A stretch of 64,000 nucleotides of DNA, taken from IMG/VR virus record IMGVR_UViG_3300021431_004525, one strand, 5' to 3'. The stretch is from a virus. Lineage: Duplodnaviria; Caudoviricetes. The notes below the pieces were generated by a model that made no database searches, was not told where the DNA came from, and was given only the letters and a program-made list of their open reading frames with translations. The position numbers were made by a program, and so were the translations under genes. Positions 1 to 64,000 of the stretch are shown here, in pieces (within the stretch, counting starts at the first letter, position 1; every line of letters begins with the position of its first letter).

Positions 1-820
1 ACGTGTTTTTGCACGGGCCTAATCGGCTATAAGACCTTTACGTTCACATTAACCAACAATTTCCACTTTTCATGCCGGCACATCTCCTAAATCATCATCG
101 TAATCACTACGTTAATGTAAACTCTCTTAGTACATGCCATTGTCAGAATTATTGCAAATCATTCCGACTGAGTTTATCCTTCTCGTCCCTGCGTTACCGC
201 TTGCCAATCAGGCCCGGTCCGCAATCTGCGCTTGAAGGTTGAGCCACTTTCCGAAAGAGAACGTAGAGAGAACCGGATATGGCATTGCCACTTACACATG
301 CAATGAAAGATTATAATCCAACAATTGACACGGGCGAATTTCATATAGTCCACTGACTTTAATTCGCAAAGGCGATGTGGCTTGTTCTCACTTTGGTCTA
401 TGCTGCGGTATCTGTGCGTCACCGTTTCACCTATATAACGGGCTGCGTTGATTAGCGTCAGCAATAAGCCTTATTTTAAATATGAATTTATATTATACTA
501 ACCTTATTTGTCAAGGCTTGTCCCTTACTCTTATCATAGTTCCAAAGTCTTATATTAATATTAAACAAATCAAATCTTACATGCCCTTTAATTGGGCGGA
601 GGTCTTGTGTCCATATTATTTGAACTATTACGGATTGGTACTAAGGTGGAATATTCCCCACAACCTCCCATCATCCATCGTTGGTTTTACAACTCCGCTA
701 ATACTTTCTTGCGGGTGTCACGGTCATTTGTTTTATTTTGACAATGCAAAGTTACAACAATTTTCTCATATTTCCAAATATTTTATGTTAAAAAGTGTAA
801 AGCCTTATGTTAAAAACCGT

Positions 821-952
821 TTAGTGTTTGCGTTTTCGTTCACCAAAGGATTTAGGGTCATTAGCAATCTCTGTTGCACCGGCTTTCAGCATTTGAGGAA
901 TACGCTCATACTCTCTTTGGGTGAAAAAATTTACGATATAAGGTGTTTCCAT
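821..952 (-). CDS. small hypothetical protein (43 aa, METPYIVNFF...)
   Basis: Translated by hand; below the ORF-track cutoff; AT-rich leader. Confidence 0.45.
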   Translation of the reverse strand: METPYIVNFFTQREYERIPQMLKAGATEIANDPKSFGERKRKH

Positions 953-980
953 ATAGATTGATATTTCTTTTTATTATTTA

Positions 981-1105
981 ATCACGGGGAATTAGCGGTT
1001 GCCGGTTAAGCCCTCACCAGTTTTTGTTTAGACCTCCTTCTTAAACTGCGCAGCGGTTAGGTACTGGGTCTGCTTGGGTTCCGGTCAACCCCGCTATTCC
1101 GTGAT
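981..1105. ncRNA. candidate structured RNA / long imperfect hairpin
   Basis: ATCACGGGGAATTAGCGGTTGCCGG (981-1005) pairs with CCGGTCAACCCCGCTATTCCGTGAT (1081-1105); GC-rich island in AT-rich intergenic DNA. Confidence 0.45.
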
Positions 1106-1129
1106 ATGTTTTACTTTCGTTTATTCTTT

Positions 1130-1456
1130 TCAAGCAGCCAACTTGTTAATAACCTGCTTCAACCTACTTGTCACAAAGCCTTTCGTCTTGTTGTCCTTGA
1201 TGGTGTCGCTCAACATGTCGCAGATATAGTTCAGCGTTGGAATGACATTCTCAGATGTAATGTTTCCGGTACCGACTTTTGCAGCGGCCTTGCTAAGTTC
1301 CTCTCCATGGCTTTCAATTGCAAGAATGATAGCGTCCTTATCCCAAGCATGGATGCCGGTGAATGTGGCCAATGCCTTGCCGTTCTTACACACTACTACG
1401 TTTCCGTTCTTGTCCATCACGTCAAACGTACCTACTTTTGTCACAATCTGTACCAT
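1130..1456 (-). CDS. hypothetical early protein, C-terminal -LAA
   Basis: 108 aa ORF with plausible composition. Confidence 0.75.
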   Translation of the reverse strand: MVQIVTKVGTFDVMDKNGNVVVCKNGKALATFTGIHAWDKDAIILAIESHGEELSKAAAKVGTGNITSENVIPTLNYICDMLSDTIKDNKTKGFVTSRLKQVINKLAA

Positions 1457-1527
1457 AATTCTTAGATGTTTTTATTAATCAATGTTTAACTTAATCTGTC
1501 TACCATACTCATTTGAGTACATGGGGG

Positions 1528-1601
1528 TGACTCCGGCGTGGCTCGAACACGCGACACCAAGTTTAGGAAACTTGTGCTCTATCCAACTGAGCTACGGAGC
1601 C
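1528..1601 (-). tRNA. tRNA-Arg (anticodon CCT)
   Basis: Reverse complement GGCTCCGTAGCTCAGTTGGATAGAGCACAAGTTTCCTAAACTTGGTGTCGCGTGTTCGAGCCACGCCGGAGTCA folds as a cloverleaf; anticodon loop TTCCTAA; no encoded CCA. Confidence 0.95.
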
Positions 1602-1793
1602 TGTTTGTAGGTTTTCCTATTCCACCTACCAAGCCACATGGACTTAACTCTCACCATGTTCTACCGGTCAATTCCGTTTGGGTCAGGACTAATCTAACAC
1701 ACCTCTCGGCTTGTCTGCACTTTCTTAGGGTGCTTGCGGCCTAATTGAAAACCCACTATTGGTAAAACTCCTTCAGCCTATTGTCCTTAGTTT

Positions 1794-2036
1794 TTATTCC
1801 ATTGTCGGCATAAATAGATTTACAAAATGAGCATAAAATAGGCTTGTGGCATCAGCTAATTGACTTATATTTTCATTCTCGGCAGTGATTGAAACAAAAA
1901 CAAAGCCTTCATAGATGTCCTCTTTATATGAAAACTTGGTGCCAAAGGCTGGAAAAACTGAATTGATAAACTCTTTCAGTTGCTCTAATTCTTTTTCATT
2001 TCCACTTTTTTCGATGTTCAAAAGCTGAATCTTCAT
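1794..2036 (-). CDS. hypothetical early protein
   Basis: 80 aa ORF downstream of promoter at 2068; GGAGA upstream. Confidence 0.7.
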   Translation of the reverse strand: MKIQLLNIEKSGNEKELEQLKEFINSVFPAFGTKFSYKEDIYEGFVFVSITAENENISQLADATSLFYAHFVNLFMPTME

Positions 2037-2175
2037 AATCTAATCTCCTATTAATTTAAATTGACACTGCAAAGTTACGAATAATTTTTTAATCTACCAA
2101 ACTTTTTTGCTTAAAGAAGTTTAATGAATTGTTAATTGATGTTAATGTGTACTCATTCGAGTACATGGGGTCTGC

Positions 2176-2481
2176 TCATGCTGCCTCCACGAAGAAGATA
2201 GGATATTTTCCACGTTCATTGTCGCAATTGTAATACCGGAAGTCATTAACGATATTCTCAAAGGTACTGCCATTGGTAAAGGCATTATCCTCAACATGTT
2301 TCTTACTTGTGGGGAAAGGTTTTTGCCACACATTGTTTACACGCATCATGCAAGGGTGCATCCATATAGGTTCACCATTCTCATAGGCTTTCTTTGCCAT
2401 AGGTGCTGTAACTTGTTTCACTTTGTGAGAAATACCATCACAGTCTACCATTTGAAAAGTCATTCCTTTATAGCGTAACAT
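2176..2481 (-). CDS. hypothetical early protein, C-terminal -EAA
   Basis: 101 aa ORF. Confidence 0.8.
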   Translation of the reverse strand: MLRYKGMTFQMVDCDGISHKVKQVTAPMAKKAYENGEPIWMHPCMMRVNNVWQKPFPTSKKHVEDNAFTNGSTFENIVNDFRYYNCDNERGKYPIFFVEAA

Positions 2482-2549
2482 ATTCTTATTTCTAAATAAT
2501 ATTTGTTATTTGTTACTCATTTGAGTACATGGGTAGGTAATGTGGGGGC

Positions 2550-3239
2550 TTATGCGGCCTCCACGTTACACACCTTACCTTTAAGACTACTCTCTTTGTA
2601 ATAGACGGCTTCACCATTTGAGAAAACACCGCCACAGACGTAAACCTCCTCACAGATATACCGGCACACATCGTCGACCTCATCAGATAGTTTTTCTATC
2701 ATACCATTCAGCCACTTCACAAGGTTTTTCCTTTGGATTTTAGCCAATCCGGCATTCCATGTGTCACACCATGAATCGGTGACATTTTCTTGCCATGTGT
2801 CGGCAATATCATCCACAAGAGACTCTATGGAATAATTTTCAGAAATCCGGAAGTGATTACCGTAATTATCAGATATACAAATGTCCCAATCGTAGTTCAT
2901 TCCGGAATAATGACCGCTATGAACATAAATCTCCTGACTGAATTCAAAATTGTTGAAATCCATGTCAGCACCCTTTTTACCGAAAGCATACCATTTAGAC
3001 TTAGACGAAAGACAAGATGCGTGCATACTATCTTGATAGGAGTTACGGTCATTGTAGTCCACAGGGTCAAAACCCTTTTCCTTTGCGCTTTCTTGTGCAA
3101 AGTCGATATCGCAATCATAGTCAATGGAATCCTTAAATACCTCGACCTCCTCCTCAAGTTCATCATCATAAGCGGTTGTTGTATCGCCTACGACATAATA
3201 ATTACGTGCATTGATTTTGTGGAAATTAGGACAACTCAT
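2550..3239 (-). CDS. acidic hypothetical early protein, C-terminal -EAA
   Basis: 229 aa, D/E-rich. Confidence 0.85.
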   Translation of the reverse strand: MSCPNFHKINARNYYVVGDTTTAYDDELEEEVEVFKDSIDYDCDIDFAQESAKEKGFDPVDYNDRNSYQDSMHASCLSSKSKWYAFGKKGADMDFNNFEFSQEIYVHSGHYSGMNYDWDICISDNYGNHFRISENYSIESLVDDIADTWQENVTDSWCDTWNAGLAKIQRKNLVKWLNGMIEKLSDEVDDVCRYICEEVYVCGGVFSNGEAVYYKESSLKGKVCNVEAA

Positions 3240-3253
3240 AATGTAAAGAATTT

Positions 3254-3427
3254 TTATTTGTTATACTTCTCGAATACATAGCCATAAGCAAGAATAGACG
3301 CAAAAAACCCTACAGAAATCGTTAAAAAACTTCTGTACGGATTGGATAAACAGAATACGCTATAGCCTAATATAGCGCACCATATAAGTGTAATAAACAC
3401 TAAAAGAAATCTTTTCTTATTATTCAT
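3254..3427 (-). CDS. small membrane protein (57 aa, two hydrophobic segments)
   Basis: MNNKKRFLLVFITLIWCAILGYSVF...FLTISVGFFASILAYGYVFEKYNK; directly after promoter at 3462. Confidence 0.6.
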   Translation of the reverse strand: MNNKKRFLLVFITLIWCAILGYSVFCLSNPYRSFLTISVGFFASILAYGYVFEKYNK

Positions 3428-3669
3428 ATACCTTAATTTTTAGATGTTATTTGAAATCGGATGCAAAGGTAAGCATAATATTTGAGACCACCAAATTTTC
3501 AGCGTTTTTTTATGATTTGTTAAGGAATACCCATGAATTGTGTTAAAGTAATGTTAAACACCTCAAAATATTTGCATAATTCAAAGAAATGTATTACCTT
3601 TGCAGTGTCAAAAGTTAAGGGAATGACACCCCACAAGTTTAACATCTTTAATTTATAGGAGAGACAAAT

Positions 3670-3957
3670 ATGACTAACAAGGATTTGATTAAGGCTTTTA
3701 TCAACGGCAAAGAGGCACAGAATAAGTCAATGCGTACCAATGGTACAAAGTTGTTCAGTTATTTTACTTGCATCGCTCAGAAGACTTCTGACGGCATTCT
3801 ATTTAACGTCTGCAAGTATAGCACGACAACAAGCAAGCAGCAGACCTACACACGAGATGAACTTGAGATACACGGAAAAAAGTTTACAGAAGTAGGTGCG
3901 GACACATACATACCGCGTGGCACATGCGACCTCACACGCTACCATAAGGCAGCATAA
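3670..3957 (+). CDS. hypothetical early protein, C-terminal -KAA
   Basis: 95 aa; promoter at 3595; AGGAGAG upstream. Confidence 0.85.
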   Translation: MTNKDLIKAFINGKEAQNKSMRTNGTKLFSYFTCIAQKTSDGILFNVCKYSTTTSKQQTYTRDELEIHGKKFTEVGADTYIPRGTCDLTRYHKAA

Positions 3958-4007
3958 GGTTAAAATAAAATTTCATTTTTTTGTTTTTTGAATTTTTATA
4001 TTTATCT

Positions 4008-4045
4008 TTCCCCTTCAGTCCGTGATGGATAGAGGGGGGATTTAT
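4008..4045 (+). terminator. hairpin terminator with inner CAGTCCGnGAnGGATAG motif (second copy 7641-7675)
   Basis: TCCCCTT-CAGTCCGTGATGGATAG-AGGGGGA and TCCGTT-CAGTCCGAGAGGATAG-GACGGA, each followed by T-rich sequence. Confidence 0.6.
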
Positions 4046-4078
4046 TTAACATTTTTTAATAAATAAAAATTGGACATG

Positions 4079-4111
4079 TTGGAAACTATACTTCAAAGTT
4101 TCACCCTTGCC
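4079..4111 (-). ncRNA. 33-nt hairpin motif RNA, copy 1
   Basis: GGCAAGGGTGAAACTTTGAAGTATAGTTTCCAA; just downstream of minus promoter at 4131; no ORF. Confidence 0.55.
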
Positions 4112-4331
4112 CTTTGTCTTTCATTGACGATACAAAGGTACAAAGAATCTTTGAAATATCCAAATAAAAATCAATTTATTTTCAACGGGTTATTGTTTTT
4201 TAACAGAAAATTAACGAATTGCAAAACTATATTAAAAAATCGCCAAAAATTTGGTAGTCTCAGATTTTTGTTGTACCTTTGCATCAGAAATCAAGGAATA
4301 ATTCCGAGATAACATAAATTAGTTTTTTAAT

Positions 4332-4592
4332 ATGGAACGTTTAGAAATAAAAAAGTACGACAAAAATTTCGGTGCATATCTTGTTATTAATACAAGTGAG
4401 TGTGAATCGTGGGCTGTAGATGGTGACAAGCCATTAATTCATGAGGTGACATCAGCCGAGGACTTTATGAATTTAGGTTTAGAGGTCTCAACCGATGGCA
4501 GACCGTTCACAGACCTCAAAATAGGTGAAAAAGTTGCCGATATTGATTTTGGCGGTGACTATGAGGGTGTATATGTAATGAGAGTTGGTTAA
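4332..4592 (+). CDS. hypothetical early protein
   Basis: 86 aa; promoter at 4274. Confidence 0.8.
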   Translation: MERLEIKKYDKNFGAYLVINTSECESWAVDGDKPLIHEVTSAEDFMNLGLEVSTDGRPFTDLKIGEKVADIDFGGDYEGVYVMRVG

Positions 4593-4697
4593 CATCTTTT
4601 AACAATTCTGAAATGCTTTTTAACTAAAATAATTTGCATATTTCAGAAAAATGTATTACCTTTGCAGTGTCAAATTAAAAATCAATTCATATAAGTT

Positions 4698-5045
4698 ATG
4701 GTCAGAACAGAATATCAGATAAAATTGAAAAGCGGCTTATATGTCGGCTTAGTAAATTTCGGCAGAACCTATAAGGCTTGCAAGAAGGCTTGCCGTTTGA
4801 GTGGAATCACGGAAGATACCGCAAAGCGTCTCGCAATGGATTGGGATGGCGAATTAACAGAGTTTACGCTTCTCCCGTGTGTGATGTCCAACTATGGCGA
4901 AGGATGGGACGTGGAATGTTTTTGCGCCACGAAAGAGGAGGCAAAGGCAGACCTTCAATCCTACCGTGAGAATTGCCGTGATGCGGCATTCCAAATAAAG
5001 TGGAAATGGAGTGAAAGATACATCAGCCTCAAGGAGGTTGCATAG
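4698..5045 (+). CDS. hypothetical early protein, C-terminal -EVA
   Basis: 115 aa; promoter at 4657. Confidence 0.8.
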   Translation: MVRTEYQIKLKSGLYVGLVNFGRTYKACKKACRLSGITEDTAKRLAMDWDGELTEFTLLPCVMSNYGEGWDVECFCATKEEAKADLQSYRENCRDAAFQIKWKWSERYISLKEVA

Positions 5046-5221
5046 AGATACGCGAAGGGGTGGCTACCCTTCTATTAGGAAAAGTAACAGAGCCTAACGT
5101 AGAAGCAAGACCAAAGTGTTTACCCTCAAAACATTTTTTAACAATTCATTTAAGTTTCTTTAGCACGAAAAAGTTGCATAATTCAGATTTTATTCGTACC
5201 TTTGTAGTACAAAAATAAAGA

Positions 5222-5254
5222 GGTAGGAGTGAAATCCTAAAGTATGGTCTCCGA
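5222..5254 (+). ncRNA. 33-nt hairpin motif RNA, copy 2
   Basis: GGTAGGAGTGAAATCCTAAAGTATGGTCTCCGA; downstream of promoter at 5197. Confidence 0.55.
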
Positions 5255-5402
5255 CACGAGCCAATTAAAATTGTTAATATTCCTTAATTTTTAACATTCT
5301 TTAACAAAAATAACTGGGCAAAAATTTGTATATTCCAAAAAATTGTCGTACCTTTGCACTATCAAAAATGAATTAGTAATAACCCTTTAATATTAATAAG
5401 GT

Positions 5403-5564
5403 ATGGTAGCAATAAATAAAAATCATCTGAAAATTGGACGTTACACAATCCAACATGATTGGAATGAAGGTTTTGTTGTCCTTGATGAAGAAGGTCAGCA
5501 GTACGGAAGTGGCTACGACCATGTATGTGATGCAATCGAACAAGTTTTGATGTATAACGACTGA
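5403..5564 (+). CDS. small hypothetical protein (53 aa)
   Basis: MVAINKNHLKIGRYTIQHDW...; promoter at 5349. Confidence 0.65.
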   Translation: MVAINKNHLKIGRYTIQHDWNEGFVVLDEEGQQYGSGYDHVCDAIEQVLMYND

Positions 5565-5705
5565 GAATTGTTAAAGGAGGTTAAAACCAGTGTTAAAAAC
5601 TGTAAATCCCTTGGTTATTCCAAAAAATATTCGTAACTTTGCATCGTCAAAATAAGACAAGTAATTCACATTAAGTTTAATTCTAAAAAATAGGAGATTT
5701 AAGTT

Positions 5706-6245
5706 ATGGCAAAAAATTCAGTTGAAACCGCAATTCGTAACGCTGCAAGCAGCAAGGTGGCAGGCAAGTTCAATCTTCCGCAGTACAAGAAAGAAGGTAC
5801 AAAGCATTATGACGAGCGACAGAAGGCACTTCTGCACAAGCGTATCTGTGAGGAAATCGTAGCCTTTGCAGACAGCCACAAGGACATCCCATTCTATTTC
5901 ATCCTTCAAGTAGGTGTCTCTAAGGGTGCTTTCAAAATGTCGGAGTTTGAGAAGGGTTACAAGCAGTTCAAGGCTTGCAAGGTGGAGCAAGTTCACATGA
6001 TGGGCATGGAGTACAACAAGTACAACGGACTTGAGGGAAAGAAGATGTCAGACGTGACCATCCGTTTGGTGATGCGTTACTACGAGAAAGTTAGCAGTGA
6101 TTTCGTGACGTTCATCAACGACCTCAACAAGTCCGAGAAATTGGGCAAGCAGTGTGGGGCACGCGGCAATTACGAAGCACTCTGCAAGAACCTTAATATC
6201 CCCGTCAAGGAGACCGAGGACAAGCCAATGGCAGATGCAGCCTAA
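5706..6245 (+). CDS. hypothetical early protein, C-terminal -DAA
   Basis: 179 aa; promoter at 5634; AGGAG upstream. Confidence 0.85.
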   Translation: MAKNSVETAIRNAASSKVAGKFNLPQYKKEGTKHYDERQKALLHKRICEEIVAFADSHKDIPFYFILQVGVSKGAFKMSEFEKGYKQFKACKVEQVHMMGMEYNKYNGLEGKKMSDVTIRLVMRYYEKVSSDFVTFINDLNKSEKLGKQCGARGNYEALCKNLNIPVKETEDKPMADAA

Positions 6246-6246
6246 A

Positions 6247-6262
6247 TGTTCCACGTGGAACA
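6247..6262. promoter_or_regulatory. parS-like palindrome TGTTCCACGTGGAACA
   Basis: Perfect 16-bp palindrome fitting the bacterial parS consensus TGTTNCACGTGNAACA. Confidence 0.7.
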
Positions 6263-6379
6263 TCAACCAAAGGGGAAGGGTATAACGCTCTTCCCTTAAT
6301 TTTTTTAACTATGTTAAAAGTGTTAATTTGCTTGCGTAATTCAATTATTTTTTGTACCTTTGCAGTAGAAAAATTAAAA

Positions 6380-6412
6380 GGTAGGGGTGAAACTCTAAAG
6401 TATAGTCTCCAA
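6380..6412 (+). ncRNA. 33-nt hairpin motif RNA, copy 3
   Basis: GGTAGGGGTGAAACTCTAAAGTATAGTCTCCAA; downstream of promoter at 6355. Confidence 0.55.
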
Positions 6413-6604
6413 TACACCCCATTATATAAATGTGAATTTTATTTAATATTATATGAATGTTATATAATTTTAACATTTTCGTACTATACTATCAGAAATG
6501 TTAATTTAATGTTAAACATACGAATTTCCTTGGTTATTTGAAAAAATTGTATTACCTTTGCATCACAATTAAAAAACAAGTTAAACATTCAAATATTAAA
6601 TAAT

Positions 6605-6862
6605 ATGTTCGGAAAAGGTTCTAAATATAGTTTCAATGGTGACGGCAATTTAGATTGTCAGTTTCTCACCTCCACCTTTGAGGATGGATATCCATATTCT
6701 GTAGGTGTCGTGAATCATACCAAAAAAACGGTTAACCCTGTTCATGGCTACCACTACCCAAACAGATGCGCAAAAGGTCTTATGAACTATGCGCTTAAAT
6801 TAGGCTACACCTATGAGGACAGCGAAATGCCAAACAAATTGAATAAAACAATTAAAAACTAA
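6605..6862 (+). CDS. hypothetical early protein
   Basis: 85 aa; promoter at 6553. Confidence 0.75.
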   Translation: MFGKGSKYSFNGDGNLDCQFLTSTFEDGYPYSVGVVNHTKKTVNPVHGYHYPNRCAKGLMNYALKLGYTYEDSEMPNKLNKTIKN

Positions 6863-6867
6863 ATGAT

Positions 6868-6990
6868 ATGATATACTTTGTAAATGGTAAGGCTAAATTT
6901 GCCTTCGGTGACAAGTCAATGAACGACCATGCAAGACAAGTCATGGATAATCTGAAATGTAAAGAAACCGGAAAAAGATTTGCTGCTTAA
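6868..6990 (+). CDS. small hypothetical protein (40 aa), C-terminal -FAA
   Basis: MIYFVNGKAKFAFGDKSMNDHARQVMDNLKCKETGKRFAA; translated by hand. Confidence 0.65.
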   Translation: MIYFVNGKAKFAFGDKSMNDHARQVMDNLKCKETGKRFAA

Positions 6991-7083
6991 CATTCTTTAG
7001 CACGGAATATTTGCATATATCAGATTTTATGACTATCTTTGCACCATCAAATTTAAGTTTAACGTTTTAATTCATTTAAAGTT

Positions 7084-7608
7084 ATGGCATACGATATTAA
7101 CAACATCATGGCAAAGGAAAACGCAATGCGCGACCCTAAGAACGTAACAGAATGGAAACAGCAACGAGAAATGTTACGCGACTATCTGATACCCATCAGC
7201 ACTGCTGAAAACGTCTCTGTGGGCGAAATATACGGCTTCTGCCCCTATATCATTTATGTAAGGATGGACGCACTGAAGCGAGAGGATTGGCCGAATAACA
7301 TCGCCGAAAATTCCATCTATATCGACTTTAAAATAGACCTTTTTAACAAAAAGGTGGAAGTACATCAAAATGGGCATATTTGGCTTTCACCATACGACAA
7401 AACAACACCAAAGTACAAGTATCTCGCCATGAAGTCAATGCAAGACGTATTGGTCGACAATGGTGGCAAGAAGTTCCGCAAACAGGGCTATAAGGACATT
7501 AAAGACCTTGCCAACAAAATGCAGAAGTATTACGCACAAGTCATGGAAGCCGTCAATGACTACACCGATGGCTATCCATACAAACAAGGAACAAAACAAG
7601 CGGCATAA
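7084..7608 (+). CDS. hypothetical early protein, C-terminal -QAA
   Basis: 174 aa; promoter at 7034. Confidence 0.85.
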   Translation: MAYDINNIMAKENAMRDPKNVTEWKQQREMLRDYLIPISTAENVSVGEIYGFCPYIIYVRMDALKREDWPNNIAENSIYIDFKIDLFNKKVEVHQNGHIWLSPYDKTTPKYKYLAMKSMQDVLVDNGGKKFRKQGYKDIKDLANKMQKYYAQVMEAVNDYTDGYPYKQGTKQAA

Positions 7609-7721
7609 ACAGATTTTTTAAATTAATACTATGTTGTTAGTCCGTTCAGTCCGAGAGGATAGGACGGATTTTATTTTACTTACATTTTGAAACATAAATT
7701 AACATATTATCAATGGATGGG

Positions 7722-7783
7722 TCGGAGATTATACTCTAAGGTGTCACCCTTACCAATCATCCATCGTTGGTTTTACAACTCCG
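7722..7783 (-). ncRNA. 62-nt structured RNA containing copy 4 of the 33-nt motif
   Basis: CGGAG...CTCCG closing stem; first 28 nt identical to 670-697; motif GGTAAGGGTGACACCTTAGAGTATAATCTCCGA at 7722-7754. Confidence 0.55.
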
Positions 7784-7796
7784 AAACTCGTTTGTG

Positions 7797-7939
7797 TGAC
7801 TCATTGGGGAATCGAACCCCAAAGGTGAACATTTTTGCCGACAGCACCATCTGTTTCCGACTACTCATGCGCTGACACCATACTTTATCATAGGATTGGT
7901 AGTCCTAAAAGCCTCCAAGCCAGCCTTATCGTTTGAGCC
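7797..7939 (-). ncRNA. tRNA-like RNA (143 nt) with oversized variable region
   Basis: Acceptor GGCTCA/TGAGTC; T arm TGGGG-TTCGATT-CCCCA; anticodon-like arm TAGGA-CTACCAA-TCCTA; promoter at 7979. Confidence 0.6.
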
Positions 7940-8172
7940 TTTGTTATTTGAAAGAACGCCTTTTATTTCTTTTGACGATGCAAAGGTACAAAATAATCTT
8001 GAATTTCTATGTTAATTGACTGTTAAAAATTCGTTAAAAAACGTTCAATTGTTAAATAAACTAAATCCACTAAAAATAAATTCATTTTTTCTTGCATATA
8101 TCAGTTTTTTTCCGTACCTTTGCATCGTGAAATTAAAACAAATAGTAATAACTCTTTAATACATTATTTATT

Positions 8173-9276
8173 ATGACACAGATTTTGAATATCAACGGAC
8201 AGAGTAACGTGAGCGTTAATCCTAACACAGAGACGGGCGCACAGCGTGTAGCATGGCAGCAGTTCGGTACAATCTGCGAGAAGGGTGCAACCATCCACGA
8301 CGTTATGGCAGACGTAACAAGTGAAAACCGCATTAACTATGAGGTTGGCGAAATGCCACTGATGCGTGTACCTTCTGAAATGGTTGAGGCTATCCGCAAA
8401 GGTGAGGCTTTCGATTGGAATCCGTCAGTGTCCGACATCATCAGCACCCATAAGGCTACGCTGCGCACTGACAATAACGACACACTTGGTATCGTAGGTA
8501 AGGGCTACGGAATCGTGCAGAACAGCAAGGCTTTCGACTTCATGGACTTCATTAAGGAGGCAAGCGGTAGTGAACCCGTTATCGAATCCTATGGCGCACT
8601 TGGCTATGGCGAACGTATGTTCATCACTGCCACACTTGGTGAGGATTCGTATCTTAACCCTAACGACGCAATCAAGAACTATGTGGTGTTCACTAACTCA
8701 CATGATGGCAGTGGCGGTGTCATGGCTTTCTTCACCCCGATTCGTGTGATTTGTCAGAACACGCTGAACATGGCTATTAAGGGCTGCGCCAACAAAGTGG
8801 TGTTCAAGCACACTTCTAAGGTCGACGAGCGTCTTGATTGGACTATCGAGCGCAACCGCAAAATTGCTGCTGAACTTTTCAGCAAGTCAGTGAAATTTAG
8901 CGACAAGTTCATGGAGCGTATGCTTGGACTCAAGGAGGAGACCATCACTGCTGAATATGCACGAGACTTCGTAGGCAAGTTGTGTCTGACTGCTCCCGCC
9001 TTTGAACTTTGGAAGAAGGCTGACTTCAAGGCTGACCACGTTGAGGAAATCAGCACACGGACAAAGAACATTATGGCAGCCCTGACGGACAGCATCGAGA
9101 ATGGAGTAGGACAGGAGTACAATCGTGGCACAAAGGTGTGGCTGCTGAATGGTGTGACTACCTACCTTCAGAATGAGAAAAATTGGAAATCTCAGGAAGA
9201 CAAGTTCAACGCTATGATGTTCGGTAGCGCACAGAAGAAGGTCGAGGATGCTTACCAACTGCTGATGGCTGCGTAA
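8173..9276 (+). CDS. DUF932/DUF945 (phage/plasmid-like) protein, C-terminal -MAA
   Basis: Motifs LGIVGKGYGIVQNSKAF, NSHDGSG, TPIRVICQNTL, KHT, W.LLNGVT. Confidence 0.85.
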   Translation: MTQILNINGQSNVSVNPNTETGAQRVAWQQFGTICEKGATIHDVMADVTSENRINYEVGEMPLMRVPSEMVEAIRKGEAFDWNPSVSDIISTHKATLRTDNNDTLGIVGKGYGIVQNSKAFDFMDFIKEASGSEPVIESYGALGYGERMFITATLGEDSYLNPNDAIKNYVVFTNSHDGSGGVMAFFTPIRVICQNTLNMAIKGCANKVVFKHTSKVDERLDWTIERNRKIAAELFSKSVKFSDKFMERMLGLKEETITAEYARDFVGKLCLTAPAFELWKKADFKADHVEEISTRTKNIMAALTDSIENGVGQEYNRGTKVWLLNGVTTYLQNEKNWKSQEDKFNAMMFGSAQKKVEDAYQLLMAA

Positions 9277-9292
9277 GGTTTCACGTGGAACA
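9277..9292. promoter_or_regulatory. second parS-like site GGTTTCACGTGGAACA
   Basis: One mismatch to TGTTTCACGTGGAACA; immediately after the stop codon, as for the first site. Confidence 0.6.
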
Positions 9293-9297
9293 TACAC

Positions 9298-9510
9298 GGA
9301 GGGGGATGTGGTAGGGCTACTGCACCCCCTCCCTATGTACCCCCTACCTACGTATCCACCCTCTCAGCCACCCCCTATGTTTCCGGCTGACGGTAGCACA
9401 CGGTTTGCTCTGCAAATCTTTGAAAAAATTCTGGAAAAAAATTAAGGGGGTGGGGGTTATTCTATTAAAGGTTATTTCAAAAAAAATTCCAGAAAAATTT
9501 TTGAAAATCT
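9298..9510. other. G/C-run and A/T-run non-coding segment; candidate genome-end/packaging or origin region
   Basis: Runs such as CACCCCCTCCCTATGTACCCCCTACC, GGGGGTGGGGGT, AAAAAATTCTGGAAAAAAA and AAAAAAATTCCAGAAAAATTTTTT; lies at the boundary of the early region. Confidence 0.35.
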
Positions 9511-9640
9511 AAAATATGACATATATTAAACAAATGTACTAAATATGTAAATTTAAGTTTCTTTAACTAAAAAGATTTGGCTATTTTGGCAAAAATGAGT
9601 AATTTTGCATTTGAAATTATTTTAAAATGAAAAAATACTT

Positions 9641-11383
9641 ATGGAAGTACAACAACAGAAAAAAATCACAGAAATTTTCAACACAATTGGTTGGAAACGT
9701 CAAAATGCTGAACGTTTAGTAATTGAAGAAAATGAACAGCGCGGTTATGAATGGGGGACTCAGCAGTTCAAAGAATTGATGGAAGACATTGAAGAACAAA
9801 TAGCGTCTAAATCCCCTAAAGAAATATATTTATCAACATTTCTTAGTCACCAAGAAGCAAATTCTCCATTTACTAAGATATTTGATGGTAATCAACGTTT
9901 AACTACAATTTTAATACTATTAATTGCTCTTCGTGATTATATCAAGCACAATTTTGAAGAGAACTTATATTATAATGACATTATTCGTAGAATTGAAGAA
10001 TGTATTTTTAATTCTAACAATGAATGTATTATGATTTTGCAAAACGAAGATAACAATTGTCTTACTGATATTCTCAATAACAGTGATTCTGTGTTCAAGA
10101 GTGTATATATGTTTAAAAACAATCTTGTTAACAAAATGTATCGTAACTGTTATAATTACATACACATGCGCACAGAACAATGTCCTGATTATCCGTTTTT
10201 ACTTTTTACAAAAGGCATTGAAAATGTAGTAATGGCAGAAGAACGTGCAACAACAAAAAATGAGGCAAGGCGTTTGTTTGGTAGAAAGAACGCTTCTGGT
10301 ATTAATGTAGCAAAAGGAAATGTAATTTCCTCTTTTATTTGTGGTTTAATTGATTTATATACTGACAGTCGTGATGAGTTCATTCACGTCAAGACTAAAT
10401 TTGATGGTGCAATGTCTCGTATTCCGTCAAAAGAGTACACTGACTTTTACCGTCTTTTTCTTTATTATTTAAAAGACACATATTTAACTCCGTCTCAAAC
10501 ACAAAAGGAAATTGAAAAAATCACTAAATCGGCATTAAAGGGTACTGAAAAGAATGACCATTTTAGTAACATTTCTGAATTGATTGACTGTATTGACCGT
10601 TTCAGTAAATTTATGTCTGAAGTTAGTCATAAGCGTTTAAGTGAGTTTGCACCTTCGCATAAGATTAATCGTCTGCTTTCATTAACACCAGATGAAATAA
10701 CAATTACGATTACGATGATAGATTTATTTACTGACAAATATTCTAATTACAACATTGATAATGAAGATAAATATCAAATATTAAATGGTGTAATGAAAAT
10801 TATCGTAAGAAGAATGTTCGCGCCAAATTCTACTAACCATTCGGAAAAGACTATGCTTAATGTAATGGGAAACATCCTAACTTTGAAGGGGTGTAATGAA
10901 CATTTATATCAGACGTTTAAACGTTACATGTCTGGCGAAACAAACAAGGCACTATGTTATGGCTATTTGACTGAAAGTGACCTTATAGAAAGAGTATCTA
11001 AAATTCCGGTTTATAGGCGTTTAGGTTCTAGGATGCAAGTGTTAAAATACTTATTCCATAACTTAAACAAATATGTTAATAGTGGTATCGAACAATATGT
11101 CTACACTGACTTTAATGATATGACTATAGAACACATTAAATCACAAAATGAATTTTCATCGAAAGACCTTTTACAACACACAATTGGTAATCTTACACCA
11201 CTTACACGAAATAATAACTCACGCTGTAAAAATCGTCCATTCAATGATAAAAAGGCTGTATACCTTAATAGCGGAATAAAATTAACAGAAAGTGTCGGCT
11301 CAAAGGCATATTTCAATAATGAAGAAATTGTTAATAGGAGTAATGAACTTGCCCCATTAATTATGGAAATTACAAGATTATAA
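9641..11383 (+). CDS. GmrSD-like protein (DUF262 + DUF1524/HNH)
   Basis: QRGYEW and DGNQRLTT (DUF262); C-terminal TIEHIKSQ...IGNLTPL...N (DUF1524 HNH). Confidence 0.8.
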   Translation: MEVQQQKKITEIFNTIGWKRQNAERLVIEENEQRGYEWGTQQFKELMEDIEEQIASKSPKEIYLSTFLSHQEANSPFTKIFDGNQRLTTILILLIALRDYIKHNFEENLYYNDIIRRIEECIFNSNNECIMILQNEDNNCLTDILNNSDSVFKSVYMFKNNLVNKMYRNCYNYIHMRTEQCPDYPFLLFTKGIENVVMAEERATTKNEARRLFGRKNASGINVAKGNVISSFICGLIDLYTDSRDEFIHVKTKFDGAMSRIPSKEYTDFYRLFLYYLKDTYLTPSQTQKEIEKITKSALKGTEKNDHFSNISELIDCIDRFSKFMSEVSHKRLSEFAPSHKINRLLSLTPDEITITITMIDLFTDKYSNYNIDNEDKYQILNGVMKIIVRRMFAPNSTNHSEKTMLNVMGNILTLKGCNEHLYQTFKRYMSGETNKALCYGYLTESDLIERVSKIPVYRRLGSRMQVLKYLFHNLNKYVNSGIEQYVYTDFNDMTIEHIKSQNEFSSKDLLQHTIGNLTPLTRNNNSRCKNRPFNDKKAVYLNSGIKLTESVGSKAYFNNEEIVNRSNELAPLIMEITRL

Positions 11384-11401
11384 TAATATGAATACAATAT
11401 A

Positions 11402-12217
11402 ATGAATAAAATAGAACCTATTGATTTTAATGATATAAAAGATAAATTATTTGAGAGTGGGGATTATTTACCATTTAATATAAATGAGTGTTCTGATAAA
11501 CCGGTAAACAATTTTCTTATTTCTGAGACATTGATGTTCGACAATCCAATGTCAATAGGTCTTTTAGATGAAGATGATATGTTATGGGAGGGTTTAATAA
11601 GGACATATCCTATTGAAACATTGAAAAAATATGTTTGTCGGGCATTGCAATTTAACGAGAAGCAATTTCAAATAAAAGAGAAAAACGGTCAGAAGTGTGC
11701 TTCAATATATTATCGTTATGACGAAGAAACAAAAAAATGGATAATAAAAGCCATGAATCTTGGCGGATATTATATGTCACAGGAAATAATTGGTAAAGGC
11801 GCAAATGAAGGTTTAAGAGAAATGAGATTTGAACCTAAATTTGAGGATGATATATACACACAAGTTATGGAAAGTTGCAAAGTTCTGTATCACGTTACCG
11901 AAAAGAAAAATATCAATCGTATACGTCACATAGGAATTTGTTCACGTTCAAATTGTTCAATTTTTGATTATCCTGCCAGAATTTATTTACTAAAAGATAG
12001 TGTTGATAAACAATTTATTATATCTTTAGCAAAATCGTTGTCAGTTTCAAAATACGGTAAAAATGGACATATAGATTATTCGCTTATTACAATTAATCCG
12101 AGACTGTTGCCCAAAGATACAAGATTTTACGAAGATGTTAATTTACCACAAGGAATTTTTATGTATGGAAATATATCACCAAAATGTATAATAGATATTA
12201 AAGATTTAGACATATGA
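11402..12217 (+). CDS. hypothetical protein with possible ART/KptA-like C-terminal domain
   Basis: LYHVTEKKNINRIRHIGI...RIYL pattern. Confidence 0.55.
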   Translation: MNKIEPIDFNDIKDKLFESGDYLPFNINECSDKPVNNFLISETLMFDNPMSIGLLDEDDMLWEGLIRTYPIETLKKYVCRALQFNEKQFQIKEKNGQKCASIYYRYDEETKKWIIKAMNLGGYYMSQEIIGKGANEGLREMRFEPKFEDDIYTQVMESCKVLYHVTEKKNINRIRHIGICSRSNCSIFDYPARIYLLKDSVDKQFIISLAKSLSVSKYGKNGHIDYSLITINPRLLPKDTRFYEDVNLPQGIFMYGNISPKCIIDIKDLDI

Positions 12218-12810
12218 ATACAATAATTGAATTAAAGTCAGTATATGACTATACTACTGAAGAGGAAACCGAGAAAAGCATATATGAATCTGTTGTCGGA
12301 TATTACAGTAGTATTGATAAGGCTATTAAGCAGATGAAGGTGCTAACAACTAAAGACAATAACTATGTGATGTTTCTTGTATCTGAGTATATATTAGATG
12401 ATATTTCTGACGATAATGATACATGGACACGTTGGATTAAGGAATGCCAATACAAATGTATCGATAGCGAAATTGTAATGACACATGAGTCAAATAAAAT
12501 TTACAATGGCTTTGTAGCAGATGAATTTAGTTATAAGCCGGGTGATATTATTGAATATATTGGTTTTAAAGATACGGTTTATCAAGGAATAGTAGGATAT
12601 ACCCCACCAACTGTTGAAGAAATAGAAAAGCGTAGGCTAATAGTGGATGATACGGATGATTGTTATTTAGTATATGCATTGGGTGATGGAGATACACATG
12701 ACCATGTAAGGACAAATTATATTATTGGTTATGCAGATGTATCACCGGAAATATATAAACAATATAAAGATAAATTAAAAGAAAGGAATGAAGTAAATGG
12801 AAAAAGGTGA
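12214..12810 (+). CDS. hypothetical protein
   Basis: 198 aa; ATGA overlap with upstream gene. Confidence 0.8.
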   Translation: MNTIIELKSVYDYTTEEETEKSIYESVVGYYSSIDKAIKQMKVLTTKDNNYVMFLVSEYILDDISDDNDTWTRWIKECQYKCIDSEIVMTHESNKIYNGFVADEFSYKPGDIIEYIGFKDTVYQGIVGYTPPTVEEIEKRRLIVDDTDDCYLVYALGDGDTHDHVRTNYIIGYADVSPEIYKQYKDKLKERNEVNGKR

Positions 12811-13210
12811 AAGATATATACATATTAAGTCAATGAATCTTTATACATTAATTACTGATAATTTTATGTTTAAGGATAATGGTGAATGGCGAAAGGGTCT
12901 TTGTTTATATAAGACGGATGGTGAGTATTTTGCAAGGACAAGGGAAGATTTCGAGAAGAACTTTATGTTGTATGATGATTGGCTTGTATTTTTGCAAAAA
13001 GGTTATCGTGAATATGAGCCTACTGCTGATGAGATTGCCAAGATTAATGAAATGCTTGGTCATGAATGTGGAAATGATTATGTGTTTCACATTAACGACA
13101 ATGGCAACATATTTGTATCTACTAATACTGATACATGGCTATGTCTTGCTGGACGTGAATGGATAATTGATTTCGAGAATAAGACTTGGAAACTATTAAG
13201 TATGAGTTAG
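12797..13210 (+). CDS. hypothetical protein (DUF1653-like N-terminus)
   Basis: G.RY.H.K...Y and YFAR..EDF pattern. Confidence 0.65.
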   Translation: MEKGERYIHIKSMNLYTLITDNFMFKDNGEWRKGLCLYKTDGEYFARTREDFEKNFMLYDDWLVFLQKGYREYEPTADEIAKINEMLGHECGNDYVFHINDNGNIFVSTNTDTWLCLAGREWIIDFENKTWKLLSMS

Positions 13211-13211
13211 T

Positions 13212-13823
13212 ATGAAAAGGAATGTTGGTTTATTTTGTGGAACATTTAATCCCATACATAATGGTCATTTAATGATGTGTAATTACATATTGGGTCATTA
13301 TGGTCTTGATGGCATTATTTTGGTTGTAAGTCCCGATTCTCATTTCAAGAAGCATACCCATTTGGCTAAATTCGATACACGTATTAGTTTATGTGCTTCT
13401 GCCACCATTGATGACGATAGGCTTGTGGTATCGTCTATTGAAGATGAATTACCGAAGCCGTCATATACATATCAGACCTTGGAGTATTTCAAGAAAAAAT
13501 ATGATAATATAGAGTTCGTTCTTATTATTGGTGCTGATAATCTTGTTGGCTTAAGTGAGTTCAAGAATGTTGAATACATTTTATCGAATTTTAGGATAAT
13601 GGTATGTCCTCGCAATGGTATTGACTGTAAGATGTATGTAGATGAGTTATATAGGAACTTCGGTGATATTGATATAAAAAGTATAGAGTTAATTGAGGGC
13701 ATTCCTGATGTTGGTTTATCATCCACATTTATAAGGGATGAGGTTGCCAAAGGGAAATCAATTAAATACTATGTTCCTGAGAATATTGAAACATCTGTGG
13801 AAGTTGAATATGGTTCATCGTGA
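13212..13823 (+). CDS. nadD: nicotinate/nicotinamide-nucleotide adenylyltransferase
   Basis: GTFNPIHNGH (HxGH), SYTYQTL, IIGADN, SSTFIR. Confidence 0.92.
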   Translation: MKRNVGLFCGTFNPIHNGHLMMCNYILGHYGLDGIILVVSPDSHFKKHTHLAKFDTRISLCASATIDDDRLVVSSIEDELPKPSYTYQTLEYFKKKYDNIEFVLIIGADNLVGLSEFKNVEYILSNFRIMVCPRNGIDCKMYVDELYRNFGDIDIKSIELIEGIPDVGLSSTFIRDEVAKGKSIKYYVPENIETSVEVEYGSS

Positions 13824-13856
13824 TATTTATACTATATATGAATTATGTAGTATAAA

Positions 13857-14177
13857 ATGAATTTATTTTTAAAATTTGCGAAGAACAATACCGGTTACAG
13901 TGTTAAGAATTTATTTGTAATCATAATAGTAATAATAGGTTGTTTATTATTATTAGTACCGTTAGTATCTTTAACGATTGAGGCGATTTACATGCATACG
14001 ATTGCCACAGACTTAATGGGTATGTCCGCATACATTACGTCTGTTTCCGCATTATTTGGTATTGCGGGCTATACAAAGGTTAGTTCTGAGAAACATGAAA
14101 GACCGTTTACACCACCTAATAATGAAGAGGAAAATGGAAATGAAATAGTTGAATCAGAGGAAATTGCTAATGAATAG
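13857..14177 (+). CDS. two-TM membrane protein (holin-like candidate)
   Basis: Two hydrophobic helices, charged C-terminal tail, late motif upstream. Confidence 0.5.
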   Translation: MNLFLKFAKNNTGYSVKNLFVIIIVIIGCLLLLVPLVSLTIEAIYMHTIATDLMGMSAYITSVSALFGIAGYTKVSSEKHERPFTPPNNEEENGNEIVESEEIANE

Positions 14178-14267
14178 GTAATAATATAGTAGATGGCACA
14201 AATATCGAATAATACAAATCTTGATGATATTTATTAGAAAGATGGCGAATTAAATTCGTATTATAAT

Positions 14268-15017
14268 ATGAATAAGAGACTTATAAGACTAACAGAATCA
14301 GACCTTCATAGGATTGTAAAAGAATGTGTAAAACGTCTTATTAATGAAGATAAAGAATATGTAAGTGTTACTGATTTCAATTATGATGGTAAAGAGTTAT
14401 ATGATGTAGGCGATGGTGATTCATTTTGTTATCTCCCTTGTGACATATATGGTACGCCGAAACTATATTATGCAGATTGTCACTTTTCGTGCGCACTACA
14501 ATCACTTGAAGACATAATCTATTCTTTTTATAAGGGTAATATAGAGAGTTTAATAGATGAAGACGATATACATAGCATAGCAGAAGAATTATGGCTTAAC
14601 TGCATAAGTGAGCCTGGAAGGGTATTTTATAAAAAGTATATCGTAGTTGGCTTTGATGGACACATACCATCTTGTGAATATGTTAAAGGTGTGATTGAAT
14701 ATTTGGGCGGTAATTCAAGCAATTATTGTGTAGTATATAATGAAGAAGATTCAGTAAAAGAAATACCTTGTAATTTTTTTCTTGCTCAAGGGATAAATGG
14801 GAAAGATAAACCAACTATTATGGAAGTTCCAAGAGAACTCAAGATGATTTATGACAAGATGCACACAAAAAGGGATGCCGTTGATAGAAAATTTCCTATG
14901 AATATGACAAGGGCTGAATATTATTGGCTTACAAGGCAAGAAAACAAAAAAAGTTATGATAAAGTAATAATAGAAGTTATCAATCAATACTTAAAACAGA
15001 ACTTGGTATTAAACTAA
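14268..15017 (+). CDS. leader-tagged putative internal virion protein
   Basis: N-terminus MNKRLIRLTESDLHRIVKECVKRLINE. Confidence 0.75.
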   Translation: MNKRLIRLTESDLHRIVKECVKRLINEDKEYVSVTDFNYDGKELYDVGDGDSFCYLPCDIYGTPKLYYADCHFSCALQSLEDIIYSFYKGNIESLIDEDDIHSIAEELWLNCISEPGRVFYKKYIVVGFDGHIPSCEYVKGVIEYLGGNSSNYCVVYNEEDSVKEIPCNFFLAQGINGKDKPTIMEVPRELKMIYDKMHTKRDAVDRKFPMNMTRAEYYWLTRQENKKSYDKVIIEVINQYLKQNLVLN

Positions 15018-15047
15018 ATGAGCAACCTTGATTGGCTGCTCATTTTT
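15018..15047. terminator. bidirectional terminator
   Basis: ATGAGCAACC-TTGATT-GGCTGCTCAT-TTTT between convergent genes. Confidence 0.7.
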
Positions 15048-15052
15048 GTATA

Positions 15053-15742
15053 TTATTGATATCTCATATAATCTGCTAATAATTCTCTACCTCTTTCAGT
15101 TTCAACATATGCAGCACCGTTTTCATCGAATTCAATTTCCATCCAGTCAGTTGGTTCTCCGCCATAGAATTTAAAACGTGCTGAATCGCCAGACGGATGA
15201 ATTTGCACCTCATGTCCTCCTGAATTAGTGACAGTTCTATATCCTGTTGGTTTAAATTCATCTGATTCTTTCAATTGTTTATTAGTGCTTTCCGCCAACA
15301 CTTCTGTTATACATTCTTTAATAAGATTATTAAGTTGGCTTTCGGTCATATTGAATTTTTGTTTTTTCGATTCCGTATATTTCTGTTTTAAGTAATTATC
15401 GTATCTTTGTCCTGTTTGTCTTGGTGTGCCTTTTGTCATTTGTGCTATATTTGCTACGTCTTTATCGTTTGACATTGCATCCATACCAAGTTGTCCTTTT
15501 AAATCATCTGCGTTAATGTTGCTATCAAGATATGAGCCTACATTGGCATCTTGCTGTTGCTGTGCCAATCTATTTTTATTATTGTCGTTAAATTCTTTCC
15601 ATGAGGCATCTATCTGCTGTTGTTTGGTCATAGGTGTCTGTGGCTGCATATCATATCCATTGAAACCACTTTCTTTAAGTGCTTTGGTTATTGCTTCTTT
15701 GACAATATTAACAAATTGTTTTTGTTTTATTTTCTGTGCCAT
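15053..15742 (-). CDS. leader-tagged modular protein
   Basis: IVKEAITKALKE, then internal MTESQLNNLIKECITEVLAE and QLKE. Confidence 0.75.
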   Translation of the reverse strand: MAQKIKQKQFVNIVKEAITKALKESGFNGYDMQPQTPMTKQQQIDASWKEFNDNNKNRLAQQQQDANVGSYLDSNINADDLKGQLGMDAMSNDKDVANIAQMTKGTPRQTGQRYDNYLKQKYTESKKQKFNMTESQLNNLIKECITEVLAESTNKQLKESDEFKPTGYRTVTNSGGHEVQIHPSGDSARFKFYGGEPTDWMEIEFDENGAAYVETERGRELLADYMRYQ

Positions 15743-15803
15743 TTATATATGTCGATACATATGTTTTTATTTTAGGTAATTATATATTATTTGACCCGAC
15801 TTG

Positions 15804-16061
15804 TTAAATTCTTGATATAGAATCTTTCATTCTAATATTAGATAATATCCCTTGTAGAGTATTTACCATAGAATGTATCTCTTGCCTATATGAATAGGGG
15901 ACTTTGCCCTCTAAATCATATAAATTATGCATTTCATTTTTTATAAGCTGTTCATAATTAGCATCATAATCATAAATATCACTTTCGTTAAGGATATTTT
16001 TAATTGCTTCTTTAACTACTTTATGAACATCTTGTTCTGTAAGTTTAATTCTTTTCTTCAT
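15804..16061 (-). CDS. leader-tagged small protein
   Basis: MKKRIKLTEQDVHKVVKEAIKNILNE. Confidence 0.75.
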   Translation of the reverse strand: MKKRIKLTEQDVHKVVKEAIKNILNESDIYDYDANYEQLIKNEMHNLYDLEGKVPYSYRQEIHSMVNTLQGILSNIRMKDSISRI

Positions 16062-16112
16062 ATATCTTATATTAAATTATTATTGGGTCTAATTCTATAT
16101 AGATGCCTTATT

Positions 16113-18116
16113 TTATTTGTTTTTTGAACGTCTGTCGAATACTTCCTTTTCATCTACGATGTAGACTCTTGGGCTTCTTACGCCAGTTTTCTCTTCGATG
16201 TAGTACCAAACCATGCTTTCAACTTCTTCTTCGATTGCATCCATTGGCATATCAGGAGAAGATACCGCAACCTCTACTGACACATCATATCCGTCAAATC
16301 CATCTGGCTGAAGTATGATTTGTCTTACCAAGACTGATGAATAGTTATTGGAATTGTCAATATATTCATCCTTTACTGATTGTAATTCTTGTACTTTCTC
16401 AGGTGTTAACTCATCGAACATTCCGTCGACGTTAAGTTTCATAATTGCACCATATGAATAGTCTGACAAATCGTCATCCTCTTCTGGATACCACGACTCT
16501 TTAAGTTGTTTTTTCAGTGATTTGATTTTATTAGTAAGTGGTGTTGTATCTTTTCCATCATCCTCATAGTCAGAAATTTGTTGACGTAATTTCCTTATTT
16601 GTCTGTTAATTTCTTTATTCGCCTCATCTCTTTTTAACCTATGTTTTTTAGAGTCTTCGTTATCCTGTGATGAATGTACTTGGCCTGTATCTATTTCCTC
16701 ATGGATTTTTCCTTCGTTTGCAGTTACTTTTTCAACTTTGTTAAGAGGAACTGACATTAATGTCCATGTTTTACCATCTTTCTGATAATCGACATCACAT
16801 GTTTCTTCCCATGTCATAAGGTGTGTACCGAAATCTTTAATGACACCTTCTATATTTTGAGTTCTACCGTGTACTATTACTTTATCACCGGTTTGGAATT
16901 GTCCGTCAGATGATTTGGCATGATATGTACCGTTGGCTTGTTGCATTGCCTTTATATATTCTCTCATATCATAACTCATTTCATCATCTTGTTCTTGTTT
17001 CCAATGTTCATCATCGTCTGACAAATCATCGATGGCTTCTTTAACCATATTTCTTATTTTGCTTTCCAATGCCGCTGTTGGGTGTTTAATTTCCTTTCTT
17101 TTTGAAAGAACCAATCGACGTTCTCTGTCTGATGGTTTATTCCAATGTACGCCTTCCTCTGCCCAATCAGGTTTGTTGAGGAAATTATACCAGTAACCAC
17201 CTTCTCCACCCCATGCGATGAGGTTATTTGGGTCTGTAGCATTCCACCCTTTTGTTACGTCCCAATATTTAGCCTTTTGAATGTACGGTTTTATCTGATT
17301 AAGGTCATCGACTAACATGCTTTCATTTCCTTGCCCTTCAATATAACAATGGAAAAGGTATTGACCGGTACTTTCTCTCAGATGTCTTTTAGATTCATCA
17401 AATGCACGGTTAAGGGAACCTTTACGATGTAACGGACGTTTATCAGCAGCAGCCATTGCACGTTTATCGGCACGTTTCATATTTTCTTTTTCTTTATTGT
17501 GCATCTTATCTTGGTCTTTTCTCGCAAAATAAGCATCTACGCCATCATGTGCAAATTTATGTGCGTTGATTCTGTAATTGTTTGAGAAATCATCCGGATG
17601 ATTTGGTTTGTCATAATTTCCGGCATATACTTCTGATAACACCTTATTTACGGTTTCCCTTATTTTAGACTCAAGTGGGTGTTCTCTTTCTGCTTCTGCT
17701 TTACCATAGTCGGCAAGTGCATCAAAACCGGGTGCTACATCATAAGGATTGAGATTGAAGTCATTCACATAGTTGTCAACAGTATCTGAGAAAGCGTTGA
17801 ACTTATCAAGTTCTTCTGCGTTTTTACCGTATCTTGCCTGTGTGTCCTTTGCTTGGTCATCGATTTCTCTCCAATCGGAATCCATTTCTTCTTTCTTACG
17901 GTCAGGATAAACAGGACCTTCAGGACCGTTATTGATATTATCATATTTAGCGAGTGAGTCAAGGAAATCATCATCCATTGTTTCCCCGGTTACACTTGCA
18001 AGGTTATTCATATCGTTCATATAGTCGCCTGATACGCCATTGGCATCAATAGTTTCGGACAATATTTTATTGATATGTTCCTTTAATTGTTCTCTATTTA
18101 ATTTCTTATTAGCCAT
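16113..18116 (-). CDS. leader-tagged multi-module polyprotein (667 aa)
   Basis: Repeated junctions ILSE, LESKIRETVNKVLSE, HLRE, LESKIRNMVKE, IHEE, QLKE. Confidence 0.8.
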   Translation of the reverse strand: MANKKLNREQLKEHINKILSETIDANGVSGDYMNDMNNLASVTGETMDDDFLDSLAKYDNINNGPEGPVYPDRKKEEMDSDWREIDDQAKDTQARYGKNAEELDKFNAFSDTVDNYVNDFNLNPYDVAPGFDALADYGKAEAEREHPLESKIRETVNKVLSEVYAGNYDKPNHPDDFSNNYRINAHKFAHDGVDAYFARKDQDKMHNKEKENMKRADKRAMAAADKRPLHRKGSLNRAFDESKRHLRESTGQYLFHCYIEGQGNESMLVDDLNQIKPYIQKAKYWDVTKGWNATDPNNLIAWGGEGGYWYNFLNKPDWAEEGVHWNKPSDRERRLVLSKRKEIKHPTAALESKIRNMVKEAIDDLSDDDEHWKQEQDDEMSYDMREYIKAMQQANGTYHAKSSDGQFQTGDKVIVHGRTQNIEGVIKDFGTHLMTWEETCDVDYQKDGKTWTLMSVPLNKVEKVTANEGKIHEEIDTGQVHSSQDNEDSKKHRLKRDEANKEINRQIRKLRQQISDYEDDGKDTTPLTNKIKSLKKQLKESWYPEEDDDLSDYSYGAIMKLNVDGMFDELTPEKVQELQSVKDEYIDNSNNYSSVLVRQIILQPDGFDGYDVSVEVAVSSPDMPMDAIEEEVESMVWYYIEEKTGVRSPRVYIVDEKEVFDRRSKNK

Positions 18117-18215
18117 GACTAAATTTTTATTATAACGTTATATAATAATAAATAGGTGTAAATGGTTAAATGTTAAGCAATTTAATAGCATTTTCGAGGT
18201 GTGACTGTTGTTCTT

Positions 18216-18401
18216 TTAGTCATATTTTTCTTTTTTAAGTTCTTCAATGAGTTTATCTGCATAACTTACTGCAAGGTCTGCCAATTGTCTTTTGAAAATG
18301 AATTGTAAGACGAATGTCATGATTGAACTGCTAAGTATCGCGTTCATTATGTTAATGGATGCATCAACTCTTACCTGTTCCCAATTTATATTATTATCCA
18401 T
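18216..18401 (-). CDS. hypothetical protein
   Basis: INWEQVRVDASI...AVSYADKLIEELKK, a common Bacteroidota phage pattern; promoter directly upstream. Confidence 0.7.
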   Translation of the reverse strand: MDNNINWEQVRVDASINIMNAILSSSIMTFVLQFIFKRQLADLAVSYADKLIEELKKEKYD

Positions 18402-18462
18402 AATGCAAAGATAGTATTTTTCCTTGATATAATCAAATGATTTTAGTTAATTTAATATAATT

Positions 18463-20256
18463 ATGTTAAATGGCGTTGTTATAATTAATATGAATAGGAT
18501 AATCAAAATAACTGAAGAATGTTATAATGCTTTTATAAACGGAGAAGATGTATTGTTTGAGGGTGTTGACTGGTCAAAAAATGATGACGGTACTATTAAT
18601 ATGTCTGTTAATCAGAGAATGGACAACAATTCAAACAAGGGTACTAACAGTGTTGACACAAGGGTATTTGGTACTAAGGATGATATTCTTAATGGTAAGA
18701 TTTTGACTAAAACCGGTAAAGAAAATCAAAAGTCGAAATCACTACAACAATATTATGACAACAGGAAAGCACAGATTCAGTTTTATAACAATGTCATAGA
18801 TTATGTAAGAAATGGCCGTCAGGGGCAATTACCGTATGTTAATGGTTTGGATGATACAACATGGGGTGCTGTTAAGAAATGGTTTGATAAAGGCTATTCT
18901 GACAATAGAATAATAGATGCTTGTAAGAAATCCATTAATAGAGTGAATGGCGATTCCGTACAAACGTTCTCAACATATAACCGTGTTTCTCAAGCAGAGA
19001 ATCCGGATAAAGTTGCAAGATACATTACAGGTATTGTACCTGACACTAATGTTAAATACATTTCATTGTTCTCAATGACAGATTTCAATTTCAGTGATGC
19101 AATAAAGCATGGTACATTACGTCAAAACAGCAACACGGATAAACTTCTTGGTATCGGTGAAAAAGACCGTGAATTAGATGCAAATGGTAATTATAAGGAA
19201 TTAAACATGACTTATGATGGAAATGTAAAACCAAATGTTGCACAGAATTTTTCTTTGAACAATGTAAAAGATGGTCATTTTAAACAGCAATTTGGTTTAA
19301 ATGGAGATGGTGGTTATTCATCAGTTTCACAGTTCCTTGATAAATCAGTTAATTATGCCGCTTATGCGTTGAAGAAAGAAGGGTTTACTCCGGACATATT
19401 AGTGTCTGCGCCATCTTCATCTGACTTTAACAAATATTATTGTACGAATTTGTCTAATAAGTTAGGAATAAAGTATATAAGTGACTTCTTCAAAAGGAAT
19501 GTTGTTAATGTAAGGTATGCTGATGGAAAGGATTTGTTATCAAAAGGTTTCTCTCCAAAGGACGTAATGGAGTTTGAAAGTCAAGCCAAGAATATTGCAT
19601 ATAATGAGATTGCATATTTGGTATCTGAACCAATTCGTAAATTCATAAATGATTATCAGTCAATATTCAATACAATCTCATTACAGAAGCATAGCCGTGA
19701 GAAGACAAGTTTGAATGATATATTTGACTGTACAATGATTTATGCATATAGAACAATTCTGAATAGTTTACAGAACGATGTTGTTTCTGAGCATCTTGTA
19801 AAGAATTTCTTATCAAAACAGACAAAATTATATCAGAAATCATATGATTCTACACATATTTTCAATGAAGTTTCTTCGAGAATCAAGATGAAAATTGGTC
19901 AGAAAGTATTCAATAACGTACTGATGCAAACCAAGAATTTGGTTGAACAATATTCAAATCTTTTGAAACAGAATGGTTATAAGTTAAGGTTTAATCTTAA
20001 ACGTTTTAAGATTACATCATTTAAGAAACAGTTTAGACCATTCTTATCAAATCTTTATGTCGTTGCTGATGACTATATGAATAATGGTCAGTTAATGAAA
20101 CAATACAGAAACGCCAAGTTCCTCATTTTTGATGAGGATATAAACAGTGGTGCAACATTAAAGATTGTCATCGATGCATTGGAAGAGAAATTACCGGAAA
20201 ACACGGAAAATAACATGATGTGTTTAGTTAATGCTTACAGTGCAAGCGGTTTCTAA
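18463..20256 (+). CDS. phosphoribosyltransferase-fold protein
   Basis: APSSS loop and C-terminal PRPP-binding motif FLIFDEDINSGATL; leader IIKITEE...LFE; probable start 18490. Confidence 0.7.
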   Translation: MLNGVVIINMNRIIKITEECYNAFINGEDVLFEGVDWSKNDDGTINMSVNQRMDNNSNKGTNSVDTRVFGTKDDILNGKILTKTGKENQKSKSLQQYYDNRKAQIQFYNNVIDYVRNGRQGQLPYVNGLDDTTWGAVKKWFDKGYSDNRIIDACKKSINRVNGDSVQTFSTYNRVSQAENPDKVARYITGIVPDTNVKYISLFSMTDFNFSDAIKHGTLRQNSNTDKLLGIGEKDRELDANGNYKELNMTYDGNVKPNVAQNFSLNNVKDGHFKQQFGLNGDGGYSSVSQFLDKSVNYAAYALKKEGFTPDILVSAPSSSDFNKYYCTNLSNKLGIKYISDFFKRNVVNVRYADGKDLLSKGFSPKDVMEFESQAKNIAYNEIAYLVSEPIRKFINDYQSIFNTISLQKHSREKTSLNDIFDCTMIYAYRTILNSLQNDVVSEHLVKNFLSKQTKLYQKSYDSTHIFNEVSSRIKMKIGQKVFNNVLMQTKNLVEQYSNLLKQNGYKLRFNLKRFKITSFKKQFRPFLSNLYVVADDYMNNGQLMKQYRNAKFLIFDEDINSGATLKIVIDALEEKLPENTENNMMCLVNAYSASGF

Positions 20257-20780
20257 TCCATATGGTCATGTATTGTATCAAGTAGTCCTTTATCGTCTTT
20301 TAGTTTTTCAAGTTCTTTAATCAACTTGTTTTCTTCTTCACGTTCAGGATTATCAAGTAACTTTTTATATATTTCTAATTTTTTACTTAAATTATCAAGA
20401 GAACCTTGTATATCGGCATCATGATTCCATTTACTTAGCCAACCTTCATTTTTCTTACAATTTTCGATACATTTAGCATATTCATCGACAAGGTACTTAT
20501 CTTCATCCACAAATACAATATTCATTTTTATGAAAAATTCAAAGATAAAGTCAATTAGTCCAATGCATGAGAAATCAGCACCTTCATTACCGCGTTGCCC
20601 TTTTTTACCTGTTATATAATCTTTGAAGACTTTTCTGCAATCGTCTATAACAAGGCTTTGCAAATCTAAATAAGCGTCACTCTGTCTTGGACCGACACCC
20701 CACGCACCTTCATTAATCGACTGTTTATATGTATTGTCGATTTTACTCATTAGGTTTTTTATTTCATTTAATGTATTCAT
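20253..20780 (-). CDS. DUF4259-like protein behind a short leader
   Basis: ...SINE-GAWGVGPRQSDAYLD resembles the MGAWGxGxFxxDxAxD start of DUF4259 proteins. Confidence 0.55.
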   Translation of the reverse strand: MNTLNEIKNLMSKIDNTYKQSINEGAWGVGPRQSDAYLDLQSLVIDDCRKVFKDYITGKKGQRGNEGADFSCIGLIDFIFEFFIKMNIVFVDEDKYLVDEYAKCIENCKKNEGWLSKWNHDADIQGSLDNLSKKLEIYKKLLDNPEREEENKLIKELEKLKDDKGLLDTIHDHMD

Positions 20781-21865
20781 TGTTCTAATCTATTAAAATG
20801 ATTATTAAAATAATCTCGTCCATACAATTGTATAATTTGTTTTGGCCATAATTCATTTTTAATCAAGTCATATGCATTATCTGATGGAGGATTTTGAAGC
20901 ATTCCAAAAGACTCAAGTGATTGTTTTACTTCTTCACGACTGTTATAATAGTCTTTTTCATTTTTCCAAATCCTATCAATCACATCATCAAATGATTTAA
21001 CATCCTCATTAGGATAGAATAGTTTTTCTTTTCTTATCTTGGAATATTTCCAATTTCCCTTATAATCAGTACCTTCACACCATTCTTTATTCTTGAATTT
21101 CTTCAGAAATTCCCTTACACTCATAGGTTGATAGTTATCACTACTATGCACATATCCATCCTCATGGGGTAATTTAACCCATATACGTTTAATCATATTT
21201 GGATTTAAGTCGCCCATAAACAATGCTTGATGTTCTGTATTATTGAAAATTCTGTCAGCCATTTCCGGTTTATCTGAGTTTCTGACATGGTTCATTGAGA
21301 TTTCGCGTCTGCGATGTTTATCATCGTAATAGTAATCATCCTCTGTATTTAATGCATCCTGACGATATTGCATCTTCTGTGCGTTTCTTTCTTCGCCGTT
21401 TTTAAATGGCATTGGGTTTGTTCCTTGTCCGAAGTAAGAACCTTGTCCGTTCCATATAGGGCTTTCCAAATCAGAGCCTTTTGCTGTAAACTCAATAATA
21501 GCCATACCTGAATTAGATACACCGAATTTCTTTGCCGTTTCAAAATCAGTGGTTACGAAGATTCCAAGTGGATTCATTCCACTTTCATAAGAATACTGTC
21601 TTGGATGGTATGTCCTGCCGGATGTGCCGTTAATTGCTATATCACAAGCGGTTTTCAATTCACACCCATGAAATACACGTATTCTGCTATCATCGGTAAT
21701 CGGTTCTTGGTTATATATGTCTGACCAATGGCTTTTCTGTACTTTACCGTTGTATTTCTCACCCCTTGTATCTATATATCTGACTTCGTTAAGTGCCTCA
21801 CAAACCACTTGTTGTATTACGTTTCTTAGTGTACTTTCTTTTATTCTTATCTTATTTTCAGTCAT
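20777..21865 (-). CDS. leader-tagged ADP-ribosyltransferase-like protein
   Basis: IKESTLRNVIQQVVCEALNE leader; RVFHG...GIFVTTDFETAKKF ART-like core; start reassigned to MTENK, downstream of late motif 21909. Confidence 0.6.
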   Translation of the reverse strand: MTENKIRIKESTLRNVIQQVVCEALNEVRYIDTRGEKYNGKVQKSHWSDIYNQEPITDDSRIRVFHGCELKTACDIAINGTSGRTYHPRQYSYESGMNPLGIFVTTDFETAKKFGVSNSGMAIIEFTAKGSDLESPIWNGQGSYFGQGTNPMPFKNGEERNAQKMQYRQDALNTEDDYYYDDKHRRREISMNHVRNSDKPEMADRIFNNTEHQALFMGDLNPNMIKRIWVKLPHEDGYVHSSDNYQPMSVREFLKKFKNKEWCEGTDYKGNWKYSKIRKEKLFYPNEDVKSFDDVIDRIWKNEKDYYNSREEVKQSLESFGMLQNPPSDNAYDLIKNELWPKQIIQLYGRDYFNNHFNRLEQ

Positions 21866-22001
21866 ATCGTCCATATCAGAATTGAAATTACCTTTAATGT
21901 ATACAAACATAAATAGTGAAATTGGACCAACAAAAAAGAAAAAAGCAGTGAAATTACTATTTCACCACTTCTCAAGGTGATAAAATTTGCAAAAATGCAA
22001 G

Positions 22002-22532
22002 TTATCGTGAAAGATAGTATGCAATTGATACATCCCCTTGTGCGTTACGTATTAGGAATGTTGTCAAAAAAGGAAACTCTCCACCACCACACCAATTCCA
22101 AATATCCTTTGAGGTTGGAACATCAACACCACGTCCGATGTAGGCATGTTGCATATAATCTTCTATGTATTCTTGCACATATTCAGCGATTTTATCTGCT
22201 GTACCGGTAAGTTCGAATAATTCCTTACATTCATATGTTATAGGTAATTTTTCATAATATCTAAACCAACGTCTGTTAATTTCATCATATATATGGCAGT
22301 GTGGTGTCTTTTTTGCCATATTGAATGGATTCTGTTTGAAAATTGTTAGAATCTTATTAGAAAAGTCATCCAATACGATTTTCTTGCAGAAATCAATGTC
22401 CGGATTATCATAGTCAATATCAACCTTTGTATACATTACAACACCGGCTCTTACAAATGCATTACCATACTCATTTGGCGGCAATACTTCGCAACATGCA
22501 TAAATCTTTTCTTTATTATCTTTTGTCTCCAT
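22002..22532 (-). CDS. hypothetical protein
   Basis: 176 aa; host-type promoter at ~22554. Confidence 0.75.
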   Translation of the reverse strand: METKDNKEKIYACCEVLPPNEYGNAFVRAGVVMYTKVDIDYDNPDIDFCKKIVLDDFSNKILTIFKQNPFNMAKKTPHCHIYDEINRRWFRYYEKLPITYECKELFELTGTADKIAEYVQEYIEDYMQHAYIGRGVDVPTSKDIWNWCGGGEFPFLTTFLIRNAQGDVSIAYYLSR

Positions 22533-22629
22533 TTAAATTAAGTTTAATTCAAATGCAAATATACTGCAAAAAAAATATATTAACAAATAAAATTTGTAAC
22601 TATTTATCTGTATATACGGATATTTTTTA

Positions 22630-23976
22630 ATGGCACAACATATAAATAAAGACGATTTGAAGAAAATCATTAAGAAGATTATTAAGGAATCTGTTGGTAT
22701 TCCATCAGAGGAAAACTATTATATTAGCGTAATGGTTCCAAGGATAAAGTCTTGGATGGATGAAGTTTATCAAGATTGGGGCGGTATCAATGCTGTTTCA
22801 CCTGAAGCATTAACTGATTTCAGCAACCGTAATGACTATGAAGAGTCTCTTGATGCTTTTGCACACGAATTTAATGTAGATAGAGAAGAACTTAGACCAG
22901 CATTTGATAAAGCAATTGAGATTGCACATAGTAAATTAAAGGAAGACTTACTTGGAGAGGCTAAGTTTGTTAACCAATTCACACCATATACAGATGATGA
23001 GAAAAGGACAAATTTTGAATATTTGAAAACCGGTTTTGGTAGAAGTCCTGAAGAAAGAAATCCGTCTTATGCAGCGGCAAAAAAAGCAGCAGAAGAAAGA
23101 CGTAAGCAAAAAGAGGCACAGAAACAAAATGGTGAAGTGAGCGAAACTATACATTATACCGCAGAAAGAATGGCAGCAGACAACAACTATCGCATGAAAT
23201 GGAATGAAAAATATCTTAAGCCATTACTTGATAAATGCGACACAATATTAAACGGTTCTGAAAACGCTTCTGTACAAGAAATTATCGACCTTTACAAAAG
23301 GCTTAACACAATTAGAAGCTGTAACCCAATTAAGTATGATGTAAGACTAATAGAGTTACAGGATGAGATTAAGGATAGATTGGAAAAGTTGGTTGAATTT
23401 ATTAGACAAATGATGACTAATAGGCCAAATGAATCCAAGAAACGTGTTAATAATCAAACATTAAATTGTAATAGAAATATGAATAAGAAACTTATAAGAT
23501 TAACAGAAAATGACCTTCACAAGATTGTAAAAGAGTCTGTTATTAGAGTATTGAACGAGAAACTCGTATATAGAAATGCAAAATTTTACACTCCGACACC
23601 AATACCAAGTGACGGTGGACCAATGTATAACGATACTTTTGCTTTTAAGGAATTTCAAAAACTTATAGATGGGTGTAATAGACAATTGAAATTTCCTGTA
23701 CTTAACAGAAAACAAGGCATAGATGCGAGTGAATTCCTTATTCAACAGTTTGAGAATTGGGTAAATGAATATGGCAAATATATTGTATCTAATCAACCAA
23801 TTGGAAAATTAGTTAAAGGAAATGGAATTCAAAATAAGTTCGGAAAAATAGAATATGTGAAAGGTGATGGGGGATACGCAAGAATTTTTGCTGATTGTGT
23901 TAATAGTGGGACACCGTATTACGATGAAGTAGCAGATACTTTTGACCCGTATCCCGATGAAGAAGTGTATTTTTAG
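22630..23976 (+). CDS. leader-tagged multi-module polyprotein
   Basis: INKDDLKKIIKKIIKE at N-terminus; internal MNKKLIRLTENDLHKIVKESVIRVLNE. Confidence 0.8.
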   Translation: MAQHINKDDLKKIIKKIIKESVGIPSEENYYISVMVPRIKSWMDEVYQDWGGINAVSPEALTDFSNRNDYEESLDAFAHEFNVDREELRPAFDKAIEIAHSKLKEDLLGEAKFVNQFTPYTDDEKRTNFEYLKTGFGRSPEERNPSYAAAKKAAEERRKQKEAQKQNGEVSETIHYTAERMAADNNYRMKWNEKYLKPLLDKCDTILNGSENASVQEIIDLYKRLNTIRSCNPIKYDVRLIELQDEIKDRLEKLVEFIRQMMTNRPNESKKRVNNQTLNCNRNMNKKLIRLTENDLHKIVKESVIRVLNEKLVYRNAKFYTPTPIPSDGGPMYNDTFAFKEFQKLIDGCNRQLKFPVLNRKQGIDASEFLIQQFENWVNEYGKYIVSNQPIGKLVKGNGIQNKFGKIEYVKGDGGYARIFADCVNSGTPYYDEVADTFDPYPDEEVYF

Positions 23977-23987
23977 TATGAGCAGTT

Positions 23988-24085
23988 AAGCAACCATCAG
24001 GCCAAACTTAATCTCACTCCATTTGCGAACCAAGCCAATTGACTTGTCAAACATATGGGCGAATCTCTCTGATTCGCTCATTTTT
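23988..24085 (+). repeat. conserved ~98-bp 3' element with terminator, copy A
   Basis: Aligns nearly end to end with 59719-59815; ends ATGGGCGAATC-TCTCT-GATTCGCTCAT-TTTT. Confidence 0.9.
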
Positions 24086-24190
24086 ATTGTGTTCCAACTA
24101 TACTTTGTGCCAACCGCTATATCATTGTCAAACAAAAAAGGTGGGGAAATTAATCCTCACCTTTAACATTCCGACTTATTGTGACTTTAC

Positions 24191-24562
24191 TTATTTTACT
24201 TCGACACCACGATTACGAAGAGTCAGATTAAACAACATCAAATACTTTTTATACTGTTCCTTAGTTAGTATATAAGACATATACTTGATGTGTTTGTTAA
24301 TACTGTTTTTAAGCAAAGTCTCTCTTGTAGAGCCGTCATAACCAAGAACTGAAAACTCAATATCACGTTCATACTCATCGATTATTTCCTTAACGCCATC
24401 TTTCTGGTCGTTTGTCAGTTCAAGCGTGCTGTATAAATGATTGTAGTTTGAAATTTTAAGCCCATAACGAGCAACTTCATTAAGTGCGTTCATTCCCTCA
24501 TTCTCAGCATTTGCACAGATACCCATGCACATAAACATTACGATAAATAAAATCTTCTTCAT
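24191..24562 (-). CDS. secreted/periplasmic hypothetical protein
   Basis: Signal peptide MKKILFIVMFMCMGICANA. Confidence 0.75.
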   Translation of the reverse strand: MKKILFIVMFMCMGICANAENEGMNALNEVARYGLKISNYNHLYSTLELTNDQKDGVKEIIDEYERDIEFSVLGYDGSTRETLLKNSINKHIKYMSYILTKEQYKKYLMLFNLTLRNRGVEVK

Positions 24563-24874
24563 ACTTTTTCCCTTTCTTTTAAAAATTTTTTATTTACTTT
24601 AATTTTTTCATTTATTATTAAATAACGTATTTTTTACACTTTTTCATCACATAAGTCGGTCTTTAAATAATATTTTTTACTTTTTTTGACATATATCAAA
24701 TTATTTGTGTTCGCACACAACGTTTATTTTTTAAAAAACCACAATAAAAGTGGCTTATTTGTTTTGACGAATCACATTTACTTTTGAAATGTGATGCAAA
24801 GGTACTAATAAAAAATGGATTGAGCAAATAAAAACAAAAAATATGGCTTTTTTGAGCCATATTATTGATAAAAG

Positions 24875-25192
24875 TCAAATTTGGAATATCTTTTTTATAT
24901 CTTCTTCCTCTATATCACAATGGTATAAAATATATTCAAAATGTGGAAAAACAATACAGTCATGTCTGAATATGCATTGGAAATCCGTATCACATTCGTC
25001 TATAGTATCAGTAGAGAATAATTTGGCGAACGATTTTAGGGCTTTGAAATCAATCCACATGACAAGATATTCATCACCATCATCTTTTCTCCATGAATAT
25101 TCTATTCCGTAGTGCCTCGTCCAAAAATCAACAAAATCCTGTATATTCTCTATTTTTTCCTCATTGTAGTTTTCAATATCCTCATTCGTCAT
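24875..25192 (-). CDS. hypothetical protein
   Basis: 105 aa, in operon. Confidence 0.75.
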   Translation of the reverse strand: MTNEDIENYNEEKIENIQDFVDFWTRHYGIEYSWRKDDGDEYLVMWIDFKALKSFAKLFSTDTIDECDTDFQCIFRHDCIVFPHFEYILYHCDIEEEDIKKIFQI

Positions 25193-25194
25193 AG

Positions 25195-25659
25195 TTACTT
25201 ATTGTTTAAAAATTCTTTTATATTATTTATTGTTCTTTTTATCCAACTGTCTTTCTCCGGATATGTGTTTACTTTCACTTTAATCCCATTAACCTTTATT
25301 ATCTGAATACGTTTTTGCTCAAGTTTATATTGTTCATCACGTATCTTTCTTATAGCCGCCCATGCAGCCATGAACTGATGTGTATAGAATATACCGTTAA
25401 GACTGTCTTTATCAATATCATGGCATTGTATCGTTGCACATATATAACCAGTTTCATTTGATAATGAAAACCATGAACCATCAATTTTTTCAATAGTGTA
25501 AGTTAATAGTTTGCCTGTACTTTCACTGATACGGTACAGTTTATCACCAACTTTAAGGTCAGAAATTCTATTTATCTTCATCATTTTATACATTAATTCG
25601 GATTTTTTTAATCTAAGCCAATATTTCACCCATTCGGGTATTCTAATTGTTATTTTCAT
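25195..25659 (-). CDS. hypothetical protein
   Basis: 154 aa; promoter immediately upstream. Confidence 0.75.
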   Translation of the reverse strand: MKITIRIPEWVKYWLRLKKSELMYKMMKINRISDLKVGDKLYRISESTGKLLTYTIEKIDGSWFSLSNETGYICATIQCHDIDKDSLNGIFYTHQFMAAWAAIRKIRDEQYKLEQKRIQIIKVNGIKVKVNTYPEKDSWIKRTINNIKEFLNNK

Positions 25660-25765
25660 TACATTGCAAATATACTACAAAAAAATGGAACCCCAAAGGA
25701 ATTCCATGTTAAAATTATTAAAGTCTCCGATTTTTCTCTCGATAGAGGCTTAAATTGTGGCTTAA

Positions 25766-25927
25766 TTACTCAGCCACAATTGTGTCAGCGGCAATAAAAT
25801 CAATTGAATCAACTACTGTTGTATCAACCTTTGTTGAATCATTACTCTCAGCACCCTTTGTTGAGTTGCCGCAAGATGCAAATACCATTGAGGCAAGCAT
25901 CGCAAAAACTAATACCAATTTACGCAT
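25766..25927 (-). CDS. small lipoprotein (53 aa)
   Basis: MRKLVLVFAMLASMVFAS-CGNSTKG... lipobox FASC; D/T/S/V-rich tail; promoter at 25979; not in ORF track. Confidence 0.8.
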   Translation of the reverse strand: MRKLVLVFAMLASMVFASCGNSTKGAESNDSTKVDTTVVDSIDFIAADTIVAE

Positions 25928-26039
25928 TGTTTCTAATTTAATTTAGTTAATTATTTATGTTATTTTTCTCTAAGCGTTTGCAAAGATACTAAGAATAAAT
26001 ATCATAGCAAAACAAATAAGGATATTTTTTAAGATAATT

Positions 26040-26588
26040 ATGTATATAATTGACATAAATCAAAAAACAATGAAGAAACCAAACGAAATAATTGATATCG
26101 AGATTAAATGGAGTAACTTTATTCCTTTCGCCGGATATTTGGCTATAACGTTTTTCGGCAAAATGTGGATGAGAAACAGCACCAAGGAAAAATGGGAAAA
26201 ATATATAAAAGATGGAATGGCTGCTTATGCCATCAACCATGAAATGATACACGTAAAACAGGCAGTATCTACACATAATTCATGGTGGAGGTTTTATGTA
26301 TTATATATATGGTATTGGCTAAAAGCCGTTTTCAGAGGTACTACATTTGCATATAAAATGAACCCATTTGAAATGGAAGCATATGCAAACGAAAATGATT
26401 TAACTTACATTGCAAAACACTACGGTGGTGCCGGAAGATGGAAAGTATATAAAACTATACCTATAAAGACACGTAAGGCATATTGGAAAGACTATAATAA
26501 TAAGAGAAAAACAGAATATATTACTTTCGGAAAATATATAAATGAATATATAGACCCATATTATAATTTTAAGGAATATACCTTATAA
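26040..26588 (+). CDS. HExxH putative zinc metallopeptidase
   Basis: NHEMIHVKQ...NPFEMEAY. Confidence 0.7.
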   Translation: MYIIDINQKTMKKPNEIIDIEIKWSNFIPFAGYLAITFFGKMWMRNSTKEKWEKYIKDGMAAYAINHEMIHVKQAVSTHNSWWRFYVLYIWYWLKAVFRGTTFAYKMNPFEMEAYANENDLTYIAKHYGGAGRWKVYKTIPIKTRKAYWKDYNNKRKTEYITFGKYINEYIDPYYNFKEYTL

Positions 26589-26611
26589 CAAATAAAAGCG
26601 GTGGAGTTAAT

Positions 26612-26944
26612 CTACCGCCTTAAATTATTCAGCCAATAATGTATTTTGAGAATACGTTTTTCTTTCTTTGTGTGGTTTTCCTCAAATTGTTTCTGATACC
26701 ATTTTTCCTTATCCTTTAAGTATGTTTTATACATACCCCAATATACATCATGGGTTATTTCCGTATCGTTTCTGTCATCGACATATACCATAGCGAAATC
26801 TGTATTTGTTTTTCTATACACCCATAAAACACTGCACCAGAATTTTATAGGATATTGTGGTATATGTTCCCATAGGATTTGAGGATAATAACCGTTCCTA
26901 CACCCTATTAAATAATTCCAAATTGGTCTTAGTATAAACTTCAT
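26612..26944 (-). CDS. hypothetical protein
   Basis: 110 aa; overlaps upstream stop. Confidence 0.65.
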   Translation of the reverse strand: MKFILRPIWNYLIGCRNGYYPQILWEHIPQYPIKFWCSVLWVYRKTNTDFAMVYVDDRNDTEITHDVYWGMYKTYLKDKEKWYQKQFEENHTKKEKRILKIHYWLNNLRR

Positions 26945-27546
26945 GGCATTTCTTCTTTTTTTAATAATTCATCTTCACCATCCGGATTAACCCAATATAT
27001 TTTATTATCATCGTTTCTTCTCCAACGTTGTGGCCTTTCATGCTCTTTGCACCAGTTTTTAACGCAGTTATGACACTCTGTTGTAAGCCAACCTTCAACT
27101 GTCATACCCACATCTTCTTTGCTTCCGCATAGTTCACAAGTCACGCTTGCTTCTTTCTCAGCAGCATCTATAAGTGCCTCTACTTCATCGTTGTAGAAAT
27201 TAAGATATACACATAGTTCACCCCATTTTTCTTTGATTTGGCATATTTCCATACGGTCTTCCTCCGCTTTATCCTTATTGTATTCCTCGATGTAATCGAA
27301 TATAGGCTTAAGTAATTCATGCCAACCTTTTCCACATTCCACACCGAACAATTCAAACGGTTCCCAAGGTATAATGTCAAAATCGTCTTTATTTAACTCC
27401 TGAGTCATTTCCTTATCCTTATAATATTTGTGCGTATATTTTGGAATCGGATGACCGAATAAATTTAAAAATCCGTCACGTACTGCATCATCATAGCAGT
27501 AGTCAGTTTTACCATTTTCTTTTAATCTTATTTTTATTTTTTCCAT
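26941..27546 (-). CDS. conserved phage protein with Zn-binding motif
   Basis: GW..L, QIKEKWGELCVY, CELCG...CHNC. Confidence 0.75.
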   Translation of the reverse strand: MEKIKIRLKENGKTDYCYDDAVRDGFLNLFGHPIPKYTHKYYKDKEMTQELNKDDFDIIPWEPFELFGVECGKGWHELLKPIFDYIEEYNKDKAEEDRMEICQIKEKWGELCVYLNFYNDEVEALIDAAEKEASVTCELCGSKEDVGMTVEGWLTTECHNCVKNWCKEHERPQRWRRNDDNKIYWVNPDGEDELLKKEEMP

Positions 27547-27713
27547 ACTTATTTGGATATTTATTATATATAATAATTGTGTACAAATGAACGATACGAG
27601 AGAATATTTTGTTTTATATTATGAATATGGGTTTGAAGAGGATTTTATGCATCCTTATCCTTATAGGAGAGACCATACGCTTTATTCAGAAGATTTTGTT
27701 GCAGAACCTTTAA

Positions 27714-28442
27714 CTATATCGTAAACAATTTTTCAACCGCTTTCTTTGTATTAGTCTGATGCATTGCATTGGTGATTTGTTTACTCCATATACATTTAAA
27801 CTCATCCGGCATATTATATTCTGAAACAAATATTGTATGCCCCTTATTTTTCATTTCCTTGCACCACTCATAGAATTTTTCATAATCAAAATTCTTGGAT
27901 GTTGAGTATTGTTTAGTATTCTTATAAGGAATGTCGCAATAAATCAACGAGTTTTCAGGAATTTCCATTTCCCAATAGTTTCCGCTTTGCCATTCAACAC
28001 CTTTAAGTTTTGGAATCTGTTTTAATGTGTTATTTATATTTTCTGAAATATAATCCCTTGATTTGCCGTTAGTGCCTATTACGTTGTGACCGGAGTAACC
28101 CGCATCGACAAATCTTCCATTATATGATGCCATAAATCCTACCCAACCGACTAAATCATCATCATAATTATTGGTGCGTCCATATGCATCATCCCTTATT
28201 TTTGAATAAAATTCTTTTTCAATATGATGACAAAATACTTTATCATTTGTTAATGATTTCCACATCGCTATTAAGTATTTGTTATTATCATTGGCAATAC
28301 GCCTATATTGAGAAGGAACATTTTCTATCACAGAACAACCACCACAAAAAGCATCTACGAATGCTGATTTTTCATCAATTTTCTCAAGCATAATCGGGAG
28401 AATGTCATTAATAATTCTTTGCTTGCTTCCGAGATATTTCAT
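27714..28442 (-). CDS. DNA adenine methyltransferase (Dam/D12 class)
   Basis: KYLGSK, DAFCGG, IYCDIPY (DPPY variant), VSEY. Confidence 0.9.
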   Translation of the reverse strand: MKYLGSKQRIINDILPIMLEKIDEKSAFVDAFCGGCSVIENVPSQYRRIANDNNKYLIAMWKSLTNDKVFCHHIEKEFYSKIRDDAYGRTNNYDDDLVGWVGFMASYNGRFVDAGYSGHNVIGTNGKSRDYISENINNTLKQIPKLKGVEWQSGNYWEMEIPENSLIYCDIPYKNTKQYSTSKNFDYEKFYEWCKEMKNKGHTIFVSEYNMPDEFKCIWSKQITNAMHQTNTKKAVEKLFTI

Positions 28443-28698
28443 ATATTTTACCAGTTTTGTTATGATAATTTATTAGTTTCATTTTTTCATGTACCCAATA
28501 ATCCTTCAAGTCCAATAATTCTTTTTGCTTAATAATATCTTTCTCGCCCTTTATTTTTTCATCTATTTCATTAATGATAGATAAAATTTCTTCAAGAGAT
28601 TTGGTTGGCATTTTCTTATCATAATAAAGAAAATCACCGATAGCAAATAATAAACTCAGCAGACAGAATCCAATTAAAATAAAAATGACTGTTGTCAT
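28408..28698 (-). CDS. hypothetical membrane-anchored protein
   Basis: N-terminal hydrophobic helix. Confidence 0.6.
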   Translation of the reverse strand: MTTVIFILIGFCLLSLLFAIGDFLYYDKKMPTKSLEEILSIINEIDEKIKGEKDIIKQKELLDLKDYWVHEKMKLINYHNKTGKIYEISRKQAKNY

Positions 28699-29261
28699 GG
28701 TGTTTTTGTTTTAAGTTTTAAAATATTTTCTTTTAAAGTGACAATTCTCATTGCTCCAAGTCTTGCTAATTCAAGACGTTGTTCCAAAAACAGTTTTTTC
28801 GCACCGAGCATTTGAGGATATGCTTCTCTGAGTTTATCAGTGCCGAAAGCCCTGAATCTTTTTCCATGAAATACGAAATTCAAATCTTCGTCATATGTTA
28901 TTATGCCGGTATAATCAAAACCGTCCTTTTCATTTCTTTTTTCAAATTCCTCTTCAAGTTTATCCCTAACTTTTTCAAATATTGAAATTGGTACACAATA
29001 GTAAAAATATTTTATTATAGGATTATTGTGATGGTTATGTTTCTTTTTGAAATCGGCTAAGAAATCACTCCAAGAACGTTTTATCTCAATCTCTGTGAGA
29101 TATCCCGATTTAGATAAAACCAACATATCACATTCGTGGTGTATAGGAAGATTCTCGCTTATGCCATTCACGTTAAACACGACAATGTTTTTAATGAAAT
29201 TGAATTTATCGTGTCTTGCCAATCCGGTTTCTATTTCTAATAAATCTCTTTTTGTATCCAT
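28695..29261 (-). CDS. PD-(D/E)xK nuclease (MmcB-like)
   Basis: ECDMLVL...TEIEIKRSWSDFLADFKK...YFYYCVP. Confidence 0.7.
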   Translation of the reverse strand: MDTKRDLLEIETGLARHDKFNFIKNIVVFNVNGISENLPIHHECDMLVLSKSGYLTEIEIKRSWSDFLADFKKKHNHHNNPIIKYFYYCVPISIFEKVRDKLEEEFEKRNEKDGFDYTGIITYDEDLNFVFHGKRFRAFGTDKLREAYPQMLGAKKLFLEQRLELARLGAMRIVTLKENILKLKTKTP

Positions 29262-29426
29262 ATCTTATGCAAAGATACTAAAAAAATTCCATTAAACAAA
29301 TTTTTTAGGTTAAAAAAACAAAAATACGCCAAGTTTTTATTCCTTGGCGCAAAAATATAAAAGAATTATGGAAAGAAATGATTTAGTATTATAGTAATAA
29401 ATAGTTGAAAAAAGATGAAAATACAA

Positions 29427-29762
29427 TTAGGCCATATTGCTTTCTGCTTCGACATGGAAACATTTAGGGCATTGCCATATTCCAAATGCTTGATATTCAG
29501 TTTTATCCCATTTTCCATCCTCATCACAATGACCAATTACTCTGTTATCTTTTTCATCATGTTCATCATATATAGACATAAGGAAAGGCATTTGCGTACC
29601 ACATTTAGGACATTTTTTGAATTTTTTGAAATCCGCCTGTGTCGTATGTGTATTAGCGTCCTGTTCTTCTGCTGTTGAAACCTTTATTGCTTCAGTTAGG
29701 TTTTTTACTTGTTGTTCGCTAATAACAACCGTATGTTTATTTAAATTAGTAAAAAGTTTCAT
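29427..29762 (-). CDS. leader-tagged zinc-ribbon protein
   Basis: VVISEQQVKNLTE; CPKCG...CPKC. Confidence 0.7.
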   Translation of the reverse strand: MKLFTNLNKHTVVISEQQVKNLTEAIKVSTAEEQDANTHTTQADFKKFKKCPKCGTQMPFLMSIYDEHDEKDNRVIGHCDEDGKWDKTEYQAFGIWQCPKCFHVEAESNMA

Positions 29763-29774
29763 TTATCGTTAGTA

Positions 29775-30971
29775 TTATTTTTTATAATATTCATCCAAAA
29801 TGGCATCACTTAAACCGTGGTCTAATATTACGATTAAATCTTTGTTATAACGTCTTACCATGCCATAATTTGCAATTCTTGTTAAATCACCCATTGGGGC
29901 TTGGTAACTAGTCATATAGTCATATATGTCATGTAGGGTATCATTATTTTCAATAAGATTGTAGAATTGTTCATCTGGCATTTTAGAATAAGATGTTCTA
30001 CGAAACCTGTTTCTATCATACTCATTATAACAAGAGCCAATGAACGAAACAAATTCATCCCATGTCATACCAAGGCAATGCTTAAAATCTTCAGGTTTAG
30101 CCGGCAATACATACTCACATACTATCCAACTATCATTGGCATCATCACAATCAAAAATTTTTGGAAAGCAATCGAGGGACTGTTTATACCATTCTGATTC
30201 ATGTTCATTTTGAGCGATGCCTTTTTGGTTTTTAGCAAGTTTAAGACACGTTTGGTCATTTATTTGAAAAACTACTCTTGAAGAACCGTTGCCTATTATT
30301 TTTCCAAGATGTTCCTTACAATATGCAAGACGCTGATTAAAAGAATTAATAGATGATAACATCTGTAATGAAAACTGTGAATCTTGTGCTTCTGTTAAAC
30401 GATTTCTGCTTTCATCGGTACGATATACAAGTTTTGAAGGTTGCATTGATTGTATTGGATTTGGTTTCAAAATATACCAAGTATTACCTCCATCAAGGCT
30501 AAATTCCCAGAACGTTTTAGACATTTGTCCTGTACGTTTCGATGTCCCTTGAAATGTTTCAGATGTGATGGTCCTATATTTAACTGAACGTCTGTTTCTA
30601 GTTGCTGCGCCATTAATAGTATCTATAGAACGTCTTAATTCTTTTTCTGCTCCGGCACCACGTCCGAATAAACTTAATGTTGATTCAATTTTGTCATTAC
30701 CGAAATTTTTAATTTTGTATATAATGAATTTGTTATCAGAGACAACAATATTATTACCGGAACGGAAATTCTGTCCATTTGTATCAAATGTGGATACTTG
30801 GGAAACCACGTCATGTGCCGCATGACCACCATTATCAGCGTATAATGGGTTATGTCCAAGATTCCTGCTTACATCTGTATGTGAGTTATGTGGCGTTGCC
30901 GTTGTGTCAAATCGCCCTTCATTTATAAATTCTCTTATTACTTCTCTTACGATATTTCTAATATTTTCCAT
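29775..30971 (-). CDS. leader-tagged two-module protein with C-terminal protein-kinase-like domain
   Basis: IRNIVREVIREFINE; after RLTE: IGNGSSRVVF, LKLAK, NEHE, GDLTRIANYG, ILDHG; start reassigned to MENIR. Confidence 0.7.
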   Translation of the reverse strand: MENIRNIVREVIREFINEGRFDTTATPHNSHTDVSRNLGHNPLYADNGGHAAHDVVSQVSTFDTNGQNFRSGNNIVVSDNKFIIYKIKNFGNDKIESTLSLFGRGAGAEKELRRSIDTINGAATRNRRSVKYRTITSETFQGTSKRTGQMSKTFWEFSLDGGNTWYILKPNPIQSMQPSKLVYRTDESRNRLTEAQDSQFSLQMLSSINSFNQRLAYCKEHLGKIIGNGSSRVVFQINDQTCLKLAKNQKGIAQNEHESEWYKQSLDCFPKIFDCDDANDSWIVCEYVLPAKPEDFKHCLGMTWDEFVSFIGSCYNEYDRNRFRRTSYSKMPDEQFYNLIENNDTLHDIYDYMTSYQAPMGDLTRIANYGMVRRYNKDLIVILDHGLSDAILDEYYKK

Positions 30972-31053
30972 AGGAAAAACCATCAATATTTTATAAATAT
31001 CGGGTAAAAACCTCAAAATAACAACTATTTATATACAAACATACGAGAAAAAG

Positions 31054-31383
31054 ATGAATGCATTTAACGAATACGGATATGACGAGAGTATAAACACCAT
31101 AACCATTCCAGAGGAAACAAGGACTAAGTGGGGAGAGTGGAAGAAGGAAACCCGTGATTGGAGAAAATACATAGAAAACCATATTGACGAAAAGCATGAT
31201 GAAACGCAAAATCACGTTACATCTGAAACAAACCGTGCAATAAACGATATTAAGACAGCCATTACCGCATCACGTGACTATGTTGTGGATAATGTTAATA
31301 GTAGGGCTAATGAGATAAAGACAAAGATTGACTCAAGCCGTACTGTCATTGACAACATTTGGGATAAGGTAAGGAATTTATAA
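31054..31383 (+). CDS. hypothetical protein
   Basis: 109 aa; late motif at 31026. Confidence 0.75.
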   Translation: MNAFNEYGYDESINTITIPEETRTKWGEWKKETRDWRKYIENHIDEKHDETQNHVTSETNRAINDIKTAITASRDYVVDNVNSRANEIKTKIDSSRTVIDNIWDKVRNL

Positions 31384-31410
31384 ATAAAACCTTAATTTAT
31401 AAAAATATAG

Positions 31411-31800
31411 ATGCCAAGGACATATAGACCATACGAATATGATTATGATACCCCTTATATCGGACGTACCGGTGTAATTGAGAATTATCTTGATAAGAAA
31501 TTCAGTGGTATAAGCATAGATACTGATGAGGTTAAAGAAGTGATTGAAACCTCTGTACACGATTCATTGGGTAATATCGACTGTAAGTTCTGTTCTGTCC
31601 ATAATCATATTGAAAGAGCAAAGAACGAAATCATTGAAAACGGCGGAGGTGGGGGATGCACTTGCAATTTAGCCACGAAGGAAGATATTGCAAATGCCGT
31701 TACACAAATCAATTCACATACGGATGAGAAGTTTGACGAGATTGATTTCTTAAGTCATTTCTCTGACCTTAATCAGCAAATCGCAAATTTAAATAATTAA
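31411..31800 (+). CDS. hypothetical protein
   Basis: 129 aa. Confidence 0.75.
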   Translation: MPRTYRPYEYDYDTPYIGRTGVIENYLDKKFSGISIDTDEVKEVIETSVHDSLGNIDCKFCSVHNHIERAKNEIIENGGGGGCTCNLATKEDIANAVTQINSHTDEKFDEIDFLSHFSDLNQQIANLNN

Positions 31801-31819
31801 TTAAAATAGAAATAATATT

Positions 31820-32053
31820 ATGAGTTACAATAAATCAAATCCTTTTGAGTGGGGTAATGAACCACTTACAGTTAAGAAGGAAGATGCTGAAGAAACCATA
31901 TTCAACACCATTCCAACACAGAAAAATGCAACATATACAGAAGTTCCAGAAGAACAGTTCATTAATACAGCATTTGACAGCTTTGTGGAAAATATAGAGT
32001 CGCCAACGCCACAGTTAAAGAAAATATGTGGAATTGAATGCACAAAATCCTAA
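31820..32053 (+). CDS. hypothetical protein
   Basis: 77 aa. Confidence 0.65.
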   Translation: MSYNKSNPFEWGNEPLTVKKEDAEETIFNTIPTQKNATYTEVPEEQFINTAFDSFVENIESPTPQLKKICGIECTKS

Positions 32054-32075
32054 AACAAAAATAAAGCCGGGGTAT

Positions 32076-33947
32076 TTAACCTCGGCTTTGTTCTGCTATC
32101 TCCATAACCTTTTTCACTTTTTCAACTGCCTTGTTATCACCTTTCTGCATGAATAAGAGTAATTGGTCAAGTAACGCATCATCACTGTCAAACTCTCCGT
32201 CATCATCATAGCGATTCTCTTCCAATACAACACAATTATCATTACTGTGGAAATCGGTGATTTCTGTGGCATTTCTAAGATTGAACTTCGCCATTTCAGC
32301 ATTATTCATTGCTTCCATCGGTTCTTTACCAAGAACTTTACAGACTTTATTCTCAATATATTTAAGTTCTGTCAATATGGCTGTAGGTTCTGCCATACTG
32401 CCGACTGGTGGTACTTCTTTTTCTGAAATGAATCCTAATTTGTTCTTTGGCCTTGTATATGCGACATACTGCAAATTCCTCTCTTGCAGTTTTTCCCAAT
32501 CGTGGTGGGCGAGTTTAGATGGCATCATTGAATGACATAAAATGTATACGTTTTCAGCCTCCAAACCCTTTGCTTTGTGAATTGTTGAAAGACAGACACC
32601 CTTTGCTTCTTCCTTGAATATTTCCTCTATATGTTTTATTAAGTCATGTTTCGTTGTATATCTTTCGGCAAGAATTATCAATGCATTAATAGTATCATAT
32701 TTTTCCATTATGCCCATAGATAATGTTGCATCGTTCATGTCAAGCCCACGTTTTATCATCAGTTTATTACGGTCTGTAAACAACTTGTCATAAAGTCTGA
32801 CAAATACACCATCCTTATCAAGTTTAACATTAAGTTCGTCACAGTCAATATCATCAAGCAACTTAATAAGGTTAGTACCTATATCCTGTCCTTTTATATA
32901 ACAATTGACACCGCGTCTTAACAACTTTATATACAAATTTAACAATGGTGCTTTTGAACGTGCAAGTACCATATCACCATCCTTTATTTCACTTATACGG
33001 CAATTTTGTGCGACAATTCCATCCGGTGCATTTTCCCTGTATTGCATTTCTGGTACTAAATTATTGGCGAACTTTGTTATGTTCTTAGCACATCTATATG
33101 ATACAGGCAAGTCAAATACCGTCGTATTAGGATAGTTACACATATAGTCAAACGCTTCAGGCGATGCACCGGCAAAGAATATAATTGACTGATTTTTATC
33201 ACCGACACAAAAAAATCTTGTTCCACGCTTAAAACAACGAAGGAATAATTCAACAGCCATTTGGCTTGCATCCTGTGCTTCATCAAAGAAAATCCAATCA
33301 AATTGTAATCCTGATGGTTTGAGTGATAATTCATACGGAAGCCATACCATATCCGTGTAGTCTATGGTTTTATAGTTCTCCTTGCCCCATTTGAGACATT
33401 TTAGGGCAACTTCGCATTCATCAAATGAAACCGGTATATCATATCTTATAGCAACCTGTTCTATTTCCTTAACTGACTGTGCGAGGTTAAACCTTGAATA
33501 ATTAATCAACATGGAAATGCTGTCGATATATTCCTCTACCATTTGACGTGTCATAAATGAACTGTTCTCAATGGATGTCAGTTCGGCAATATTATTTTTA
33601 AGATATGTACGGTACTTGTATTCATCAATTTCAATATCATTACCAAGATTTCTACGTACAATTAGATTTCCCAAACTATGAATGGTCTTTACAGTACAGT
33701 TATCATAGCCTTCAAGACGCTTTGTAAGTTCTTCAACAATACTTTTATTAAAAGCAATAAACAAACATTTCTTAGACTTGGGAACAAGTTTCATTGCTGA
33801 TACTATCGTCGAAGTTTTACCGCTACCAGCTGACGCAGATATAACGGCATTTCCGGTTCCGTGTTGAACGAAATCGAAAATTTTCTCCTGATAAGGTGAA
33901 GGTATAAATCCGAAATCTATTGTCTTAGTTTTTGCAGTCTTTGTCAT
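32076..33947 (-). CDS. UvrD/Rep-like SF1 helicase
   Basis: ASAGSGKT, DEAQD, VGDKNQSI, SYRC, STIHKAKGLE, YVAYTR; start reassigned to MTKTAK. Confidence 0.92.
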   Translation of the reverse strand: MTKTAKTKTIDFGFIPSPYQEKIFDFVQHGTGNAVISASAGSGKTSTIVSAMKLVPKSKKCLFIAFNKSIVEELTKRLEGYDNCTVKTIHSLGNLIVRRNLGNDIEIDEYKYRTYLKNNIAELTSIENSSFMTRQMVEEYIDSISMLINYSRFNLAQSVKEIEQVAIRYDIPVSFDECEVALKCLKWGKENYKTIDYTDMVWLPYELSLKPSGLQFDWIFFDEAQDASQMAVELFLRCFKRGTRFFCVGDKNQSIIFFAGASPEAFDYMCNYPNTTVFDLPVSYRCAKNITKFANNLVPEMQYRENAPDGIVAQNCRISEIKDGDMVLARSKAPLLNLYIKLLRRGVNCYIKGQDIGTNLIKLLDDIDCDELNVKLDKDGVFVRLYDKLFTDRNKLMIKRGLDMNDATLSMGIMEKYDTINALIILAERYTTKHDLIKHIEEIFKEEAKGVCLSTIHKAKGLEAENVYILCHSMMPSKLAHHDWEKLQERNLQYVAYTRPKNKLGFISEKEVPPVGSMAEPTAILTELKYIENKVCKVLGKEPMEAMNNAEMAKFNLRNATEITDFHSNDNCVVLEENRYDDDGEFDSDDALLDQLLLFMQKGDNKAVEKVKKVMEIAEQSRG

Positions 33948-34386
33948 TATCTTTTTTATTATGTAAAATCTCCTTAATCGCACTAATCGCCATTTCTAAA
34001 TCGTAGTCATCATCAATGCCAAGGATTTCAAAAAGTTCGTTAATATTCCTTTCACGCCTGCTTACCGTGAATTGTTTAATATATTCCTCAACCGTTTCAG
34101 CAAAATCATCTGGTGTCTTGTAGAGAACTCTGTAAAAATCAAACTCTTCATTATATAACAGATAAAGGATTGAAAGGAAACGGGAATCTACATACCCATC
34201 CCAATTTTCATGCATGAAATCCGATAATTTCTTCTCATCAATGTTGAATATCTCAGATATTTCATTATCACTAAGTCCATGTTTTCTTTTCAAATCAAAA
34301 ATCAAACCACGAATAAAACTTATGAGTTTTCCGTGAAATTTCTCAACCTCATTGTTGAAAATGTCTTTTGTTGTTTCTTTTACCAT
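33925..34386 (-). CDS. hypothetical protein, possible HTH
   Basis: GLSDNEISEIFNIDEKKLS. Confidence 0.6.
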   Translation of the reverse strand: MVKETTKDIFNNEVEKFHGKLISFIRGLIFDLKRKHGLSDNEISEIFNIDEKKLSDFMHENWDGYVDSRFLSILYLLYNEEFDFYRVLYKTPDDFAETVEEYIKQFTVSRRERNINELFEILGIDDDYDLEMAISAIKEILHNKKDNDKDCKN

Positions 34387-34490
34387 TTGTCTAAATTTAA
34401 ATTATATAATTATATTAACTCACGTTTTTCTTTTAAAATCTTATTGAATATTTTCTCAGCATTCAATGAGTCTACTGCATAGAGGTTTCT

Positions 34491-34841
34491 TTATCTTTCA
34501 TAACCATGTGGGGAATAGTCAAACTCAACGCATGGCTCACGTCTGCCTTTTTCATCAAGTATTTCATAATAATATGAATCAGGTTGGCGGTCACGTGTGC
34601 AAAACTCAATTGGGTCTAATTTTTCGTTAATACATTTATGATATGCTTCTTTTGACCACCATATTGTTCTATCATTGTATTCCTTATCCGGTTCCGCCAT
34701 GTCTATATTATAGACATTGCAAGTGCAACCACGTGGAACACAGTCATCACAAAAGTAAAATTTACCTCTTGTGGCCGGTAGATAAAACCATGTTGCTGAT
34801 TTATTACATTTGCTACATTTGTGTATTTTAACTTTTTTCAT
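34491..34841 (-). CDS. Cys-rich hypothetical protein
   Basis: CSKC, CDDCVPRGCTC, GRREPC. Confidence 0.7.
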   Translation of the reverse strand: MKKVKIHKCSKCNKSATWFYLPATRGKFYFCDDCVPRGCTCNVYNIDMAEPDKEYNDRTIWWSKEAYHKCINEKLDPIEFCTRDRQPDSYYYEILDEKGRREPCVEFDYSPHGYER

Positions 34842-34965
34842 TTGAATTTGCGTTTTGCCAAGGCATACAAAAATCGTAATTTACTTCTTCATTCTTAACT
34901 TCATTTACCGTGTTATTAATTGAAGACGGCGAAAAATAATAATTTTCTTGCATATTTTTTAATCT

Positions 34966-35553
34966 TTAGTTATTGGAATAATCTGTTTTACGGTATGTTT
35001 CGAGTTCTTTTTTAAAGGCTTCTGTCTGAACGTAGCCACAACAATTCAATTCACGGCAGAAACCGGAGTATACACAGTTACGTACCATCTTGTCGGCCAT
35101 AACTTTGTCATGTTTGGCAATTTCATCCTTAACCATCTGCCATGCTTCCCTTGTTTCTTTTGAAGCACAAGTACAAAGTCTTTTGCGTGAAACATTAATT
35201 AATGTTTGTGCATTTACTACAAAGTCTTGGTCGTTAGGTGTTCCTTGTGGCAACTCATCCCTTGAACAATTAAGTTCTCTTCTGTCTTCTCTCTGAGAAT
35301 GAATAAATGGTAGCATAAAACCATGCCTGAGTAGATGGACACCAACCCATTGGCGTAAGTTTTTAAATGAAATGAGATATTCAACCAATTTAATAGGTGA
35401 ATGTTCTGCAAGTAACACTTTCGCTTTCCAATTATCAGAAGGTTCTTTGTCAATTGGTTCTTTACCTATTGTTCTCCTTGCGGCATTCAACGCTCTTTTC
35501 CATGAAGTCTCCTGTGTTACTGTTACTAAAAGTTGTCTGTCATTACTGTTCAT
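34966..35553 (-). CDS. thyX: FAD-dependent thymidylate synthase
   Basis: AEHSPI, HLLRH, SQR.DR, RKRLC, CVYSGFCRE; start reassigned to MNSN. Confidence 0.75.
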   Translation of the reverse strand: MNSNDRQLLVTVTQETSWKRALNAARRTIGKEPIDKEPSDNWKAKVLLAEHSPIKLVEYLISFKNLRQWVGVHLLRHGFMLPFIHSQREDRRELNCSRDELPQGTPNDQDFVVNAQTLINVSRKRLCTCASKETREAWQMVKDEIAKHDKVMADKMVRNCVYSGFCRELNCCGYVQTEAFKKELETYRKTDYSNN

Positions 35554-36067
35554 TGATGAAGTCCTCCTCTTTTGTGATACCACCCTCTAACTCTGAATAT
35601 GAGTAGTTTATATTCATTGATTTAAGTAATCTGGTAATTGATACTTGGTTTTCAACACCTTCGTATATCGGCTTGCCATTAAGACTAAGACGGAATTCAC
35701 CGGTTTCACCATTTATTTCCAAATGATATGCAAGATTGGTAAATGCTTCCTCAGTAACCTTATTTTCATTGATGAATTCTTCTTTAAGAGCATCAAGTGT
35801 TTCTTGTGACGTATCTGAAAGCCTTACACCCTTATACTTCTTAGTAATAAACTCGTTTACCGATTTACCGTGTGATTCCGCATTTCTAAACAAGAGATAG
35901 TCATTTACATCAACATCCTTGTAAAGATATGTTCTTCCTTGTTTGAATACCACCTTCAACGCTTTCTTATCTGCGTTTGTGTCATAACACACACTATACA
36001 GTACATTACTACTGTCATACCAAGTGTGGTCTTTGTTGTTAACGTACTTATTATAAACTATTGCCAT
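35543..36067 (-). CDS. KTSC-domain protein
   Basis: SSNV...Y...L.V.FKQGRTYLYKDV...Y..F..AESHGK. Confidence 0.8.
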   Translation of the reverse strand: MAIVYNKYVNNKDHTWYDSSNVLYSVCYDTNADKKALKVVFKQGRTYLYKDVDVNDYLLFRNAESHGKSVNEFITKKYKGVRLSDTSQETLDALKEEFINENKVTEEAFTNLAYHLEINGETGEFRLSLNGKPIYEGVENQVSITRLLKSMNINYSYSELEGGITKEEDFINEQ

Positions 36068-36182
36068 TGTATTTTATTTATTCCAAACGCAAAAATACTA
36101 TTTTATCGCCATATAACCAAATGTTTGGTTGAAAAAAATTACGAATACGCCTATCTTTATGTAAGATTATTGTTAAAAATTA

Positions 36183-38603
36183 ATGTTTGAAGCGAATTTT
36201 ACTAACGAAGCGGCTAATGTATTTCAATATATAAAAGATAATTTAATTAAGAAATATCCGTCAGATAAGATTACAATAGAGTATTTTATATTGTCTATTT
36301 TAGAAAACGAAGATTCAATCGGTTATCAGATACTATCTAAATCGACATTGACAAGTACACTGAATGGCATACACGATTGGTTTGTTCAATTTTTATCTAA
36401 GTTTAGTAATCAAAAGACCGTTGATAATATATCATATGATACTATATATGATAGGGCAATTGAACTTGCCAAGAAAGATTACAATGTTGATAATATAACT
36501 TCCGGGCATATATTGCTTTCTATCTTCAAACTTAGTGAGGGCATTTCTAAACAATTTAAACAGATTGGAATAACATACAACCAATTGTTAGCCAACCTAA
36601 ATTCAGTTTTACCGCCATCTGATAATAAGAAACCTGTTAGGGCAACCATTAAACTGCAAGTACCAAAAGGTGCTGTTGAAGAATTGTTGGTGGATATGAA
36701 TGAGTTGGCTTCAAACGGTAAGATAGATGAAGTCATTGGCAATGAAGAGACAATTAATAAAATTTTCAATATATTATCAAAACGTGACCGTAATAATGTT
36801 GTTATAGTCGGAGATTCCGGAATCGGTAAGACCGCAACGGTATCACATATTGCGAATTTATTGGTTAGTGGGAACGTACCAAAGCCTTTTAAAAACAAGA
36901 AACTTATTAAGTTCGATTTTATGAGTCTTGTTGCAGGTGCGGTTCTAAGAGGTAATTTCGAGGCAAAATTCAACGCAATTATAGCAGATGCCGTTAAAAA
37001 GGGTGGATATATATTCTTTATCGATGACTTGCAATCGATTCTATCTGATAAAAGTAAGTTCGCTGAAATCAATACGGAAAACTTACTCGACATGATTTTG
37101 ATGGAGCGTAATATCGGATTTATCTGTACGATGGATAACAGCTCGTATAATGCATACATCTATAATAATCCATCAATGAAAAGGCGTTTCCAAAAAATTG
37201 TAATGAAAGAGAAGGATATAGATACCGTCATATCAATTCTTAAATTGTGTAAGACAAAATATGAAAAATATCATAATGTATCTTACACTGATGGGGCTGT
37301 AGAAACTTGTGTAAAGTTAGTTAAACGTTACGTAAAGGATGGAAAATTGCCGGACTATGCAATAGATGTGTTCGATGAGATAGGCGCAAAAAAATCATTG
37401 GAGGTAAAAGAAGATGAACGTGTTGAGGAATGTAAGGAAAAATTAAAAGCAGTAAAAGAAAAAATCTCCAAGATTAATAATAGTACGGAAAGAAAGGATT
37501 ATGATGAGTATGATAATTTGAAAAATGAAGAGATTCTATTGAAGTCTGAGTTGTCTTTAATTGAAAAGGAAAATCTTTTGAATAATAAACCAATTGAAAT
37601 AACTGAAGATGATGTAAAAGAACAGATTTCGCTTAAAATTAATGTCCCACTTAGTAAAATAACTGAAAATGAAAGGGATAAACTTAAAAACCTTAATTCA
37701 AAATTAAAGGAATATGTAGTTGGACAAGACACTGCCGTTGATGAAGTGTGCCGTGTTGTCAAAAGACAAAGAATCGGTATGGTTAACAACAACAGACCGG
37801 CTGTATTATTCTTCAGTGGCATGACCGGAACAGGTAAAACTTATTTGGCTAAAAAACTCGCACAAGAGGTATTCGGTGATGAGAAATCGATGATAAGGCT
37901 TGATATGAGTGAGTATTCGGATAAGATGAGCGTAAATAAACTGTATGGTGCGGCAGCAGGATATATTGGCTATGATAAAGGTGGTATTCTTACAGAGGCA
38001 ATCAAAAAGAATAATCACTGTGTATTGCTGCTTGATGAAATGGAAAAGGCTAATGAAGACGTTCATAATGTATTCTTACAGTTGTTTGATGAAGGCAGGA
38101 TGACTGATAACATGGGAAATGTTGTAGATTTTTCCAATGTCATTGTAATCATGACATCCAACGTAGGTGCTAAGGAAATTGCACAAAAGGGAAAGGGTGT
38201 GGGATTTGTTAAGAATGAAAACTCGAACAACAAAGAGGCAATAGATAAAGCCATGAAGAACAAATTCAGACCGGAATTTATCAACCGTATTGATAGTGTT
38301 ATTTATTTCAATAAACTCTCAGAAGAAAATATAAAGGAGATAATTAAACTTGAAATAATCAAACTTGGAGAACGTATTGAAAATATCAAATATAAGTTAG
38401 GTGAGAGTTTTACGGATGATAGATGTATCTCTTATATATATAATAAGGTAAAGGAAGATGATGAATACGGCGCAAGACCTATTATACATACGATACAACA
38501 TGAATTTGAGGATAGGATAACAGATTATATTATTAATGAACAGCCCTCAGATGGCTTTGTTTTTGAACTGTCTGAAATAGGCTTGGAAAATATTTTAAAA
38601 TAA
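36183..38603 (+). CDS. clpC: ClpC/ClpB-type AAA+ ATPase
   Basis: Clp-N repeats; GDSGIGKT; coiled-coil M domain; GMTGTGKT; LLDEMEKA; GVGF loop; FRPEFINRID; YGARPI. Confidence 0.88.
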   Translation: MFEANFTNEAANVFQYIKDNLIKKYPSDKITIEYFILSILENEDSIGYQILSKSTLTSTLNGIHDWFVQFLSKFSNQKTVDNISYDTIYDRAIELAKKDYNVDNITSGHILLSIFKLSEGISKQFKQIGITYNQLLANLNSVLPPSDNKKPVRATIKLQVPKGAVEELLVDMNELASNGKIDEVIGNEETINKIFNILSKRDRNNVVIVGDSGIGKTATVSHIANLLVSGNVPKPFKNKKLIKFDFMSLVAGAVLRGNFEAKFNAIIADAVKKGGYIFFIDDLQSILSDKSKFAEINTENLLDMILMERNIGFICTMDNSSYNAYIYNNPSMKRRFQKIVMKEKDIDTVISILKLCKTKYEKYHNVSYTDGAVETCVKLVKRYVKDGKLPDYAIDVFDEIGAKKSLEVKEDERVEECKEKLKAVKEKISKINNSTERKDYDEYDNLKNEEILLKSELSLIEKENLLNNKPIEITEDDVKEQISLKINVPLSKITENERDKLKNLNSKLKEYVVGQDTAVDEVCRVVKRQRIGMVNNNRPAVLFFSGMTGTGKTYLAKKLAQEVFGDEKSMIRLDMSEYSDKMSVNKLYGAAAGYIGYDKGGILTEAIKKNNHCVLLLDEMEKANEDVHNVFLQLFDEGRMTDNMGNVVDFSNVIVIMTSNVGAKEIAQKGKGVGFVKNENSNNKEAIDKAMKNKFRPEFINRIDSVIYFNKLSEENIKEIIKLEIIKLGERIENIKYKLGESFTDDRCISYIYNKVKEDDEYGARPIIHTIQHEFEDRITDYIINEQPSDGFVFELSEIGLENILK

Positions 38604-38668
38604 ACTTGTTTATATGGTCAAAAAATAGTATCTTTGCATTAAATGTATTGCAAAGATATTTATATTAT

Positions 38669-39055
38669 ATGTGTGATATGAAAAAAAATATAGTGATAAA
38701 CGAGGATATTGAGAGGGAAATTATAGGTGAAATCCTTACGGAAGGTTTCTCTCCTGATAGGGAAAAAGTACTTCTTGTTAAAGACTATCTTGACAAGAAT
38801 TTTGAGCCTGTTAAAATGGATGATATCGACGCAAATGGGTATCCAGTAAAAGACAAGATGGTAAATATGTTAAGCAGTGGGCAACCAATAAAAACCATGT
38901 CACTCAGAGAATTTTTACTATTGCTTGACGATAGATTCCATGATATGATGACTGATGATAGCGATAGAAAGAAATTTCTTAAACAAATAATTAAGGAGTG
39001 GTATACAGGAAAGTTGGCAAAGAATGGACTTTTGTCCGTCAATTTCATTAAATAG
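38669..39055 (+). CDS. hypothetical protein with leader-like N-terminus
   Basis: KKNIVINEDIEREIIGEILTE; late motif at 38657; start reassigned. Confidence 0.7.
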   Translation: MCDMKKNIVINEDIEREIIGEILTEGFSPDREKVLLVKDYLDKNFEPVKMDDIDANGYPVKDKMVNMLSSGQPIKTMSLREFLLLLDDRFHDMMTDDSDRKKFLKQIIKEWYTGKLAKNGLLSVNFIK

Positions 39056-39090
39056 GTATATGAAATTCGCCAACTCATTTAAATAAAAAC

Positions 39091-39629
39091 GGGAACTATA
39101 TATGTGTTGACTCCAAAGTAATATTTATTTAAAAAATAACTTGAATAATACGTATAAAACGATATGAAGAGATTAGTAAAATTAACGGAAGGAGACCTGC
39201 ATAGGATTGTAAAAGAATCGGTAAAAAGGATATTGAGAGAGGGTTTGAATGACTACGACTATTATTTTAGTGTCCCAGATTATGATTATGACCAAAATGA
39301 ACCGTGGGAAGACACATTTGGTGTGAAAGAGACCATAAACGGATTGGAAATATATGACTACTCGAATGAACTCATATGTGTACTTAGAGGTAAACGGCTA
39401 AGAGATTACAAGACCGGACCTGACCAAGCAGGTGCGGATATGTCAAAGATTAATGATGACAAGTTGATTGCTGATATGAGGAAAGCACGTGGTTATTGAT
39501 TAAGCCACTTAGCACAGCCTTAGTTCATCACATATGGGAATCATCCGATAAACTTGCCGAACATGCCCAAAAAGCGTTCCTATTGGGACACTTTTTCTTG
39601 CGTTTAGTGTCAACAGATATATAGTTCCC
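39091..39629. mobile_element. 539-bp cassette bounded by 21-bp terminal inverted repeats
   Basis: GGGAACTATATATGTGTTGAC (39091-39111) versus GTCAACAGATATATAGTTCCC (39609-39629), 20/21 match; encloses late motif, one gene and a terminator; no transposase. Confidence 0.6.
39164..39499 (+). CDS. leader-tagged small protein
   Basis: MKRLVKLTEGDLHRIVKESVKRILRE. Confidence 0.8.
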   Translation: MKRLVKLTEGDLHRIVKESVKRILREGLNDYDYYFSVPDYDYDQNEPWEDTFGVKETINGLEIYDYSNELICVLRGKRLRDYKTGPDQAGADMSKINDDKLIADMRKARGY

Positions 39630-39648
39630 TAAAAAAATAAATTATAAA

Positions 39649-40116
39649 ATGAGACAAACACTAATTAAAGCATTATTAACACTAACTTTCATGATTTGCG
39701 GCTTGGAAAGTTTTGCACAAAGTACACCGACAGAAAACAGATGGGACAATTTAATAAAAGCAATTAGCGCAGTAGAAAGTAAAGGAAATCCAAGAGCAGT
39801 AAGCGGAAAACATGTTGGAATTTTACAAATTTCCACAATTGCAGTTGATGAGTGCAACCGTATAAACAAACTGAAGAAAAACAAAAAGCGGTTCACCTAC
39901 AAAGATAGGTATAGTGTAGAAAAATCAATTGAAATGTTTTGGATAATTCAAAACTTCTATAAACCAAAGAAGGAAATTAGCGATTCAGAACTTCAAGAAC
40001 ACATGATAAGGCTTTGGAATGGAGGATGTGGTTATTCAAAAAATTTAAGGGCAACAAACGGATATTTGAAAAAAGTACTTAAAAAATTAGAGAAAATTGA
40101 AACGGCTTCTGAATAA
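39649..40116 (+). CDS. lytic transglycosylase / lysozyme-like protein with signal peptide
   Basis: AISAVESKGNPRAV, GILQI, WNGG; N-terminal signal sequence. Confidence 0.8.
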   Translation: MRQTLIKALLTLTFMICGLESFAQSTPTENRWDNLIKAISAVESKGNPRAVSGKHVGILQISTIAVDECNRINKLKKNKKRFTYKDRYSVEKSIEMFWIIQNFYKPKKEISDSELQEHMIRLWNGGCGYSKNLRATNGYLKKVLKKLEKIETASE

Positions 40117-40182
40117 GTGGCCGTTTTTTATAATCTCGATGCAAGAAAACCCATTAATCTTCAGTTAATGGGATGAATTGCA

Positions 40183-40301
40183 TCAACCTTGATTCTCGAT
40201 GTACTTTCTAATAGTATCAGGATTCGCTTCACCAAAGAGCATACAAATATTAAGTGGCACTTTAGGTAAAACTTGTACCTATTCTTAGAAATATAACCCA
40301 T
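40183..40301 (-). pseudogene. tnpA: internally deleted Y1 transposase
   Basis: N-terminus MGYISKNRYKFYLKCHLIFVC joined out of frame to C-terminus GEANPDTIRKYIENQG. Confidence 0.8.
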
Positions 40302-40393
40302 ATCGAAATATTTTTTACAAAAATAGTAACTTTTTGTAAATTATTCGATATTTAATATTGAAAAATAATTAGCTTTTAACTATATTTTAATAT

Positions 40394-41590
40394 ATGAAAG
40401 TGATTTTAAAGACATATAAGTATAGAATGTACCCAAATAAGGAGCAAGAACAGATGCTTGCAAGGTATTTCGGGTCGGTTCGCTTTGTCTATAATCATTT
40501 TCTTGCTGAAAGAAAACAGCAATACACTGAGAACGGTAAAAGTGATAACTACTATACACAAGCAGGCACACTTACTAAACTGAAAAAACAAGAAGAATAC
40601 TTGTGGCTAAAGGAAATTAATTCACAAACACTTCAATTTGCACTTAGAAATCTTGAAACAGCATACACAAACTTCTTTAGAGGTAATGCAAGGTTTCCAA
40701 GATTCAAGTCAAAAAAGAATGGTGGTAGTTTCCATATACCACAACATTGCTCTGTTGAAAATGGTAGAATCTACATACCAAAGTTTAAGGGTGGTATAAA
40801 GATAGTGGAACACAGACCATTCAAAGGTGGTGATGTTAGGAATATGACAATCTCTGTCACGCCAAGCGGAAAATATTATGTTTCAATACTTACTCAAGTT
40901 GCATATGAACCATTGCAGAAAACCAATGCAGAGGTTGGTATAGACTTGGGACTAAAAGACTTGGTAATCACAAGTGATGGTAAAAGGTATTCAAGCAATA
41001 AGTTCATCAAGCATTACTCAAAGGAACTTGCAAAGGCACAGAAGCATTTGTCAAGGAAGCAGAAAGGTAGCAATTCTTGGGACAAACAAAGAATTAAAGT
41101 TGCAAGAATACAAGAGAAAATTCATAACTGTAGGTTTGACAAGTTACATAAGGTTAGTACTGACTTAATCAGGAAGTATGATGTAATCTGTTGCGAGGAT
41201 TTGAATGTTAAAGGTATGCAAAGAAACCATAGACTTGCTCAGGCAATATCTGATGCAAGTTGGGGGGCATTTCTTTCAATGCTTACCTATAAGGCGGTTA
41301 TGAATGATAAACAAGTAGTGAAGATAGGAAGATACTATCCATCTTCAAAAACTTGTCATCATTGTGGCTGGATTAAAGAGGATTTATCGTTAAAAGATAG
41401 GGAATGGACTTGCCCTAATTGTGGAGAAGTTCTTGACAGAGATGTTAATGCAGCAATGAATATCCTTTCAGAAGGATTAAGAAATATATCGGCAGGAACT
41501 GTCGATTACACTGATGGAGCAGATGTAAGACCCTTTCAAGGGCAGTCAGCTATGAAGTCAGAAGCCCACAAATCTTTAGTTTTTGGGTAG
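40394..41590 (+). CDS. tnpB: RNA-guided endonuclease TnpB
   Basis: KTYKYRMYP, RFVYN, GIDLG, CEDL, SSKTCHHCG, CPNCG, DRDVNAA; all three RuvC acidic residues present. Confidence 0.95.
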   Translation: MKVILKTYKYRMYPNKEQEQMLARYFGSVRFVYNHFLAERKQQYTENGKSDNYYTQAGTLTKLKKQEEYLWLKEINSQTLQFALRNLETAYTNFFRGNARFPRFKSKKNGGSFHIPQHCSVENGRIYIPKFKGGIKIVEHRPFKGGDVRNMTISVTPSGKYYVSILTQVAYEPLQKTNAEVGIDLGLKDLVITSDGKRYSSNKFIKHYSKELAKAQKHLSRKQKGSNSWDKQRIKVARIQEKIHNCRFDKLHKVSTDLIRKYDVICCEDLNVKGMQRNHRLAQAISDASWGAFLSMLTYKAVMNDKQVVKIGRYYPSSKTCHHCGWIKEDLSLKDREWTCPNCGEVLDRDVNAAMNILSEGLRNISAGTVDYTDGADVRPFQGQSAMKSEAHKSLVFG

Positions 41591-41625
41591 TTCACCTATT
41601 TATTGTTATACAATTTTTTAATAAA

Positions 41626-44442
41626 ATGGAGAATACAAAAGATTATATCAATCCTTGGACTTATGATTATTCCGGTGATGATGGAACCGGTATGATTAAT
41701 CCGCCTGCATTTCCAGGCGGAGTGGATGAGCAGGAAATGAATACTGCCATACAAACAGCGGTAGATAAACTTGTTAATGGTGCTCCTGCTGCATTGGACA
41801 CACTTGGTGAAATTGCAGATGCATTAGAAAATGGTGAATCAATCGAAGCAAGGTTGGTTGCAGAGATAGCAAAGAAACTCGATACTGATACTTATGAGGC
41901 AGATAAGGCTACGTTCGCTACAAAAGACGAAATACCTACGGTCCCTACAAAAGTTTCTGAGTTGGACAATGATGCTAATTTCATTACAGAAGATGCTCTT
42001 TCAGATTATGCTAAGTCGGCAGATGTATATACCAAAGATGAAGCCGATGCCAAATTCTTAACCGAGCATCAAGATATTTCTAATCTTGCTACAAAGGAAG
42101 AGGTTTCAGAAGTTGAGGGTAAAATCCCTACGAAAGTATCAGAATTGGAGAACGATGCCAACTATTTGACGGAACATCAATCACTTGAAGACTATGCGAC
42201 AAAGGAAGAACTTGAGTTAAAGGCTAATTCGGCTGATTTGGCCGCTGTTGCTACAAGTGGTTCTTACAATGATTTGGAAGATAAACCGGAAATTCCCGTT
42301 GTTCCTGAAAATGTTTCTGCATTCACGAATGATGCCGGCTATTTGACGGAACATCAAGACCTTTCGGCTTATGTAAATGGTGCTACCTATAATTCAGACG
42401 CAAAAGAGATTGATTTCAAACATGATGATAACGTATTGTTCGTAATTGATGCAACACCATTCATTAAGGACGGTATGATTAGTTCGGTTGCTATTGATAA
42501 CGGTAATTTGGTAATTACATTCAATACTGATGCAGGCAAAGAGCCTATTTCAATACCTCTAACAGACATTTTCAATCCTGCAAATTACTACACTAAATCA
42601 GAAAGTGATGAGTTGTTTGCGACTAAATCAGAAAGAGAAAATGGTGATAACGCAGTAAAGAACGAAATATTTACTAAGATTTGGTCTAAACCTAATGATG
42701 TTGAGCATGGATGGTTTCAAACTAAGTATACTAATGCTGATGGTAGTGTAGCACAATTATGGAATGAATCTGATGGCGGTGGTGCGTTGTATGAGAATAA
42801 AACAGCCGGTATCAAATCATTTGTTGGTGTTAATGCTGACGGTGCAGACGGTGTTTGTGTACAGATTTACTCAAAACAAACATCTAACAACACAGGTTCA
42901 AGATTAAACGTCAACCCTAATGGTATGTTCTACGGTGTCGGTAATTCTGCTTCTATGAAACCAGAGGAAGAACTTGCCGTCAAAGGTGATGTGACTGCTG
43001 CTGTTGAAGGCTTGGCTAAAGAAAGTGACATTCCGACAAAGGTTTCTGAATTGGAAAATGATGCTAATTACTTAACCGAACATCAGTCTTTGGAAGGCTA
43101 TGCAACTGAGACTTGGGTAAACGAGCAAGGTTTCTTGAAAAACCATCAAGATTTGTCGGCTTATGTTACTGGCGGTGACTACAATTCACAGACAAAGGCT
43201 ATTGAACTGAAGAATGGTGACACTGTTTTGGCTTCTATTGATGCTACAGACTTCATCAAAGATGGCATGGTATCAGAAGTTAAGATTGAGGGCGGAAATC
43301 TTGTTATTACATTCAACTCTGATTCCGGTAAGGAAGATATCACAATTCCACTGAGTGATATTTTCAATCCTGAGAACTACTATACTAAAACTGAAACTAA
43401 CAATAAGTTCGTTGTAGGTAAGATTACAAACCAGAATGGCTCTTATGCACTTATTTTCAATGAAAGTGACGGTGGTGGTTCACAATATTTCAACAGCACT
43501 GCTAACGTAATATCTTACGTAGGTACAAATGATGGTGATGCCAACGGTATCTGTGTCCAGATTTATTCAAAGAACAAAGCCACTAACGAGGGTACACGTA
43601 TTAACGTTAATCCAAACGGTGCATACTATGGCGTGGGTGCAAGCACTCCACTTGACCCATACAATGAGATTGCTGTAAAGGGTAACATATCAGACCTTAA
43701 CGCACAGATTGACAATGAACTTGCTGAGAAGGATGCTACTATTGCATCATTGAAAAGTGAAGTTTATTCGTTAAAACAGGTTGTCGGTAATATGGGTGGC
43801 GCAGTAACGTATGATTTGCCCGGCGAAGGAAAATCATTTAATACCCTTATGCTTAATAACGGTACAGTAAAACTTAGCGATGATGTTGAAACTGGTAGAT
43901 TTGGTCCTGGTATTACAGCAAATAATAATGTAACATTGAATCTTAATGGACATACATTGGAAGTTGATACAACCGGTGATTCCGCAAGTATTCTCGCAAG
44001 AGGTTCACAAACTGTAACTATCAAAGGTAATGGTGCAAACAGCAAGATTGTAAACAATGGCAATGGTAAAATCCTTTGGGTAGCAAGCACAAACGCAACC
44101 GCTAATATTCAAAGTGGTAACTTCATTGGTAATGGTGCTGCGGCTGAGTTAATCTACTGTGAGACTGGTACTATCAACATCACAGGCGGTACATTCAGAA
44201 ACAGTAGTGAGGACAAGAGATACTTGCTTAACTGTAAAGATGCTAATTTCAAGGCCGGAACTGCTAAGATTATTGTAAGCAGTACAAGTAAGACAAGTGG
44301 TCCTAAATTCTATGATTTTGACCCAAGCAACAATCCGGAGGGTGAAGGTACAACCTATGTAGCAGAAGGTTGCCACGTGATTTCATCGGTTGTTACAGAA
44401 GATAATGTTGAATACACGGTTTATACGGTTGTTAAAGATTAG
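41626..44442 (+). CDS. tail-fibre/virion surface protein with internal repeats
   Basis: GAPAALDTLGEIADAL; repeats PTKVSELENDANYLTEHQ; duplicated block IDAT.FIKDGM...NESDGGG...CVQIYSK...INVNPNG; beta-helix-like C-terminus. Confidence 0.7.
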   Translation: MENTKDYINPWTYDYSGDDGTGMINPPAFPGGVDEQEMNTAIQTAVDKLVNGAPAALDTLGEIADALENGESIEARLVAEIAKKLDTDTYEADKATFATKDEIPTVPTKVSELDNDANFITEDALSDYAKSADVYTKDEADAKFLTEHQDISNLATKEEVSEVEGKIPTKVSELENDANYLTEHQSLEDYATKEELELKANSADLAAVATSGSYNDLEDKPEIPVVPENVSAFTNDAGYLTEHQDLSAYVNGATYNSDAKEIDFKHDDNVLFVIDATPFIKDGMISSVAIDNGNLVITFNTDAGKEPISIPLTDIFNPANYYTKSESDELFATKSERENGDNAVKNEIFTKIWSKPNDVEHGWFQTKYTNADGSVAQLWNESDGGGALYENKTAGIKSFVGVNADGADGVCVQIYSKQTSNNTGSRLNVNPNGMFYGVGNSASMKPEEELAVKGDVTAAVEGLAKESDIPTKVSELENDANYLTEHQSLEGYATETWVNEQGFLKNHQDLSAYVTGGDYNSQTKAIELKNGDTVLASIDATDFIKDGMVSEVKIEGGNLVITFNSDSGKEDITIPLSDIFNPENYYTKTETNNKFVVGKITNQNGSYALIFNESDGGGSQYFNSTANVISYVGTNDGDANGICVQIYSKNKATNEGTRINVNPNGAYYGVGASTPLDPYNEIAVKGNISDLNAQIDNELAEKDATIASLKSEVYSLKQVVGNMGGAVTYDLPGEGKSFNTLMLNNGTVKLSDDVETGRFGPGITANNNVTLNLNGHTLEVDTTGDSASILARGSQTVTIKGNGANSKIVNNGNGKILWVASTNATANIQSGNFIGNGAAAELIYCETGTINITGGTFRNSSEDKRYLLNCKDANFKAGTAKIIVSSTSKTSGPKFYDFDPSNNPEGEGTTYVAEGCHVISSVVTEDNVEYTVYTVVKD

Positions 44443-44444
44443 TA

Positions 44445-44484
44445 AAAATAAAGGGGTAGAATAAACTTCTACCCTTTTTTATTT
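44445..44484. terminator. bidirectional terminator
   Basis: AAAGGGGTAGA-ATAAACT-TCTACCCTTTT. Confidence 0.75.
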
Positions 44485-45403
44485 ATAAAAACATTTTCAG
44501 ATTTTCTATTATTATCGGATTATATATTTTATAACATGAATGCCTTATTTTCCTATTATCCGTTATTGTAATGCCGAACAGTTGTTTTATGAAATCAGCA
44601 AATTCATCTTTTGTCGATGGTGTGAATCTGAAAATTCCTTTATTATCGAACATTTCATAATTTCTGTTTTGTATTAACAGTTCTTTTACCAAACGATTCA
44701 TTTCTTTGCCGAAATTAATATTCAACTTTGTGAAGTGTGGCATTTCCGATAAGAATATTGGAAATTTAAAATTCCTTTTGAAGCCATTGATGATATGCGC
44801 CCTAAAATACATCTTGAAATTATCAAGTGTATTGCAATTCACAATTATATGGTCATCATCAAACATATCCCACGTAAGTGATGTTTCTGAAATATGATTG
44901 GATACATTTGTTGTTATAGGACGTACAATAAAGAAACATTGGCCTCCAAACTCTTCTATGAGTTTTCGTTCATTAGGAAATCTTACATCATCAACTGCAA
45001 CCGTTTTACCTTCAGCAACATATTTCTGTATATCCCTTTTCATACAGTTTACATGCCAATCCGGATTATGTTTACGTATACAATCCGTACCTATGACTTG
45101 TAACATCTGTCTTATGTTGGTAAATTCGACACGTCCTATGTCAGCTTTGATTTCTTTTTTGTCTATATCGGTCCATTTATTTATTATATCATACCATCTA
45201 TCGTCAGGCGCATAACAAAATGTATGGCCGTTATCTTTTTTCTCATTTAGTTCTCCGATTGAACACCCGAGAATTTCAGCACAGATACCTTTTAAATAAT
45301 TTGCTGCTGTTACAATAACGCCATCATAGTAATCTTTTACTATTTCAGATAAAACGCCTTTACCTGACCTTTTACGACCACAAAATCCAAAAATCTGACT
45401 CAT
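44483..45403 (-). CDS. deoxynucleoside monophosphate kinase
   Basis: GRKRSGKG, RQMLQVIGTD..RK, DDVRFPNE, HISE. Confidence 0.88.
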   Translation of the reverse strand: MSQIFGFCGRKRSGKGVLSEIVKDYYDGVIVTAANYLKGICAEILGCSIGELNEKKDNGHTFCYAPDDRWYDIINKWTDIDKKEIKADIGRVEFTNIRQMLQVIGTDCIRKHNPDWHVNCMKRDIQKYVAEGKTVAVDDVRFPNERKLIEEFGGQCFFIVRPITTNVSNHISETSLTWDMFDDDHIIVNCNTLDNFKMYFRAHIINGFKRNFKFPIFLSEMPHFTKLNINFGKEMNRLVKELLIQNRNYEMFDNKGIFRFTPSTKDEFADFIKQLFGITITDNRKIRHSCYKIYNPIIIENLKMFL

Positions 45404-45762
45404 ACATCAATATTTATTTCTTCAAATTCATCACTATCATTATGTGGCATATTAACGTTGCTTTCTTCATTTTCATCGATATTATCGATTGTTCTTATTT
45501 CTTTGAGTATTTTTGAAAGACTTGTTGTTTCTTTTTCGTATATCTTATTGTCTTTCTCATGTTCAACGAAAACCTGTTTAATGGTCACATCCCTTACATT
45601 TTTCTTAATGCCGGCCAATGACAAAACTTCATCATCAAATGAGAAGCCTTGTTTTATTAAGTTAAAAATTTCTTTTTTGCCGTTTTCTAATACTTCTTTG
45701 ACTGTTTTGCCTTTATGAATACCAGTCGTTATTTCAGAATTAATATTTAATGTTTTATGCAT
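45400..45762 (-). CDS. hypothetical protein
   Basis: 120 aa; GIHKGKTVKEV. Confidence 0.7.
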   Translation of the reverse strand: MHKTLNINSEITTGIHKGKTVKEVLENGKKEIFNLIKQGFSFDDEVLSLAGIKKNVRDVTIKQVFVEHEKDNKIYEKETTSLSKILKEIRTIDNIDENEESNVNMPHNDSDEFEEINIDV

Positions 45763-45797
45763 AAATGAAAAAGATAATTAACATTAAATAGTGTATA

Positions 45798-46235
45798 TCA
45801 TTTGAAAAGTTTCAAATGACCGGTAAATTCATCTATTTTATCACTCCAAAACGGTCCGATTCCTACACAAGTTTTTGTTTTGACCCCATGAAAACACGTC
45901 AAGCCATTATCCTCAATAAGCACAACCGGTATTTTTTCCTCTGCTGTTTTGTTGTATTCTACAATTTTATCATAAATGTCAACCATTTCATTTTCCGTAT
46001 TGACTTCAAGGCATATTTTAGTGAAAATTCCATTAAGCCATTTATCAAGAATTGAGTTTTCACCAAATGTCACTTGATATTTTGTACGGTCATCAAGACA
46101 TGTCTTTTTACTGAACATTGTAAGTAAAGCCCCCAAGGACGCATGACATCCTTGGGCGACTATTTTACCAACATTCATTTGCTTTGACTTATCTATGATA
46201 ATTACTTGTTTTACTTGTCTTTCGATGTCTTTCAT
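45798..46235 (-). CDS. pth2: peptidyl-tRNA hydrolase, PTH2 type
   Basis: KQVIII, M..GKIVAQGCHA, KICL, DNGLT, TCVGIGP. Confidence 0.9.
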   Translation of the reverse strand: MKDIERQVKQVIIIDKSKQMNVGKIVAQGCHASLGALLTMFSKKTCLDDRTKYQVTFGENSILDKWLNGIFTKICLEVNTENEMVDIYDKIVEYNKTAEEKIPVVLIEDNGLTCFHGVKTKTCVGIGPFWSDKIDEFTGHLKLFK

Positions 46236-46335
46236 TTTTACTATGCTATTTAAATATAAAGGTCTGCCTTCCTAACGTCACAGATGTGCTAAGATTATAT
46301 GCCTTGTACGTTGTAGAATAGGCAACCTTTTTATT

Positions 46336-47502
46336 TTATGCGGCCTCTTTATTTTTATCCTTATTCTGATATTTGGAAACCATATCAGCGGTAATTGTAA
46401 GAGTTACCTTTTCCTTGTTGTAACCACCGTAATCAAACATAACATCAGCAAGCAACTTGTCGATAACGCCACGAAGACTACGAGCACCGGTTTTCTTTTC
46501 GTATGCTTCCTTGGCAATAAGTCTAAGTGCATCATCCTCGAATGTTAAATCAACATTATCAATCCAAAACAGTTTCTGATACTGTTTAACGATAGAGTTT
46601 TTAGGCTCTTTCAGAATTTGGAACAACTGTTCCTCAGTAAGATGCTTTGTATGCGTGACAAGTGGGAAACGTCCGATAAGTTCCGGTATGATGCCAAACT
46701 TCTTCAAATCATCAGTCGTAACATCAGCAAGCAAATCCTCTTCCTCGTTATTAGTTCCGTTCATTATTGAATTGAAACCAATCACCTTTTTATTCTTGCG
46801 CTTCTCAATGATTTTCTCTAAGCCATCAAAAGCACCAATGCCAAAGAAAAGAATATTTGTGGTATCAACAGGAATACACTCCTGTTCAGGATGCTTACGT
46901 CCACCATTCGGCGGAACAAGAACGTTAGTACCCTCAACAATTTTAAGCAATGATTGCTGTACGCCTTCACCGCCTACATCACGTGTAATTGACGTATTTT
47001 CACTCTTTCGTGAAATCTTATCGAACTCATCTAATACAACAATCCCATGTTCTGCTGCTTGAATGTTAAGATTTGCTGCCCGCAAAACACCAAGTACAAC
47101 AGTTTCTACATCATCACCAACGAAACCAGATTCGGTAACTTTTGTTACATCAGCAATGTAGAATGGGATATTCAGATGCTTTGCAAGCATTCTAAGCATA
47201 AATGTTTTACCAGTTCCACTTGGACCGCAAATGATGGTGTTACTCTTTTCAATTTCTACGTCACTGTACGGATTGTCTTCCTCTCCTTGTGTGTATCCGT
47301 ATATGTTGTCCATGAAACGTTTGTAATGGTTATACACAGCCACAGAAATATACTTTTTGGCCTCCTCCTGTCCGATTACATACTGATTAAGGTAGTCATA
47401 GAGATATTTTGGAGTAACTTTGTCCATAATCTCACGCATTTGTGCCTTAATCTCATTCACTTCTTCTAAAGATACTTCTTCTGTTTTCTTTTTTGCCGTC
47501 AT
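46336..47502 (-). CDS. clpX: ClpX ATPase lacking the N-terminal zinc-binding domain; C-terminal -EAA
   Basis: [55 protein letters not shown] loop, PELIGR, GARSLR; start reassigned to MTAKK. Confidence 0.95.
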
Positions 47503-47612
47503 AAAAATATTTTTTGCTTTAAATTCGAGTGCAAAGGTACTAAATATTTTTTTAAACACCAAATATTTCTATATTTATTTTTATAGATTTTCGTATTTTT
47601 TAACATTTACAT

Positions 47613-49733
47613 ATGCTGGCATATCAAAAAATAAATGAAATTAAAGGCTTTCATGGTACTTCATATGACTTTAATAGGTTTAATCATAAAAAGTATCTCG
47701 ACACAGGAGACGGCTCACAAGAGTTCGGATGGGGTACTTATGTGACTGACAATAGGGATATTGCCGGAGAATATGCTGAACGTTCAAAAGAAGCAAACAC
47801 AGGTTCGTATGACAAGAATAATGAACGTATAACAACGGAAAGATTAACTTCAATAGCCAACGAAACAATAACAAATGATGCAATTGCACAAGATATTATC
47901 AATAGTCTACGTATGATAATGTATACTACAAAGACTATTGATGCTAATACGTTGGAAACAGAAAAAAACAAATTTATCTCAAAATATAGTGAAAACAGTA
48001 ATGAAATAGATTCATTTTTCAGAAATCTGTCAGAATTGAACCCACATCTTTCAAAGGCTAAAAGTTATGTGTATGAGGTTGAAATACCTGAAAACAATGG
48101 TAGTAACTATATTGAATGGTTTAATCCAATTAATAATGGAATAAAAACAAAAATAGTAAAAGGGTTAAATTTCCTAAATACCAAATACCATAATAGATTT
48201 GAGGGAATAACTGAGGGGATAATTGAGGGAACGAGTAACGGAAAAGAACTGTATGAACGTTTGGTTGGATTATTAGGCTCACCAAAAGCGGCATCGTTAT
48301 TTTTGCTTAATATGTGTAATATTGACGGCATAGTATATCCAATTGGCACTGTTTTTGGGTTCGATGGCGAAGAAGGAAATAATTATGTTATATTCAACGC
48401 ATCTTCAGTTAAAATAAACAATAAGATTGTTAGTGAAAGTAAAGTTATGAATTTAAATGAATGGAAACCGTCGTTTTTCGACCAATTGCCGGAAAAGATA
48501 AAGTTGTATCACGGAACTGATATAATGGCATTAAATGACATTATAGAAGAAGGAAAGATATGTGCATTGCATGGTCATAAACGAAGTGAAACATATGGTG
48601 TCAATTGGTTTAGCACACAATTAACCAATAATTTCGGTCATGGAAGTAACTTCTCCATTGAAGTGCCTAAATCAGATTTCATTAACGGAAAATTCAGGTT
48701 CATGAACAACACCGATGTGACATCGTGGGATAATGAAATACCGATTGACGGATATAATTTCAGAATAGAACGAATCGGCGGTTTCAATGAGGAAACTTTC
48801 AGAAATCTTTTTGAAAGGGTTAATGGAGATATATTTGAATGGGTTAACAAACTGAACAAGATAAACTATGAGTTCAATGAATATATGATGACGGTTGAAT
48901 ATCCTGTTGTCATGTATTTGATTAAACAATTGTTCGGTGAAGAGGTGCTTAGAAAGGAAGGAATAATTGAATCAAAACTATATATCAATGAAATGGATGC
49001 GGAAGATGTAAGTCTTTCTTCATTCAAGACAAAGGAGGAACTTCATGACAGGTTTTGGATAAACGAGAAACTTAATTCAAGGGTAAGGGAGAAACTGCTT
49101 GATATTGCTGATGATTTTATCGATGAACTGGCAATACCTAATTTCAAACCAAAGGATATTGTATTTACAGGCTCACTTGCCAACTATAATTGGTCACGTT
49201 ATTCAGATATCGACGTACATATAGTAGTGAGTTTTAAAGACATATATAAAAAAGTAGACTTGATTGATGATTATTTTAAGTCTAAAAAGGAAATATGGAA
49301 TCAGACACATGAAAAATTGAAGATATATGGCTATCCGGTGGAAATAAGCGTTGAAAACGCAGATGAACCGGGGGTATCATCAGGTGTATACTCACTTATT
49401 AAGAATAAATGGGTGACTGAGCCGTCAAACTTTGATGACGCAAAACTTAATGAGAAATACATTAAGGAATTTTCTGCCGAAATAATGAATGAAATTGATG
49501 AAATTGAAAAACGTATAGAAAAGGAAACAAGCAATTCAAGACTTGAGGAACTTGGCGAAAGAACCATGAAAATATTCAAACGTCTTAAGAATATGAGAAA
49601 GGAAGGACTTGCAAGAAGCGGTGAAATGTCCAGCGGAAATATCATATACAAACTGTTAAGGCGTATGAATTATTTGGATAAGATATGGGATATTGTAAAC
49701 AACACATATAATAAAATAAACTCCATTAAATGA
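47613..49733 (+). CDS. polyvalent protein: ART-like + ART-like + nucleotidyltransferase
   Basis: FHGT...F..F....GDGSQEFGWGTYVT; LYHGT...GVNWFST; GSLANYNWSRYSDIDVH (GS...DxD). Confidence 0.75.
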   Translation: MLAYQKINEIKGFHGTSYDFNRFNHKKYLDTGDGSQEFGWGTYVTDNRDIAGEYAERSKEANTGSYDKNNERITTERLTSIANETITNDAIAQDIINSLRMIMYTTKTIDANTLETEKNKFISKYSENSNEIDSFFRNLSELNPHLSKAKSYVYEVEIPENNGSNYIEWFNPINNGIKTKIVKGLNFLNTKYHNRFEGITEGIIEGTSNGKELYERLVGLLGSPKAASLFLLNMCNIDGIVYPIGTVFGFDGEEGNNYVIFNASSVKINNKIVSESKVMNLNEWKPSFFDQLPEKIKLYHGTDIMALNDIIEEGKICALHGHKRSETYGVNWFSTQLTNNFGHGSNFSIEVPKSDFINGKFRFMNNTDVTSWDNEIPIDGYNFRIERIGGFNEETFRNLFERVNGDIFEWVNKLNKINYEFNEYMMTVEYPVVMYLIKQLFGEEVLRKEGIIESKLYINEMDAEDVSLSSFKTKEELHDRFWINEKLNSRVREKLLDIADDFIDELAIPNFKPKDIVFTGSLANYNWSRYSDIDVHIVVSFKDIYKKVDLIDDYFKSKKEIWNQTHEKLKIYGYPVEISVENADEPGVSSGVYSLIKNKWVTEPSNFDDAKLNEKYIKEFSAEIMNEIDEIEKRIEKETSNSRLEELGERTMKIFKRLKNMRKEGLARSGEMSSGNIIYKLLRRMNYLDKIWDIVNNTYNKINSIK

Positions 49734-49790
49734 GTTTATAAAAAAATTAACTATTTATTATTAAAATAACTAATTAGTTTAAAAAATAAC

Positions 49791-51335
49791 ATGAGTAACA
49801 TTTATGATGAACAACTTGATAGGATGAAGGCTCTTATGTCTTACGGTATCAATGAAGCAACCGCAAGAGAGTCACAGTCTGTAGTTGAATATAAAACAGA
49901 AGGTGCGGACGGAAAAACCTACGGTATCATACGTGAAGGACAGAAATTCTATATCAAAGCAGCACCTAAAAAAGACACAGAAGTTATTGCAGAGGATTTC
50001 GATTACATAGGCGGTTTCATGAACAAAAAGAATTATGAATACCTCACATATCCAATGGCTTCAAAACAATTGGAACTTAAACTTATGTCAATCAATGAGG
50101 CCTGCAATACAAAGAAGCCGGTCATGACTGAGGGTATTAAGAATGAGGCCGCTGAATGGCAGGTAAATGAAACTAAGGAAATGAGGGCTGAACTTGACAG
50201 ATTTGCAGAAATCGTCAATAATGTCGGTCATATTCTTAAAGAGGACAAAGATGGCGGTTTCACGATGAACCACACTTTACCAGAAGCACCTGCAAAGAAC
50301 CCATCAGATGAAAAGGTTAATGCGCCTTTTACAGATACAGCAGTTGCAAAACTTGACAAAGATTTGAAAGAGACCGAGACAAATCCTGAGAAGGCCGGTG
50401 GTCCTTACACTGAGGATGGTGAGGTATCTAATAAGGAAATGCAATCTGATAAGACCCCTGGTAACGGCGCAGATGATGGCACATATTGTGAGAAACCACA
50501 ATATGTTGACACAGGCGTAGCAGGTGAACATCCTAAAGGCGGAAAGGTCGTAAGGGTAGAATCAAAAGGTCATACAGTTAAATTAACTGAGGCTCAAGTT
50601 CTTGCATGGAACAAGTCAAAGGATTTCATGGATAAGACAAATGGAACTAAGATTGGTAGTTCTGCACCTTATACAGACCAAGTTGATGGCAATCAAAGCA
50701 ATCAGGGTGAATCTGATGCAGAACCAATACATGAGGATGCTAATGTTGTACACAATACAGATAATCAGAACTCTCCAACACCGGGGACAAACGAAATTGG
50801 CGACAGTGCCCCATTCACAGATAAAGTAAATGAGGAAGTCGTAGATGTAAATGATGTTGCAGGCATGGGTGACAATGATGTTCCATTCCCAGAAGTAGAG
50901 GGCGGTGACAATGGTTCTTATTTGAACTTCGAACAGAATTACAATGATTGGCTTGATTCACAAGAACCGGAACCAATATCATTGGACAATGATAATCCTA
51001 TTGATGGCGGTGATAACTATGAAGAAGAACTCGACCCATCATTGATGGACATTGGTGAAGTTCCTTACGAAAGTATCAACCGTATCGTTAAACAAGTTAC
51101 TGAATCAGTGTTGAATGACTTTGGTAAGCATCCTGCATATCAGAAGAAACCTATGACAACGCCTCCTAATACTGAGATTGATAAGTTCGGTAAAGATTGG
51201 AATGATGATTCAGCCAAGGGTGAGAAACCATTCGGTACACAAATCGGTAGTTCTGCGCCATTCACTGACGAGGTTATCGAGCAACTTACTGATTCTATCA
51301 TGAAACGTATCAATCAAGGTAAAAAAAAAGATTAA
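49791..51335 (+). CDS. putative prohead core/internal protein
   Basis: Acidic; repeats IG.SAP(F/Y)TD; multiple INE/LKE/VNE sites; late motif; first gene of the head module. Confidence 0.65.
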   Translation: MSNIYDEQLDRMKALMSYGINEATARESQSVVEYKTEGADGKTYGIIREGQKFYIKAAPKKDTEVIAEDFDYIGGFMNKKNYEYLTYPMASKQLELKLMSINEACNTKKPVMTEGIKNEAAEWQVNETKEMRAELDRFAEIVNNVGHILKEDKDGGFTMNHTLPEAPAKNPSDEKVNAPFTDTAVAKLDKDLKETETNPEKAGGPYTEDGEVSNKEMQSDKTPGNGADDGTYCEKPQYVDTGVAGEHPKGGKVVRVESKGHTVKLTEAQVLAWNKSKDFMDKTNGTKIGSSAPYTDQVDGNQSNQGESDAEPIHEDANVVHNTDNQNSPTPGTNEIGDSAPFTDKVNEEVVDVNDVAGMGDNDVPFPEVEGGDNGSYLNFEQNYNDWLDSQEPEPISLDNDNPIDGGDNYEEELDPSLMDIGEVPYESINRIVKQVTESVLNDFGKHPAYQKKPMTTPPNTEIDKFGKDWNDDSAKGEKPFGTQIGSSAPFTDEVIEQLTDSIMKRINQGKKKD

Positions 51336-51967
51336 GTGAACGTAAGGTTATAAAATTGCCATCTCAGCCGGAAATACCGGCTGAACCAATGGCAGAACCA
51401 CCTATGGATAACGAAATGCCAATGGCAGACAACAGTGGCGGGGAAATGCCGCCAATGAATGACGAAACGCCTAATGACGGTGGTAACCCTTTTGACACTA
51501 ATTTTGATGCCGGTGTTGATGCCAATGAGGAAACTGACCCAAAGAAATACATACAACAATTAACGGGTAAATTAAGTCAGTCACTTCGTTCATATAATGA
51601 AAATCTCCCACAACCAGACGCTGACCTTGACAAATATGTTGCAGGCATGATAGTCAAACAGGCAATAGAAGGTCTTTCGCCTGAAGATACCAACGACATT
51701 TTGAATAAAATAAAGGGTGATGAATCGGAAGAAACACCGGAACAGTCATCACAAGAAGAAATTCCACAGGAACAGCCAATGGATAATGCGATGCCGGACG
51801 AAGGTGGAATAGACATGGGTGAAAGTGTTGTTAAGGAAAACAAAACTAAAATAGATGAGATTTTCAATCAGGTTATGCAGAATAAGGATGAAGATGACCA
51901 AATGCAGAAACCTATAACAAACATAAGTTATAAGAAAAAACCTTTTACATCACCTAACTTTAAATAA
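51323..51967 (+). CDS. acidic head-associated protein, probably the -1 frameshift extension of 49791
   Basis: Frame is open from 51323 across the A9 run; track start is a TTG at 51356 with no late motif upstream. Confidence 0.6.
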   Translation, partial: KKRLSERKVIKLPSQPEIPAEPMAEPPMDNEMPMADNSGGEMPPMNDETPNDGGNPFDTNFDAGVDANEETDPKKYIQQLTGKLSQSLRSYNENLPQPDADLDKYVAGMIVKQAIEGLSPEDTNDILNKIKGDESEETPEQSSQEEIPQEQPMDNAMPDEGGIDMGESVVKENKTKIDEIFNQVMQNKDEDDQMQKPITNISYKKKPFTSPNFK

Positions 51968-52044
51968 AAAGCAAATGCCTCCAATATACATGGGGGCGTT
52001 TTTAATAATATCAAACGACTATTTATTATTATAATTGCATAACT

Positions 52045-52686
52045 ATGAGAAAAGTTAAAATAACAGAAGAACAAAGGCAGTATGCTTTAAGTGAAGGTAT
52101 AGTACTTAATGCCGATGTCGACGCTGCCGGTGGCGATGTTAAAAAAGCGGTTGATACAACAAAGCAACAGGCACAGAAATCAGGTGTTGATGTTAAAAAG
52201 GCAACAATTCAGATACCGCCTTCGAATGAAAGTAAAGTCATTACCAAGAAACAGATTATGGAAAATAGATTAAACGAATTTAAGAAAAATTCAGACTATT
52301 ATTCTTTGAGCGAATTTCTGAAACGTATCGGTAATAAGAAAATAAATGAAAGTGGTCTTACCAACACACAGATTAGAAACATTACGGGTATTACAGATGA
52401 TGATGAATTGAATGCCGCTGCTGAAACAGAAGAAAAAGAACAACTTGAAAGCAATATTTGGAATGCAATTGCCCAAATGGCCGGTGGAAACCCAAGAAAG
52501 ACATCGTTCGATTTCGGACAATTGGCCGAAATGCTTAAAACACGGTTTAATATGAAATATATTGGAACTGATGAGAATCAAGAATGCCATACATTTACCG
52601 ACGGTGTTAATAAACTTGACATTTTCCCATCAACATACTATCCTAAACAAAGAACAATAACACTTTATAATATGAGCGTATATTAA
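52045..52686 (+). CDS. leader-tagged head-associated protein
   Basis: MRKVKITEEQRQYALSE; extra module after KINE. Confidence 0.75.
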   Translation: MRKVKITEEQRQYALSEGIVLNADVDAAGGDVKKAVDTTKQQAQKSGVDVKKATIQIPPSNESKVITKKQIMENRLNEFKKNSDYYSLSEFLKRIGNKKINESGLTNTQIRNITGITDDDELNAAAETEEKEQLESNIWNAIAQMAGGNPRKTSFDFGQLAEMLKTRFNMKYIGTDENQECHTFTDGVNKLDIFPSTYYPKQRTITLYNMSVY

Positions 52687-52687
52687 T

Positions 52688-53983
52688 ATGTTAGAACTGC
52701 CAAAGTACATACTTAAGTCATTGGAAAACAACAAGACATCACTTGGTGAGCATCCTTCTTTTCCACCGGATGAAGAAGAGAAATTCATCGTAAATGCTGT
52801 TGCAAACAAGTTCACTGATATAACAAACAATTTGGAAATAACTGACATTGAGCAACTTAAATCGGAATTAGGAAAACTTGTCACGTTATGTAAGAAAATT
52901 GAATCCAAGAATGTTCATGCATTGGAAGAATTATGCACTACAATAGTTACTGAACTTTTCAGTATTCCGGAGGATACCATCCAACTTAACGTGAAAATCG
53001 TAGATGAAGTGAATGATGACAACCAAAGGTTTCTACCAGAGAAAACAACGGATTTCAGTTTTGACAGTATCAGTGATATGAACTATCTCAGTGGTGAGAT
53101 ATATAAAAGACGTATGCTTAATGTACTTGTGACAGGTGCTTCCATGTATTATGCCAATAACATTTCATCTTATATAAGGGAACTGTTTGAAATTGATGAT
53201 GAATTGCCATCCTTATACAAGAAAATCATCAAGTATAATGAGATACTGATGTTTTTTGAAAAGGATAAGTTGAAAGAGGATAGTGATACCACTGAAGCAG
53301 GTAAAGTCGATGTAACAATGGATATGCCCCAGAATATGGTTAAGATTGATGCGGAAGGCATAATTTTTCCTGTTTTGCTCAATGAAACAATAAAAGGTAT
53401 ATTGGAACTTGCAATTGCTCACGGTTTACCGGAAAATAGGGAAAAGGCTGAATATGTCATTAAAAAATCAGATTTCAAGTTAGCCGAACTTTGGGATATG
53501 AGACTCGGTTCTGCCTTGTGGAATATCATAGCATCACAGATTGATAATATGGATGTGGTAGAACCTAATTTCTTCTTAATGACATTGGCGGAATTGCCGT
53601 CATATAAATTCAATGATTGTCTTAGGGAAATATTCGGAAGAACAAAGAGAGGTGAGAGAATACTCAAGAATATCATATCTAAAATAGAATCAGAGAAAGA
53701 CAAGGATGAGTTCAACGACTTCATACAGCAAAGTAATGATGGTGTTGAAATTGAAGACGGATACTATACAAGTGAGGAATTGATTGCCGATTGTGTTAAT
53801 GAATCAGTCGGATTAGAGGAAAAGAAACATAAATTACGGAAAAATGATAAGGGTGAAACCGTTCCGGAAAAATGTGATAAATGCGGTTCAAAGATAGGTG
53901 TTTTCATACAAGGTGAACCTATTTTTAAATGTACTAACAAAAAATGCGGTAAGTATTTTGGTGTTTTACCATTTAACGGTTAA
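52688..53983 (+). CDS. conserved hypothetical protein upstream of terminase, with C-terminal Zn-ribbon extension
   Basis: 431 aa; CDKC...C...C after VNE/LEE. Confidence 0.75.
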   Translation: MLELPKYILKSLENNKTSLGEHPSFPPDEEEKFIVNAVANKFTDITNNLEITDIEQLKSELGKLVTLCKKIESKNVHALEELCTTIVTELFSIPEDTIQLNVKIVDEVNDDNQRFLPEKTTDFSFDSISDMNYLSGEIYKRRMLNVLVTGASMYYANNISSYIRELFEIDDELPSLYKKIIKYNEILMFFEKDKLKEDSDTTEAGKVDVTMDMPQNMVKIDAEGIIFPVLLNETIKGILELAIAHGLPENREKAEYVIKKSDFKLAELWDMRLGSALWNIIASQIDNMDVVEPNFFLMTLAELPSYKFNDCLREIFGRTKRGERILKNIISKIESEKDKDEFNDFIQQSNDGVEIEDGYYTSEELIADCVNESVGLEEKKHKLRKNDKGETVPEKCDKCGSKIGVFIQGEPIFKCTNKKCGKYFGVLPFNG

Positions 53984-54076
53984 ATATAAAAGTCACTGAT
54001 TTACAGTGGCTTTTTTGTTTTAGATATATAACTTTTGATTTTTTGCTCCTATTTATATAATTTTAATAAAAAGAGC

Positions 54077-55957
54077 ATGAGTAAACAAAGTGAATATATA
54101 AAATGCTATCAAGATAAATCGAGGATTTACTTTATCGAAAATTATCTTTACACATTCAACGCTATGGAACGTAGTGAAGTACCGTTCTTATTATTCCCAA
54201 GACAAAAGGAGTATTTAAGGGCGTGTGCGGAGGATAATGAAGTTGTAACAGTAAAATGCCGTCAGTCAGGTATTTCCACTGTTTCTGCTGCATACATTTG
54301 CGGTCAATGTGTATTTGCCAATAAGAAGTCACCGGAAACCATTCTATGTATAGCAAATAAACTTGACCAAGCAATTGAATTGACGAATAAGATTGTTAAT
54401 TTTCTTGACCAAGTACCAAGATGGATGTGGGGCAGTGACTATTATTCACCTGACCCGGATAGTTCTAAAAATACAAAATCGATTTATATAAAAAGAAATA
54501 AAAACTACATTGAACTTTTTAACGGCTGTAAAATTTACGCCCGTGCATCCGGTCCTCACTCAGCTCGTGGTGTCAGTAGTACGACTATACTTTGTCTTGA
54601 CGAGGCAGCGTTCTTGGCTGATTCTGTTGCGGCATATACGAGTGCCAGAGCATCTCAGTCAGCGGTTGAGAATCCGAAATGCCTGATGATTTCCACACCT
54701 AACGGTAAAGACCCATTATATTATAAAACTTATTCACAAGCATTAAGAGGTGAGAATAATTTCAGAATTGTTGAATTTAAGTTCTATCAAGACCCTCGTT
54801 ATAACCGATATCTTAAATGGTATAAGAAAGACGAAAAAACCGGAGAGATTCTATGGGATGAAGACCCTGTAATAGATAAGAAAGGCAACATTGAATATAA
54901 CGAAGAAAGGTGGAGGAATCTTGAAAAGAACGGATGGACACCGACTTCACCTTGGTTCGAGGATATGTGTAAATCGTTCAATAATGACGAACAGATGATT
55001 GCACAAGAGTTGCTTGTTTCGTTCCTAGGTTCTTCGGATAACGTTGTACCACCGGAAGTCATTGAAATGCATCAGAATGAAAATGTTATCCAAATAACCC
55101 CGGATTGGCCGTTAAGAGACCAACTTATCGCAGAAACATGGATATGGCAAGACCCGATTCCGGGACACCGTTACATCGTATCAGTAGACCCTTCATCCGG
55201 TAGTGGAGAAGATAGAACCGCAATTGAAGTGATTGATGTGGATGCCATCGATGAGAATGGAACACCGTTCTTTGACCAAGTACTTGAATATAACGGAAAA
55301 ATCAACGGTGAGGAAATAGCCGGTTTGGTTGATAGATATGGTCATATATATAATGATGCGTTGGTAGTCGTTGAAGCCATCGGAGGATATGGCGATGCCG
55401 TTATCTTGACCTTGATGAACCTAGGTTATCCCAATTTATACTATGATGAAAATGCGTTGAAGAACTATACATTGAAAGTAACCGCTTCCAAGTTCAATAA
55501 AAAGGCGGGTGAGGCATTGCCAGGTTTCAGAAGTAACGGTTTACGTATTCAGATGATTTCGAACTTTGTTGAAATGCTTAAAAACAATTCATTCAGAGTT
55601 AGAAGTACACGTGTTATCAGCGAATTGGAAACTTGGGTGTTCAAGAACGGAAGACCGGACCACCAAGACGGAAGCCATGATGATTCACTTACATGCCTTG
55701 CTATGGGATTGTTCATTGCCGTATTCTATATGTTACGTAATGAAAAGGCTAAACAAAAGGACACGCAAATTGTTAAGTCATGGTATGTCAATAACGGTAA
55801 CAATTCGGATTACAGAAGTGGTAAACTTGAAGACAAGGTTGTAATGTCATCGCCAAAGAAAATGCCGTTCTACAGTAATGTGCAAATGGCTAAGAAAGAA
55901 AAGGCAAGATTTAATGCAATGCTTTTGCTCGGTGGCTTCGGAAGGAAGAAACATTGA
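54077..55957 (+). CDS. terminase large subunit
   Basis: KCRQSGIST (Walker A), LCLDEAAF (Walker B), ISTPNG, QE...F, VSVDPSSG, HDD; start reassigned to MSKQ. Confidence 0.92.
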   Translation: MSKQSEYIKCYQDKSRIYFIENYLYTFNAMERSEVPFLLFPRQKEYLRACAEDNEVVTVKCRQSGISTVSAAYICGQCVFANKKSPETILCIANKLDQAIELTNKIVNFLDQVPRWMWGSDYYSPDPDSSKNTKSIYIKRNKNYIELFNGCKIYARASGPHSARGVSSTTILCLDEAAFLADSVAAYTSARASQSAVENPKCLMISTPNGKDPLYYKTYSQALRGENNFRIVEFKFYQDPRYNRYLKWYKKDEKTGEILWDEDPVIDKKGNIEYNEERWRNLEKNGWTPTSPWFEDMCKSFNNDEQMIAQELLVSFLGSSDNVVPPEVIEMHQNENVIQITPDWPLRDQLIAETWIWQDPIPGHRYIVSVDPSSGSGEDRTAIEVIDVDAIDENGTPFFDQVLEYNGKINGEEIAGLVDRYGHIYNDALVVVEAIGGYGDAVILTLMNLGYPNLYYDENALKNYTLKVTASKFNKKAGEALPGFRSNGLRIQMISNFVEMLKNNSFRVRSTRVISELETWVFKNGRPDHQDGSHDDSLTCLAMGLFIAVFYMLRNEKAKQKDTQIVKSWYVNNGNNSDYRSGKLEDKVVMSSPKKMPFYSNVQMAKKEKARFNAMLLLGGFGRKKH

Positions 55958-56005
55958 AAAACATTGGATAGATACTTATATTTATATTAAATAGGATTGT
56001 ATACA

Positions 56006-58063
56006 ATGCCAACAAAACCAACGATATTTCAAAAATTGACAAATATATTGTCAAATAGCAATGACATACAGACGGCCGTCAAAAAGGTAAATTCATATGG
56101 CCTTGATGACTCTGATATCCTTTTTAGAACTAAGAACAAGGATGAGTATGACAGTAAACTTAAGCAGCTAAGACAAGGCCATCTTCTTGCAAAGCAGTGG
56201 AAAAAAGCAACTTATGAATTAACGAATAAATCACTTGCCGGTCTAAACGAGGTAAAAATGATGTATCGGGATGCTGACTTGATGGATTTATTTCCGGAAA
56301 TCGGTACAGCACTTGATATAGTTTCAGAGGAAGCATGCTTTATCAAGAAAGATGCCTTTATGGTTAATGTCACGTCTAAATCAGAACGTGTAAAGTCGAT
56401 TATACAAGACTTACTTGTGAATAGGCTTCAGATTAATGTAATGCTTCCTATGATTTGCCGAAGCATGTGTAAGTATGGCAACACGTTTATGCTGCTTGAC
56501 ATTAACGATGAAAACGGTGTCGTTAACTGGAAACAGTTACCGGTTTATGAAATCGAGAGATATGAAAACGGTATGGAAAATCCATATGCCGGTGCTTATG
56601 TTAATCTCAATAATATTAACTTGAACCAAACAGATTCAACAAAATTCGTGTGGGTTGGCCAATCTGAATTTATACCATATAGGAATTGGCAGATAGCGCA
56701 TTTCAGATTACTTTACGATTCATTACTATTGCCGTATGGTGTATCATATCTTAATAAGGCAAGGCGACACTGGCGCATGCTTTCAATGATGGAGGATATG
56801 ATGCTGATTTATCGTCTTGAACGTTCAATTGAAAGGCGTGTGTTTAAGGTAAACGTTGGTAATATAGATGAGGATGATGTTCCTGCATATGTAGAGGACA
56901 TTGCAAATAATTTCAAGAGGACACCAATCATTGACCCAATGACCGGTCAATTGGACTTGAAGAAAAACATCTTGAATGTATCAGAAGATTTCTTCGTTCC
57001 GGTGCGTGATGAAAATGCAAACAGCCCTATCGAGACTTTACAAGGTGCTCAGAATATGACAGCGATGGACGATATTAAGTTCGTTCAAAATAAAGTCGTA
57101 ACGGCATTGAGAGTGCCTAAATCATTCTTGAATTTTGAAGAGGCTACTGGTGATGGTAAAAACTTGTCATTACTTGATGTAAGGTTTACAAGAACGGTGA
57201 ACCGTATTCAGCAGGCATTACTTATGGAGTTGAATAAGATTTGCATAATTCACCTTTATTTGTTAGGTTTCGAGGACGAACTTACTAATTTCAGCCTTAC
57301 GATGAATAACCCATCTTCTCAGGCCGAAATGCTTGAATTGGAGAACATGGCAAAGAAGGTGACAACGGCAAAGGATGCAATATCAGATGCCGGTAATGGA
57401 ATACAACTCATGTCATGGACAAGGGCTTGTAAGGAAATAATGGGATGGTCAGATAAGGAAATCGAAGAGAACTTACAAGAAATAAGACTTGAAAAGGCTC
57501 TTGCAGCAGAACTTGAAAAGACGGCACAGATTATCAAACGTACAAGAATATTTGATAAGGTCGATAATATCTATGGTGAGCCGGGTGCTGAATATTCAGC
57601 CGGTGCTCCGGGAGAAGACGGAGAAGAAGGCGGAATGTCAGGTGGCGGCGGTGCCGGAGGATTCGGCGGTGGCGCAGTAGGAAGCGAGGACTTCGATTTC
57701 GGTGATGAAGAGGGCGAAGAAACCGGTTCAGAAGGTGAAATGGATATGAACACTGCCGCAGATGAAGAAGGTACTGATATGGGCGGTGGTGAAGAAACAG
57801 AAGAAACCGAACCTACAACTTCAACAATGGGTGAAACGTATATGAGGAATATGTTGAAGAATATCATTGATGAACAAAGGGAAATGCAGAAAGATATAGT
57901 TAGGAAAAGTAAGAAATATACAGGCAAACTTGCTGAAAGGAAAAATAAATACTATAAGGAAAAGAACCGTATAAACGAAAATGTGCCAATATATCAGAAA
58001 AATTTCCTGATTAATGAAGATTTAAATTCAATGATTAAACAATTGGGTAACTTAAACGATTAA
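56006..58063 (+). CDS. portal protein (T4 gp20-like)
   Basis: SYLNKARR...MMEDMMLIYRLERSIERRVFKVNVGN, EDFFVP, IETLQG, ALRVPK; acidic Gly-rich tail. Confidence 0.92.
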   Translation: MPTKPTIFQKLTNILSNSNDIQTAVKKVNSYGLDDSDILFRTKNKDEYDSKLKQLRQGHLLAKQWKKATYELTNKSLAGLNEVKMMYRDADLMDLFPEIGTALDIVSEEACFIKKDAFMVNVTSKSERVKSIIQDLLVNRLQINVMLPMICRSMCKYGNTFMLLDINDENGVVNWKQLPVYEIERYENGMENPYAGAYVNLNNINLNQTDSTKFVWVGQSEFIPYRNWQIAHFRLLYDSLLLPYGVSYLNKARRHWRMLSMMEDMMLIYRLERSIERRVFKVNVGNIDEDDVPAYVEDIANNFKRTPIIDPMTGQLDLKKNILNVSEDFFVPVRDENANSPIETLQGAQNMTAMDDIKFVQNKVVTALRVPKSFLNFEEATGDGKNLSLLDVRFTRTVNRIQQALLMELNKICIIHLYLLGFEDELTNFSLTMNNPSSQAEMLELENMAKKVTTAKDAISDAGNGIQLMSWTRACKEIMGWSDKEIEENLQEIRLEKALAAELEKTAQIIKRTRIFDKVDNIYGEPGAEYSAGAPGEDGEEGGMSGGGGAGGFGGGAVGSEDFDFGDEEGEETGSEGEMDMNTAADEEGTDMGGGEETEETEPTTSTMGETYMRNMLKNIIDEQREMQKDIVRKSKKYTGKLAERKNKYYKEKNRINENVPIYQKNFLINEDLNSMIKQLGNLND

Positions 58064-58094
58064 AACACCTATTTATTATATAAAAGAACGTAAA

Positions 58095-59282
58095 ATGGCT
58101 GAATTTAATGATACATACCGCAAGGCCGGAATATTGATGCAAAGTGCCTTGAAAAAATATGAAGCAGGTGATATTGAGGGCGGAAACAGAGACCGTCAAA
58201 TGGCTAATGAAATGTATGATAAAGCCGAAAATCAAGTAGATGCTACGGCAATGTTATATGGCGAAAGCCGTAATTTCGGTACTATATATAAGGTTTTTGA
58301 AAGTAATACCTCAAAATTATTCACTGATAAGAAAGGTAACGGCAAGTTGAAGAAAATACTCAAATTCATCAAGGAAAACAAAACCTTGAAATCGGAATTT
58401 GACGCATATAATGCATTGATTTATCCGGAATCTGTAACAAATGCAGAGGAATACGTAAATGAAGCAATCTCATTGATTCCTAATTTGGATAAGAAGACCG
58501 TCGTAGAGAACAATCAGAAATTCATAGACTTAATCCATGAACTGAAACTTAATGAAATGGTCGAAATACCAGACGATGACTTGAAACTTTATGAAGCAGT
58601 TGAATACATCGTTTTAAATCCAAAGACATTAGATAACGTGAATGAGTTTGTCAATGCCAAGAAATGCATAACAGAACACATTGAAAAGAACTGCAATTAT
58701 AGCAATGTCACCAATGAAACCGTTGACTCAGTTTATGATAAAGGCGTTAAAGAGGTAGATGAAAACTATCAGAAGAACCTTAACGAAGATGAGAAAATGC
58801 TTGTTGAGAAATTAGCAAGTATTAATACAAAGGAGGCATATTTCGACGCTGCCAAACTTGATACGTTGAAAATGCTTGACACACAGCTTAATGAATGTAA
58901 CGAGGAAAATCGTGAGGGTCTTCAGCAGATTATTGAAAACATCAGTAAGAAGGCATACGACGAAAATAAGTTTATTGCCGATGCCGCAGAATTTAGGGAG
59001 ATAAAGAATACTTTACAAGAGCAAACAATGCCTAAGGCACTTGTACAGACACTTGCTACGGAACTTGCAAAGAAATATCGCGGAGAACCATCGAGGAATG
59101 AAGATTGGATAATCGGTGAATTATCATATAATACTCCGGATGACGTGGATACTGAAAAAATCATAAAGGATGTCAAAGAATTGTCACAGAGATATAATCC
59201 TGAAGATGTCGGCTATATGGTGATTAGTAATATGATGGCCGGAAACTATAGAGGATTTTGGGCTGAAAGCAAAGAACGTTGA
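58095..59282 (+). CDS. head-module hypothetical protein
   Basis: 395 aa between portal and protease; late motif; C-terminal extra module after LQE. Confidence 0.75.
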   Translation: MAEFNDTYRKAGILMQSALKKYEAGDIEGGNRDRQMANEMYDKAENQVDATAMLYGESRNFGTIYKVFESNTSKLFTDKKGNGKLKKILKFIKENKTLKSEFDAYNALIYPESVTNAEEYVNEAISLIPNLDKKTVVENNQKFIDLIHELKLNEMVEIPDDDLKLYEAVEYIVLNPKTLDNVNEFVNAKKCITEHIEKNCNYSNVTNETVDSVYDKGVKEVDENYQKNLNEDEKMLVEKLASINTKEAYFDAAKLDTLKMLDTQLNECNEENREGLQQIIENISKKAYDENKFIADAAEFREIKNTLQEQTMPKALVQTLATELAKKYRGEPSRNEDWIIGELSYNTPDDVDTEKIIKDVKELSQRYNPEDVGYMVISNMMAGNYRGFWAESKER

Positions 59283-59361
59283 TGATGCACGTAAATATTT
59301 TGAAGAACATCCGAATATAGATTGGGAATTACAAAAATAAACTAACATATAATATATTAAA

Positions 59362-59718
59362 ATGAAATACACTATAAAAGAATCAGAATTAAAAAGTCTG
59401 GTAAGAAAACATATCGTTGAGGCTCTTAAACAACGTGAAAAACGTTCAAATGAAGATAGGCTGAAACAGTTTATAAAAGAATCAGACCTTAGCAGAATTG
59501 TGAAAGAGTCTGTGAATAGAGTGATTAAAGAAGAACATTACAACGATGATGCAGCTCTACCTTACATAACTAAAGCATTTGATGAATTAATCAATAAAAT
59601 AGGCAATGCTGCTGTTGCTATTAATGGTGAAAGTTGGGATGCTGCAATATCTAATGACCCATTTTCAAAAGCTTTAAAACTTATTTATCAAGCAAAACGT
59701 GTATTGCTTAATGCTTAA
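59362..59718 (+). CDS. double-leader-tagged small protein
   Basis: IKESELKSLVRKHIVE and IKESDLSRIVKESVNRVIKE. Confidence 0.8.
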   Translation: MKYTIKESELKSLVRKHIVEALKQREKRSNEDRLKQFIKESDLSRIVKESVNRVIKEEHYNDDAALPYITKAFDELINKIGNAAVAINGESWDAAISNDPFSKALKLIYQAKRVLLNA

Positions 59719-59815
59719 AAGTAACCACCAGTCCAACTCTAATTTCAGACCATTTACGAACTAAGCCAATGGACTTATCTAACATATGGGCGAATCTCTA
59801 TGGTTCGCTCATTTT
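59719..59815 (+). repeat. conserved ~97-bp 3' element with terminator, copy B
   Basis: Homologous to 23988-24085. Confidence 0.9.
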
Positions 59816-59880
59816 TTATATGTTAAAATTTGTTAAATTAAAGAAAAAGTAGTATATTTGCAGTATATTTGAAAATTTTA

Positions 59881-60321
59881 ATGAATACCGATAACAAGAG
59901 AACTACGAAGGAATATCCTTTACCGAAAAAAGATGGTATAAACATAAGGACAAAATACGGCACATTGGATAAGAATAATCCTAATATAATTTATATAAGG
60001 TCAAAGGCCGTAATAACGCCTATTACTGACAAGAAGGATTTCTCAGAAGAAATCATCAAGATAAAGAGGTTGTTTGAACAGAAGGTAAAGGAAACAGTAA
60101 GAAATTCATGTAGTTTTGAAGACAAGTATATCTGTACAATTGAAATGAGTGAGAACGGTATTTCGTTTGGTAAGAAAAGTCACGTAAAATACGACATATA
60201 TGTTAAGCCGAAAGAAATGAAACCGTTGATTGAATATCATAATGATATGTTAAGGCTGTCTTACCTTTTTAATGAGGAATTATCACAATCACTTATAGAT
60301 AACAATATTAAAATCGAATAG
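59881..60321 (+). CDS. hypothetical protein
   Basis: YGTLDKNNP..IYI; host-type promoter at 59853. Confidence 0.75.
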   Translation: MNTDNKRTTKEYPLPKKDGINIRTKYGTLDKNNPNIIYIRSKAVITPITDKKDFSEEIIKIKRLFEQKVKETVRNSCSFEDKYICTIEMSENGISFGKKSHVKYDIYVKPKEMKPLIEYHNDMLRLSYLFNEELSQSLIDNNIKIE

Positions 60322-60373
60322 GTAATATTTAATCTGAATGGTATATTTATAATATATTGAATAGACTATTCAG

Positions 60374-61093
60374 ATGAGTAAATTATATAATAAGGAACAA
60401 CTTGTTGAAATTAAGAAAGGCCAGACAGGCTATGGTCTTCTTATTGAACATGATGGGCATATTATCGGAAAATCTGATGTTATCAATCAGATAAAGGAAG
60501 ATATTGATGCACATCATCAATTCGTCATACCAGATGATTTTGTTGTTTCTGCCGTTTTTCAGAAATACGGTATCAAAAACGCAAACGGAAGAATATATCC
60601 GGAAGAAATCCTTAAAAGGGAAGTACAGAAATATTTGGAAACAAGAGTGGCAATGCATAATGCAGTCGGTGCGTTAGACCATCCGGCTTCATCTTCATTG
60701 TCAGGACATGATGTGTCACATAACATACTTGATTTAAGATGGGAAGGACACACTCTTGTAGGTGAAATGAAACTACATCTTTCACCCGGTTATAAACGTT
60801 ACGGAATTTGTTCTACAAGTGGCGACTTGGCCGCTAACATGATTCTTGACGGTATTCTTATTGGCGTATCATCAAGAGGCGTAGGCAGTGTTGAACAGAA
60901 ATTCGGTACATCAGTGGTTGGTGATGACTTTGAATTGGTCGGTTGGGATATAGTTTTAGAGCCGTCAACACCGTCTGCTTGGATTAAACAAAACTCAGAA
61001 GAACTTGAACCGTTTATTGAAACTGACTTAACAAAAAAAGGTAATGTCTTATCAGAGAAAATTGAAAAAATCGGTAAGATTTTGAATATTTAA
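60374..61093 (+). CDS. prohead protease (T4 gp21-like)
   Basis: NANGRIYP, GALDHP, VSH, GVSSRGVGS, DIVLEPSTPSA. Confidence 0.93.
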   Translation: MSKLYNKEQLVEIKKGQTGYGLLIEHDGHIIGKSDVINQIKEDIDAHHQFVIPDDFVVSAVFQKYGIKNANGRIYPEEILKREVQKYLETRVAMHNAVGALDHPASSSLSGHDVSHNILDLRWEGHTLVGEMKLHLSPGYKRYGICSTSGDLAANMILDGILIGVSSRGVGSVEQKFGTSVVGDDFELVGWDIVLEPSTPSAWIKQNSEELEPFIETDLTKKGNVLSEKIEKIGKILNI

Positions 61094-61205
61094 ATGTGAC
61101 ATTTTAAGAAAAACATTTATAAAGGCTATGCAAAATAGCCTATTTTATGCATTTTTAATCAAAACAATATATTTATATTTAAATAATTGAATAATTTTAT
61201 TCATA

Positions 61206-62690
61206 ATGGCAAATAATATCAGAAGCGAATATATCAAGAATCTCGTAGAGGACAGAGATAAATTGACGCAGAAACTTGAAGAGACAACCAAAAACACATT
61301 GCAGAATGTCGTTGAGGAAACAATCAACAAGCAGTTGCGCCAAATGATTTCTGAAGCCAACGATGATTTTGAAGTGGAAGAGGTTAAACCTGACACTGAT
61401 GATACGGCTACAAGTGATGTCGAAAATCCTGCTGACGGTGAGGGTGCTGCAATCGATGCTAACCCTGAAGGTGGCGAAGATGCCGGCGCAGTTGCCGACG
61501 ATAACACAGGCGCAGAAGGTGGCGATGCTGCTGCTGACGCAGCAACAGATGATGCCGCAGGCGACGAAGTATGGGACGGTCTTGAACAGTACAAAGGTGA
61601 AGACGGTGAATATGACCTGACAAGTATGGGTAAGGACGATGTTATCAAGGTTCTTAAAGTCATGGGTCCTGAGGACGGAGTTAGAGTTCTTAAAAACGAT
61701 AACGGAACCGTTACATTACAGGATGACGAAACTGACAAAGAATACATCATTGACTTAGACGGTTCTACCGGAAGTAGTAGTGATGCAGATGCAGAAGGTG
61801 ATGCTGATATCGAAATCGAATTGGATGACGATGGTGCAACAGACGAATGCAATGCAAAACCCGGTAAAGTGATTAAGGAAGGTGAAGTGAATCTTGGTTA
61901 CACGGATAGTTACCAAGGGGAAACTGCTATGACAGTTGACAGTAACAAAGAAACCGCAAACAGTAAAGACACTTATTCTATGGATGCCGGTGTTCCAACC
62001 GGTACTGAGAAACCTTGGGTTGGACATAAAGGAAATATGTCACCTTATGGCAGTAAAGAAAAGAAAGTAAATGAAGGTGAAGCATGTGAGAAATGTGGAA
62101 AGAACCCTTGCGAATGTGGAAAGAAACTCGATGAAACAATGACTTCAACTGAGAACAGTGCAAACGTAAGAGGTGACGGTATGACACACGCAAACACCAA
62201 CAGTCACCAGAAGTTCGCAAGAAACGGACATGTAGGCGGACAACAGACAAGAGGTACTGGCGAAGGCTATGAACCAGCAAATGAAAGCATCGACGCTATC
62301 AAGAGAAAAGCTAATGCAATCTTCTTGGAGAACAAGGAATTGAGAAACATTGCAGAGTCAATTAAGAATAAACTTGAAGAAGCAATCGTAGTGAACAGCA
62401 GCCTCGGAAACATTATCAAGTTGGTTACTGAAAACAGTACTACACTCGAAGAGAAGAAGAATATTATCAAACGTTTTGACAGTGTTAAGACTATCAACGA
62501 AGGTAAGGCCCTCTATAACACGATTTCAGAGGAATTGAAGAAGTCAACAAAGGTTAATAATACAAGTGAAACAAAACTTGATAACCAATTGGCAGAATCA
62601 AAGAAAACACAGTTGGTTGAAACAACAATGTATCAGTCAGCAGACCTTTCAGCGACACTCAGCCTTATGGAAAGACTTAACAAACTCTAA
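61206..62690 (+). CDS. prohead core scaffolding protein
   Basis: Acidic and coiled-coil; lies between protease and capsid genes. Confidence 0.75.
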   Translation: MANNIRSEYIKNLVEDRDKLTQKLEETTKNTLQNVVEETINKQLRQMISEANDDFEVEEVKPDTDDTATSDVENPADGEGAAIDANPEGGEDAGAVADDNTGAEGGDAAADAATDDAAGDEVWDGLEQYKGEDGEYDLTSMGKDDVIKVLKVMGPEDGVRVLKNDNGTVTLQDDETDKEYIIDLDGSTGSSSDADAEGDADIEIELDDDGATDECNAKPGKVIKEGEVNLGYTDSYQGETAMTVDSNKETANSKDTYSMDAGVPTGTEKPWVGHKGNMSPYGSKEKKVNEGEACEKCGKNPCECGKKLDETMTSTENSANVRGDGMTHANTNSHQKFARNGHVGGQQTRGTGEGYEPANESIDAIKRKANAIFLENKELRNIAESIKNKLEEAIVVNSSLGNIIKLVTENSTTLEEKKNIIKRFDSVKTINEGKALYNTISEELKKSTKVNNTSETKLDNQLAESKKTQLVETTMYQSADLSATLSLMERLNKL

Positions 62691-62755
62691 TTCAGACGTT
62701 TTTGCGTAAAAACTGATATTTATAATTAAATAAAAAGAAAAAAGTATAAAAACAT

Positions 62756-64000
62756 ATGCGTGAATTATTAACAAGCGGCGCAGTCGGTTCTATCGAACTT
62801 AACGCCCAGAAGAAAATCAGAGCAGACATTCAAGAAAGATGGGAGAAACTTGGCCTTGTAAAAGGTCTTGAAGGCCACATCAAGGAGACTGTTTCTACTC
62901 TTTATGAGAACCAGGCAAAGCACCTCATCTATGAGGCTACTGCATCAGATAACTCAGGCTCATTCGAGACTGTTGTATTCCCATTGATTAGACGTGTATT
63001 CAGTAAATTGCTTGCCAACGATATCGTTTCAGTTCAGGCCATGAACCTTCCTATCGGTAAGTTGTTCTTCATCAAGCCTGTAACATCAGAACGTGAATGG
63101 GACTTCGCATCTGACACTCAGATTACCGATGGTGACACTGGCCGCCATGTTGGTCTTATGGGTTACAAGAGAACACAGAAGAACCGCCTCTATGACGAGA
63201 ACGGAAATCCTGTTGCTTTCGATGCTGATGACCAGAGAACTTGGAACACAAGAAACCGTTACTATCTTCCTGATGAGGTCGTACAGCCAACTCAGACAGA
63301 TGCTGATACCACAGAGCCTGAAGTAACGAAGTATATGAAGAAGACTCTTTATGACCTCTTCTACAATGACTTCCTCTTCGACAACTCTAAGGGTAAGGTG
63401 ACTATTAAGGTCGGTAAGGCTTCTGTTGTGAAAATCCTTCCTAACGGAGACTATGAGGACGTTGACCCTGCTGACATTCCAGTTAGCCCACTCGACGGCT
63501 CAATCAGTTCACTTATGCTTAAAGTAGGTGGTTTCAGTCAGTTCAATGCAGGCCACTTGATTGGTCCTGATGGTAACGAAATGGATACCGAATCATTCCT
63601 CGCTTCTTTGAAGGTTATTGCTAACAAAGACTTCACTGACGATAGCGAAGATGGCAAGTATACTACTTTCAAACAGGGTGAGTCAATCCAGTTCCGTGTT
63701 GTTACTCAGAAATATGCAACCGGTCTTGTAGATTACGCTCCTACTTGTGACCCACAAGGACACATCTATATCGAGCTTGACCTTACAAAGCCTTGCAAGA
63801 ACCAGGGTACTACAATCAACGGTTACATCGGTTTGAATCCTAACACTGAAATTGACCCCGCTGCTGACTTCCAAGTTGCTTGGGCAGAGTACGATTCACT
63901 CGAACTCGAAACTGAAATGGGTGAGGTTTCATTCCAGCTTACTTCAGTAACTGTTTCTGTTGAAGAGCGTAAACTTCGTGCTACTTGGTCACCTGAACTT
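62756..64000 (+). CDS. major capsid protein (T4 gp23-like), truncated by window end
   Basis: MRELLTSG...RWEKLGL...LYENQA...FPLIRRVFSKLLANDIVSVQAMNLPIGKLFF...RKLRATWSPEL; not in ORF track because it has no stop in the window. Confidence 0.93.
   Translation, partial: MRELLTSGAVGSIELNAQKKIRADIQERWEKLGLVKGLEGHIKETVSTLYENQAKHLIYEATASDNSGSFETVVFPLIRRVFSKLLANDIVSVQAMNLPIGKLFFIKPVTSEREWDFASDTQITDGDTGRHVGLMGYKRTQKNRLYDENGNPVAFDADDQRTWNTRNRYYLPDEVVQPTQTDADTTEPEVTKYMKKTLYDLFYNDFLFDNSKGKVTIKVGKASVVKILPNGDYEDVDPADIPVSPLDGSISSLMLKVGGFSQFNAGHLIGPDGNEMDTESFLASLKVIANKDFTDDSEDGKYTTFKQGESIQFRVVTQKYATGLVDYAPTCDPQGHIYIELDLTKPCKNQGTTINGYIGLNPNTEIDPAADFQVAWAEYDSLELETEMGEVSFQLTSVTVSVEERKLRATWSPEL

Follow-up and report, generated by a model that had tools for sequence, protein, structure and literature searches.

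A natural ClpX without the zinc-binding domain and Ala-Ala-ended early proteins in a giant phage of rumen Bacteroidota

The minus strand of the window (the whole 64,000-nucleotide stretch of phage DNA analysed here) encodes a ClpX unfoldase next to a PTH2-type peptidyl-tRNA hydrolase (Table 1). The clpX gene starts with an ATG at 47502 and specifies 388 residues; a longer, TTG-started reading frame extending to 47562 was disfavoured since the promoter would fall inside it. That promoter, TTTG-N20-TACCTTTG, corresponds to the Bacteroidota sigma-A consensus, and it bears out the host-type promoter placed at 47530 by the initial annotation. The window contains 21 copies of the motif where 3.9 would be expected, a count that none of 100 shuffles reached, and it stands at the same place before clpX in 9 of 11 relatives. 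A scan for E. coli-type sigma-70 promoters found none at 47530, its consensus being of another type than that of Bacteroidota. Because a Bacteroidota sigma-A-type promoter precedes it, clpX should be made early by the host RNA polymerase.

The clpX gene is the first of an operon that continues with pth2, orf120 and a dNMP kinase-like gene. The product of pth2, already called PTH2-type in the initial annotation, matches Pfam PF01981 over the full domain, residues 1–115 (89.4 bits, cut-off 23; E=2.5e-25). It is about 25–30 residues larger than the domain model and falls under the cut-offs of the NCBIfam equivalogs, TIGR00283 included (77.1 against a cut-off of 82, 78.3 against 126). Neither the motif search nor the sigma-70 scan found a host-type promoter in the 100-nt gap between clpX and pth2, and the two genes are probably co-transcribed. 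The position downstream of clpX is likewise occupied by pth2 in G001, the P0002 contigs and G012, and the adjacency is thereby seen in two lineages (the window group and G012) whose ClpX proteins are only 54% identical. PTH2 is absent from G002–G005, G007, G008 and G011 though clpX remains; in G010 the one match, located away from clpX, stays below threshold (19 bits). Homologues of orf120 adjoin clpX in eight relatives (G001–G004, G007, G008, G010 and G012), that of G011 being located elsewhere; the dNMP kinase-like gene, whose synteny is conserved, overlaps orf120 by 4 nt. The divergently transcribed gene for a 706-aa protein also adjoins clpX in G001–G005, G007, G008, G010 and G012.

Table 1. 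Features of the clpX locus and related genes in the window.
Feature	Position	Strand	Remarks
Early-gene cluster	1130..9276	both	seven ORFs ending in Ala-Ala (AA)
AA-ended ORFs of the early cluster, minus strand	1130-1456, 2176-2481, 2550-3239	-	
AA-ended ORFs of the early cluster, plus strand	3670-3957, 5706-6245, 7084-7608, 8173-9276	+	8173-9276: DUF932
ClpC-like two-ring Hsp100	36183..38603	+	AAA_2, AAA_lid_9, ClpB_D2-small, weak Clp_N
dNMP kinase-like gene	44483..45403	-	last gene of the operon; Pfam PF21448, E=4.9e-16
orf120	45400..45762	-	conserved clpX-operon gene; no family match
pth2	45798..46235	-	PTH2-type peptidyl-tRNA hydrolase; Pfam PF01981
clpX	46336..47502	-	388-aa AAA+ unfoldase without N-terminal zinc-binding domain (ZBD); NCBIfam and PDB matches
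ClpX C-terminal tail ...NKEAA	46339..46368	-	ends Ala-Ala; disordered
ClpX IGF tripeptide	46774..46782	-	residues 241-243; putative ClpP-docking element
ClpX RKH loop	46891..46899	-	residues 202-204; in 120/120 closest homologues listed
ClpX pore-1 loop GFVG	47116..47127	-	residues 126-129
Bacteroidota-type promoter TTTG-N20-TACCTTTG	47532..47563	-	29 nt upstream of the clpX ATG
ART-like/nucleotidyltransferase protein	47613..49733	+	706 aa; divergent from clpX

The product of the clpX reading frame is a true ClpX, an AAA+ unfoldase intact except for the loss of its N-terminal ZBD. The protein scores 479 bits against the NCBIfam equivalog NF003745 (cut-off 359) and 466 bits against TIGR00382 (cut-off 371). 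The profile match covers model positions 43–405 of 418; since it begins only at position 43, the C4 zinc-binding domain, which makes up the first 42 or so model positions, is missing, as the initial annotation had it. Matches to PDB ClpX chains (E~1e-105) likewise begin at about E. coli residue 47–62. The rest of the machinery is in place: Walker A (GPSGTGKT, 93–100), Walker B (VLDEFD, 156–161) and sensor-2 with its arginine (GARSLR, 339–344), all invariant across 43 relatives, together with the pore-2 loop (RDVGGEG, 174–180) and the loops of Table 1. In the AF2 model (pLDDT 81, pTM 0.79), a segment of about 28 residues with one predicted helix stands where the ZBD would be. The fold is confidently predicted, with flexible pore loops and a low pLDDT in the IGF loop, as expected of a flexible element. 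Residues 380–388 are predicted to lack secondary structure, pLDDT being below 50 at 384–388, so that the KEAA ending, correctly read at the outset, lies on a disordered tail.

This ClpX belongs to a large clade carried by T4-like rumen and gut phages of about 350–390 kb, all of whose ClpX proteins are ZBD-less and form at least 120 protein clusters. Among the 120 closest clusters listed, a CxxC...CxxC pattern was found in none; the pore-1 loop is GYVG in 112 and has the Phe of the window protein (GFVG) in 8; and the docking loop is IGF in 116 and LGF in 3, an [IL]GF loop thus being kept in 119. By comparison with bacterial ClpX (E. coli, H. pylori; PDB 3HWS, 6WR2, 1UM8), the window protein is about 50–56% identical over the AAA+ module and possesses the same Walker, pore-1, pore-2, RKH, IGF and sensor-2 elements. 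It differs from them by the loss of the C4 domain, which essentially all of the cellular ClpX sampled (n=80) possess, and by the replacement of the pore-1 Tyr by Phe in the window sublineage. It resembles the laboratory ClpX-deltaN constructs. A recent capture of a host clpX was ruled out, the best cellular ClpX being only 50–56% identical and coming from many phyla; no GenBank phage matched the clpX locus by megablast. Other phages with very large genomes encode a ClpX too, namely Bacillus phage G (gp258), Agrobacterium phage Atu_ph07 (gp2) and the Prevotella Lak phages. Phage G has clpP directly upstream of its ClpX gene, and Atu_ph07 additionally encodes ClpP, ClpA, ClpB and ClpS. Unlike the window ClpX, to which they are only 47–49% identical, these proteins have a ZBD (pattern CSFCGK...C..C in phage G, Atu_ph07 and Lak-B2) and no terminal Ala.

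No clpP was found in the window, in agreement with the initial annotation, when all reading frames of at least 40 aa were searched by phmmer with six phage ClpP queries (E<=1), nor was one found in about 230–280 kb of pooled sequence from close relatives. By contrast, four of the five near-complete relatives with a ZBD-less ClpX (G010, G011, G012 and G014) carry a canonical clpP, whose product is closest to the ClpP model PRK14514. In the fifth, G017 (94% complete), the only ClpP-like gene is a divergent paralogue. A clpP also appears to be present on three contigs (233,905, 331,869 and 304,126 bp) that encode a 75–76% identical ClpX. In the relatives, clpP is the second or third gene of operons opened by the same Bacteroidota-type promoter. 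The initial annotation had inferred that the phage ClpX redirects ClpP to AA-tagged phage proteins. This is weakened, for most near-complete relatives carry their own canonical clpP and no hijack of host ClpP is needed. It had also proposed to look for tmRNA and smpB beyond the window. A search of the window and of the records of 11 relatives with ARAGORN gave no tmRNA, and SmpB and NFACT_N (RqcH) were found in none of G004, G006, G010, G011 and G012; in the control search, B. thetaiotaomicron matched the RqcH/NFACT_N family PF05833.

Two further genes bear on the proteolytic equipment of the phage. What had been annotated as a ClpC is indeed an Hsp100 with two rings; its VGF loop occupies residues 685–687, and its first-ring Walker B reads IDDL. 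Its best NCBIfam scores, 541 bits for ClpB (cut-off 1232) and 525 bits for ClpA (cut-off 993), are below every ClpA/ClpB cut-off, and the name ClpC therefore expresses likeness, not membership. The gene is conserved in all larger relatives, including G006, which has no ClpX. A separate prohead protease of the T4 gp21 type is encoded at 60374–61093, so that head maturation does not need ClpXP; a role of ClpXP as head-maturation protease was rejected on this account. The ClpPs of the relatives fit models of cellular ClpP much more closely than those of head-maturation proteases.

The initial annotation was right that phage proteins carry terminal Ala-Ala. Eight of the 78 ORFs of the window end in this way, against 0.19 expected (p=2e-11), and 11 of 171 do so in G004 (p=4e-13). 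Besides clpX itself, they are the seven ORFs of the early cluster; the first 9.6 kb of the window hold 10 of its 21 host-type promoter motifs. For six of these seven early proteins no function emerged from Pfam or PHROGs; the seventh is the DUF932 protein. A DNA motif as the cause of these endings was rejected, as the Ala codons (GCT, GCA, GCC, GCG) and the stop codons vary between genes and orthologues. Orthologues retain AA despite synonymous codon changes and upstream indels. Judged from such sequence comparison, the AA endings are selected at the protein level. The enrichment is confined to the window sublineage, that is to the window, G004 and L105, and is weak in G005. No genome-wide enrichment was seen in G010, G011 and G012, all ClpX-bearing, which restricts to this sublineage the co-occurrence of phage clpX and AA enrichment that had been anticipated. 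The ClpX-less G006 has neither the enrichment nor any gene of the early cluster. Nor does the promoter predict the ending closely: among genes directly behind a host-type promoter, 12 of 15 in the window have no AA ending, as have 33 of 39 in G004 (80–85%). The association between the two falls short of significance in the window (p=0.18) and is of modest strength in G004 (p=0.019).

The terminal AA of ClpX is kept, with differing codons, in G001, G002, G004, G005 and G012. However, 51 of the 120 closest phage clusters listed have a ClpX that does not end in Ala. A terminal Ala (xA) is present on 48 of the 76 cellular ClpX sampled, and the Ala-Ala of the window protein on 0 of these 76. The terminal Ala of cellular ClpX is not known to have a role in self-degradation. 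As Ala is common on cellular ClpX and lost in many relatives, the AA tail is not a fixed, phage-invented device, and the proposal that ClpX removes itself is weakened. That a Clp unfoldase can be degraded by the protease to which it belongs is known from E. coli, where ClpAP degrades ClpA itself. Tail and cluster can also part company: in L199/L111 ClpX ends AA and the early cluster has no AA endings, while in L197/L105 ClpX ends VA and the cluster is AA-ended.

The endings are degron-like in presenting a free Ala-Ala on a flexible tail, in their protein-level selection and in marking a set of co-regulated proteins. The ssrA tag, Caulobacter CtrA and the Ala tails made by RqcH are C-terminal Ala-Ala degrons read by ClpXP. 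The tags of the window differ from them in being phage-encoded, with no tmRNA, SmpB or RqcH in the phage sequences checked. They also differ from ssrA at position -3, where ssrA has the hydrophobic Leu: ClpX has Glu, and the other seven proteins have E, E, K, D, Q, M and L. With a mostly charged or polar residue (E, K, Q, D) before the AA, they would be weak tags by E. coli rules.

In E. coli, ClpX without its N-domain degrades ssrA-tagged substrates normally but not those that depend on an adaptor or on the ZBD; the RKH, pore-1 and pore-2 loops recognise ssrA tags by their free C-terminal Ala-Ala, and docking on ClpP falls to the IGF loop. By analogy, the phage ClpX would be unable to take adaptor-delivered or ZBD-dependent substrates, while its retained RKH, pore-1 and pore-2 loops would read a free C-terminal Ala-Ala and its IGF loop would dock on ClpP. 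The best reading, which I put forward tentatively, is that of an adaptor-independent ClpX(P) specialised for C-terminal Ala-type tags. The phage protein would most likely form an adaptor-independent ClpXP, its ClpP coming either from the phage, as in most relatives, or from the host. Among the candidate substrates are products of stalled translation tagged by host tmRNA or with Ala tails and, in the window sublineage, the AA-ended early proteins of the phage and ClpX itself. An early-expressed, ZBD-less ClpX together with AA-ended early proteins may point to a phage-run system of tag-directed protein degradation. The neighbouring Pth2 would fit a theme of translation clean-up; in bacterial RQC, Pth is the release factor and Ala tails are degrons (PMC11633108).

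A stricter scheme, that of the initial annotation, is an early-to-late timer in which the ZBD-less ClpX captures host ClpP and degrades the AA-tagged early proteins, then itself. ClpX does share its host-type promoter and its AA ending with the early cluster, on a tail predicted by AF2 to be disordered, and the survival of AA through codon changes and indels in orthologues and the lack of both enrichment and cluster in the ClpX-less G006 would fit. Yet most near-complete relatives have their own ClpP, the ClpX-bearing G010, G011 and G012 show no AA enrichment, tail and cluster are uncoupled in L199/L111 and L197/L105, and most genes directly behind a host-type promoter have no AA. Given in addition the terminal Ala widespread on cellular ClpX and its loss in many of the closest phage clusters listed, the timer is supported in part at most and appears quite improbable. 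A self-limiting circuit of the window sublineage, in which an adaptor-free ClpXP would use genome-encoded AA degrons to clear the early proteome and then ClpX at the early-to-late transition, is rather unlikely; on such a view, small indels at the 3' end could toggle the ClpX tail between strains.

Alternatively, ClpX and Pth2 could together serve translation clean-up, Pth2 freeing peptidyl-tRNA and ClpX(P) removing ssrA- or Ala-tailed products, with the AA-ended phage proteins as incidental passengers. The trigger might be, for example, host anticodon nucleases cutting tRNAs, or mRNA decay, leading to stalled ribosomes and aborted peptides. This is consistent with the clpX-pth2 adjacency in two lineages with divergent ClpX, with the proposal of Iyer et al. 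that jumbo-phage PTH2 rescues ribosomes jammed by cleaved tRNAs (PMC7824862), and with the action of Pth and Ala-tail degrons in RQC; among FCB-group genomes, ssrA is present in 98% and rqcH in 21% (PMC11633108). However, PTH2 is missing from the seven relatives named above and doubtful in G010, no tmRNA, SmpB or RqcH was found in the relatives searched, and the selection for AA on early proteins is left unexplained. I consider this account unlikely. A last possibility is that the protein works independently of ClpP, as a remodeller of replication, transcription or virion-assembly complexes, or serves as a decoy, titrating host ClpP or poisoning host ClpX. ClpX disassembles MuA transpososomes without proteolysis, but in E. 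coli remodelling of the MuA type uses the N-domain, which the window ClpX lacks. The absence of clpP from the window and of a canonical ClpP from G017, the position of clpX beside nucleotide-metabolism and head genes, and the translocase or assembly roles suggested by Iyer et al. for jumbo-phage ClpX and ClpA would speak for such a function. The near-invariant IGF loop of the closest ClpX listed argues instead for ClpP docking, and most near-complete relatives co-encode ClpP, which makes a ClpP-independent function or a decoy distinctly unlikely.

ClpX deprived of its N-domain is a construct in standard laboratory use for telling direct recognition of tags apart from delivery by adaptors. The same truncation has been made by nature in jumbo phages of rumen and gut that form a large and abundant clade, and it offers a natural setting in which to ask what use a tag-only ClpX has during infection, with a list of candidate substrates at hand (seven early proteins and ClpX, all AA-ended). 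If the link between ClpX and the AA endings is true, it would amount to a degron regulon encoded by a virus of bacteria; otherwise, the annotation of a widespread Clp system of Bacteroidota phages (ClpX, ClpP and the ClpC-like protein) is still refined.

The window derives from a T4-like jumbo phage, has the portal, terminase and protease genes listed in the table, and encodes an intact ClpX that lacks the N-terminal zinc-binding domain (ZBD), is early-promoted and stands first in a conserved operon. An identical protein was found on a 391,794-bp ENA metagenome scaffold. The protein scores 479 and 466 bits against two NCBIfam ClpX equivalogs (cut-offs 359 and 371, respectively), the whole match extending over model positions 43–405 of 418, and it aligns with solved ClpX chains (E~1e-105) from approximately E. 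coli residue 47–62. The motif set is complete: Walker A (GPSGTGKT), Walker B (VLDEFD) and sensor-2 (GARSLR) are present, as are the pore-1 (GFVG), pore-2 (RDVGGEG), RKH and IGF loops. An AlphaFold2 model built on an alignment of 43 relatives was confident (pLDDT 81, pTM 0.79), with pLDDT below 50 only at the pore loops, the IGF loop and the first nine and last five residues; residues 380–388, which end KEAA, had no secondary structure. Equivalog scores, a match starting at position 43, motifs and C-terminus thus confirm the ZBD-less, KEAA-ended ClpX described in the initial annotation.

Absence of the ZBD typifies a clade. Among the matches listed, none of the 120 closest 90%-identity ClpX clusters (73–91% identical, 364–398 aa, many carried by contigs of 230–393 kb) has a CxxC...CxxC domain, while RKH is found in all 120 and [IL]GF in 119. 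By contrast, the ClpX of Bacillus phage G, Agrobacterium phage Atu_ph07 and Prevotella Lak-B2, and essentially all of 80 cellular ClpX sampled, have a ZBD. Recent capture of a host clpX is ruled out, since the best cellular matches are just 50–56% identical and spread over several phyla. Jumbo-phage ClpX is already known, with speculative roles only (PMC7824862, PMC6102473); a literature search found no description of a ZBD-less phage ClpX.

The Bacteroidota promoter consensus is TTTG-N19-21-TAnnTTTG. The window has 21 instances of this pattern versus 3.9 expected, a count reached in none of 100 shuffles. The promoter initially annotated before clpX is real and of this type, not of the E. coli type, and a sigma-70 scan missed it; its distance to clpX is unchanged in nine of 11 relatives. 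Given this enrichment and conservation, the host is most likely a member of the Bacteroidota, and clpX should be transcribed by host RNA polymerase, i.e. early. Downstream of clpX, a PTH2 gene (Pfam E=2.5e-25) is followed by a conserved ORF of 120 aa and then by a dNMP kinase-like gene. Because no host-type promoter was found between these four genes and the last two overlap by 4 nt, they are read as one operon. The most constant neighbour of clpX in the clade, adjoining it in nine relatives, is the divergently transcribed 706-aa ART-like/nucleotidyltransferase gene. Elsewhere, the window holds a GmrSD-type protein with its own host-type promoter, and a TnpB gene with a lytic transglycosylase-like gene on one side and, on the other, the gene of a repeat-rich protein of 938 aa.

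Features of the window
Feature	Position	Strand	Remarks
AA-ended ORF	1130-1456	-	end KLAA
GmrSD-type protein	9641-11383	+	type IV restriction-like; N- and C-terminal domains
ClpC-like Hsp100	36183-38603	+	first-ring Walker B degenerate (IDDL), second ring intact, VGF loop
TnpB	40394-41590	+	IS605 OrfB / Cas12f-like
clpX ORF	46336-47502	-	388 aa; two NCBIfam ClpX equivalogs passed
clpX promoter	47532-47563	-	TTTG-N20-TACCTTTG; fits Bacteroidota consensus
ART-like/nucleotidyltransferase protein	47613-49733	+	706 aa; weak ART-PolyVal and nucleotidyltransferase matches
Large terminase	54035-55957
T4-type portal	55997-58063
gp21-type prohead protease	60374-61093

The search for clpP, proposed in the initial annotation, gave a divided answer. 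None was found in the window or in the partial contigs of its closest relatives, but four of the five larger relatives having a ZBD-less ClpX encode a canonical ClpP of their own (G011, 339 kb, and G012, 351 kb, both complete; G010 and G014, 76 and 77% complete), the fifth (G017, 94% complete) having only a ~90-bit ClpP-like paralogue. The canonical proteins score 195–260 bits with the Pfam model, and PRK14514 is the best-fitting NCBIfam model for the G011 ClpP (one of these was tested) and likewise for that of a closer relative, P0180. Contigs of 233,905, 331,869 and 304,126 bp each appear to hold ClpP together with a ClpX 75–76% identical to that of the window, a pairing deduced from equal longest-contig sizes in two independent protein searches. 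Relatives' clpP should likewise be early, being the second or third gene of operons opening with a host-type promoter like that before clpX. The window's own genome is somewhat more likely than not to contain a clpP as well. Two further observations concern this family: clpP closes a conserved ~10-gene block opened by a phage sigma-70-like factor, syntenic between a close (L134:605-10669) and a distant relative (G006:337214-348059), and G017, G011, G012 and G016 carry a ClpP-like gene of a second, divergent kind (~200 aa, ~90 bits, model positions 47–180), which in G017 (IMGVR_UViG_3300028833_000054, 363,991 bp) is the sole ClpP-family gene alongside ZBD-less ClpX. The ClpC-like Hsp100 is more widely kept in the clade than ClpX, even in G006 (355 kb, complete), which has ClpP and no ClpX. 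The window ClpX is one member of a phage-encoded Clp set, whose members in relatives also include ClpP and a VGF-loop ClpC-like protein.

Eight of the 78 window ORFs obtained by a simple greedy call end in Ala-Ala (AA), versus 0.19 expected from an Ala frequency of 4.9% (p=2e-11); one, overlapping a tRNA, is probably spurious, and a ninth ends KLAA. Seven AA-ended ORFs lie at 1.1–9.3 kb, ClpX being the eighth. Host-type promoter motifs crowd into the first 9.6 kb (700–9610), where 10 of the 21 lie and small genes often have one each; the GC of this stretch is slightly above that of most of the window. In G004 (ClpX 79% identical), 11 of 171 ORFs end AA (p=4e-13). Both there and in the window, the majority of genes directly 3' of a host-type promoter are not AA-ended. 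Orthologues hold AA despite changed preceding residues (YHKAA/KKEAA, TKQAA/KAEAA, FVEAA/FVAAA), Ala codons (GCC-GCA versus GCT-GCA) and stop codons, which argues that selection is on the protein C-terminus; a DNA motif as the cause is ruled out by the differing codons. The anticipated co-occurrence of clpX with AA enrichment does not extend across the relatives, genome-wide enrichment being absent from G010, G011 and G012, which have ClpX, and also from ClpX-less G006. Around orthologues of DUF932, an early-cluster gene, enrichment was seen in G004 and locus L105 only. Four early-cluster orthologues of G012 end KA, KA, KA and VA, and the AA form may postdate terminal Ala.

Loss of the ZBD would leave direct C-terminal tag recognition as the main substrate entry route, so adaptor-independent ClpXP acting on Ala-ended proteins would be the most economical function, a reading put forward tentatively. 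Participation of ClpX with Pth2 in translation clean-up is unlikely. In bacterial RQC, Ala-tailed chains are released by Pth and Ala tails are degrons (PMC11633108), and jumbo-phage PTH2 has been tied to rescuing ribosomes that cleaved tRNAs have jammed (PMC7824862). The tmRNA and smpB sought after the initial annotation were not found: ARAGORN detected no tmRNA in the window or 11 relatives' records, and SmpB and RqcH-type genes were missing from the five relatives searched (G004, G006, G010, G011, G012). PTH2 directly follows clpX in the window, G001, the P0002 contigs (84% identical) and the distant G012 (ClpX 54% identical), and is missing there in G002-G005, G007, G008, G010, G011 and one 75%-identical relative; the adjacency looks ancestral yet dispensable. 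The window lacks clpP and larger relatives mostly have it; a ClpP-independent role of ClpX, as remodeller or decoy, is improbable.

Of the initial interpretation, the intact, early-promoted, ZBD-less ClpX stands. The timer built on it, by which ClpX would hijack host ClpP and then remove itself, meets several counter-indications and is quite unlikely, if possible for the window's sublineage. Across the ClpX tree the deep state is a terminal Ala (AA, VA, IA or TA), with at least nine switches between Ala and non-Ala endings and one shallow clade mostly without terminal Ala (...ENKE or ...IEQK). In that clade, P0073, P0080 and P0086 share the same body and differ in tails alone (...EQTFKENKE, ...EQTFEEAA, ...EQTFKEK); the AA tail seems toggled between strains, presumably via small 3'-end gene changes, the comparison being of protein tails only. 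An xA ending (SA, TA, IA, others) is found in 48 of 76 cellular ClpX sampled (L274-L353), such as cyanobacterial ...PESA and Firmicutes ...GEIA, ...AETA and ...KKSA, and the ZBD-bearing ClpX of small IMG/VR contigs, viral or host (L212-L235), ends ...NKKIA. The AA form occurs in 12 of 27 ZBD-less phage ClpX versus 0 of 76 cellular ones (Fisher p=1e-8, the cases being clustered by descent). Judged from these tails, terminal Ala is not phage-specific, and only the AA form is peculiar to the clade of ZBD-less phage ClpX. Because terminal Ala is widespread on ClpX, the idea of self-removal is built on an old ClpX feature elaborated by a single residue. The conserved terminal Ala on ClpX may be worth study in its own right.
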